44,928 nucleotides of DNA, taken from the NCBI GenBank assembly GCA_965226555.1, contig CBDDDG010000025.1, positions 1 to 44,928 on the forward strand, in the 5' to 3' direction. The notes below the pieces were generated by a model. That model saw only the letters and a program-made list of their open reading frames with translations, did not search any database and was not told the DNA's origin. This document shows positions 1-44,928 of the stretch, one piece after another (position 1 is the stretch's first letter; each line of letters opens with the position of its first letter). This DNA is from Salinispira sp. (lineage in GTDB: Bacteria > Spirochaetota > Spirochaetia > DSM-27196 > Salinispiraceae). The translations under genes were made by a program, and so were the position numbers.

Positions 1-174
1 GTAGCCGGCGGTGCCGAATATGAGCAGAAGCCCTATTGCGTCTATCGGCAGGTCAAAGCTCTCCCGAATCCCGGGCCATGCCACTCCATGAAGCCCATCG
101 GGCATGCCGAGAGAAATAAAGGCAATGAATGCGAGCGCAACAAGGACACCCTTCTTTTTCTGTATCTGGTTCAT
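1..174 (-). CDS. MFS transporter, 5' part (runs off window start)
   Basis: Manual translation from ATG 174: MNQIQKKKGVLVALAFIAFISLGMPDGLHGVAWPGIRESFDLPIDAIGLLLIFGTAGY, a typical MFS N-terminus; AAGGAG SD upstream. Confidence 0.75.
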   Translation of the reverse strand, partial: MNQIQKKKGVLVALAFIAFISLGMPDGLHGVAWPGIRESFDLPIDAIGLLLIFGTAGY

Positions 175-239
175 GTTTTATGCGTTCTCCTTAATTGTGC
201 ACTGGCAGCATATCAGGATTTTGCGGTATGCTCAAGAAT

Positions 240-1348
240 ATGAAATGTGTGGTAACAGATTTTTCTCCGATCGGTTCAGAGTGGAGCAGTGAAAGACTTG
301 GGGCGGCGGGCATTGAGTTTTGCGCCTTCCAGTTGAGGGGCGGCAGTCCGGCGCTGCTTCTCCGCCATATTGCCGATGCCGATGTTGTTATTGTTGATCA
401 GGCGCAGATTTCAGCGGAGGTCATTTCCGGTTTGACGAACTGCGCATTAATTATACGCAATGGCGATGGCTACGATAATGTTGATGTTGATGCTGCGAGT
501 GAGCGCGGTATTGTCTGTATCAATAAGCCGGGCTTCTGGAGCCGGGAAGTTGCGGAACAGACGCTTGCGCTGACGCTTTCCCTTCTGCGGAATCTGCCGC
601 GGCAGCAGGAGGCAGCCCGCAGTCCGCTGATTAATGCCGGGTGGGATGTTTCTCTTCCCATCGCCCAGAAGCGTCTGAGCGATTTGACTGCGGGCATTAT
701 CGGATTCGGCAGGATCGGAGCGCAGGCAGCCGAGCTTTTCAGTGCCGTGTTTGCCAGAGTACTTGTGTATTCACCCTCCCTGAGTTTACCGCCGGCATCG
801 CCTCCGACATCCGCTGACGCGGCTCAAAAGCCGCCGCCGGCATCCGCTGACGCGACATCAGCAGAGACAGCATCATCCAACGCAGGGCGCAGATTACCCG
901 GGAACAGTATTCCGGTGTCGCTGGATGAATTGCGCGCAGAATCCGATGTGGTGAGCCTTCATCTTCCGGCTTCAGGCAGCAGCATCGGCATGGTGTCCGC
1001 AGATTTTTTTCGGGAATGAAACGGGGCGCCTGCCTTATAAACACGGCGCGCGGTTCTCTTGTTAATACTGATGCCCTGCTCGCAGCCCTCAGGTCGGGGC
1101 AGGTCGGGGGGGCAGCTCTCGATGTTACATCGCCCGAACCGCTGCCTGCGGGTCATCCGCTGCTGGGCATGAGCAATGTTATTGTCGTTCCGCATATGGC
1201 CTGGTACAGTGAGACTTCCCTGCGGAATATGCGCGTGAGTATTATGGATGATGTTCTTGCGCTTGCGCAGGGCAGGCTGCCTGCGGGCATACTTAATCCG
1301 CAGGTTCTCCGTTCGGCGCAATTTCGTCTTGGGGGAAATATCAGCTGA
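240..1348 (+). pseudogene. D-2-hydroxyacid dehydrogenase (CtBP/SerA-like), split by a 1-nt frameshift near 1004-1016
   Basis: ORF1 has RNGDGYDNVD and GIIGFGRIG; ORF2 has LINTARG, ALDV..PEP and PHMAWYS. One extra T in the T7 run at 1004-1010 restores ADFFSGMKRGACLINTARG. Confidence 0.85.
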
Positions 1349-1489
1349 GATCGCGCTGGTCGCAGCCTATATATGGCGGGCGCAGAAGGCGGGGTCGATA
1401 TTGAGACGCTGAAAGACTGAAAATATAAAACTCCTTATTTCACTAACAAGATCGGGATTGTTACATTCCCGAAGGAGTTCTCAATAATA

Positions 1490-1543
1490 GAAATTTTTGC
1501 ATTGGAAAATTGTGCTTGCGCAATTTCCAGTAGCAAAACTTTG
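1490..1543. repeat. 54-bp palindromic MITE/REP-like element, copy 1
   Basis: GAAATTTTTGCATTGGAAAATTGTGCTTGCGCAATTTCCAGTAGCAAAACTTTG with TA on both sides; near-identical to 32255-32308 and 42280-42333. Confidence 0.85.
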
Positions 1544-1597
1544 TAATAATTATGTGAATGATACGTTTGTGTGATATGCTTATTTCAGAGGATAAAT

Positions 1598-2176
1598 ATG
1601 AATAAACATAGCAATACTGCGTTTGATGAAAAAAAGGCAACTGCCCTGGCCGCGATAATCATTAAAAATGATAACGGGAAGGGGGCCATGAATTATATGA
1701 AACTTCTAAAAATGATGTATATGTGTGACCGCCTCACGCTCAGAAAATTTAATCATACAATTACTCATGATACATACATCGCGATGAAGAAAGGCCCTGT
1801 ACTTTCATACACATACAATATTATTGCGATGGCCGATGATACTGTTTCAGGATTCGGTACCTTCTGGAAGAAGTATATCCACACAGATGAGGATAGATAC
1901 GAGGTTACACTATGCGATTCGGAGGGGCCGGAAGGTATTCTTTATCCGGATGAAAAGGATATTGCGCGATATGTGAGTGATTCCTACAAATTGCTGAATG
2001 AATGGGAGATAGTTGATATTATATACATGCTCTGTGATGAATGGAAAGATTCCCGAAAAAAAAATGCCAGCCACCGCCCAATTTCTCTTGATATGATGAG
2101 AAAAGCAATACAAAGGGAAGAAAAACAGGATAAAAAAATTCTCGCTTCGATAATCAGGGATAGCGGCAGCATATAA
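1598..2176 (+). CDS. Panacea domain (DUF4065/SocA-like) antitoxin-family protein
   Basis: FDEKKA...MNYMKLLKMMYMCDR...ITHDTYIAMKKGPV motif; GAGGA SD before ATG 1598. Confidence 0.8.
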   Translation: MNKHSNTAFDEKKATALAAIIIKNDNGKGAMNYMKLLKMMYMCDRLTLRKFNHTITHDTYIAMKKGPVLSYTYNIIAMADDTVSGFGTFWKKYIHTDEDRYEVTLCDSEGPEGILYPDEKDIARYVSDSYKLLNEWEIVDIIYMLCDEWKDSRKKNASHRPISLDMMRKAIQREEKQDKKILASIIRDSGSI

Positions 2177-2229
2177 CTAAGCAAAACTTTTTAACATAAT
2201 TTATGTTCGTTTTTGAAGGAGGATTTTTC

Positions 2230-2520
2230 ATGAAACGGAACGTTATTCTGTTTTTCATTCTTATAACCCTCGGCAACCTCATTCTGGTTATATTCCCAGC
2301 CATGGCTGCGGGCAGTATAAGAAAGGCAGTTGAACACGGGTTCCTGCTCGGGGTTGTCTCGTATGGAACTCTGGGTCTGACCGTTGCCTGGCTTATTCCG
2401 GGGTATCCTCTGGCGCTGACGGCCATTGTTATTGTTTCCGGCGGGGTGTTTTCGCTTATCTGTTCTGGATTCACAACCTTTATTGGTCTGAAGCTCGACA
2501 GAAAAGCCGCAGGAAGCTGA
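2230..2520 (+). CDS. small membrane protein, DUF2177-like (possibly truncated)
   Basis: Three hydrophobic segments; GFLLGVVSYGT motif; AAGGAGG SD. Confidence 0.5.
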   Translation: MKRNVILFFILITLGNLILVIFPAMAAGSIRKAVEHGFLLGVVSYGTLGLTVAWLIPGYPLALTAIVIVSGGVFSLICSGFTTFIGLKLDRKAAGS

Positions 2521-2546
2521 AATGGACAGCCGAGGTTGATATACAT

Positions 2547-2569
2547 GGAGCCCTGTTTGCACGGGCTCC
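2547..2569. terminator. hairpin between convergent genes
   Basis: GGAGCCC-N9-GGGCTCC followed by GTTTAT. Confidence 0.5.
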
Positions 2570-2613
2570 GTTTATGGAAACAGGAGTTTGTTCAGCGGCG
2601 GAAATTTCATCTG

Positions 2614-3156
2614 TTAGTCCAGAAATAACGGTAGCTCCTGGAGTATTTCCAGTATTGAGTGCACCTCAAAGTTCTTTAAGGTTTTTTTCTGCGTGAAGTC
2701 CTCAATTAAAATGCCCAGTTCTTCATCGTTATATATTTCAACATACATGTAGCGATTTTGATTCTTGAATACAAAACCAATACCTTCTTCAGATAACTGA
2801 GTTAAACGATGCGGCCTGAAATTGTTGGCAATACACGCTGAAATTAATTCCGTAGCCTTATTCAAAGCAAAACTATTGGGACCCGGTATATTATCATCGC
2901 TCCATTTATTTCCCATTACCTTAATGTTCTCTAACTGGGTAGTTAGTTTTTTTTCGAGAAGTTCTAATTCTTGTTTCTGAGTAGCCTCACGTTCATATTG
3001 AATATCTGATTTATCTATCACCACGTTTGGATTAGCGTCGGTAGAGATATTTGGAATTAAAAATGTGTCTGTCCGTGATTCTTTATAGAAACGCGCTAAT
3101 TCATGATCAAAGATTTTCGATGTGTGAGGATAAAGGGGTAGCGTAGCAATACTCAT
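2614..3156 (-). CDS. hypothetical protein coupled to the TIGR04255-like gene
   Basis: 180-aa ORF; ATGA overlap with upstream gene; low GC. Confidence 0.7.
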   Translation of the reverse strand: MSIATLPLYPHTSKIFDHELARFYKESRTDTFLIPNISTDANPNVVIDKSDIQYEREATQKQELELLEKKLTTQLENIKVMGNKWSDDNIPGPNSFALNKATELISACIANNFRPHRLTQLSEEGIGFVFKNQNRYMYVEIYNDEELGILIEDFTQKKTLKNFEVHSILEILQELPLFLD

Positions 3157-3926
3157 TGTTTATCTCCTGCATATCCCCATTTTTTCTTTGCCTCATCGGT
3201 AATCATGTCAACAAATTGTGTAATCAATATATCATGGGCAGTATTGAACCATTGTTTTAATTGATGTGTCTCTGTGGATATGAATCCCCGGCATGAATTC
3301 TCCAATACCAATAATCGTTTCTGATTAATTGTATTTTGAGCACTTTTAACCGTGATATTCAACGATCCTCCGACTGAGGGTTTTGATATTGTGAGATCAA
3401 TATCTATACCTGTCAGATCATGGGAATCAGTAAGCATATTTAAGATCCTATGTACAGGATAGTGCTTATTTCCAAAATCTTCCAGATATACGTGTGCAAC
3501 ATAGGCCATTTCATATTGATTGATGTGTTTTGTTATATCTTCTGATATTGTTTTGGATATTTGCGTAACGATTCTGAGAAACGCTTCGAGTAGATTGTTA
3601 TATCTCGGATATTCGGATTTATCGTTTGTTTTTTGCCAATTCAATAATATTCTGTCAGGTTGAATTTGAATGCTCCGGGCTTTGTTACGTTCGATTAAAT
3701 GGAATCGGGTATAATGATCGGAAAGGAATTTTTGTATTGGATGTTCACCTTTATCATTGAAGATAGCAGGTAATAGCGGCATTTCTTTAATTTCGGGAAA
3801 ATCTGATTTTAGATGATTTATTGTATCAAGCATCTTATTTGTTGGAAGAGCCTCAGGGTTTATTTGAATTCCCAAAATGACTTCATTTAATGGCGGATCT
3901 CTAAAATTTACTGACATAATTTGCAT
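3153..3926 (-). CDS. TIGR04255-family protein (alternative start 3917)
   Basis: F.DPPLNEVILGIQ, IQIQPDRILLNW, EYPRY and AH...F...IT.EAKKKW motifs. Confidence 0.7.
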   Translation of the reverse strand: MQIMSVNFRDPPLNEVILGIQINPEALPTNKMLDTINHLKSDFPEIKEMPLLPAIFNDKGEHPIQKFLSDHYTRFHLIERNKARSIQIQPDRILLNWQKTNDKSEYPRYNNLLEAFLRIVTQISKTISEDITKHINQYEMAYVAHVYLEDFGNKHYPVHRILNMLTDSHDLTGIDIDLTISKPSVGGSLNITVKSAQNTINQKRLLVLENSCRGFISTETHQLKQWFNTAHDILITQFVDMITDEAKKKWGYAGDKQ

Positions 3927-3978
3927 TCTCCAGTTTCCTTGGGGATGATTTTATATTAGAAGAAACTTTTGCATTGAT

Positions 3979-4003
3979 AAAGTTTTGCCTGTGGCAAAAC
4001 TTT
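3979..4003. repeat. short derivative of the palindromic element (terminal arms only)
   Basis: AAAGTTTTGCC-TGT-GGCAAAACTTT, a perfect 11-bp stem. Confidence 0.65.
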
Positions 4004-4046
4004 CTATACCTTGAGAGAATCAAGAATATGGATGAGAGAATCCTTA

Positions 4047-4089
4047 TTGGAAAATTGTGCTTGCACAATTTTCAGTAGCAAAACGTTCG
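4047..4089. repeat. left-truncated copy of the 54-bp palindromic element
   Basis: ATTGGAAAATTGTGCTTGCACAATTTTCAGTAGCAAAACGTT. Confidence 0.75.
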
Positions 4090-4097
4090 TATAGTTC

Positions 4098-4147
4098 TCA
4101 ATGGATATGCTCCGCAATTTCACGGAAGGGTTCGCCTGTTTTTTCAT
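4098..4147. repeat. 50-bp direct repeat, copy A
   Basis: 46/50 identical to 5786-5835. Confidence 0.85.
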
Positions 4148-4148
4148 G

Positions 4149-4514
4149 CTATCTATGCTGATCAATCAAAATTGGATTCCCGTCAGGATCTTCAATCATG
4201 ATACTGCCGGAACCATGTTCGGTGTTGTCGCTCACCAATGTAATGCCTCTGCGAATCAACTCGTCACGCAGTTCTTTCACATCGGTAAAGTCATCAATGT
4301 TCTGAGCAGATTGATTCCAGCCAGGATTAAATGAGAGTATATTTTTATCGAACATCCCTTGGAATAATCCAATGACATGTTCTCCATTGTGCAAAATGAT
4401 CCATCCTTCGCCGCTCTTTTCCCCGAGAGGCTCAAATCCGAGCTTCTCATAGAAACGCTTTGAAGCCTCAATATCTTTAACAGCCAGACTTATTGAAAAC
4501 GCACCTAAATTCAT
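4149..4514 (-). CDS. VOC/glyoxalase family protein
   Basis: MNLGAFSISLAVKDIEASKRFYEKLGF...EDPDGNPILIDQH; AAGGAG SD. Confidence 0.9.
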   Translation of the reverse strand: MNLGAFSISLAVKDIEASKRFYEKLGFEPLGEKSGEGWIILHNGEHVIGLFQGMFDKNILSFNPGWNQSAQNIDDFTDVKELRDELIRRGITLVSDNTEHGSGSIMIEDPDGNPILIDQHR

Positions 4515-4612
4515 TTTTTCTCCTTCACGTGAAAATTTTTGCATTGATATATATGCCGGGGTTATTCGAAAACATCGGCACGGGAACATCAATTGAAAGA
4601 GTAAGCGTCAAA

Positions 4613-5584
4613 TCAATCCTGAAGGGTGTTGGTTTTCAGCTGCACTGTCCGCATTTCCTCATCGCTCAGCCCGGTAATCCTCTGAACAGCCTCGGTCGAC
4701 AACCCTTCCGAAAACATACTGCGGGCAGTTTCTCGAATGCCTCTCTCCATTCCTTCTGCAAGACCTTCAACCCGTCCCTGGTTGACAAACCAATCACTCA
4801 TCTGGACTTTTTTCATCATAACTTCTTCTCCTTCGGGATTTATTTCCCTGTTGATTTTTTCAAAGCGTGTATCCAGTTTCAAGGCCTTCAGATAGAGCAG
4901 AAGGTTCGGGATCATCTCTCGGGAATTCTCTGCGGGAAGATCTTTCAGATACTTCGCAACCTTCCGCAAGTCTTCATCGCCTGTCTTACTGACTTTCCGC
5001 ATAATATAGCACAGAGCTCCCCCTGTCAACACAACTCCGTCTGACCCCCGGGTAAACTTATCCTCGCTCATCCTATTCAAATCGACCATCACAGGCCTAT
5101 TGAGAACCTTTGGCCTCGCAAGGTATTTTTCCATCATTGTGTACAATTTTTCCGGTATGTGTGTATGTATATCTTGGGAACTGTGAAAACTGAGATTTCC
5201 TTCCCATAGTGCTTCGCCATGATACCACAGCACCAGAACAAGAAGATCGGTCTGCGCCTGAAATGTCCTGCTGTTTATGAGGGCTTTCTGGTATTTATCG
5301 AACTGTTCGCTGACCTTCGGATCAAACATGCTTTTGTGCTCAATAAGTAGCACGATTCGTAAACCGTCGAATTCCCCTTTGAGGGGAATAATGAGAATGA
5401 GATCGCAGAGTACCTCACGCCCTTTGTCAACGTAGATGGTGTTTTCGATGCGAATAGCATCTAGGTCCATAATGTTAACGATGTCCTTTGGAAAAATTAT
5501 CCGTGGAATATCGGCTGCCGCCTCGGGGGTGCCATAGATGCTCTTAAACGCAATATCATGGATATTGTATCCGGCATTACTCAT
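4613..5584 (-). CDS. Rpn family recombination-promoting nuclease/putative transposase (copy 1)
   Basis: HDIAFKS, CDLI...IEHKS PD-(D/E)XK core; C-terminal EG..EG..RETARSM..GLS...ITGLS. Confidence 0.9.
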   Translation of the reverse strand: MSNAGYNIHDIAFKSIYGTPEAAADIPRIIFPKDIVNIMDLDAIRIENTIYVDKGREVLCDLILIIPLKGEFDGLRIVLLIEHKSMFDPKVSEQFDKYQKALINSRTFQAQTDLLVLVLWYHGEALWEGNLSFHSSQDIHTHIPEKLYTMMEKYLARPKVLNRPVMVDLNRMSEDKFTRGSDGVVLTGGALCYIMRKVSKTGDEDLRKVAKYLKDLPAENSREMIPNLLLYLKALKLDTRFEKINREINPEGEEVMMKKVQMSDWFVNQGRVEGLAEGMERGIRETARSMFSEGLSTEAVQRITGLSDEEMRTVQLKTNTLQD

Positions 5585-5785
5585 AATATGCCTCCTGCTA
5601 TATCTATAACTGGAGAAATGTCATTTTTAACTGTGTTTTTTGAAAGAATGTTGCAAAATTTGTGATTTTTTTTCGGGGCGGAGGGGTGAGTGGGCAGGAA
5701 TGTGGTGCGCGTATGATTGAATTGGCCCCTGTATTACAGGGTGTATTGACGCTTACATGAAAGATACTCTATTTTTGTATGGTTT

Positions 5786-5835
5786 TCAATGGATATCTCC
5801 CGCAATTTCACGGAAGGGTGCGCCTGTTTTTTCAT
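5786..5835. repeat. 50-bp direct repeat, copy B
   Basis: 46/50 identical to 4098-4147. Confidence 0.85.
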
Positions 5836-5908
5836 ACCCGGACTTCTGGGGGCATGGGTGGATTGTTGCGGGTAGCATGGAGGAATGGGGAGGGAGGGTA
5901 CACTACAA

Positions 5909-8900
5909 TTATTGATTTTTCCCCGTTAGCTTCTCAAGCAGTCTTTGCATTATTCCCTTCTGATCGTCATCCTCAATGCCATCTACGCGTTTCTTCAATG
6001 ATCGACGTTCAGAAGTACTTAGTTTTTTTCCAAGCAATGCATTATTTGCGATGTTTTCAATAAAATACTCTACGACTTCATTTTTTCCATTACTATGCCA
6101 ATCAACTACGATGTCGATGATTTCATTATATGATTTAAAAATCTTATTCCAGTCAATAAATTCTTTGTTTAGTTTAATATAGAGGACATTTATTTCACGT
6201 AATTTATTTTTTAGGAATGAATTCACATGTCTGGTGAAAGCGTCTTTTTTTGATGATGTTAGAATTGATACTAAATCTTTCCAGCCTTCGCCATCCAACT
6301 TTACGTCAGATTCTACATTGTGAATAAAATCATCGGAGTGGTCTTGCAATGCATCAATGTAATTACCTGTTGTCAACGAAAACTTCTGATTTTTGTGGAT
6401 AAGGGTAATAACATTTAATAAAGAATCATTTTCATCAAGTGCTTTTCTCCAATCGTCTTTTTTAACACTCTTTAATTTTGTAGTCAGGATCGTATGAACT
6501 TCCTCTTCCAGTTCAACCATGCTTTCCACATAAAGGCATAACTCCTGAGAATATTGGAAGATATCATCAATAAAATTGAACTCATCATGAATTGAATTAT
6601 CATTCTTAATAAACGATTGGGTAATTTGAACTAATTGCCCATGATTCAATTTTTTGAATAGATGTATTAGGGCTGAAATAATCTCACTTTTCTTACTCGC
6701 AAAGAGATTTTGCTTTAATTTATTTGTATCATCATTTTCTGAAATACTGGCGATGATATCGTAAGCCAATGTATTTTCGTCATCTTCAATTAGTTTCCAG
6801 ATAAATTCTAAGTTATCCGTATTTTCTAATCGATCAATTATTGATTTTAGAATACTTGGATCACTTGTCATCCAGATATCTTGTACCCGTTGTAGTCCAG
6901 CGCTGGAATAATTACTATTAGGAATTTGATGAGTCTGAAGATTTTCTTTTAATAATTTACCTGCGATAATTGCTATAATATAATCGTAATCAGTTTTAAC
7001 ATACTGAAAAGCATTGAATAGTTCCCAGCCATCACGTAAGTCCTCCAAAGTAGAACCAGATAGAATGGATAAGGGTAATAGTTCAAATATCCATAGCACG
7101 TGAATATTGTTCAGAGATGCTGTTCGGGATAGGTATTCAGGCAAGTTAGCAACAAATGCATCCCATTTATACTCTTTTAAATGATAGCGAATTATGTATT
7201 TATAGGGATCATATATTTCGGAAAAATTATCAACGGTTGTCATAGATTGGTTTAATTCAGCGAAGCACTCGTCAGTTATTATAAAATATTTACCAATGTC
7301 TTCAAGATCGTTTTTATGTAAATAATTAGCCCATGCAATAAACTGATGTGTGTCAAAATTGAACTCCATTGGTTCAAAATTCAATTTTCGATATTCCGTA
7401 TGATCAATGAGCAATTTATATTTTGGTATAATATCATGTGTCCATTCTTCATCGGATTCTTCGTTTTGCTCACTAAAGAACTTATTGAGTAATTCATTAA
7501 AGTGCTTTAAAGATTCCTGAACAAAATCTTCATTATCTACTAAGTTGTGATATGCTGTATAATATTTGAATTCCGTACTACTGAAGAAATCGTTTATGAC
7601 CACAGGTATTATATTTTTTTCATTTAATTTTTTGATAAAGGGTTCTAATTTTTGGCGCTGTTCTTCATGTTTTTTGAAGACCTCAGTTACTGCATATGAA
7701 TAAGTTAAAAGGGTACCTGAAGATAATTTACCTACAAGAATATGTTGATTGAATACAGTCCAAAATCCTTCTGGATGCTTTTCAACAGAATCTTTCAATT
7801 CATCTATCTTCTCATTCTCCAATGCAGCTTCTATTTCCGGCAAAAGGAGCATCTCATATCCTTTCTTCGGCTCAACCCCAAAGGCCAAACCTGCCAATTC
7901 TGCCATTGCATTATTTGAGAGTGCATTATCTGAGAGAAATCCTTTATGGATGGAAACTGTTTTCACATCTTTATCTATTTTATCTATAAGCTCATCATTT
8001 CTCAGATGTTTACATATTTGATCTGTTGACTGGTTTTCCAATTCTCGCCAGATTACATAATATGCGATTGATGATATTGATATAGTACCGCCCCAGATTG
8101 ATGCGAGAAATGCAGTCTGGTTAATATAATTTTTTATTTCTCTTGGGGTGGGTATATCCATCATCGTTTTTCGTGTTACGCGGAGGACATCTACCAAAAT
8201 ATTTTGCTCATTTTCTGGCCAAGAATGAATTGCCTCTTTAATGAGTAATTTCGTGAATTTTTCCCATTCCGAAAATAAAGGTTTTGGAACATCAATTCTT
8301 AACTGAAAACTTTTATCAATAAATGATTTCGATATACTATTACCATCAATAGATGATTTATCTATGTTATTACCAGCATTACGATTCCATATTTTCTGCA
8401 ATCCTGAGCTGTCAAAGGGGACTAAAATCCAAACCTTATTGAAATTCTCATTCTTTGTTGAATCGGTTTCATTTCTTTCTTGAAGAAAAATTTGGAGGGT
8501 GGACCACATACTCAGAGCATTCGATTTTTCTATTCTGTCAAGGTTATCAATAACAAGGACTATCTTTTTGATGGCTGTGCAATCAAAAACACAATCTAAA
8601 ATTTCAAAAAAATAGTTCTCAAATTCAATGGATGTTCGTTCATCCATTTCAGAAAATTCTTTCTCTTCAACCTCAGAATCATCATTTTGCAGAAACATCC
8701 AGTTTTTTGCGGCAAATATATCTTTGAGTTTGGTTTTCTTTAAACAAACACGTATAATATTTATTAGTATAACCGGAAACGGAGCAAATACAGCAGTCAG
8801 TCCCAAAGCAAAAATAACGGGATTACTACTTATTTGGGTTAAATTAATATTGGAGAGTGCAGCCGCGCCAAAGGGAACAAATAATGCAAATACAGAAAAT

Positions 8901-9346
8901 ACTATCCCCTTCTTTGTAATACTTCTTTTTCTGTGTATTGTTTTCGTGATTATCTGATTATTTATTATTTTCTTTTTTTCATTTAGCTTTTCAATTACGC
9001 ACATTCTCTTTTTCGAGTTAATGTGATTTTTCTGGTCGATCTGACTTACCAGTGCATTGATAAAAGATACAAGAAAGATTTTCCGTAATTTATCACCTTC
9101 GTGAGCCCATGCGTCAAACTGAAATGTGCAAATGGGGGCATTCGCTTCCTTAATTTTATTAAAGATCATCGAAATAATGGAAGATTTTCCCGATCCCCAA
9201 GAACCTTCTAAGCCTATTGTTATTCCCTTGTCTTTGGTAAGTATTAAATCGGACAATGATTGGGCAATTTTCTCATGGGTTTTGTCATCGAATAAATCTT
9301 CACTTGAAACCGATTCATTCAGTAAGTTAAATTCGTAATTCGCCAT
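5909..9346 (-). CDS. KAP family P-loop NTPase with long C-terminal extension
   Basis: IGLEGSWGSGKS Walker A, FDAWAHEGD, two TM segments inside the NTPase, VLVIDNLDR Walker B, TPREIK; AT-rich. Confidence 0.9.
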   Translation of the reverse strand: MANYEFNLLNESVSSEDLFDDKTHEKIAQSLSDLILTKDKGITIGLEGSWGSGKSSIISMIFNKIKEANAPICTFQFDAWAHEGDKLRKIFLVSFINALVSQIDQKNHINSKKRMCVIEKLNEKKKIINNQIITKTIHRKRSITKKGIVFSVFALFVPFGAAALSNINLTQISSNPVIFALGLTAVFAPFPVILINIIRVCLKKTKLKDIFAAKNWMFLQNDDSEVEEKEFSEMDERTSIEFENYFFEILDCVFDCTAIKKIVLVIDNLDRIEKSNALSMWSTLQIFLQERNETDSTKNENFNKVWILVPFDSSGLQKIWNRNAGNNIDKSSIDGNSISKSFIDKSFQLRIDVPKPLFSEWEKFTKLLIKEAIHSWPENEQNILVDVLRVTRKTMMDIPTPREIKNYINQTAFLASIWGGTISISSIAYYVIWRELENQSTDQICKHLRNDELIDKIDKDVKTVSIHKGFLSDNALSNNAMAELAGLAFGVEPKKGYEMLLLPEIEAALENEKIDELKDSVEKHPEGFWTVFNQHILVGKLSSGTLLTYSYAVTEVFKKHEEQRQKLEPFIKKLNEKNIIPVVINDFFSSTEFKYYTAYHNLVDNEDFVQESLKHFNELLNKFFSEQNEESDEEWTHDIIPKYKLLIDHTEYRKLNFEPMEFNFDTHQFIAWANYLHKNDLEDIGKYFIITDECFAELNQSMTTVDNFSEIYDPYKYIIRYHLKEYKWDAFVANLPEYLSRTASLNNIHVLWIFELLPLSILSGSTLEDLRDGWELFNAFQYVKTDYDYIIAIIAGKLLKENLQTHQIPNSNYSSAGLQRVQDIWMTSDPSILKSIIDRLENTDNLEFIWKLIEDDENTLAYDIIASISENDDTNKLKQNLFASKKSEIISALIHLFKKLNHGQLVQITQSFIKNDNSIHDEFNFIDDIFQYSQELCLYVESMVELEEEVHTILTTKLKSVKKDDWRKALDENDSLLNVITLIHKNQKFSLTTGNYIDALQDHSDDFIHNVESDVKLDGEGWKDLVSILTSSKKDAFTRHVNSFLKNKLREINVLYIKLNKEFIDWNKIFKSYNEIIDIVVDWHSNGKNEVVEYFIENIANNALLGKKLSTSERRSLKKRVDGIEDDDQKGIMQRLLEKLTGKNQ

Positions 9347-9608
9347 TTCGTACTATACCCCCATGCAGTTTCACGATATTTGAAGGTTTTTATTTATCTC
9401 AAGAAAGATAATTCCAGATAAGCCATTATATCCCAATATCCGCAAATCTGCACAGTAATTTTATCAAAATTTGAATATTTAAAAACACTAATTTTTACTA
9501 TTCCTGTCTGAATCATCAATCTCAACAATACCCACCCCACCCCGCACCCACCTCAAATAATCGCTGGGTTCGCCCGCCCCAAAACGGCCCCAAAACGCCC
9601 GCCCCCAG

Positions 9609-12600
9609 TTACTCCGCGCTCTCCGCACTCCCCGCCCTGTTCATAATAATCGGTTCGCGGCTCAGCCAGTCGCGCCATTGGTCGGTCATGGCGGGGTCAA
9701 TGCCGAGGGAGGCGGCGGCGGCGTGGTCGAGGGCTCTGCGGGCGGGGTCGGTTGCGCAGTACTCCAGGCGCTGCAGGGGCTCGCGTTTGAGTTCGTTGAA
9801 TGCGGAGTGGAGGGGCTTCAGGTCGGCATGGTCGGGGTGCGGGAGCATGAGGGTTGCGAGGGGTTCAAGGGCGAAGGCCGGGTAGCTGAGTTTTTTTGTG
9901 CGGCGGTTGAGCATTTGGATAATGCCGAAGGAGGAATTGAGGAAGGCGGCAAGGGCCTGTTCATACCGGGTGTTTCCGCGCTGCGGAGGGGTGAGAATGA
10001 TCGGGTACCATGCGGAGCCGAGGGCGGGGCGCGGACTGTGGAGGGACATGAGGCGGCTGGTGTTTGTGCTGAAGCGGGCGGTAATGAATAGGGGCGATGC
10101 CTGCTGCCAGAGCGCGTGTGCCCTTTGGGTTTTTTTGGCTCGGGGGAGGGCTTCGGTCTCAGGATCGGATTCCATGGTGTTCATAATGTGTTCGTTAATG
10201 GTGCAGAAGGCATTGGCTTTGCCCGGGTGGGACTCGCCTATTGTGTAGATGAAATTGCCGCGGAATGTTCGGGGAATATCTTTTATTGAGGCGATGTCGG
10301 CGAGCGCTATGAGTTTGGGTGGGGCGAGCAGGGGGATGTCGTGGGCGGTGTATGCGAGGTTGGGGTGGTACCACTGTACCGGTGTCCAATCGCCTTCGGC
10401 CATGCGCTCGGCGGGCCACAGTGTTTCGTTGTACAGCCCGTGGGCATTTCCGCGTTCTATGGCATGGAGCAGGCGATCTGCGGCTTCCATGTCGGCGGGA
10501 TACTTCGTGAGCTGAATGAAGCGGGTCGGCTTGCTGTTGCCTGCGCGGCGCCTGCCGAGAATGAGGCATTCGTGAATGGCAGTGTTTTCCGAAAAGGAAA
10601 ATACCTTGGGATCATGCGAGGTAATAATCATTTCAATATGATAATGCCGCGCGCAATATACACGTTCCGCCTGCCCATTTATGGCGGTGCAGGCAGTCGC
10701 AGGCACAACCTGAGCGATCCTGCCGCGGTCGGCGGGCAGCATGTTTTTAACCAGCGGGGTGAAGTATGGTCGAATGCTGCCCGAGACAATGGCCTCGGCT
10801 ATTTCGGGGGAATTTTCTGCCAGCCGCTTGTTTATGTATTGCAGACGTTCCCGCATGGCGGTGAGGGTGCCGCCGCCGTAGTGCGTGCTTTGCTTGTTGG
10901 TATTGGTGAAGGGCGGGTTATAGATGGCAGCGCTGAAGGCGGATGGAATGCGCAGCTTCTGTTCTTCCCGTTCCACATTCGCGCCGTACAGGGGCGCCGA
11001 CTCAAACAGGGTAAATTCATCGTCATCGGCATGCAACTTTTCCAGAGAACCGTGGCGGACATCCCGCACCGTATCGCCGCTGGTACCGGGGAGAGGTCCG
11101 TGCGGCAGGGTGTGGAGGTTAATTTTCTTGTAGTCGGTATCGGGGGCGCCAATGGTGAGGTTACAGGCCGCAAGCTGTATGCTGTACTTGTTAATGTCGA
11201 GACCATATATCGATTTTTCCACTAAGGACCTGTGCAATTCGCTCAGCTCCGTTTCATTGAGCCCCTGAGCCTCAGCGGCGCGCTTCTTAATAATGTTCAG
11301 CGCGGCCATGAGCAATGTGCCGGTGCCGCAGGCGGGGTCAATGACGCGCAGGTCGGCAACCTGACGGGCATTTTTCCAGTCGATAAACTGCTCATCGAAG
11401 GCAAGCCCCGCGAGCAGATATGCGGAGAGGTTTTTCGTGTAGAAGGCGCCATCGCTCTGCGCCTTGCCGAGTACCTTGTGGTACAGCGGGCCGGCATGGT
11501 CGAAGCCGAGGTCGTTCATGGATGCGGCATTGTCAATGGCGCATTGAATGAGTATGGTCAGGGCTCGTTCTATGTGATGCCTGCGCGACAGCTCCGTTAC
11601 GAGCGCAACGGCATCGAGAAAAATGGGGGCGTAGTCTCTCTGCAGAATAATGTGCCATGCCTCAATGAGTTTCTCACTGGGTTTTGCATGAAGGTTGGGC
11701 GCGCTTATGGGCTCAAGGCCGCTGAGGTTGCCGGTTTCTTCTAAGCGCCGGTGCATAATGCAGGCGTTGGCGATGAGGAGGGCGGCGGTTTTGCAGCTTT
11801 CCAATTCGTTGTCGCTGGGGGTGCCGATGGTTTCGGAAATGGTTTTGCTTACTCCCTCCTGCTGGAAAATGCGGGAGGCGCGTTCTATGGCCTGCGTTAT
11901 GGCATCGGCAAGAATTTTGCCTCGGTGGGCAATGCCGGCATTGCGGGCAATGTGCGCGAAAATTGCTTGTTTGGCATTTTCATCGAGAAGATCAAGCTCG
12001 GCCTGATAATCTTCAGGAGGCATGGTATCGCGCGCGGTGGGGTCATCGTTTATGGTGTCAAAGGTCAAACGTTCATTTAATTGGGTTTCAAGCCGTTCAT
12101 CGTGAGATTGCAGCGCCCGCAGAACAGCGCCGAGGCTTTTAAAGCGCGAATGATCCTCGGTAAGAACATCAATAATATCCATATCATCGGGCAGTATGAC
12201 GGGAACAATAATGTAGCCCAGCGCCTTTTCCTCGGCGCGGCGCATAACGCGCCCCACTGCCTGAATGGTATCCACCTTGCTCTGCCGCGGATCGAGAAAG
12301 GCAATGGCATTGAGGGAGCGCACATCCACTCCCTCGGTGAACAGGCGCGCATTGCTTATGAGGTGGGGCTCTTCCTCTGTCGCATCGTCATTAAGCCAGC
12401 GCAGCGCATCATTCCGCTGCAACGCGCTGCTGCTGCCGTCCAAATGTTTTGCTTTAACATTCAGCTCCCGATCATCTCCCTCCGCGCGACCGACCCACTC
12501 GCGCAGTTCCTTATCGTGCAATGCCCGTTTCAGCCACTGCGAACGGCGGATGTTGCTGGCGTAGGCAATGGTGCGCTTCAAAACCCCCGGAGAATTCTTT

Positions 12601-14033
12601 CCGCGCGTGTATCCATTAACGGCAAGCGCAATTGCGCCCAAGGCAAGAATTGCCTGTTCATCGGCTGCCTTGCCGGACTTGCCCTCATCATTCAGGTTCA
12701 ACAAGGCATCTACCAAACGGGATCCCATGCTTCCCTCGCGAATACCGAGCGCAATAACCCGATAATCGCAGAGCATATCGGCTTCGACCGCCCGCTTGAA
12801 TGTGAGGCGGTAAAACTCCGGCCCGTAGTTCTCCACACTGTTCATGTCGACAATTTCTATTTCAGGGTCTTTTTTCTTGCCAATGTCGTATATGCGCGGC
12901 GTGGCGGTCATGTAGAGGCGTTTTGTAATGTTGATTTTTTCCTCATCGTGAATAAGTTGAAACATTCCCCTGCGGTCTTCGGCAATAATGCCGGTTGTTC
13001 GGTGCGCCTCATCGATGAGGGCCAGATCGAAGGGAGGCAGCGCATATTCTCGCTGGGCATCGCAGAGTTTTTGTAAGGACTGATAGGTGCAGAATACGAC
13101 CCGGGCGCCGTGTTCGGGCAGCGGCGTCCGCAGTTCACGGGCAATTTCCTGCGGGTCGGTCGTTACAGCGCAGGAGAGTTCCTGTATGCCGATATCTTCC
13201 GAGCCGCTGCGCCCATGCTGCCCGGCGGTGGAATCGGAGCAGATAACGGTGCAGGCCAGCGGGCGGCGCGTATGGCGCAGCCACTCGCGGCGGGACTGTG
13301 CCACGAGGGCAATGGATGGTGCGAGAAACAGGATGTTCGGCGCGCCCGGCAGGAGTTTCTCCGCTATCCGCAGCGCGGTAAAGGTTTTCCCTGTTCCGCA
13401 GGCCATAATGAGTTTTCCCCTGTTATGGGCAGAAAGGCCCTGAACAACCGCATCTATGGCTTCCTGCTGAAGAGGCCAGGGCCTCCGCGGCTCGGGGCGC
13501 TCCCGGCTGTCGGGAATATCAACAGTAAGATATTCCCGAAAATCGATAACGCGAATGTTATGATCTCGAATAATGTGGGCCGCATGCTCGCTGTAGTCGG
13601 TAGTGGCAACGAACCAGCGCAGGGGGAAGGTATGCGGCTGGGAACCGGCAATGAATTTCTCAAGGTCGGCCTTTCCCACCCGGTATTTTTCATCGTAGCA
13701 CTTGCACTGTATGGCAACTTCCTGCCCGCCATTGAGCCGCGCAACAAGGTCAATACCGTAATCGGCGGCAGAAAGACTCCTCGCGGCCTGCCATTCCGAA
13801 TATGGCAGTATTTTCTGAATTTCCAGTTCGGGTATGAACGGAGCAAGCGCGCAGAACAGCCGCTCAAAGTATCCGCCCTTCGCCCGCTCTGTTTCGCTCA
13901 GCGCGCGAATATCATTCAGAATGTCGCCTGCCCTGCGCCCGGCGAATGGTATTGCCATCGTGTTGGCGCTGCCGTGCGCGGCGGTGCTGCCGGGCGCGCT
14001 GCTGCCGTTGGGCGCGCTGGTTTCATTATCCAT
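9609..14033 (-). CDS. Type ISP-like single-chain restriction-modification enzyme (Mrr-type nuclease, SF2 helicase, N6-adenine MTase, TRD)
   Basis: DYGIDLVA..IQCKCY; MACGTGKT; DEAH; TATP; QAVGRVMR; GAFYT; DPACGTG; NPPF. Confidence 0.85.
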   Translation of the reverse strand: MDNETSAPNGSSAPGSTAAHGSANTMAIPFAGRRAGDILNDIRALSETERAKGGYFERLFCALAPFIPELEIQKILPYSEWQAARSLSAADYGIDLVARLNGGQEVAIQCKCYDEKYRVGKADLEKFIAGSQPHTFPLRWFVATTDYSEHAAHIIRDHNIRVIDFREYLTVDIPDSRERPEPRRPWPLQQEAIDAVVQGLSAHNRGKLIMACGTGKTFTALRIAEKLLPGAPNILFLAPSIALVAQSRREWLRHTRRPLACTVICSDSTAGQHGRSGSEDIGIQELSCAVTTDPQEIARELRTPLPEHGARVVFCTYQSLQKLCDAQREYALPPFDLALIDEAHRTTGIIAEDRRGMFQLIHDEEKINITKRLYMTATPRIYDIGKKKDPEIEIVDMNSVENYGPEFYRLTFKRAVEADMLCDYRVIALGIREGSMGSRLVDALLNLNDEGKSGKAADEQAILALGAIALAVNGYTRGKNSPGVLKRTIAYASNIRRSQWLKRALHDKELREWVGRAEGDDRELNVKAKHLDGSSSALQRNDALRWLNDDATEEEPHLISNARLFTEGVDVRSLNAIAFLDPRQSKVDTIQAVGRVMRRAEEKALGYIIVPVILPDDMDIIDVLTEDHSRFKSLGAVLRALQSHDERLETQLNERLTFDTINDDPTARDTMPPEDYQAELDLLDENAKQAIFAHIARNAGIAHRGKILADAITQAIERASRIFQQEGVSKTISETIGTPSDNELESCKTAALLIANACIMHRRLEETGNLSGLEPISAPNLHAKPSEKLIEAWHIILQRDYAPIFLDAVALVTELSRRHHIERALTILIQCAIDNAASMNDLGFDHAGPLYHKVLGKAQSDGAFYTKNLSAYLLAGLAFDEQFIDWKNARQVADLRVIDPACGTGTLLMAALNIIKKRAAEAQGLNETELSELHRSLVEKSIYGLDINKYSIQLAACNLTIGAPDTDYKKINLHTLPHGPLPGTSGDTVRDVRHGSLEKLHADDDEFTLFESAPLYGANVEREEQKLRIPSAFSAAIYNPPFTNTNKQSTHYGGGTLTAMRERLQYINKRLAENSPEIAEAIVSGSIRPYFTPLVKNMLPADRGRIAQVVPATACTAINGQAERVYCARHYHIEMIITSHDPKVFSFSENTAIHECLILGRRRAGNSKPTRFIQLTKYPADMEAADRLLHAIERGNAHGLYNETLWPAERMAEGDWTPVQWYHPNLAYTAHDIPLLAPPKLIALADIASIKDIPRTFRGNFIYTIGESHPGKANAFCTINEHIMNTMESDPETEALPRAKKTQRAHALWQQASPLFITARFSTNTSRLMSLHSPRPALGSAWYPIILTPPQRGNTRYEQALAAFLNSSFGIIQMLNRRTKKLSYPAFALEPLATLMLPHPDHADLKPLHSAFNELKREPLQRLEYCATDPARRALDHAAAASLGIDPAMTDQWRDWLSREPIIMNRAGSAESAE

Positions 14034-14082
14034 ACATTATCTCCACTTCTTGCCACAGTATGAATTGTGCAGCGGGGTTGTT

Positions 14083-14112
14083 ATTCTACCATACACGGGA
14101 CGTTTCTGTATG
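14083..14112 (-). promoter_or_regulatory. extended -10 promoter cassette (TGGTAGAAT) upstream of the ISP-like gene
   Basis: 22 bp identical to 22375-22396; TGn-TAGAAT. Confidence 0.55.
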
Positions 14113-14203
14113 CAGATATTGAAGGAGAGAAATACCATAAACGAATTTTATCTCTTATCGAAACCGATTCATTCAGCAATGTAAAATCCCCACGCGTCCA
14201 TGT

Positions 14204-17164
14204 TCAATACCTCACCTCCGACAAGTTTGTTGCCACGTCATAATTAACGCCAAGTGCTTTGAAGTGCTGTTTGCCGCAGTAAATTTTGTCGGATTCGTGA
14301 AGGCGAAGGTTGTTGAGGTTTGTTGTGCCCTTTGTTTCGCGGACGAAGTAGAGCTTTTGGTCTTTTTCAATGACAAATGCCCAGTCGGGGTTGTAGGGGC
14401 CAATGGGGGTGTCGATGGTGAACCAGCGGGGCAGCTTTATGAATACGCAGACATGTTCGTTGTTGTCGAGGTCGCTGGCAAATTGCTTTTCTACCTGCGA
14501 GTCAAATTCTATTGCGTCATACAGGCATTTTTTCCGATGCCGCACCTCGTACAAATTGTGTGAATAGCGTTCAATGCTGTCTTCGGCGGTCGGTTTAATG
14601 CGGCTCATTTCCCAGTGGTCATTGTCAATTTTTTCATATTGAATGCCGTCTATCATGAGTTTTTGCAGGGCTATGGAGATTTCTCTGGCGGTCAGCGCCA
14701 TGAATTGTTGGGGGTTTTTGAGGAAGTCGGGAAGCCTGCCGGAGCGTGCCAATGTTTCCGCGAGGACTTTTCGGGGGAGCTCGGTTTCCTTTTGGAGATA
14801 TGCCAGAATATCGGGCAGAACCTTTACCGGCGCGGTAGTGTAGGAATCTTCATCTAATTTCACATCGGCGCTGACGCCGACATCGGATATATCGACCTCC
14901 ACCCGCGTCATGGCAATGCGCGCCTGCCGTATATCGTCCAATGCCTCAATGCGTTTTGCCGCCTCGGCAATGAGTTTCTTGGTGTCGAAGGTGACGCGGT
15001 AGCGTGTGCGGTGTTTAATTTTATTCCACAGGGCGGCAAATTCGGGGCTAAGTTGTGTTTGTTCATTAAAGGTCAGCGTTTTTTTGGAGCGGGCGTTCCG
15101 CACGCGGTTTTTGAAGATGAGGCGCTGCATCTCATCGATAATTGCGGGGCAAATGTCAGAATAGCGGGCATCAATGTTCAGCTCGAAATTATCGCTTTCA
15201 GGAGCAAAATGATCTTGTATGTCGCCCAATTCATTGATGTATCCTGACTCATGGAGATTTTTCCATATCGCCGCCGATTCCTCCTGTCCAATTTCGCTCT
15301 CCTTGCCGTTGTGGACGCGGATAATGTTGGCGAAGCATATTTTTTCAATGCGTCCGAAATGGATGCCAAAGTCGTTCTCGAATTCTTTCTGAAGCGATTG
15401 GGCAAAATCTTTGTATGATTCATTGGCAACAACCGTCAGGCGGTTAATGACTTCGTCATGCACGCGTTCCCCGTGTTTGTTGACCGGTAAGCGCAGACCG
15501 CGCCCAATTTCCTGCCGTTTCTTTGTGACGCTCGTTGTTTCGTTGAGTGTGCATATTTGGAATACATTCGGATTATCCCAGCCCTCGCGCAGGGCGCTGT
15601 GCGAGAAAATGAAGCGCAGCGGTTCGTTGGGATCGAGCAGGCCTTCCTTATCGCGCATAATGAGATGGTAGGTGTCATCGTCATCGCGGTTGCCGCGCTC
15701 TGTTGAGTCCTTCCATTGTCCGGCTCTGTCCCTGCTGAAATAGCCGTTGTGAATTTTCGCAATATCGCCCCCGGCTCCCGGCAGCTCGCGGACAAATGAA
15801 TGCCGGGGACGCGCGCTGAGTTCTTTATAGGCTTCCTCAAACCACCTGCCAATTTTTCCGAGACTGGTTAGGCCATTCTCATGGTAAACACGGTAGTTTG
15901 CGACCCTGTCAATGAAAAACAGCGATAACACCTTAATTCCTCTATTATGTAAGGCGCGTTCTTTCCTGAGGTGCTGTTCAATGGTTTCGGATATTTGCGC
16001 TTTCATAATATCATCGTTCAGGCTGCCCATTGCGATGCCGAGCTCAAGGAATGCGCCATTGCTGAATTCAATGCCTTCGGCGCCCGGGGTGCAGTCGATG
16101 TTTCGTACAATGTATCCATCGGAATACATCTGGCGCGTGCCTGAGGCAATAAACAGATCATCGCCCTGCTTTACCCAGAGGGAGGCGGGGCGGACACTGC
16201 CGTTTTTTTCACGGTGAATTTCCACCCGGGCCCTAATGCCGTTTGTGTTATCGGTTTGGAGCAGTTTTACGGATGCATCGTTACAAGCGTCGTCGGAACG
16301 GACTGAGGCAACCTCAATGTGCTTTACCAAACGCAGGTCGTAGGCGCGGATCGGGTCGAGCTTGTAGAGTAAATTATAGGAGTTCTTGTGGGTGGCCGAA
16401 TAGCGGAGGACGGCAACGGGGTTGAGTTTACCAATGGCGCGGCGAGCTTTTGGGGTGTTGTCCACGCTCTGGGGTTCATCGATAATAACAAGGGGGTTTG
16501 CTGCCTGAATAAATTCAATGGGTTTGCGGAAGGACATGTGCTCATTTTCACGGTTAATGATATTGAGCTTCTTCAGTTCATTTTCCGTCATCTCCGAGGC
16601 GTCTTTATCGGCAACATCCTTACTGAAGGACTGAATGTTAATGACCATAATTTGAATTTTGTTGTTGGATGCAAACTGGCGCACGTTATTGAGCTTTCGG
16701 GAGTCGTAGACAAAATAATTGAAGGGCGCATTGTCATAGAGGGTGAGAAAATGTTCTCTGGTCATATCAATGCTCTTCAGCACCCCCTCGCGTATGGCAA
16801 CACTCGGCACAACAATAATGAATTTTCTGAGTCCGTATTTCTCGGCAAGCTCGAAGATGGTTCGGAGATACACGTAGGTCTTGCCGGTTCCGGTTTCCAT
16901 TTCAATGGAGAATTCGCGCCCCTGAAGCGCAGGCGTTTTTTCAATGCGGTTGGACTCCTGCACCCTGCGGACATTTTCCAGAAATTGATCATCGCTCAGG
17001 GAGATGTTGTTGCCCAGCCCCAGTTCTGAGAGCTCCAGATCATCGCAGGCGGTGGAGCTCGTCTCAAAGGGAGACTGTCCAATGGGCTGACCATCGAAAA
17101 CTTCAAGCACGGCATTAATTGCTCTGCGTTGATAATCTAATGAAGGGTCAAATTTCAGTTTCAT
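14204..17164 (-). CDS. res: Type III restriction enzyme Res subunit
   Basis: MKLKF..., EMETGTGKTYVY, DEPQ, YSAT, SALREGWDNPN, QEIGRGLR, YNPDWAF..ETKG. Confidence 0.95.
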   Translation of the reverse strand: MKLKFDPSLDYQRRAINAVLEVFDGQPIGQSPFETSSTACDDLELSELGLGNNISLSDDQFLENVRRVQESNRIEKTPALQGREFSIEMETGTGKTYVYLRTIFELAEKYGLRKFIIVVPSVAIREGVLKSIDMTREHFLTLYDNAPFNYFVYDSRKLNNVRQFASNNKIQIMVINIQSFSKDVADKDASEMTENELKKLNIINRENEHMSFRKPIEFIQAANPLVIIDEPQSVDNTPKARRAIGKLNPVAVLRYSATHKNSYNLLYKLDPIRAYDLRLVKHIEVASVRSDDACNDASVKLLQTDNTNGIRARVEIHREKNGSVRPASLWVKQGDDLFIASGTRQMYSDGYIVRNIDCTPGAEGIEFSNGAFLELGIAMGSLNDDIMKAQISETIEQHLRKERALHNRGIKVLSLFFIDRVANYRVYHENGLTSLGKIGRWFEEAYKELSARPRHSFVRELPGAGGDIAKIHNGYFSRDRAGQWKDSTERGNRDDDDTYHLIMRDKEGLLDPNEPLRFIFSHSALREGWDNPNVFQICTLNETTSVTKKRQEIGRGLRLPVNKHGERVHDEVINRLTVVANESYKDFAQSLQKEFENDFGIHFGRIEKICFANIIRVHNGKESEIGQEESAAIWKNLHESGYINELGDIQDHFAPESDNFELNIDARYSDICPAIIDEMQRLIFKNRVRNARSKKTLTFNEQTQLSPEFAALWNKIKHRTRYRVTFDTKKLIAEAAKRIEALDDIRQARIAMTRVEVDISDVGVSADVKLDEDSYTTAPVKVLPDILAYLQKETELPRKVLAETLARSGRLPDFLKNPQQFMALTAREISIALQKLMIDGIQYEKIDNDHWEMSRIKPTAEDSIERYSHNLYEVRHRKKCLYDAIEFDSQVEKQFASDLDNNEHVCVFIKLPRWFTIDTPIGPYNPDWAFVIEKDQKLYFVRETKGTTNLNNLRLHESDKIYCGKQHFKALGVNYDVATNLSEVRY

Positions 17165-17237
17165 ACAGCGACCATCTTTTCAATGTTATGCGATTGTTTT
17201 CCCATGGCTATCCTCTCTGCGGTTGGTATTGCAACAG

Positions 17238-19130
17238 CTAAGAAAGCTCTGGTGGAATTTCATCAAAACTAAATGTTTTTATTGTATTTTTGAGAACTTC
17301 CATGAATGTTTTATTTCGCAACCGTGCATCGTTAATTACCGCATTCCATGAAAGAATATTGTAAACAACATTGAGAGAACTGTTACCCCTGATCCCAACA
17401 ATGTCATATTTATAAAAATATTCACTGTGGCCATGGAGTTCTCTGTATCCTGAAGTCTCCAAGGCAGTTTTTACTTTATCATTAATTTCTAAAATACTAA
17501 AGGTAAAAACCCTTCGTACACTGGGGTTACCATGGTCATGTATGGCCCTGATTCTCTCACCCATTTCCGATTGCAAAGAACTAACGTGACCCTTCTCGGC
17601 TTGTCGTTTTTTCAACTCAATTATAACAACATCTGCTGACTTGTCTTCTTCGTACTCCTCGGATAATAATATGAATATATCTGGTCTTCCATTATCGAGG
17701 ATTGATTCCACCATATCAGGTTCATCAAGACTACTGAAAATATTCCCAATGCGCTTATTTGAAAATGCTTTTTGGCATGACATGAATCGTTCATCAAATA
17801 TCCAAAAATTCGGTGAGTTCAGATGTATATAGTCGGAATTATTTTTATTCCATGAGGAATTCATTTTCATAATATAGTTATGAAAAAATGATTCTTTTTC
17901 GTCATGGGCATTCTCCAGTTTTGTTATAAGTAATTCTCTTAACATGATATATTGCATTAAATTTCTTGATGCAATGTTTTCTATTTTTGGAATGTATTTA
18001 TCGTCAATATCTTCAAGCCCTAATATTTTCTTTTGATGTTTGGCAAGTTCGGCCGTGCATTTCTCGTATAGTTTTTTTTCATCAGTACGCTTTGTACCTT
18101 GTGCATCCTCATCGGCCATTAGGTCACTAAGAAATGGGTAGGTTTTCTCAAAATTACTTCTTAGTTCAGTATTTTCCTCGTGTAGTTTATTTAACTCTTC
18201 GGCAAAGTATTCTCTACATAGTTTTTCGATTCCTTCCTTAATTAATTCATCAGTATCTTTGTCTATTTCAATTCTTGTTCCCGTTGAGTCTATATGTTCA
18301 TCAAAATAATCGGAGCCAACAAGTATTTCTGTTTCACTTACAGACCAGTCAAATGTATATTTTGTCTTATCCAGAACAAAATTCTCACTGAAATATCGTA
18401 CTTTTATCCCTTCTTTGGTTGAATGTTCTTTTTTCTTTATATAAACAATGAATTCCTGCTCATTTTCTTCGCCTAAGTCGATTTTAATATGCTTTGGTTC
18501 CCATATCTTATCTATTTTAATTTTTTTTCCATTCGCAATAACCTCATAATTGTGATTAATAAAAAATGGAAGAAACATTTCTCCTATCCATGATTCCCAA
18601 TCGTCCTGAAAAAATGCTTGGGCTTTTTTAAATTTCCGCGGTGTTGTAATGTATCCTGTGAGAGTTGTTCCTGGAGACCCTTCTTTTTTTAGGATTTCCT
18701 GATCTGGAATCATAAACAATGCATCTGTTGGTTGTGGATATTCAAATGAAATTTCAAAAAGCTGATTGTTGTTCATTCGATAACGGGTTGTATATTTTGC
18801 TCTGTCTAAGAAATAGCATAAGGCAAGGCGTCCCTGTCCCTTTGAAGCAAGTTTCTTTTCATATTTTAATGGATTTTTCTCATCAAGAATTTCAAAATAT
18901 TTCCTTTCACTGTCCGATATGCCGCAGCCAGTATCGGTTATGCGCAATTCTATCTTTGTATCATCAGTAATGTTAACTTCAATTTCAACTCGCGATTCAC
19001 GTTTATATTCATTCATGAGAATGGCATGGAAGGAATTAGAAAGAACCTCTTTCATAAGAATTTTAAATCCTTCTTTTTTGTGTTTGTATTCTTTTTCTGC
19101 CCTGTAATATTCATTGGATTTTTGAGACAT
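17238..19130 (-). CDS. GHKL (MORC/HATPase-like) ATPase with C-terminal PD-(D/E)XK nuclease
   Basis: EVLSNSFHA, ITDTGCGI, KGQGR, GTT Bergerat motifs; FWIFDER; RPDI...IIELKK; AT-rich. Confidence 0.8.
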   Translation of the reverse strand: MSQKSNEYYRAEKEYKHKKEGFKILMKEVLSNSFHAILMNEYKRESRVEIEVNITDDTKIELRITDTGCGISDSERKYFEILDEKNPLKYEKKLASKGQGRLALCYFLDRAKYTTRYRMNNNQLFEISFEYPQPTDALFMIPDQEILKKEGSPGTTLTGYITTPRKFKKAQAFFQDDWESWIGEMFLPFFINHNYEVIANGKKIKIDKIWEPKHIKIDLGEENEQEFIVYIKKKEHSTKEGIKVRYFSENFVLDKTKYTFDWSVSETEILVGSDYFDEHIDSTGTRIEIDKDTDELIKEGIEKLCREYFAEELNKLHEENTELRSNFEKTYPFLSDLMADEDAQGTKRTDEKKLYEKCTAELAKHQKKILGLEDIDDKYIPKIENIASRNLMQYIMLRELLITKLENAHDEKESFFHNYIMKMNSSWNKNNSDYIHLNSPNFWIFDERFMSCQKAFSNKRIGNIFSSLDEPDMVESILDNGRPDIFILLSEEYEEDKSADVVIIELKKRQAEKGHVSSLQSEMGERIRAIHDHGNPSVRRVFTFSILEINDKVKTALETSGYRELHGHSEYFYKYDIVGIRGNSSLNVVYNILSWNAVINDARLRNKTFMEVLKNTIKTFSFDEIPPELS

Positions 19131-19192
19131 GAAACAAGCATAACATAATTTGCCGACTGCTGCATCATTTATTGTCTTTTATTCTACCGCCC

Positions 19193-21886
19193 CTACACCG
19201 TTCTGAAGACAATTTCGCTTTCCTCCCGCAGGGCGCGGGTTTTGAAGGTCTGTGCGGCGTTAACCTTGAGCTGCGCGTTGTCGTCAAAACCTTCATCGAG
19301 ACAAATTACCTGCGAGGGCTTGGCTTTGGCCATTTCATTGATAACGGCGAGGTTTAGTTTTTTGTCCAGACAGATGAGCACGGCGCCGCGGTCAATACTG
19401 AAAACATTCTTCCCTGCCATTTTCCGTGTTTCCACCTGCGTGGTAAGCGGAAAGCCGGCCTTCAGCAGGAGTTCATAGAGAATATCTTCCGGCGTGCTGT
19501 CGGCGTTGAGGTATTGCAGATGGTCAAAGAGTTCCTTTTTAATGTTGCTGATTTTTTCGACATTTCCCTCCCACACTCTGAAGTTGGAGGGAGCGAGTTT
19601 GAACACCTTGAAGCCGAGGTCCGGCGCGCCGTGTTCATTCAGGTCGAGCGTGCCGTTTTGTTCTTCCGCTATTTTGTCGGCGGCGCGGCGAATGCGTTCT
19701 TTGGCAATGTCGGCAATGGTTCGGTAGCCTGCTTTGAAGGCTTCAGATTTTTCGTCCACAGGTTCGGGGAGTTGTACCGATATGCAACGCCGTTTGCCAC
19801 CGTCTTCGGCGTTGAGCTGCATGACGGCGTGGGCGGTGGTCGCTGAGCCAGCGAAGAAATCTAAAACTATACTCTCTTCGTCTTCAAACATACCTACACA
19901 TTTTTCGACAATAAATGTAGGTTTTGGGAAATCAAAAATTTCAGAATTGTCAAATAAATCTCTGATTTGATTCCTTCCATTTTGGTAATTCATTTCTTTT
20001 TCATCCCATATTGAACGGGGTTTTTTCCTTACAATTTCACCATTATTAGACAGTAAATAATCTTTTCTAAAAATGTCCCAAAAATCTTCTTTTCCTTGAC
20101 GAGATACATTTTTTCCTATTAGCAAATGCTTATCCTTGTTGAATTTCTCTTTTCCCCAAGTCCAACGACCTTCTTCTCCACTGGGTCTTTGAGGCACAGA
20201 TTTTTTTGTATATATTGAGTCTTTAGTAAGCGATACTTCGCCACTTTCGGGATTAATAAATATTGGGTAATACAGAAGCGGGCGATCTTCCCTTCGCCAT
20301 GCTCCTCCTCGTTGTCTCAATCCTAGTAAACGGTATTTCCTACTTTCATCATTCAACGAATAATCAGAGATTTCATCATGGGTCTTCTCATATCCTATGA
20401 TTTTTAGATTTTCACAATTCCTAGAGTACGCAATGATACTTTCATGTTCTACTGCAATTAATTTACTAGATTGAGAACCTCTGGGGTTTGATTTCACAGT
20501 AAAAGTAGCAACAAAATTTTCTTCGCCAAATATCTCATCGCACAGTTTTTTCAGGTGAGCCTGTTCATGATCATCAATACTAATAAAAATGACCCCGTCC
20601 TCTCGCAGAAGGTTTTTTGCCAGATACAAACGGGGGTACATCATATTGAGCCAGCGGGAATGGTAGCGACCCGATGCATCGGTATTGGTAGAAAATTTCC
20701 GTCCTTCACTATCCTTCTGTCCGGTGTATTCGAGGTAGGTATTGAGCGTTTCGCTGTATGTATCGGGGTAAATAAATTCCTTGCCGGTGTTGTACGGCGG
20801 ATCAATGTAGATCATTTTCACTTTGCCGAAGTACGATTTTTGCAGGAGCTTGAGCACTTCGAGGTTATCGCCTTCAATGAAGAGGTTTTCGCTGTTGTCG
20901 AAATTCACGGATTCATCGCGGGCAGGTTTCAGGGTGGCGATACTCGGCTGCTGAATAATTTTCATGCAGTCTGATTTGCCGGGCCAATTCAATCCAAAGC
21001 GCTCTTTGCCCGGCTCCACCCATTCGCCAAGCGCCCGTTTGAGCTGGTCAAAATTCACGGTGTTTTCACTAAACACCTCGGGGAAAAGCTTTCTGAGCTG
21101 CTCGCGTTTTTCCTGAGCGACATCCATAGATTCCAGCTTCATTTTTTCCGGTTCTGTCATGGTTGATCCTTTGTTGGGTTGTTCTTCTGCCACATGGGGC
21201 ATTTCTGTCAGCTCTTGTTTTTTTGCTTGCCTATGCGCCTCATAGTCCCGCATTGAGCGTATAAAATTGCTCGGCGATTGGAGTACATCGTTCAGCACGT
21301 GTAATTCTATGAGCGACAACAGCAAGGCGCAGGATCGTGCTTGGCAATTAATGGACTTTTTCGGGTTAAACTCTATGTCGGTAAATCCCTTGTAGTGGGA
21401 AAGCGCAGTTCGAATGTATTCGGCGTGCCGATGCAAGGCAGTGAGATACAGCCAATCATAAAAGACCGTTTTCGGCTCCAGCAGCCACCGCATTCCGAAA
21501 TAATTAAAGCCGATTAATTCCCCCGATTCCTTAATTCTCGGATCCTTCTTGGCTTCAACGCTGCTCATTCGGTAAAGGTCGGTGTATGGACCGCCTCCTT
21601 CAAAAACCTTGCTGCCCTGAAAGGCAGATTCAATGCTGATTTTACCAATTTCTGTGGCAATTTTCACATTAAATGCGCTGAGCCGTCGTCCCAAACGTTC
21701 CTCAGATTTTGTAGACACTTCCAGTAAAGGGTCATAGCCTTTCTGTTTTGCTGCATCGTGTAAAGCCGCTATGTTTTTTTTCTTTTGTGCCGGAGAAAAC
21801 CCGGAACTCCATGTAATATCACACAGAATTTCGTCAACCGTATGATCACGTGCAAGAGAAGGGGTGAATATCGGACGACTTGTCAT
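19193..21886 (-). CDS. mod: NADAR (DarG1-type) antitoxin fused in frame to Type III Mod methyltransferase; Mod part starts at 21160
   Basis: N-terminal 242 aa: RPIF, LEVSTKS, LSAFN, ESAFQGSKVF, FYDWLY, FTDIEFNPKKSINCQA. C-terminal: NLFIEGDNLEVLKLL, IDPPYNTG, DFFAGSATT. No stop between them. Confidence 0.9.
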   Translation of the reverse strand: MTSRPIFTPSLARDHTVDEILCDITWSSGFSPAQKKKNIAALHDAAKQKGYDPLLEVSTKSEERLGRRLSAFNVKIATEIGKISIESAFQGSKVFEGGGPYTDLYRMSSVEAKKDPRIKESGELIGFNYFGMRWLLEPKTVFYDWLYLTALHRHAEYIRTALSHYKGFTDIEFNPKKSINCQARSCALLLSLIELHVLNDVLQSPSNFIRSMRDYEAHRQAKKQELTEMPHVAEEQPNKGSTMTEPEKMKLESMDVAQEKREQLRKLFPEVFSENTVNFDQLKRALGEWVEPGKERFGLNWPGKSDCMKIIQQPSIATLKPARDESVNFDNSENLFIEGDNLEVLKLLQKSYFGKVKMIYIDPPYNTGKEFIYPDTYSETLNTYLEYTGQKDSEGRKFSTNTDASGRYHSRWLNMMYPRLYLAKNLLREDGVIFISIDDHEQAHLKKLCDEIFGEENFVATFTVKSNPRGSQSSKLIAVEHESIIAYSRNCENLKIIGYEKTHDEISDYSLNDESRKYRLLGLRQRGGAWRREDRPLLYYPIFINPESGEVSLTKDSIYTKKSVPQRPSGEEGRWTWGKEKFNKDKHLLIGKNVSRQGKEDFWDIFRKDYLLSNNGEIVRKKPRSIWDEKEMNYQNGRNQIRDLFDNSEIFDFPKPTFIVEKCVGMFEDEESIVLDFFAGSATTAHAVMQLNAEDGGKRRCISVQLPEPVDEKSEAFKAGYRTIADIAKERIRRAADKIAEEQNGTLDLNEHGAPDLGFKVFKLAPSNFRVWEGNVEKISNIKKELFDHLQYLNADSTPEDILYELLLKAGFPLTTQVETRKMAGKNVFSIDRGAVLICLDKKLNLAVINEMAKAKPSQVICLDEGFDDNAQLKVNAAQTFKTRALREESEIVFRTV

Positions 21887-22244
21887 ATTTCCAACCAATT
21901 ATTTTATCACAGGGCATACAATCGGGAAACAAAACGCCCGATCCCAGCAGAACAGAAGAATCAATTTTCAACCAAACAGGGTTGGGAATACGTTGGTCTT
22001 GCTTTGCCCAATAGAGCATGGGATGATCATCACAAAATGCTAAATGGACATACCTGTCTACGTTATTCAACATGTCCGCGTTGCGGCTCACGTCATTCCC
22101 CCCCATTCGAGGGGGCTTAATTCCCCGATTTTTCAATTCAGCAAAGGAAAATAGCCCATTGTGCTTTTTTATTACGTCAAGATTGGACTCATCGGTAAAA
22201 TGCCAAACTTCATCAATATTGTATTTTTGAATAGTTTTTTTCAT
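21846..22244 (-). CDS. darT: DarT (DUF4433) DNA ADP-ribosyltransferase, probably internally deleted
   Basis: WHFTDESNL..I...GL.S, YVHLAFCDDHPMLY, WLKID; only 132 aa and no AE-hydrophobic catalytic strand; overlaps the NADAR gene. Confidence 0.8.
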   Translation of the reverse strand: MKKTIQKYNIDEVWHFTDESNLDVIKKHNGLFSFAELKNRGIKPPRMGGNDVSRNADMLNNVDRYVHLAFCDDHPMLYWAKQDQRIPNPVWLKIDSSVLLGSGVLFPDCMPCDKIIGWKYDKSSDIHPFSCT

Positions 22245-22374
22245 GGTTCACCTTTTGAGTTCGTTGCAGAGCAACAACATCATTGTACCTTCCCGTAGTC
22301 TCCTATGTAAACAGAAAAATTATCCGTTTTTTCCAGTTATTCGCAGCCGCTTTTTCGCGGCATTTTTGCCGACA

Positions 22375-22404
22375 ATTCTACCATACACGGGACGTTCCTG
22401 TCAG
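22375..22404 (-). promoter_or_regulatory. sigma70-like promoter upstream of the darT operon
   Basis: CTGACA-N18-TAGAAT with TGn extension. Confidence 0.6.
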
Positions 22405-22424
22405 CCCGGGTTCTTTTGCCTTCC

Positions 22425-22515
22425 TGTTTTGCCTTTTGCATCAATAGCGTTCCGCGCCGTCCGCAATGAGGATGCGGATAGCAGGAATGTCTTCATTGTT
22501 CATAATTGCATATGA
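22425..22515 (-). pseudogene. degenerate single ankyrin-repeat remnant
   Basis: Reads SYAIMNNEDIPAIRILIADGA / NAIDAKGKT with a frame break, resembling the adjacent ankyrin repeats. Confidence 0.6.
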
Positions 22516-22536
22516 GATATTCCTTACAAAGTTTCC

Positions 22537-23934
22537 TTAGTCTGTTTTGCGGAGCTCCTTTCCGCGTTTGGCGCCGAACTCCCTGAGAAGCCGCACCTCG
22601 CTCTCCTTTTTTTGTTTTAGCGCGTGGTCGAGGACTGTCCATCCTTTGTTATCGGTTGCATTCACATCGGCGTCGTCCTCAAGGAGCGTGTACATAATAG
22701 AGGGGTCTTCGGCGTTTTTAGCCGCGATCATGAGAACTGTTAATCCTATACCTTTGATGGAGGCATTCACATTGGCTCCGGCCTTAATGAGCGCGTGAAT
22801 AACAGCGGGGTTCTTATTGCGCACAGCCGCGCCCATGAGGGGTGACATGTCGTTTAAATCAACCGCATTCACATCGGCTCCGGCCTCAATGAGCGCGCGA
22901 ATAACAGAGACCCTTCCATTGCTCGCCGCCCCGCACATGAGGGGTGTTACGTTGTCCGCATTGACCGCATTCACATCGGCTCCGGCCTCAATGAGGGTGT
23001 GGATAAGAGCAGGGGTCTTGGCGTTTGTTGCCGCGCCCATGAGGGCTGTTACGCCGTAGTCATTGATCGCGCTCACATCCGCTCCGGCCTCAATGAGGGC
23101 GCGAACAATGCTAATGTCTCTATTGCCCAGAATTGCATATAAGAGCGCCGTTAATCCAGAAGCGTTAGCCGTATTCACATCGACATTATCCTTCAGGCGG
23201 GCAATTAATTCTGATGTACTCAGGCTATCCCAATCGATATCCATCCACGTTTGTTTCGATTTTTTCATTGATCCCTCCAATTCCTGCCGCAGTTTGCTGT
23301 GCTTCTGCGCGCCATCCTTGGGGAGTTCTTTTCCGCTTTTTGCGCCGTGTTTGGTAAGAAGTTTCTCCGCATATTTCTTTTTTTGCTCCCGCGCGTGGTC
23401 GAGGGCTGTCCGTCCCTTCGCATCGACGGCATTTATATCTGCCCCGCATACAATGAGCGCGCGAATAATGTCGGGATCCGCGTTTGCCGTAATCGCTAAA
23501 ATTAAGGCTGTTAGTCCATTCTCATTGGCGGCATTCACATCGGCTCCCCCCTCAACAATGGCATGGATTATATAGATATTTTTACCGAATACGGCCGCAT
23601 GATCGAGAGCTGACATGCCATGCGAGTCAATAGTGTTTACATCTGCTCCGCAGTCAATGAGGGCGCGAACAATGTCGGGGCCTTCGCTGTTCCCGGACGC
23701 AAGCATAAGAGCTGTTCTGCCATTATCATCACGGGCATTCACATCTCCTCCGGCTTCGAGAATTGCATGGATAATGGTAATGTCTCTCCTATTCAAAATA
23801 GCATACGAGAGCGCCGTTAATCCGACATCGTTAGCCGCATTCACATCGGTCTTTGTCTTCAGAATGTCAATTAATTCTGATGGACTCAGGATATCCCAAT
23901 CGATATCCATCCACTTTTGTTTCGATTTTTTCAT
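22537..23934 (-). CDS. ankyrin repeat protein made of two tandem units
   Basis: About 10 GxTALMxA...LIxxGADVNA repeats; GGAGGG SD before ATG 23934 and again before in-frame ATG 23268. Confidence 0.9.
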   Translation of the reverse strand: MKKSKQKWMDIDWDILSPSELIDILKTKTDVNAANDVGLTALSYAILNRRDITIIHAILEAGGDVNARDDNGRTALMLASGNSEGPDIVRALIDCGADVNTIDSHGMSALDHAAVFGKNIYIIHAIVEGGADVNAANENGLTALILAITANADPDIIRALIVCGADINAVDAKGRTALDHAREQKKKYAEKLLTKHGAKSGKELPKDGAQKHSKLRQELEGSMKKSKQTWMDIDWDSLSTSELIARLKDNVDVNTANASGLTALLYAILGNRDISIVRALIEAGADVSAINDYGVTALMGAATNAKTPALIHTLIEAGADVNAVNADNVTPLMCGAASNGRVSVIRALIEAGADVNAVDLNDMSPLMGAAVRNKNPAVIHALIKAGANVNASIKGIGLTVLMIAAKNAEDPSIMYTLLEDDADVNATDNKGWTVLDHALKQKKESEVRLLREFGAKRGKELRKTD

Positions 23935-24040
23935 TGATCCCTCCAATTCCTGCCGCAGTTTGCTGCGCTTCTGCGCGCCGCTCAACAGGGGAACTCCATG
24001 ATCTGAAGTCCCGTTTGCGCAGGCAATAGTGATGATGCTT

Positions 24041-24069
24041 ATTCTACCATACAGGGAGGCTTTTGTTAG
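24041..24069 (-). promoter_or_regulatory. related promoter cassette upstream of the ankyrin gene
   Basis: CTAACA-N17-TAGAAT; shares TGTATGGTAGAAT with 14083 and 22375. Confidence 0.5.
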
Positions 24070-24106
24070 CCCATGCGTCCCTGTTGAGGCAGATGCGGCT
24101 GCGCTG

Positions 24107-25306
24107 TTACTCTTTGCCGCTTTTCTGCCCGTTTTTTTGGCCGTTTTGCTGAAATGCTCGAATTTCATCCTCGCTCAGCCCGGTAACATCCTGAATGTCA
24201 TGGGCTGAAAATCCTTTGGAAAACATACTGCGGGCATTTTTTCTCCGCTCCTCAATATGTCCCTCCGCGCGACCTTCTTGACGACCTTCTTGACGACCTT
24301 CTTGACGACCTTCTTGACGACCTTCCTGCCGGCCTTCTTGACGGCCTTCCTGCCGGCCTTCTTGACGGCCTTCTTGACGGCCTTCCTGAATCCCTTCCTG
24401 ACGGACTTCCTGCATTTCCCGCCGCATTTCCTTCGTTTCTTCCTGTACTTCCTGCTTGACCTGGGCTTTGACCTCTTTGTAAATTCTCAGTTGCCACGGG
24501 AACAGTATTTCTATTCCTTCTTTTGTAATCATATTAATTACCTCCTTCATAGTGTAATCGTTAACGTTCGTCTCTGAGATGTGTGTATTATAGAGCACAT
24601 CGCTCATAATTAACAAGGACTCCTTCACCTTTTCGCCAGTATCATGCTGGAGAATTTTCAAAAGATGCTTCGTGAATTCAGCGCAATTATCCTCATTCTT
24701 CAAATCTTTGTTGTAGCGCGCAAGGTAAAAATAGGCAGCCACACGACCGTGGAACTGCAGTATCTTCTCATGCGGGAGCCTATGCACATCAATAACAGGA
24801 TACTCAAAGAATTGGCGATATGTACTCGGGGGGCTATCTACCAGCGTGTCTTCCGTCGCGTTCTGCGGCCATTTCCGTATTCCCGTGTACAGAACAATGG
24901 GGTATACCCAATGATGTTGGTACGTTTTCGAATTGCGGATAGCGCGCTTGAGCATATCGGTATATTCGAATAGGCGCCTGCTCATGGAATAATCGACGGT
25001 CGATTGATGTTCCAGAATGATATAGACCGTTTTCTCTTCCTTCCCGTAGCGGAAGGAAATTTTCGCAACGATATCCGATATTTTGCGCATGAGCTTCGTC
25101 AGCTTCTTGCCTCCGAGCTCCCGAGCGATGAATTCATTGCTCACAATCGTAATGTTCTCAGGGCGAATAGAGGTGATCCAGTCATCATCGACAAATTGCA
25201 GCAGTTGATATATGGATTCCGCATCGCCAAACAAGAACTTATGAGTTTCATCCCATTGTTTTCGCGGCTTTTGATGAGCCGCCTGACTCCGTTTCTTTTT
25301 CTTCAT
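24107..25306 (-). CDS. Rpn family nuclease/putative transposase (copy 2)
   Basis: WDETHKFLF, SDIV...ILEHQSTVDYSM, YPIVLYTG; QEGR repeats; ARSM..G......VTGLS. Start codon uncertain. Confidence 0.9.
   Translation of the reverse strand: MKKKKRSQAAHQKPRKQWDETHKFLFGDAESIYQLLQFVDDDWITSIRPENITIVSNEFIARELGGKKLTKLMRKISDIVAKISFRYGKEEKTVYIILEHQSTVDYSMSRRLFEYTDMLKRAIRNSKTYQHHWVYPIVLYTGIRKWPQNATEDTLVDSPPSTYRQFFEYPVIDVHRLPHEKILQFHGRVAAYFYLARYNKDLKNEDNCAEFTKHLLKILQHDTGEKVKESLLIMSDVLYNTHISETNVNDYTMKEVINMITKEGIEILFPWQLRIYKEVKAQVKQEVQEETKEMRREMQEVRQEGIQEGRQEGRQEGRQEGRQEGRQEGRQEGRQEGRQEGRQEGRAEGHIEERRKNARSMFSKGFSAHDIQDVTGLSEDEIRAFQQNGQKNGQKSGKE
24269..24412 (-). repeat. 12-bp coding tandem repeat (QEVR, QEGI, 10x QEGR)
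   Basis: 12 units counted; the paralog has 6 comparable units at 31236-31307. Confidence 0.9.
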
Positions 25307-25402
25307 ATACTGATAACGGAGGAAATGTTCGTGAGGATTGAGTTTTTGCAAAAAAAGTTTGAAAAATGTAAAAATTTCTATTTTTTCGAGATTTTATTAT
25401 GT

Positions 25403-25436
25403 GACCAGCCCCTATTGCTGGGACTGGGGGCTGGTC
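25403..25436. other. GC-rich stem-loop downstream of lipoprotein 1
   Basis: GACCAGCCCC...GGGGCTGGTC; conserved at 32404-32437; no U-tract on the coding strand. Confidence 0.55.
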
Positions 25437-25456
25437 GGCGCTCCTCCGGCATTCGC

Positions 25457-27097
25457 TTATTCTGCCTTGGGGGGGCGGGCTCCGGTTGCCATATCGTAGG
25501 CGTAGATATAGTCATTGGTAGTATCCGTCACTAACATCGTTCCCCCGTATGCCCAGATCCCATAGGGGGCCGCATTCTCGTCAGCAAGAGTCAACACTTT
25601 TGAATTGCCGGTCACGCTGATATCGCCGTCGCTGGCTATCGTGTAGTCATAACCATAGATTTTTATTCCATTGAAACCTTGCAGCACCCACATCGTGCCC
25701 TCATCAGAGCAGATGCTATAGGTTCCAGCATCATTATTCGCAGCATTAAGCGGCAAATCCTTGCCCGTATCGCGTGATCTATCACTCATCTTGTAGGCAT
25801 ATATTGTATCTGCAGCGCTAGCCGTGTCTCCCACCCACATCGTTGTCCCATCCGACCACATACCAGAGGGGGTATCATTATCATCACTCGTAGTGAAATC
25901 CTTTCCCGAATCGCGCGCCTTAGTTTCCATGTTGTAGGCATAGAGTTTGCGATCGCTCCAATCTGATACCCACATTGTTGTCCCATCCGCCCAGATGCCG
26001 TAGAGTATATTACCCCCGACAGTAAGCGTGATGTCTTTTGACTCATCTCGCGACTTGTCGCTCATGTTGTAGGCATAGATTTTTTTATCGTTAGTATCCA
26101 GCACCCACATCGTTGTTCCATCCGACCAGAGGTCATTGGGATAATCATTCACGTTTGGAAAATCGTCTTTATAAACACCTTCATGGTTATATCCGTCTCT
26201 CTTGAATCCCTTTCGGTCATAGCCGAATCGGTTATATTCCGTGCCGGTGTAGCGGTCATTTCCTTCGGCGTCAAAGCCGTCTACGTCATACCCTTCTGAT
26301 GTGTAACCATCTTTGTCATACCCGTCTGATGTATAGCCGTATTTGTCATAACCATCTGTGTCGTACGGTATGCCAGTATCCTTATGAATGCCATCGGCAT
26401 TAAAGCCGGATGGGTCGTATTGCGTGCCCGTCTCCCGGTGATCGCCATCAGCGTTAAAACCGTCTTCGTCATAGCCGTCCGTGTCGTAACCGTACCGGTC
26501 GTATTTTTTGCCGGTGTCGCGGTGAACGCCAGCGGTATTAAAGCCCTCTCTGTTATACCCGGTCGAGTCATAGCCATCTTTGTCATATCCGTCTGATGTA
26601 TAGCCGTATTTGTCATAACCATCCGGGGCGTATGGCGTGCCAGTGTCCCGGTGAATGCCAGAGGCGTTAAAGCCGTCTGCGTCATATCCGTCCTTGTCAT
26701 AGCCATTGGCGTTAAAGCCATCCGCGTTGTAACCAGCTACATTATAGCCGTCCGGGTCGTAGTGCGTGCCGGTGTCTTGATGAATGCCGGCATCATTGAA
26801 TCCTCTTGCATCGTACATTTCACAGGCCGTGAGAATTAATATCAGGGTAAAAATGAAAACAAGCCCCCGCAGCAGACGCGGGTGGTGAAACTGGTTCCGC
26901 CGGTTTAGGCTATGCGTGGATGTCCGGCGTGGATGTCCGGCGTGGATGTCCGGCGTGGATGTCCGGCGTGGATGTCCGGCGTGGATGTCCGGCGTGGATG
27001 TCCGGCGTGGATGTCCGGCGTGGATGTCCGGCGTGGATGTCCGGCGTGGATGTCCGGCGTGGATGTCCGGCTCGGGTTGATTGTTATAATTTATCAT
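25457..27097 (-). CDS. putative surface lipoprotein with GY/FDxxG repeats and WSDGTTMWV (beta-propeller-like) repeats, copy 1, in frame
   Basis: AGGAG SD + ATG 27097; hydrophobic LVFIFTLILILTA-C lipobox; repeats visible in translation. Confidence 0.8.
   Translation of the reverse strand: MINYNNQPEPDIHAGHPRRTSTPDIHAGHPRRTSTPDIHAGHPRRTSTPDIHAGHPRRTSTHSLNRRNQFHHPRLLRGLVFIFTLILILTACEMYDARGFNDAGIHQDTGTHYDPDGYNVAGYNADGFNANGYDKDGYDADGFNASGIHRDTGTPYAPDGYDKYGYTSDGYDKDGYDSTGYNREGFNTAGVHRDTGKKYDRYGYDTDGYDEDGFNADGDHRETGTQYDPSGFNADGIHKDTGIPYDTDGYDKYGYTSDGYDKDGYTSEGYDVDGFDAEGNDRYTGTEYNRFGYDRKGFKRDGYNHEGVYKDDFPNVNDYPNDLWSDGTTMWVLDTNDKKIYAYNMSDKSRDESKDITLTVGGNILYGIWADGTTMWVSDWSDRKLYAYNMETKARDSGKDFTTSDDNDTPSGMWSDGTTMWVGDTASAADTIYAYKMSDRSRDTGKDLPLNAANNDAGTYSICSDEGTMWVLQGFNGIKIYGYDYTIASDGDISVTGNSKVLTLADENAAPYGIWAYGGTMLVTDTTNDYIYAYDMATGARPPKAE
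26914..27069. repeat. 13-bp perfect tandem repeat x12 (GCGTGGATGTCCG)
   Basis: 156 bp = 12 x 13, between start codon and signal-peptide h-region. Confidence 0.95.
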
Positions 27098-27115
27098 CAA
27101 AAACTCCTATTATCA

Positions 27116-27144
27116 ATAATAATTGAAAGCATTGAGTATGTCAA
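27116..27144 (-). promoter_or_regulatory. sigma70 promoter of lipoprotein 1
   Basis: TTGACA-N17-TATTAT, ending about 18 nt upstream of the ATG. Confidence 0.75.
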
Positions 27145-27337
27145 GCATATTTCCGAAAATTTTTGGGAAACTTTTGCATTTTGCAAAACTTTTTTTTATA
27201 ATCCCACATTGGCAATATCCTCAATTTTTCTCATGTGGAATGCTTTCTATGTGCTGAGCATTCCCGCATTTTACGGATGATCGGCAAAGAGTGCAGGGAG
27301 CCTCAGAGATAAACGCAAGGATCGCAAGGAGTTGTGT

Positions 27338-29167
27338 ATGAAAAAATTACGGTCTATTCTCGCCATACTGCATGCGCATCGGTTTCTGTATGTCATTTCA
27401 CTCATTACCATTGTTGTGGGAACAAGTTTTTCCTATATCGTTCCTCTGGTCATAAAGACGACCATTGATAGTCTCTTAAACAAGATTCCCCTGAATCCGA
27501 AAAATCTGATAGAGCGGCTCTTCATTGCCCTTGGCGGCATTGAATTCCTGAGTCCGCGGCTTTTCATTCCGGCTATTATCCTGCTGATAATAATAGCAGT
27601 CCAGGGTATATTCACCTTCCTGTCACGGATTACAGCAGCGCGGGCCTCGGAGAGCAGCATTGAAGATTTACGCAATACACTCTATGTTCACATTCAGCGT
27701 CAGCCCCTGAGCTATTTCAATCATGCGGCAACAGGCGATATCATCCAGCGCTGTACCAGCGACATTGATACTATCCGGCTTTTTCTTGAAACGCAGTTTG
27801 TCGAAATTGGAAATACCTGCCTTACCATCACCATTGCTGTCGGCATTATGTTCGGTATAAACCCCCAGCTCGCCGTGGTTACTCTGCCCATTGTTCCGAT
27901 AAGTTTTTTCTTCAGCTATTTTTTCTTTCTGAAGGTACAGGAGGTATTTGTGCTCAGCGATGAAAGCGAGGGACGCCTGTCGGAAATGCTGAGTGAACAT
28001 CTGCGCGCCATTCGGGTCGTAAAGGCCTTCGGCAGGGAGGTGCATGAAATTAAACGCTTCGATGAGCTGAATGTGGATTTCAAACATACAATGATGCGTC
28101 TTGTTGATCTGCTGGCAGTGTATTGGAGTTTTTCCAATGTATTCAGCGCCCTTCAGATTATCGTGGTGTTGACGCTCGGAACATTCTGGGCTGTGCAGGG
28201 GAATGTTACTCTCGGAACATTGCAGGTTTTCATGGCATATGTCTGGATGATTCTCTGGCCCCTGCGTCAGATGGGACGCATTCTGGTGGACATGGGGAAG
28301 GCCTTTGTGGCAGTCGGGAGAATTAATGAAATTCTTGCCGAGGTTCCTGAGGATATGCATTCTGATGCAGATTGTCCGAAAATTACCGGCCGTATCAGCT
28401 TCAAGAACGTCAGCTTTACCTATCCGCCGCCCCCGCACGACAGCGCAGCGAAGCCGCCGCAGACGGTGCTGGACAATATCAGTTTCGACATATACCCCGG
28501 GGAAATTATCGGTATTCTGGGGCCGACAGGATCGGGAAAGTCGACCATTCTTCATCTTCTTGCAGGGCTGTATCCTGAATATGACGGAGAAATACTGATG
28601 GACGGCAGGGAACTTCATCATCTTAATGTATGGGAGTACCGAAAACAGCTGGGCTATGTGCTTCAGGAACCGCTTCTCTTCAGCGGGAGTATCAAGAAGA
28701 ATATCCGTATGGGATTCCATACCGCTCATTTTACCGAGGTAACATCGGCGGCTGCGCAGGCGGAAGTTCACCAGTCCATTCAGGAATTTGAAATGCGGTA
28801 TCATACCGTGGTCGGTGAGCGGGGGGTAACGCTTTCCGGCGGGCAAAAGCAGCGGGTGGCCATTGCCCGGGCGCTTATCCGCGGATTAGCTGTGTATATG
28901 TTCGATGATTCACTCTCCGCGCTCGATGCCGAAACCGATTCGAAGATCAGAAATAATCTCATTGCCCGGGAGGGCGGGACAACAGTGCTCATTGTGAGTC
29001 ATAGACTGAGCACTATTGCGGGAGCCGACAGGATCATTGTTATAGAACAGGGCAAAGTAGGCCAAATTGGTACTCATGAAGAATTACGGCAGGAAGATGG
29101 GCTGTACAAGAGGCTTTGGGAGCTTCAGGGAAAAACGGGCGCGCATGAAAGGCGGGAGTGCATATGA
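27338..29167 (+). CDS. ABC exporter, TMD+NBD subunit A (degenerate Walker B)
   Basis: GPTGSGKS, LSGGQKQR, VYMFDD; six-TM N-terminus; AAGGAG SD. Confidence 0.95.
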   Translation: MKKLRSILAILHAHRFLYVISLITIVVGTSFSYIVPLVIKTTIDSLLNKIPLNPKNLIERLFIALGGIEFLSPRLFIPAIILLIIIAVQGIFTFLSRITAARASESSIEDLRNTLYVHIQRQPLSYFNHAATGDIIQRCTSDIDTIRLFLETQFVEIGNTCLTITIAVGIMFGINPQLAVVTLPIVPISFFFSYFFFLKVQEVFVLSDESEGRLSEMLSEHLRAIRVVKAFGREVHEIKRFDELNVDFKHTMMRLVDLLAVYWSFSNVFSALQIIVVLTLGTFWAVQGNVTLGTLQVFMAYVWMILWPLRQMGRILVDMGKAFVAVGRINEILAEVPEDMHSDADCPKITGRISFKNVSFTYPPPPHDSAAKPPQTVLDNISFDIYPGEIIGILGPTGSGKSTILHLLAGLYPEYDGEILMDGRELHHLNVWEYRKQLGYVLQEPLLFSGSIKKNIRMGFHTAHFTEVTSAAAQAEVHQSIQEFEMRYHTVVGERGVTLSGGQKQRVAIARALIRGLAVYMFDDSLSALDAETDSKIRNNLIAREGGTTVLIVSHRLSTIAGADRIIVIEQGKVGQIGTHEELRQEDGLYKRLWELQGKTGAHERRECI

Positions 29168-30993
29168 AAAACCAGACAAAACGTGAAAAGCACAAGCGCA
29201 TAATCAACATGTGGCTGAGCCTGCTGAAATATGCCGGGGAACAGCGAAGGAGTGTTGCCCTGCTCATTATTGCGCTGGTGGCAACAGCTATTGTTGATGT
29301 CATGCTGCCGCTTATGACCCGCTATGCCGTAGATACCTTTGTGGTGCCGAGGACAGTGGAGGGAATGGGGGGCTTTGTTGCCGTGTTTGTTGTGCTGGCA
29401 TTGACTCAGATGCTGAGTCTGTATGGACTCATTCACCTCGGCGGTATTATTGAAACAAGCATTGTGTATCGCCTGCGGGAGCGGGGCTTTGAGAAGCTGC
29501 AGAAATTATCGTTTGAGTATTTTGATAAAACGGCATCGGGTTGGCTGCTTACCCGCATGACTTCCGATTGCCAGCGGCTGGGAGATGTTATTTCCTGGGG
29601 CATTGTGGATATTGTATGGGGGTTCACCATGATGGGTGGAATTGCCGTTGTCATGCTGGTTCTCAATGTTCGTCTCGGCCTTGTTACTCTGGCGGTTGTT
29701 CCTCTTCTCGCAGCAGTAAGTTACTACTTCCAGACAAAAATCCTCAAATCGCAGCGGCTGGTTCGGAAGAATAACTCACGGATATCAGGAGCCTTCAGCG
29801 AGGGCATACAGGGCGGCCCGACAATAAAGGTTCTCGCGGGAGAAGAGGAAAGCGCGCAGGAATTTGCCCAGCTCACCGGAAGAATGCAGCGTACCTCTGT
29901 TATCTCAGCGCGCTTCAGCGCCATGTACCTTCCTCTGGTTATCTTTCTGGGGGCTGTTGGTACCGCTCTGGCTCTCAGCTTCGGGGGAGTAATGATTCAG
30001 ACTGAAATCATCACCTTTGGAACTCTGCTGGCCTTTATCAGTTATACCATTCAGTTCTTTGATCCCCTCAATGAGTTGGCCCGGGTTATCAGTGAAATAC
30101 AATCGGCGCGGGCCGCCGGGGAGAGAATTCTGGGTCTTATTCATACCGAAGAGGCAATTACCGACAGTGCTGAAATTTGCGCGCGCTGGGGTACGGTCGT
30201 TGATCCAAAAGATTCAGCTATTCCTAAAATTCGGGGAAGTGTCAGCTTTGAAAATGTGATTTTCCAATATTCAGGGGGGCAGACAGTTCTGCATTCATTC
30301 AGCTTAGATATTTCTGCCGGACAGACGGTTGCCATTGTTGGCGCAACCGGATCGGGAAAAACGACTATTGTTAACCTTGTGTGCCGCTTTTATGAACCGA
30401 CCTCAGGACGTATTCTCATTGACGGGAGAGATTATCGGGAAATTGGCTTGCCGGTTCTCAGAAGAAATTTGGGCTATGTCCTCCAATCGCCCCAGCTTTT
30501 TAATATCAGTATCAGGGAAAACATTCGCTATGGTAAGCTGAGCGCCAGCGATGAAGAAGTTGAACAGGCCGCAGTTTTTGCCAATGCCCATACCTTCATT
30601 TCCCGCATACCGGAAAAATATGACAGTATTGTCGGAGAAGGAGGCAGTAGTTTGTCGACCGGCCAGAAGCAGCTCATCAGTATTGCCAGAGCTATTCTCG
30701 CAGATCCTGCCATCATTGTTCTTGATGAAGCTACCAGTTCGGTTGATCCTGAAACAGAAAAGCTCCTCCAAGATGCAATTCATAAGGTTCTTCAGAACCG
30801 CAGTAGTTTTGTTATTGCGCATAGGCTTTCGACAATTCGGGAGGCCGACCGCATTTTGGTTCTGGAAGATGGGAAGATTATTGAGGACGGCAACCATGAA
30901 GCACTTCTTGCCGGTAATGGACACTACGCAGGGATGTATCGGCAACAGTTTATGGAAGAGGAAGAGTACCGCATTCTGAGCACCGAAAAATAA
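29164..30993 (+). CDS. ABC exporter, TMD+NBD subunit B (heterodimer partner)
   Basis: GATGSGKT, degenerate LSTGQKQ, consensus IIVLDEATS, AHRL; ATGA overlap. Confidence 0.95.
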   Translation: MKNQTKREKHKRIINMWLSLLKYAGEQRRSVALLIIALVATAIVDVMLPLMTRYAVDTFVVPRTVEGMGGFVAVFVVLALTQMLSLYGLIHLGGIIETSIVYRLRERGFEKLQKLSFEYFDKTASGWLLTRMTSDCQRLGDVISWGIVDIVWGFTMMGGIAVVMLVLNVRLGLVTLAVVPLLAAVSYYFQTKILKSQRLVRKNNSRISGAFSEGIQGGPTIKVLAGEEESAQEFAQLTGRMQRTSVISARFSAMYLPLVIFLGAVGTALALSFGGVMIQTEIITFGTLLAFISYTIQFFDPLNELARVISEIQSARAAGERILGLIHTEEAITDSAEICARWGTVVDPKDSAIPKIRGSVSFENVIFQYSGGQTVLHSFSLDISAGQTVAIVGATGSGKTTIVNLVCRFYEPTSGRILIDGRDYREIGLPVLRRNLGYVLQSPQLFNISIRENIRYGKLSASDEEVEQAAVFANAHTFISRIPEKYDSIVGEGGSSLSTGQKQLISIARAILADPAIIVLDEATSSVDPETEKLLQDAIHKVLQNRSSFVIAHRLSTIREADRILVLEDGKIIEDGNHEALLAGNGHYAGMYRQQFMEEEEYRILSTEK

Positions 30994-31097
30994 AGTGCCG
31001 CGAAAGGTACCGCAGCGCGAATTCCTCCTCTATGGTTTTGCCCCGCACTGAGATGGATAGTTTTGGTAAGAGCCGGACGGCTGGGTCTCCTGTGCTG

Positions 31098-32180
31098 TTA
31101 CTCTTTGCCGCTTTTCTGCCCGTTTTTTTGGCCGTTTTGCTGAAATGCTCGAATTTCATCCTCGCTCAGCCCGGTAACATCCTGAATGTCATGGGCTGAA
31201 AATCCTTTGGAAAACATACTGCGGGCATTTTCTCGAATCCCTTCCTGCCGACCTTCCTGACGGCCTTCTTGACGGCCTTCTTGAATCCCTTCTTGCCGCT
31301 TTTCCTGCATTTCTTCCTGTACTTCCTGCTTGACCTGGGCTTTTACCTCTTTGTAAATTCTCAGTTGCCACGGGAACAGTATTTCTATTCCTTCTTTTGT
31401 AATCATATCAATTACCTCCTTTATAGTGTAATCGTTAACGTTCGTCTCTGAGATGTGTGTATTATAGAGCACATCGCTCATAATTAACAAGGACTCCTTC
31501 ACCTTCTCGCCAGTGTCATGCTGGAGAATGTTCAAAAGATGCTTCGTGAATTCAGCGCAATTATTCTCATTCTTCAAATCTTTTTTGTAGCGCGCAAGGT
31601 AAAAATAGGCAGCCACACGACCGGTGTACCTGAGGAGCTTCTCATGTGGGATCCTATGCACATCAATAACAGGATACTCAAAGATTTGGCGATATGCGCT
31701 CGGGGGGCTATCTACCAGCGTATCTTCCGTCGCGATCTGCGGCCATTTCCGCATTCCCGTGTACAGAACAAGGGGATACACCCGATGATGTCGGTACGTT
31801 TTCGAATTGCGGATAGCGCGCTTGAGCATATCGGTATATTCGAATAGGCGCCTGCTCATGGAATAATCGACAGTCGATTGATGTTCCAGAATGATATAGA
31901 CGGTTTTCTCTTCATTCTTGTTCCCGTATCGGAAGGAAATTTTCGCAACAATATCCGATATTTTGCGCATGAGCTTCGTCAGCTTCTTGCCTCCGAGCTC
32001 CCGAGCGATGAATTCGTTGCTCACAATAGTAATGTTCTCAGGGCGAACATACCGTATCCAGTCATCATCGACAAATTGCAGCAGTTGATATATGGACTCC
32101 GCATCGCCAAACAAGAACTTATGTGTTTCATCCCATTGTTTTCGCGGCTTTTGATGAGCCGCCTGATTCTTTTTCTTCAT
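31098..32180 (-). CDS. Rpn family nuclease/putative transposase (copy 3)
   Basis: Near-identical to copy 2 with fewer QEGR repeats. Confidence 0.9.
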   Translation of the reverse strand: MKKKNQAAHQKPRKQWDETHKFLFGDAESIYQLLQFVDDDWIRYVRPENITIVSNEFIARELGGKKLTKLMRKISDIVAKISFRYGNKNEEKTVYIILEHQSTVDYSMSRRLFEYTDMLKRAIRNSKTYRHHRVYPLVLYTGMRKWPQIATEDTLVDSPPSAYRQIFEYPVIDVHRIPHEKLLRYTGRVAAYFYLARYKKDLKNENNCAEFTKHLLNILQHDTGEKVKESLLIMSDVLYNTHISETNVNDYTIKEVIDMITKEGIEILFPWQLRIYKEVKAQVKQEVQEEMQEKRQEGIQEGRQEGRQEGRQEGIRENARSMFSKGFSAHDIQDVTGLSEDEIRAFQQNGQKNGQKSGKE

Positions 32181-32254
32181 ATACGGATAACGGAGGGAAT
32201 GTTCGTGGTGATTGAGTTTTTGCGAAAAAAGTTTGAAAAATGTAAAAATTTCTA

Positions 32255-32308
32255 CAAAGTTTTGCATTGGAAAATTGTGCTTGCACAATTTCCATGAGCA
32301 AAACTTTC
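32255..32308. repeat. 54-bp palindromic MITE/REP-like element, copy 2
   Basis: CAAAGTTTTGC...GCAAAACTTTC with TA both sides; absent at the paralogous site near 25380. Confidence 0.85.
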
Positions 32309-32461
32309 TATAAAATAGGAGAATGCTAAGCACAGAGAGCATTCCGAATCTGAAACTTTTGCATTGGAAAAGTTTCTTCTATTTTTTCAGGATTTTATTA
32401 TGTGACCAGCCCCTGTTGCTGGGACTGGGGGCTGGTCGGCGCTGCGCGCCCAAGCGGACGC

Positions 32462-33914
32462 TTAGTCTGCCTTCGGCGGGCGGGCGCGGGTTGCAAGATC
32501 GTAGGCATAAATTCTGTCAGTAGCAGTATCCGCCACCCACATCGTTGTATCATTCGACCAGATACCGAAGCTGTTATCAATGGTCGGTACGGGGATATCT
32601 TTTGATGAATCCCGCGCTCCACCACTTAACGTGTAGGCTACAATTATTTTCCTTCCTTCTTCCATATCCAATACCCACATTGTTGTCCCATCCGACCAGA
32701 TGGCCCGTGAAGTATATCCAGTATTGGTAAAACCGCTACTGGGAGTGTCCCCGTCATTTATGGCTATGGTCATAATAGCATAACTATAAAGACCCTGTGC
32801 TACCCACATCGTTGTTCCATCCGACCAGATTCCTATGGGAAGAACAGCCGAGACCGAAATAGTGTCTCCAAATTTATTTTCCTTGCTACTCATATTATAG
32901 GCATAGATTTTATTATCGTTGGTATCTATTACCCACATTGTTGTTCCATCCGACCAGATGTCGAAAGGGCTATTATTCCCGGCAGCACTGAGCGTGGTGA
33001 AATCTTTGTCCGCCTCGTGTTCCTTGGTAATCATGTTGTAGGCATAGATTTTGTCATCGCCATCATCCGCCACCCACATCGTTGTGCCATCTGACCATAT
33101 GCCTGTGGGATCAGTATTTCCGGCAGCAGAAAGCGTGGTGAAATCGTCTCGGTAAAAACCTGCGGCATTATAGCCGTATAAATCGAACCCGTCTTCATCA
33201 TAGCCATTTTTGTCGTAGCCGTATCGGTCGTAGGGCAGACGGGTTGCCCGGTAAATACCATCAGCGTTAAAGCCGTTTTTGTCGTACCCGGCCGCGTCAT
33301 AGCCTTCGGAGTCAAAGCCGTCTGCGTCGTAACCCTGTTCGTCATAACCTTCAGGGTTGTATGGCGTTCCGTCACGATGGTTACCGTCAACATCAAAGCC
33401 CGCTGCGTTATAGCCGTCTTTGCCATAACCGTAGAGGTTGTATTCCGTGCCGGTGTCGCGGTGTTTGCCATCAGCATTAAAGCCGTCTGCGTCATAACCC
33501 TGTTCGTCATAGCCATCAGCATTAAAGCCGTCTTTGTCGTAACCGTTTACGTCATAACCTTCAGGGTTGTATGGCGTTCCGTCACGATGGTTACCGTCAA
33601 CATCAAAGCCCGCTGCGTTATAGCCGTCCTTGTCGTAGCCGTAGAGGTCGTATTCCGTGCCGGTGATATAATGAATACCATCGTCATAAAACCCGTACAT
33701 GTTGCAGGCCGTGAGAGTGAGTATTAGGGTGAAAATGAAAACAAGCCCCCGCAACAGCTGCGGGCCTTGAAATTGGTTCCGCCGGTTTAGGCTATGCTCG
33801 GGTGTCCGGCTCGGGTGTCCGGCTCGGGTGTCCGGCTCGGGTGTCCGGCTCGGGTGTCCGGCTCGGGTGTCCGGCTCGGGTGTCCGGCTCGGGTTGATTG
33901 TTATAATTCATCAT
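32462..33914 (-). CDS. putative surface lipoprotein, copy 2, out of frame (phase OFF) at the 13-bp repeat
   Basis: AAGGAG SD + ATG 33914 homologous to copy 1; 1453 nt to the stop (not divisible by 3); LTLTA-C lipobox; same repeat types. Confidence 0.75.
33796..33886. repeat. 13-bp perfect tandem repeat x7 (GCTCGGGTGTCCG) plus a partial unit
   Basis: 91 bp = 7 x 13, at the same position as the array in copy 1. Confidence 0.95.
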
Positions 33915-33935
33915 GGAATAACTCCTTAATAAGGA

Positions 33936-33964
33936 TTATTACTAAAAAACATTGAGAATGTCAA
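33936..33964 (-). promoter_or_regulatory. promoter of lipoprotein 2
   Basis: TTGACA-N17-TAATAA, homologous to 27116-27144. Confidence 0.55.
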
Positions 33965-33983
33965 GTATTTTTCCGTGCATGTT

Positions 33984-35223
33984 TGGGATATTAAGGTTTG
34001 AACAGACCCCACTTTGACCTATTATGCGATCATTTCTTCCGAGTGCCAAGCCCTCCATCGCTCAAGCGTCGGCCGTGTGAGCCGTTGCTCCATTATGATC
34101 GGCTTGAGCCGGAGAATATCACTATCCACATCGGTATTCCGCTGCCTCAAAAGATCCATCGGAGTCCCTTTTCGGTAGGTGTTGAACCGCCGGTAATTGA
34201 AATCTATCTGATACTCCTCGGCTTCCTTAAGAAACTCATTGAGCTTTGGATTCATCACCTGACTGTAGAACTCATCCTCAATGAGCCGGTGCGAGGACTC
34301 GACAGAACTGTTCCATGTGCAATGCCCGGGCGGAATACGCCGATACTCGACACCCGCCTGTATGAGCGCCTGCTCAAACCCCGATGTTCGGGTTTTGCTC
34401 AGATGTCGAACGGTGAACTCTGCCCCGTTATCGGTCTGAACCGTTATGTCCTTGACAAGGTCTCCGCCGCGATTCCGCAGGTGCTCGGCGAACAAGGTTG
34501 TTACCATACTGCTCTTCTCATTGGCGAAGGCGTACCACAGAGCCCCTGTCGCCCGATCCCGGGCGGTTATCTGGTACTTCGGAACGTCTAAACACTTCTG
34601 AGAAAACCGCATAGCGGGAATGTCCGTCAGATACTTGATATCAATCTGAATGCACTCGCCGAACTTCATCCTGTCGGTTACCTCCCGCAAATCTCTCTTG
34701 GGTAGCGCCTTCGGCTTCTTTGTTTTCCGCGCCCCTATCTGCTTTAGCGTCTTGATAATCGTCGGCAGGCTGTACTTCCCGCCAACTTCCGTCTGCAACT
34801 GCTTTTGCACCTGAGTTCCAATGATTTTGTTGTGATTCCGATTCTTGGTCTGGACAAGACTCTCGAGATGACACCGGTGCCCGAATTTCATCTTCATCGG
34901 ATGATTGGTCGTGCCCCGCTTCTTGTCTTCAAGCCCCTCGCCGGATTCAAAGCGCCGAACCCACCGCCGCACCGTGTTGCGCGACACCTCGAACTCCCGA
35001 GCAGCCGCCTTGATCGAATGCTCCTGGGCATACCGAACCATCCGCAACCGCCAATCATACATCGAAGCCGCCTGATACTTCCGAGACTTGAGATGATACT
35101 GAGAATATGTGATACTACTGTTCACTGTTTCCCTCCTTTTATGTTTTATACAACCCCCAGTGTATACGAATAACCTTCGTTTTACACTGGGGAGGAGGGG
35201 TCTGTCCAAAGGTTTATATCCCA
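33984..35223 (-). mobile_element. IS481-like insertion sequence, 1240 bp
   Basis: Imperfect 27-bp IRs (TGGGATAT.AA..TTTG.ACAGACCCC); direct repeat TTTTCCGTGCATGTT at 33969-33983 and 35224-35238. Confidence 0.9.
34022..35125 (-). CDS. DDE transposase (HTH + integrase core)
   Basis: AAREFEVSRNTVRRW HTH; QIDIKY, QTDNGAEF, VESSHR; GTG start after AAGGAGG. Confidence 0.9.
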   Translation of the reverse strand: MNSSITYSQYHLKSRKYQAASMYDWRLRMVRYAQEHSIKAAAREFEVSRNTVRRWVRRFESGEGLEDKKRGTTNHPMKMKFGHRCHLESLVQTKNRNHNKIIGTQVQKQLQTEVGGKYSLPTIIKTLKQIGARKTKKPKALPKRDLREVTDRMKFGECIQIDIKYLTDIPAMRFSQKCLDVPKYQITARDRATGALWYAFANEKSSMVTTLFAEHLRNRGGDLVKDITVQTDNGAEFTVRHLSKTRTSGFEQALIQAGVEYRRIPPGHCTWNSSVESSHRLIEDEFYSQVMNPKLNEFLKEAEEYQIDFNYRRFNTYRKGTPMDLLRQRNTDVDSDILRLKPIIMEQRLTRPTLERWRAWHSEEMIA

Positions 35224-35370
35224 TTTTCCGTGCATGTTTCGAAAGTTTTGCCAATGGTCATTCCGGTATATTGACGAAATGATCAAATCATCCTATTATC
35301 TGAGCATAGACGATTACATGATCGTATAGAAACCTTTGCATAAACAAAGTTTCCAGAGGTATTTTTGCTT

Positions 35371-37011
35371 ATGCAGCCGGTGAAAAAAAACATACTTGCT
35401 ATTGGTTCGGGAAAGGGGGGAGTCGGAAAATCGACAACTGCGCTGAATGTTGCCCTCCTGTCCGCAAAATCGGGAATTCGTACAGGAATTATCGATATGG
35501 ATCCTCTGTCAAACCTCGGGGTCATTCTCGATCTTAATGAAGAAGATCTGAAATCCCCATCAGAATCCCCAAAAAAATCCCCAGAAAAATCCCCATCAGA
35601 ATTGGCAGACGACCTTGCATCGCATACCCGTAAAATCTTTTCCCGTCTCGATCTCCTCTTTTACCGTGAAAAATCACGAACAGAGGCCGCCTCCCTGTAT
35701 GAACGTATATTTGAACGTTTCAGCAGGGAACTGGAGCAAAAATATGAGCTGATCATTATTGATCTGCCGGCGGGCATTGTACAGAATGAAAATCTTTATG
35801 TCCTTCCTCATCTGGAAAATCTTATAGTCGTTACCCATGCGGAACCCACCAGTCATGTGTCGGCTGGCGGATATATAAAAGCTGCTCTTGAGGTAAATAG
35901 CAGGCTGCATTTTCTTATCTGGAATAACAAGTATGAGGCGGGAATTGATCCGGCTTTCAATCCGGGAGATATTCTGGGCAATTATAATCGCTACGCCCCC
36001 GATGAATTGCGCCTTCCCGATTCAGTAAAGGATCGTTTGCAACATGTGGCCTATGTTCCCTCCGATCCTTCCTTGAATTTGCTGAAGACGCGGCTCGATT
36101 TCCGGCTTGATATCCTCCTTAAAATTCAGGAATCGCTGCATGTTCTGTATGAACTCATTGTTCCACTGCCCGGGAATGAGAAACTTCCGCTCATTACTCG
36201 CCGCGCACTCCGATATTATCTGCTGCATGAATACGGAGCGCCCAGCGGCGAAGGCGCTCTCACATATCTTGCCGAATTTTTTCAACGGAGCATGAGTCCG
36301 CATGATCAGGCTATTGTTGAACAGTATATTGAACAGCAAACAGAGAACCCGCTTCGGAAAGTAGTAGCTGAAAGCATGCAGATTATTACCCAAATTATGG
36401 ATATATATCGGAATAGGCAGTGGCGGAGTAATTCCTTTCAGGAAATGAGCGCTACCTTTGCGCATCTTTCTCCCCGTCTTATACATAGTTTTCAGATTTT
36501 CAACCGCCTCGTTGAATCGTTTTCTGATGAGAAAATACGGAAACGTTTTGCCTATGTTGATATGGCCATGCTGAAGAACACCTTAGGGCTTGGGTTTTTC
36601 TATTTTGCACTTCTGAAACTGCTTGAACATAAGCGTATTCAACAAGTATTGATCAGCTTTATTCCTCGAAAAAAGCGTAACGGAAAATTTGTCCGCGATC
36701 GTCATAGGCAGATCATGTTGTTAATTGAGAATGGCAGAGTATATCATCAGAAATTTTTTAATCTTGTGCGAACGCTGTTTCCCCTTGTTGAACGGCAGCT
36801 CTACCGCCTCGCGCGAATACGAAAATTGGAGAACATTCTGCTTTACGATGATAATGGCCGGATCAGAAGAAATGTCTACCTCCGGTTATTATCCGAAATT
36901 ATACACGAGTTGCTGAATGCCGGACTTGGAATACATGTGGGTATACACTTCAACAGAGCCGCGCAGGAAATTCGAAAGGGTTGGGAAGCTGTGAAAAAGG
37001 TGATAGATTGA
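35371..37011 (+). CDS. MinD/ParA/FlhG-type P-loop NTPase with long C-terminal helical region
   Basis: GSGKGGVGKSTT deviant Walker A; IIDMDP; IIIDLPAG; NKY. Confidence 0.8.
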   Translation: MQPVKKNILAIGSGKGGVGKSTTALNVALLSAKSGIRTGIIDMDPLSNLGVILDLNEEDLKSPSESPKKSPEKSPSELADDLASHTRKIFSRLDLLFYREKSRTEAASLYERIFERFSRELEQKYELIIIDLPAGIVQNENLYVLPHLENLIVVTHAEPTSHVSAGGYIKAALEVNSRLHFLIWNNKYEAGIDPAFNPGDILGNYNRYAPDELRLPDSVKDRLQHVAYVPSDPSLNLLKTRLDFRLDILLKIQESLHVLYELIVPLPGNEKLPLITRRALRYYLLHEYGAPSGEGALTYLAEFFQRSMSPHDQAIVEQYIEQQTENPLRKVVAESMQIITQIMDIYRNRQWRSNSFQEMSATFAHLSPRLIHSFQIFNRLVESFSDEKIRKRFAYVDMAMLKNTLGLGFFYFALLKLLEHKRIQQVLISFIPRKKRNGKFVRDRHRQIMLLIENGRVYHQKFFNLVRTLFPLVERQLYRLARIRKLENILLYDDNGRIRRNVYLRLLSEIIHELLNAGLGIHVGIHFNRAAQEIRKGWEAVKKVID

Positions 37012-39656
37012 TGATGAAGCCACCGAAGGGTTCCGGCGGGAAGAAGTATGATGTTGTTCTTGAGCTGGAAAATTGTATTGCGAAGACTGTTAAAGATAAA
37101 GACGACAATACGGTTCTGGGTATTGATGTTTACACACATTGCCTCATTGTCGGCCTTATTGCGCGGGAGCTCATTCAGAATTTACCAGCGAAATTGCGGG
37201 AGGAATTTTTTCCGGTCGGCGCCGAGCTTATTGCGGCGAGTCATGATATTGGAAAAATTTGCCCGCATTTTCAGGAAAAAATTTATCGCAGCCGTCCTCA
37301 ATACACCAAGAACAGTCAGTCCGGTTTGGAAGATGCCGATCCATCTTTTGAGAAACAGTTAGGATACCATTCAGGAGTCGGTCAATCGGCGCTCGATGGA
37401 CTGGATGGACTGGGAAAGTACATTCCTCAAATTGTTGGCGCGCATCATGGAAGATCAATAGACTGCCGGCATATCAAAGATTCCAATGCCGAAATACTCG
37501 GAGGACGGAAATGGCAACAGCAAAGGCTGAAGCTGGTGGAACTGCTGAAAACAGAGCTGAAGGCTAATTGGCCCGTCATCAATTCTGACTTACAGGCCAG
37601 GCTTATTACTGGTCTGACAATAGTTTCAGACTGGATTGGCAGTAATTCTCATTTTGAATTTACCCACAATAATAAGCCCGCAATTCACAGTCTGGCAACA
37701 CGAGTGCAGAATGCTCTTACAAACGGAGGACTCAAGCGCCCAAAAATACAGCGGGAACAGACCTTTCAATCGTTATTTCATTCCTACAATCCCTATCCCG
37801 TACAGGAAGAATTTATTAGCCGCGTGAATGGGCCCGGACTGTACATACTTGAGGATCAAATGGGACGGGGCAAAACGGAGGCTGCTCTTCTCGCGGCCTA
37901 TAATATGATGGATCGGGGAATTGCATGTGGAATATATTTTGCCCTGCCGACGACCCTCACATCTGAAAAAATGTATGACCGCTTCAATGAGTTCACCGAC
38001 AAAATATTAGACTATGCTGAAAAACATCGCGCATTAGTGGCGCACGGCAAAGCATGGCGCTATGACCACGATTGGGGAGAGGATGCCCGTCCGGGGCATT
38101 CATGGTTTGCTCCGCGCAAACGGGCATTGCTGGCGCCTTTTGCTGTCGGAACTATTGATCAGGCTCTTATGTCCGTACTCAACGTCAAGCATTCTTCGCT
38201 GCGATTATTCGGTTTGAGCACCAAGGTCGTTATTCTCGATGAGGTACATACCTACGATGCCTACACCGGCACCCTGCTGGATACACTTATTTCATCATTA
38301 TATAAGTTGGGCTGCGTTGTTATTGTGCTGAGCGCCACACTTCAGAATGATCGGAAAAAGGAAATTTTTGCGCAATGCAGAGGTGATGCCGACAATACCG
38401 CAGACATCTCGATTCCTGATCATTATCCGCAAATATCTTCGCTGCCGCTGAAGGTCCCTCTTAGTTTTTCGCCGCCGTATGAACAGGATGAAACGGAGCA
38501 GAGGAGCGTAGCAGTTCACAGCCATGTTTCCGATGCCGATGCCCTGAATGAGGCCCTCGACAGGGCCCTGCGCGGGGACTATGTGCTCTGGATTGAGAAT
38601 ACGGTTAGGGAAGCCCAGGAAATATACAGGGTTCTGGGGGCGCGTGGGCGGGAAAATGGTGTGGAGATCGGGCTCCTCCATTCGCGTTTTACCGCGTTGG
38701 ATCGGGAAAAACGTGAGAAACACTGGGTCAATAAATTGGGAAAGGGCAGGGACGAATATACTCCCGGTGTGGGTTGTATTCTCATTGGAACGCAGGTTCT
38801 CGAACAGTCGCTCGATATTGATGCCGATTTTCTCGTCACGCGGCTGGCTCCGAGCGATATGCTCCTGCAGCGGACGGGGCGCTTGTGGAGGCATACAGTG
38901 AATAACGCGCTCCGTCATGCACATGCCCGACCGGATCTGTATGTTCTTATGCCGTCTCCCGATAATCTCCTGCAAGAACTGCAAGCGGGCAGGTTCCTTA
39001 CCGGCAAAGTTTATGCCCCCTATGTACTGCTCAGAACATGCGAGGTCTGGCAGAACATTACTGAACTCACCCTCCCCGGGAACATTAGAGAAATTATCAA
39101 TAAAACATATAAAGATCGACAGGAAACAGAACCCCTGCAACAGACCCTGCTCAAAGACCTGCGCGATGAAAAAGAAAAACTACAGAGGTTTGCGCGTCTG
39201 GGAACGGCAACGGCAGGCCATACACAGAATGATAACGATACCGTCCCAACCCGTTATTCAGAGCAGCAAACAGTTGAGGTACTGTTACTGAAAAACTATG
39301 CGGCGAATGCGCAGTCGCGTGTACTCACATTTCCGGATAATACAAAGCTGACAATATCAGCAGGCAGAAAAGCAACTCCGGCAGAGCGAAGGGAGACCGC
39401 AAAAATACTTTATCGGCATATACTTTCGGTGCCCGAATATCAGGCTCCCGAACGCTACAGCAGAAATGAACTAAATTGGCTAAGTCCCTATCTGTATCTT
39501 GGCGATAAAATGCAGGCAGAAGTGGCGCTTGCAATTATCGGCGAAAGTGGTATACTACACGGTTTGAGAGGTGAAGAGATGAGCGATGCTCAAACATTAC
39601 GGTACAATGACACTGGATATGTTGCTGAAAAACATGATAAGAGATATATGCTATGA
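37011..39656 (+). CDS. cas3: CRISPR-associated helicase/nuclease Cas3
   Basis: HD domain (HDIGK, HHG, SDWIGS); MGRGKTEA; DEVH; SAT; QRTGRLWRH. Confidence 0.97.
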   Translation: MMKPPKGSGGKKYDVVLELENCIAKTVKDKDDNTVLGIDVYTHCLIVGLIARELIQNLPAKLREEFFPVGAELIAASHDIGKICPHFQEKIYRSRPQYTKNSQSGLEDADPSFEKQLGYHSGVGQSALDGLDGLGKYIPQIVGAHHGRSIDCRHIKDSNAEILGGRKWQQQRLKLVELLKTELKANWPVINSDLQARLITGLTIVSDWIGSNSHFEFTHNNKPAIHSLATRVQNALTNGGLKRPKIQREQTFQSLFHSYNPYPVQEEFISRVNGPGLYILEDQMGRGKTEAALLAAYNMMDRGIACGIYFALPTTLTSEKMYDRFNEFTDKILDYAEKHRALVAHGKAWRYDHDWGEDARPGHSWFAPRKRALLAPFAVGTIDQALMSVLNVKHSSLRLFGLSTKVVILDEVHTYDAYTGTLLDTLISSLYKLGCVVIVLSATLQNDRKKEIFAQCRGDADNTADISIPDHYPQISSLPLKVPLSFSPPYEQDETEQRSVAVHSHVSDADALNEALDRALRGDYVLWIENTVREAQEIYRVLGARGRENGVEIGLLHSRFTALDREKREKHWVNKLGKGRDEYTPGVGCILIGTQVLEQSLDIDADFLVTRLAPSDMLLQRTGRLWRHTVNNALRHAHARPDLYVLMPSPDNLLQELQAGRFLTGKVYAPYVLLRTCEVWQNITELTLPGNIREIINKTYKDRQETEPLQQTLLKDLRDEKEKLQRFARLGTATAGHTQNDNDTVPTRYSEQQTVEVLLLKNYAANAQSRVLTFPDNTKLTISAGRKATPAERRETAKILYRHILSVPEYQAPERYSRNELNWLSPYLYLGDKMQAEVALAIIGESGILHGLRGEEMSDAQTLRYNDTGYVAEKHDKRYML

Positions 39657-41161
39657 ACCGGTTTAATCTTGTTGATGAAGAGTGGATACCTATTGTTGAT
39701 AACCAGCGAATAAGCTTGCGGACTCTGTTTTCAAATTCTCAATACCGTTCGCTGGGTGGAAACTGTCTTCAAATAATTTCGGTACTCAAATTTCTCCTTG
39801 CCATTGCGCAACGGGCCTGTACGCCGGCAGATGATGATGAATGGAATGAGCTTTTTCACGCAGACAGTCTCTACAAAAAATGTCTTGAATATCTTGAAGC
39901 GCATAAAGACGACTTCTGGCTCTACGGGGACAGGCCCTTCCTCCAAATGCCCGCTATTGCGCATGCGAAACGACAGAACTACGGAGCATTAACACCAGAA
40001 TATTCCACAGGAAATACAACAGTGCTCTTCGAATCTCAGGTTGAGCCTTCTTTTTCCGATGCGGAAAAAATTCTTCTCATGTTGCAGGACTGTTCCTTTG
40101 CATTGTCTGGAAAAAAAGTTGATTTAGTTGTTTTGTCGCCAAGCTATTCAAAGAAAACAGCTTCGGGAAAGTTTGGATCAAGTCTTGGTTATTTGGGATA
40201 CTTACATAGTTTTTATTGGGGAAGTACAATTCATGATACCCTCTACATGAATCTCCTCACCGAAGAGGATGTTCGAAACACCGGGCTGTTTCAGGAAATT
40301 GGAATACCCTTATGGGAAAACATGCCCACGGGCGAGGATGATGCTGTTGCCCGCGCGCTGGGAAATTCATACATTGGACGGCTTGTGCCTTTTTCCCGCA
40401 TCATGTTTATTGCCGATGATCAACAACTGCATTATGCCGAAGGTCGTATATACGACCACGTGAAGGACGGGCAGTGGGATCCATCAGTTTCTGTAATTGA
40501 TAAAGACGGAAAAGATCGAAAGTCTCTCTGGGTTGATCCGGCAAAACGTCCGTGGAGGAATTTACCTGCGCTACTGGGCTTTCTGGGAACAGATTCACAG
40601 TGCGAAACGTACCAACTAAAATTACCATATAAGCGAATTAGAAAGGCCTTTGAAACAATCGGTATATATACCGGAGGAATTCGGATAAGCAGTCAATCCG
40701 GTGAACAATTTTTTCAAAAAACTGATGATTATCTGGAGTCAGTATTTTATCTACAATCTTCTTGGCTTAACGAAGACTGGTATGCTGTTCTCAGTGAGGA
40801 AATGGAGAATCTGGATAAAAAATCTCGTTTTTTGTGGGGGAGAATTTCAGGCTATTATACTGATATGAAGGTTTCAAAATCTGACAGACTGCTCATTGTC
40901 AATCGGGCAGTCGGAAAATTCTGGGAATTATGCGAAAAACAATTCACCGAACTTGTTCAGACCTGCTATGAAGATGCCTATGGTAAAGACAAAAATGCAC
41001 GTGAGATGGTACGAAAAAAATTTTATCGGTATTTTTATCAGACTTATGATAATGCCTGCCCGCATAATACACCGCACCAGATGGAGGTATGGGCAAAGAA
41101 TCGTCCGCGCAATTATCTATCGGAGAAAAATACAAAAACAAAGGAGATAGATAGTGAGTGA
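39653..41161 (+). CDS. cse1: type I-E Cascade large subunit Cse1/CasA (Cas8e)
   Basis: FNLVDEEWIP; F.LYGDRPFLQMP; position after cas3. Confidence 0.92.
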   Translation: MNRFNLVDEEWIPIVDNQRISLRTLFSNSQYRSLGGNCLQIISVLKFLLAIAQRACTPADDDEWNELFHADSLYKKCLEYLEAHKDDFWLYGDRPFLQMPAIAHAKRQNYGALTPEYSTGNTTVLFESQVEPSFSDAEKILLMLQDCSFALSGKKVDLVVLSPSYSKKTASGKFGSSLGYLGYLHSFYWGSTIHDTLYMNLLTEEDVRNTGLFQEIGIPLWENMPTGEDDAVARALGNSYIGRLVPFSRIMFIADDQQLHYAEGRIYDHVKDGQWDPSVSVIDKDGKDRKSLWVDPAKRPWRNLPALLGFLGTDSQCETYQLKLPYKRIRKAFETIGIYTGGIRISSQSGEQFFQKTDDYLESVFYLQSSWLNEDWYAVLSEEMENLDKKSRFLWGRISGYYTDMKVSKSDRLLIVNRAVGKFWELCEKQFTELVQTCYEDAYGKDKNAREMVRKKFYRYFYQTYDNACPHNTPHQMEVWAKNRPRNYLSEKNTKTKEIDSE

Positions 41162-41678
41162 AAAAAGTACAAAATATGTTGATGCTGTTATCGTAGCAGT
41201 AAACAGAGATACTACCGCTCTTCGGGCCAAACTCAGCAGGGCCGATAACAATTCAACCGAGTATGGGGCATGGCCCTTTCTGTCTCGCTGGGTTGATCTT
41301 GATAAGAGCAGCGACAAGAGGCGTTCCTACGCGCTGGTCGCTGCCGCCATTGCGCGGGTGCGCCCGGCCCCGGAGAAAAACGGAGACACCCCTTTGGGAA
41401 GGGCATTGCTGTTTGTTTCCTCCGATTCGGCGCAGGAAGATACGCCACCGGAAGCACGCGAATCTGCCCGGCTGCGGCGGATACTCGCCTGCCAGAGTAC
41501 ATCGGAACTTATTGATGTATTACGGCCCATACTCCGCTTTCTGGGGGCAAAGGGGGTGGGGTTGGATTACGTGCGGTTGTTAGATGATATTGTCTATTTT
41601 TACGATGATAATAGCCGTGAACGCTCAAAGTCCCGCTGGGCGCAGGAATTTTATTCTTACCGGGGCGATGATCAATGA
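41154..41678 (+). CDS. cse2: type I-E small subunit Cse2/CasB (Cas11)
   Basis: RAKLSRAD, ARLRRILAC, LDYVRLLDDI, RWAQEFY. Confidence 0.92.
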   Translation: MSEKSTKYVDAVIVAVNRDTTALRAKLSRADNNSTEYGAWPFLSRWVDLDKSSDKRRSYALVAAAIARVRPAPEKNGDTPLGRALLFVSSDSAQEDTPPEARESARLRRILACQSTSELIDVLRPILRFLGAKGVGLDYVRLLDDIVYFYDDNSRERSKSRWAQEFYSYRGDDQ

Positions 41679-42274
41679 TTGCATCTATACTCACGCTTAC
41701 CCGCAAAGACATACAGGAGCTCAGGAGAAGGAATAAAACAGTCGATGCCTATACCATTCACAAGGTCATATACAGCTTGTTTCCCGGCGCAGTCCGGAAT
41801 TTTCTGTATTGCGACCAAGGGGGGAACATTCATGCGCGGAACATTCTCATTATCTCCGAGACAATGCCGCAGACACCGGAATCCGAAACTATTGAAATTA
41901 AAAGTAAGGAAATTCCCGAAAGTTTTCTCAATTATACGCTCTATGCCTTTCAGGTGAAGCTGAACCCGGTAACTTCTCAGTCACGGAAGAAAAACAGGAG
42001 AGCAGTTATTGGACAGGCAGAACTTCGGAAATGGTTTCTTGCAGAAACGAAGAAGTGGGGCTTTGAGGTTTCCGGCGCGAATCTGGAAATAAGCGGCACG
42101 GGTGTGGAAAACATAGAGAAGACGGAGCGGACAATAACATATAACACTGCGGTTTTCAAAGGAGTCCTGCGGGTTACAGACCCCGATCGTTTCAGGGCTT
42201 CCTTTCGCGGGGGACTGGGGAGAGGCAGGGCCTTTGGCTACGGGCTGCTTCAGATAAGACCATTGTTTGAATAG
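41675..42274 (+). CDS. cas6e: Cas6e/Cse3 crRNA endonuclease
   Basis: DAYTIHK..YSLF; G-loop GLGRGRAFGYGLL. Confidence 0.95.
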   Translation: MIASILTLTRKDIQELRRRNKTVDAYTIHKVIYSLFPGAVRNFLYCDQGGNIHARNILIISETMPQTPESETIEIKSKEIPESFLNYTLYAFQVKLNPVTSQSRKKNRRAVIGQAELRKWFLAETKKWGFEVSGANLEISGTGVENIEKTERTITYNTAVFKGVLRVTDPDRFRASFRGGLGRGRAFGYGLLQIRPLFE

Positions 42275-42279
42275 TAATA

Positions 42280-42333
42280 CAAAGTTTTGCATTGGAAAAT
42301 TGTGCTTGCACAATTTCCAGTAGCAAAAGTTTC
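42280..42333. repeat. 54-bp palindromic MITE/REP-like element, copy 3 (between cas6e and cas7)
   Basis: CAAAGTTTTGC...GCAAAAGTTTC with TA both sides. Confidence 0.85.
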
Positions 42334-42375
42334 TAATAGAAACTTGAAAATAACCTGAAATAAAGGAGTGTAGGA

Positions 42376-43464
42376 ATGGATAACAATACATACAGGGGAA
42401 CGAAGCTCGAATTTCATATTATTCAGAGCTTTCCTGTGACATGTCTCAATAGAGACGACGTCGGATCGCCAAAAACAGCAATTGTCGGCGGTGTAACCCG
42501 CGCGAGGGTAAGCAGTCAGTGCTGGAAGCGGCAGATTAGAATGAAAATGCGTGAACTCGGTGTCCGCTGCGCCGTTCGAACCAAGAATGTTGAGCAGAAA
42601 ATTGCGGAGCACTGTGTAAAGCGCGGAATGAGTGAAGATGACGCGCTCGCTGTCTCGAAAGACATAGCCAAGATAATTAGTGATAATACACTTCATTTTT
42701 TTACGGAGAGTGAGGCAGATGCTCTCGCAGCATATGCCTGTGAAATGCATGATCAACAGAAGAAAATAGATGCGAAAAAAGACGCAAAAGAGGTCTTAAA
42801 AATTCATAAAGAACATTTTGACCCTGCCGTTGACGGCTTCGACATTGCCCTGTTCGGACGCATGGTAGCAAAGGCAAAAACAGACAAGATCGACCTAGAT
42901 ATTGAGGCTGCTGCCGCCTTTTCTCATGCCATAACAACACATAAGGCAAGTAACGAGGTGGAATTCTTTACCGCCATTGACGATTTTCCATCTGAAAATG
43001 ACACCGGCTCAAGCCATTTGGGCAGTCTTGAGTTTAACTCGGGCACCTATTATCGCTATGTGAGTGTTAACATCGGACAGCTCTATGAAACATTGATGGG
43101 CGCAGATGACGCAATGATTAAGGGACTGGAATCCTTCATGAAGGCCCTGTATCTTGCCGTGCCAATTGCCCGGCAGGCAACGCAGGCCGGTTTTTCTCCA
43201 TGGGATTACGCGCGGGTGTATGTCCGAACCGGTCAGCAACTTCAGGCATCATTCGATGAACCAGTCAAAACTCCGCGCAGGGAAGGAGGCGGGTATTCAA
43301 AACCGAGTATAGATGCTCTTGAAACATTTCTCAAAGAAAAGGAAGACCAAAGCGGTTCCCTGTTCGGGAAAATTGCTGAGTTTGAGATAGGGAGGGCTGA
43401 GAATTACAGTATTGATACCCTCATAGCAGATGTGCGCCGGACGCTTGAAGGCTTACCCGAATGA
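42376..43464 (+). CDS. cas7: Cas7/Cse4 backbone subunit
   Basis: HIIQSFPVTCLNRDDVGSPKT..GG..RARVSSQCWKR; DIALFGRM. Confidence 0.97.
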   Translation: MDNNTYRGTKLEFHIIQSFPVTCLNRDDVGSPKTAIVGGVTRARVSSQCWKRQIRMKMRELGVRCAVRTKNVEQKIAEHCVKRGMSEDDALAVSKDIAKIISDNTLHFFTESEADALAAYACEMHDQQKKIDAKKDAKEVLKIHKEHFDPAVDGFDIALFGRMVAKAKTDKIDLDIEAAAAFSHAITTHKASNEVEFFTAIDDFPSENDTGSSHLGSLEFNSGTYYRYVSVNIGQLYETLMGADDAMIKGLESFMKALYLAVPIARQATQAGFSPWDYARVYVRTGQQLQASFDEPVKTPRREGGGYSKPSIDALETFLKEKEDQSGSLFGKIAEFEIGRAENYSIDTLIADVRRTLEGLPE

Positions 43465-44165
43465 ATGCCCCCTGTGTACTCCTCTGGCTGGAGGGACCCC
43501 TTCAGGCATGGGGTCACAATTCCCGATTCTGGAACAGGGACACTCTTCCATTTCCTGCGAAGTCGGGAATATATGGACTGCTTTTGTCGGCAATGGGAAA
43601 GTCTGGAGAACAAGAGGAATTTCTCGCGGAGCTTGCTCCCTGTGAACAGGAGGTAATTTCTTACACGGCAGAAAAAATTGATTTTCGGCTCATCCTTGAA
43701 GATTTTCAGACAGTCGGAACTGGTTACGATGAAAAAGATAAAAACTGGGAAAAATTCCATATACCGAAAACATCTGAAGGCAAGTCGGCAGTTGGAGGCG
43801 GCTCAAAATTAACACATCGATACTATATTCAAGATGGAAAATTTGCCGTTATACAGGACATTCCTGCCAAATATATTGATGCAGTGAAACAGGCTTTAGA
43901 AAAGCCGATATTCGACACATTCCTTGGGCGGAAAAACTGCCCCCCGAGCGACTTTGTCTTTCGCGGTACATTTTCTACTCGCGATGAAGCGCGCAAAGAG
44001 GCAGGTACTATCGCGTCAGATAAGAAGCTCAGGGAAGAGTTCCGTGTCAGGGAGGGGGAGTATCAGAATGACGGAGAGGTACGTGTTTTGAACGATATTC
44101 CGTTACAATTTGGTTCATGGAAAAAATATCGCGACCGCGTTGTTACCGTCATCAATTCAGAATAA
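43461..44165 (+). CDS. cas5: Cas5e/CasD
   Basis: LWLEGPLQAWG..SRF..RDT..FP.KSG; LGRKNCPP. Confidence 0.95.
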   Translation: MNAPCVLLWLEGPLQAWGHNSRFWNRDTLPFPAKSGIYGLLLSAMGKSGEQEEFLAELAPCEQEVISYTAEKIDFRLILEDFQTVGTGYDEKDKNWEKFHIPKTSEGKSAVGGGSKLTHRYYIQDGKFAVIQDIPAKYIDAVKQALEKPIFDTFLGRKNCPPSDFVFRGTFSTRDEARKEAGTIASDKKLREEFRVREGEYQNDGEVRVLNDIPLQFGSWKKYRDRVVTVINSE

Positions 44166-44184
44166 TCAGTTGGATCAGAAAACG

Positions 44185-44928
44185 ATGAAGCAGCGGCTGT
44201 TCATTAAGATACAGCGAAATACGCTCCCACAGGTAAAAGATAAATATCCGTTCATCTATCTTGAGCGAGGCAGACTGGAGATTGATGACAGCAGTGTTAA
44301 GTGGATAGACAGCGAGGGAAATGTTGTCCGTCTTCCTGTCGCAACAATTCACACAATACTCCTGGGCCCCGGAACAAGCGTTACGCATGAAGCGGTTAAG
44401 GTAATGGCCGCATCAAACTGTACTGTCTGCTGGGTCGGAGAAGACAGCATGCTCTTTTATGCTGTCGGCCAAAGCCCCACCAGTAACACAAGGAACATGA
44501 GGATGCAGATGAATCTGACATCTGACAAAAGAAAACGGGTCGAGGTGGCGCGGAGATTATTTTCCTTCCGCTTCCCGCATATTGATGTGCAGAGATGTAC
44601 TCTCCAGGAGCTTATTGGTCTGGAAGGCAGACGGGTACGGGCCCTGTATGAAGAAAAAGCGCAGCAGTATGAGGTTGGCTGGAAGGGACGGTCATACATT
44701 CCGGGAAAATTTGAATTCAGTGATATTACGAACAAAATACTTACATCATTAAACGCGGCTCTCTATGGAATTGTGACTTCGGCAATATACAGCATGGGCT
44801 ATTCTCCTCATATTGGTTTTATTCATTCGGGGAGTCCACTTCCCTTTGTGTATGATATGGCCGATTTATATAAGGATGATCTCTGCATAGATCTCGCATT
44901 CAAGCTCACCAGAGAAATGGGCGGTACA
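44185..44928 (+). CDS. cas1: type I-E Cas1, truncated by window end
   Basis: Manual translation MKQRLFIKIQRNTLPQVKDKYPFIYLERGRLEIDDSS...LLGPGTSVTHEAV...WVGE...GYSPHIGFIHSG. Confidence 0.95.
   Translation, partial: MKQRLFIKIQRNTLPQVKDKYPFIYLERGRLEIDDSSVKWIDSEGNVVRLPVATIHTILLGPGTSVTHEAVKVMAASNCTVCWVGEDSMLFYAVGQSPTSNTRNMRMQMNLTSDKRKRVEVARRLFSFRFPHIDVQRCTLQELIGLEGRRVRALYEEKAQQYEVGWKGRSYIPGKFEFSDITNKILTSLNAALYGIVTSAIYSMGYSPHIGFIHSGSPLPFVYDMADLYKDDLCIDLAFKLTREMGGT

Follow-up and report, generated by a model that had tools for sequence, protein, structure and literature searches.

In the 2.98-Mb genome of an uncultured Salinispira-like spirochaete, two related genes for predicted surface lipoproteins carry 13-base repeats right after their start codons, and this pair of arrays likely serves as random on/off switches of a known design with an unusually long repeat unit. 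Both genes lie on the reverse strand of the window, a stretch of 44,928 nucleotides, and their features are collected in Table 1. The best reading is probably Opa-type translational phase variation with a minisatellite unit. The frameshift-switch principle itself is old; the unit length is what differs. ON and OFF denote here the reading frame in the assembly consensus, not measured expression, and the counts of 12 and 7 units come likewise from the assembly.

Table 1 Features of the two lipoprotein genes, with positions in the window.
Feature	Position	Strand	Description
Gene 1	25457..27097	-	Predicted lipoprotein, 546 aa from ATG; 91-aa signal peptide, GYD-repeat stalk, propeller repeats
Hydrophobic stretch and lipobox LTAC, gene 1	26822..26881	-	Cys codon 26824-26822; pattern match, putative lipidation
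Array 1	26914..27076	-	One CCCGAGCCGGACA unit, 11 TCCACGCCGGACA units, 7-nt partial unit
Shine-Dalgarno AGGAG, gene 1	27104..27108	-	6 nt before ATG 27097; pairing -6.8 kcal/mol
Promoter-like site, gene 1	27116..27144	-	TTGACA, 17 nt, TATTAT; 11/12; consensus match only
Intact body, gene 2	32462..33796	-	444 codons; lipobox Cys 33706, GYD-repeat stalk, predicted five-bladed beta-propeller
In-frame TTG, gene 2	33752..33754	-	Behind array 2; possible weak bypass start, 16-aa signal peptide
Gene 2 as assembled	33792..33914	-	Out-of-frame 40-codon peptide, TAG 33794-33792
Array 2	33796..33893	-	Seven CCCGAGCCGGACA units and 7-nt partial unit
Shine-Dalgarno AAGGAG, gene 2	33922..33927	-	7 nt before ATG 33914; pairing -7.7 kcal/mol
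Promoter-like site, gene 2	33935..33964	-	TTGACA, 18 nt, AATAAT; 11/12; consensus match only

The perfect 13-bp arrays described in the first-pass annotation were found in the sequence and by Tandem Repeats Finder, with 12.2 copies in array 1 (26914-27071) and 7.6 copies in array 2 (33796-33894), each at period 13 with 100% matches. Both genes have a 13-bp tandem array as that annotation held, but the unit is not the same: CCCGAGCCGGACA in gene 2 and TCCACGCCGGACA in gene 1 are unlike at 3 of 13 bases, and array 1 begins with one gene-2-type unit before its 11 gene-1-type units. The distance from ATG to the lipobox Cys is 273 nt in gene 1 (117 + 12x13) and 208 nt in gene 2 (117 + 7x13). As had been claimed, the frame of copy 1 with 12 units is open from ATG 27097 to the stop at 25457, and copy 2 with 7 units runs from ATG 33914 into the TAG at 33792-33794 after 40 aa. 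Restoration of gene 2 by 6 or 9 units also agrees with our computation, which places both genes in frame at 0, 3, 6, 9, 12 and 15 units. The 5' coding region of both genes therefore contains a pure tandem repeat whose unit length is not divisible by 3, giving an early stop at some unit numbers and the full frame at others, with the gene body intact. The promoters assigned to both genes are the best two among 20 sigma-70-type matches in 25300-34100, each with 11 of 12 bases; the total of 20 is close to what shuffled sequence gives (mean 13.1, sd 4.1).

The unit is as unusual in length as the earlier annotation had it. Classical SSR units have 1 to 10 nt, and 13 nt falls in the minisatellite class (>10 nt in the excerpted text of PMC3899988, which treats recombination as a live alternative to slippage at such lengths). 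This lowers the standing of the arrays as classical SSR loci, not the standing of the idea that they work like them. Hairpin-driven instability was considered as a shared requirement and set aside, because array 2 alone folds better than its shuffles (z -4.5, -2.8), which array 1 does not (z +1.7, +1.2).

In both genes, LTAC follows a 14-residue hydrophobic run, which fits the lipoprotein pattern as a pattern match only, and a structure model places a helix at 2-17. The products are predicted to be surface-exposed bacterial lipoproteins. The ON form of gene 1 would require a 77-residue n-region to pass export and processing. Pfam and NCBIfam returned no family above its cut-off for either protein, and a search of Atlas with the stalk gave no usable match. 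IcmE/DotG was the sole match in a profile search of solved structures (E 4e-8 over glycine-rich repeats) and was taken as compositional. The fold search bears on the propeller, and barely on the GYD-repeat stalk: the C-terminal domain aligned with bacterial glutaminyl cyclase 3mbr (Z 23.1, rmsd 2.4, 204 residues) and with the YjiK C-terminal domain 3qqz (Z 21.4, rmsd 2.7, 208 residues). This modelled likeness suggests a common five-bladed beta-propeller fold; sequence identity is 8-14%, so function is not transferable.

The gene pair is part of a genome-wide set of arrays with several unit lengths. At least 29 predicted lipoproteins in this genome share the repeat stalk and five-bladed propeller, and 8 of the 29 carry frame-shifting repeats (1, 7, 8 or 13 nt) between start codon and lipobox. 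Four of these eight are out of frame, compared with none of the 21 members without a repeat, all of which have an SD-ATG in frame with the lipobox. Across the genome there are seven perfect non-3n arrays with units of 5-20 nt and at least 4 copies, and all of them fall in the segment from start codon to lipobox; such segments make up 0.71% of the genome. The control of 3n arrays gave 0 of 17 at this position (at least 4 copies) and 0 of 84 among shorter ones. Fisher's p for this placement is 2.9e-6, or 1.7e-4 when the four 13-mer arrays, which are homologous rather than independent events, are counted as one of four unit classes. Five of the six perfect 13-bp arrays with at least 2.5 copies in the 2.98-Mb genome sit at the start-lipobox position of the lipoprotein family, so their position there is not chance. 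Three related but unlike 13-mers occupy it, with 2, 6, 7, 7 and 12 units. Arrays 1 and 2 and those on contigs C1 and C10 are pure except for edge units, which indicates recent turnover.

These data also bear on whether the arrays are by-products of free tandem duplication in an n-region that tolerates it, within redundant paralogues whose out-of-frame members are young pseudogenes. Across the genome, 129 of 189 perfect arrays have 3n units. The family decays too, since truncation affects 5 of its 29 members and 2 of these belong to the 4 that are out of frame, and a recent IS481-type copy is present just upstream of gene 2. The element's end lies 20 nt from gene 2's -35 site, and the genome has 17 near-full copies of it (96.7-100% identical). 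A tolerant region should, however, gather 3n arrays at least as readily as others, yet the control found none, and four different unit lengths of at least 5 nt meet at this one spot. The gene 2 body is free of stops and retains the full set of five propeller blades, and full-length bodies persist despite the wrong frame in both gene 2 (414 aa) and the 8-mer gene on C10 (435 aa). General loss of mismatch repair was rejected as a cause because the MutS and MutL genes are present, with their domains in open frames of 853 and 596 aa. We therefore consider a by-product origin unlikely.

A second alternative, named as a counter-case in the first-pass annotation, is that translation starts or restarts behind the array at TTG 33754. 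In that case the array would be part of a leader frame and could do no more than modulate the protein level. A frame of 430 codons with a short but complete signal peptide begins at this codon, 38 nt past the 40-codon stop, and leader peptides that contain repeats and affect genes downstream have been described. For example, Streptococcus gallolyticus pil1 has a leader peptide with 22 GCAGA repeats (PMC3894217, in excerpt), in which the number of repeats decides the frame of an N-terminal peptide, as it does in genes 1 and 2. The pil1 leader is a separate peptide acting by attenuation, whereas the present array is joined to the lipoprotein frame, with a unit of 13 nt rather than 5, and lies within the gene's own frame when ON. 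Terminator-like matches occur just behind the arrays (33764-33748 and 26882-26866), with a total of 15 near the shuffle mean of 9.7 (sd 3.1). Against a restart, the pairing energy with a generic anti-SD is -2.8 kcal/mol for TTG 33754 and -7.7 for the ATG, the codon is CTG in gene 1 (+1.3) and in most of the subfamily, and the repeat-less paralogues uniformly keep their SD-ATG in the lipobox frame. Judged from the sequence, SD strength and conservation would favour the upstream ATG, and a bypass start appears highly improbable.

The switch proposed in the first-pass annotation is thus partly supported, by array placement against the in-frame control, by the frame states of the family and by the weakness of the bypass start. 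Its mutational route is less firm: slippage would be one way to change unit number, with recombination a live alternative.

The remaining concern is that the assembled array lengths are wrong: the cells would then have gene 2 in frame, or gene 1 out of frame, and the ON/OFF contrast would be an error of the assembly. The counts do rest on the assembly, and short-word contigs cannot size such long arrays. In run X5, one contig fits 27085-27469, with 36 unlike letters on the array side. The neighbouring region 27142-31123, however, is identical to independent contigs over 3,982 bases without a difference, and the gene 2 body parts 32400-32956 and 33127-33250 match run X1 contigs equally well. 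The out-of-frame state of the sister 8-mer locus (4.5 units) is found letter-for-letter in single contigs of runs X1 and X2, so there is no consensus error there. In addition, 5 of the 7 long arrays are in frame against an expectation of one third (p 0.045), an excess that arbitrary counts would not tend to produce, and the switch architecture stands even with a wrong count. We give assembly error very little credence. The 8-mer locus has a single allele in X1 and X2, both from one sample (X4 and X5 have no coverage of the array), which is weak counter-evidence to switching because contigs drop rare variants. Unit counts differ among paralogues and in a second assembly, and no single locus was seen to change its unit number. 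That second assembly, labelled Salinispira sp. and with the genes MGI9256420.1, MGI9255943.1 and MGI9257153.1, has arrays known from its proteins: one spells four units, and two further partial proteins begin inside the 13-mer or 7-mer peptide.

In Neisseria, CTCTT repeats in the signal-peptide coding region switch the opa (P.II) genes (excerpts of PMC3899988 and bioRxiv 10.1101/2020.09.16.300947). As described there, the opa genes resemble the present family in forming a multigene surface-protein family with each gene set separately, and in having a non-3n repeat between start codon and mature protein, with one count in three in frame (6, 9 and 12). The opa unit is 5 nt and the opa products are outer-membrane barrels, whereas the unit here is 13 nt, varies between paralogues and precedes predicted lipoproteins, with ON states adding n-region length in 13-residue steps. 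Switching has been demonstrated for opa; here it is predicted from sequence. The SSR contingency loci of Haemophilus influenzae likewise include several unit lengths per genome as candidate switches, some within frames, but in excerpts of PMC2651432 their units reach 7 to 9 nt and those above 7 nt are infrequent, compared with four coding 13-nt arrays of 6 to 12 units here. The Mycoplasma agalactiae PARCEL lipoproteins MAG1330 and MAG3260 have a poly-G tract (PMC2996958, in part) rather than a 13-nt unit, and PARCEL is absent from the Pfam matches of both proteins studied here.

Protein relatives were matched in 2 of 31 genomes, one being the genome itself and the other a weak propeller match (E 5.8e-5), and the array pattern occurred in 1 of 8 genomes of the family, again its own. 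A DNA motif scan returned two matches in metagenome contigs, both in unrelated sequence, and none in genome contigs. Among the homologue loci listed for other genomes (75 of 407 confirmed), 68 reach the frame start; 4 of these have a single-base run of at least 9 within 300 nt of it, and arrays with longer non-3n units are absent from all of them, two loci of another Spirochaetales genome included. A literature search outside most subscription journals found nothing on 13-bp repeats with phase variation, the excerpts of PMC2651432, PMC11868660 and PMC12817950 contain no 13-nt switch, and on phase variation in sponge symbionts the search gave a general review only.

For the preferred reading of a translational switch, we propose that the arrays arose from a single 13-mer and a 7-nt partial repeat, both still present in array-less sister genes. 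Unit number sets the reading frame of each gene, because the pure 13-bp array lies between start codon and lipobox, and it may shift through slippage during replication or through unequal exchange. Each gain or loss would be likely to switch a predicted surface lipoprotein on or off randomly, gene by gene, with one count in three ON and an ON signal peptide of 39 to about 100 residues that would still be exported. The switchable members may in this way alter which propeller-tipped stalk proteins the cell presents, with an animal host or phages as the most likely counterpart.

Five genes share 87-96% identity over the 89 nt behind the array but only 39-81% over their last 200 residues, which leaves room for a broader but doubtful possibility. 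A shared 5' cassette of promoter, SD, 13-bp minisatellite and signal peptide might be copied between genes with divergent propeller heads to give combinatorial surface display, with units of 1, 5, 7, 8 and 13 nt giving graded switching rates and the signal peptide, 39 to 104 residues long in ON states, acting as an export dial. If true, frameshift phase variation would also include minisatellites and would occur in an uncultured, probably sponge-associated symbiont.

Real switching would mean that frameshift phase variation can operate on 13-nt units, longer than those in the cited excerpts (up to 9 nt). Short-unit repeat searches would for that reason miss such loci, and annotation would call OFF genes pseudogenes or move their starts. 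The arrays would also provide a clean test of the maximum length of a lipoprotein n-region. For the organism, switching would mean pathogen-style bet-hedging on a large unnamed surface-protein family in a non-pathogenic, probably host-associated spirochaete.

Two perfect period-13 arrays occur in the window, one in each of two predicted lipoprotein genes and each 21 nt behind the ATG. Upstream of both ATGs are a Shine-Dalgarno word and a promoter-like match; the two promoter-like matches are the top two of 20 in the region, each agreeing with the consensus at 11 of 12 bases. In gene 1 (12 units) the frame is continuous across the array and goes on to encode a hydrophobic segment, LTAC, and 455 residues of predicted mature protein. 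In gene 2 (7 units) a TAG at 33792-33794 ends the frame after 40 codons. The first-pass annotation had given these unit numbers and frames, which were borne out for both loci, and its arrays are indeed perfect, but they do not share one unit: 3 of 13 positions differ, and the first unit of array 1 is of the gene 2 type. For unit numbers from 0 to 15, either gene was computed to be in frame at 0, 3, 6, 9, 12, and 15, the predicted signal peptide then being 39 to 104 residues long; at 12 units, the gene 1 n-region has 77 residues with 12 Lys or Arg and 5 Asp or Glu. Downstream of array 2, 444 codons are open, and we consider a start there that bypasses the array quite improbable.

Features of the window around the two arrays
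Feature	Position	Strand	Remarks
Type III restriction-like gene	14204-17164		profile match; the next frame lies upstream of it
NADAR (DarT1-associated) and N6/N4 methyltransferase	19193-21898	-	single open frame; residues 7-215 and 360-697
Ankyrin-repeat protein	22537-24168	-	directly behind first Rpn gene
Rpn/YhgA-family nuclease gene	24107-25351	-	TIGR01784 over cut-off; after gene 1
Array 1 (gene 1)	26914-27071		12 units
Rpn/YhgA-family nuclease gene	31098-32342	-	TIGR01784 over cut-off; after gene 2
Array 2 (gene 2)	33796-33894		7 units
IS481-like element	33984-35223	-	best NCBIfam match, below cut-off; same transcription direction as gene 2
Type I-E CRISPR-Cas genes (Cas3, Cas7)	36981-44165	+	profile match

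The placing of arrays was compared across the genome (2.98 Mb in 26 contigs, the window being contig C25). With thresholds set by us, there are 189 perfect arrays, 60 with units that are not a multiple of 3. All seven frame-shifting arrays with units of 5-20 nt and at least 4 copies, a copy-number cut picked after the list was seen, lie just upstream of a lipobox, a region that makes up 0.71% of the genome. The same holds for 1/12 shorter frame-shifting arrays, 17/31 single-base runs, and none of the frame-keeping arrays, whether comparable (0/17) or shorter (0/84) (Fisher p = 2.9e-6 for 7/7 against 0/17; 1.7e-4 with homologous 13-mers counted once). The sole 13-bp array outside the lipoprotein family (3.6 copies; contig C12, 105542-105588) is either within an unrelated frame of 240 codons or upstream of it. 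Unlike the remaining genome, the beginning of contig C23 (65-2104) has (CA)38 and further microsatellites with 2- and 4-nt units, and it may be host DNA attached to the contig.

A pattern search for a lipobox followed by a repeat stalk found at least 29 family members. In eight of them, a frame-shifting repeat separates the SD-ATG from the lipobox: five contain 13-mers (2, 6, 7, 7, and 12 units), and the others a 7-mer in 30 copies, an 8-mer in 4.5 copies, and 12 consecutive C. In the assembly, four of the eight are out of frame; the SD-ATG is in frame in every one of the 21 repeat-less genes. A head of 20 nt puts a gene in frame at 1, 4, and 7 units, and one of 21 nt at 0, 3, 6, 9, and 12. 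Truncated paralogues (5/29, including two of the four out-of-frame genes) count against a switch and would suit neutral array growth in a tolerant region with gene decay; this we regard as unlikely, the absence of frame-keeping arrays upstream of lipoboxes being the chief argument against it. The family has three distinct but related 13-mers, and sister genes on contigs C22 and C23, both in frame, have a single unit and an identical 7-nt partial repeat. From these sequences, we infer that the arrays grew from a one-and-a-half-unit seed and turn over so quickly that a new unit variant can spread through a whole array. Five genes share 87-96% identity in the 89 nt from array to Cys and 39-81% in their last 200 residues, which suggests copying of a 5' cassette from gene to gene or rapid divergence of the heads. 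Directly behind the ATG of two other propeller lipoprotein genes on contig C10 are the 7-mer (346959-347170), which lengthens the signal peptide by about 70 residues, and ten copies of a 5-mer (284599-284647), both in frame.

Array-derived peptides also occur in three proteins of a second assembly, labelled Salinispira sp. One spells out four gene-1-type units; its N terminus, M-T-I-N-P, is what an out-of-frame allele would give if annotated from an ATA codon. The other two are partial and start within the 13-mer or 7-mer peptide, which would be expected of contigs broken at arrays. The 7-mer gene of that assembly falls into one 90% cluster with its counterpart in this genome. Sequencing run X1 has contigs identical to 27142-31123 and to two parts of the gene 2 body, and single contigs of X1 and X2, runs of one sample, span the array of the sister 8-mer locus identically, so its OFF state is real. 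We consider miscounting of units in the two assembled 13-bp arrays quite improbable. For the ON/OFF switch proposed by the first-pass annotation, frames and placing are in evidence; against it, the 8-mer locus showed a single allele in these contigs of one sample, with no change in unit number.

Neither protein exceeded any Pfam or NCBIfam cut-off. Modelled with AlphaFold2 from the TTG that follows the array (alignment of 11 sequences; mean pLDDT 81.5, pTM 0.59), the gene 2 product has a signal helix, a glycine-tyrosine-aspartate repeat stalk, and five four-stranded blades. Fold searches returned beta-propellers and nothing else, led by a bacterial glutaminyl cyclase (Z 23.1, 204 residues, 8% identity); the predicted C-terminal fold is therefore clearly a beta-propeller. 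Homologous propellers occur in genome contigs of many phyla, including Candidatus Poriferisodalis. Among 68 homologue loci outside the lineage where the frame start was reached, none has an array with a unit above 1 nt near it. Runs of 12 G (L074:3920-3935, Nitrosopumilaceae) and 20 C (L075:3430-3455, Limisphaerales) near the start of propeller-protein frames may be single-base switches acting on this domain family. Full-length matches, among the best 120 of 1,898 protein matches, came from this genome or the Salinispira sp. assembly; contigs of a run labelled sponge metagenome match the window in 150-250-base pieces that differ at 0 to 4 positions, and those of two runs labelled cave metagenome match at about 97-98%. 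These matches point to a Salinispira-like and probably sponge-associated spirochaete as the likely source of the genome.

The two Rpn/YhgA genes are 91.7% identical over 1,043 nt, so the lipoprotein gene and its Rpn neighbour may have been duplicated as one cassette. Across the genome, 4/29 family members have an Rpn neighbour versus 1.2% by chance (13 Rpn copies), the window pair being two of the four. The IS481-like element, with 17 near-full copies in the genome (96.7-100% identity), ends 20 nt upstream of the gene 2 -35 site, which also counts against the switch. With a candidate internal SD and start near residue 248, the NADAR-methyltransferase frame may be two genes without an intervening stop. 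The window additionally carries restriction-like, KAP NTPase, and Panacea genes.

In Neisseria opa, the reading frame depends on CTCTT repeats within the stretch coding for the signal peptide (PMC3899988; bioRxiv 10.1101/2020.09.16.300947), as it is predicted to depend on the arrays here; the difference is the 13-nt unit. Candidate units reported for H. influenzae reach 7-9 nt (PMC2651432), and units above 10 nt are classed as minisatellites, where recombination may dominate (PMC3899988). A literature search, with most subscription journals outside its coverage, found no paper on 13-bp repeats in phase variation. The arrays are real and both loci are probably contingency loci, translational phase variation being the most likely reading; frames and placing are observed, and we infer mutation route, rate, expression, and export. 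Gain or loss of one 13-nt unit would shift the frame by one base: two of three unit counts would run into a stop shortly after the array, and every third count would restore the precursor, with a longer basic n-region.
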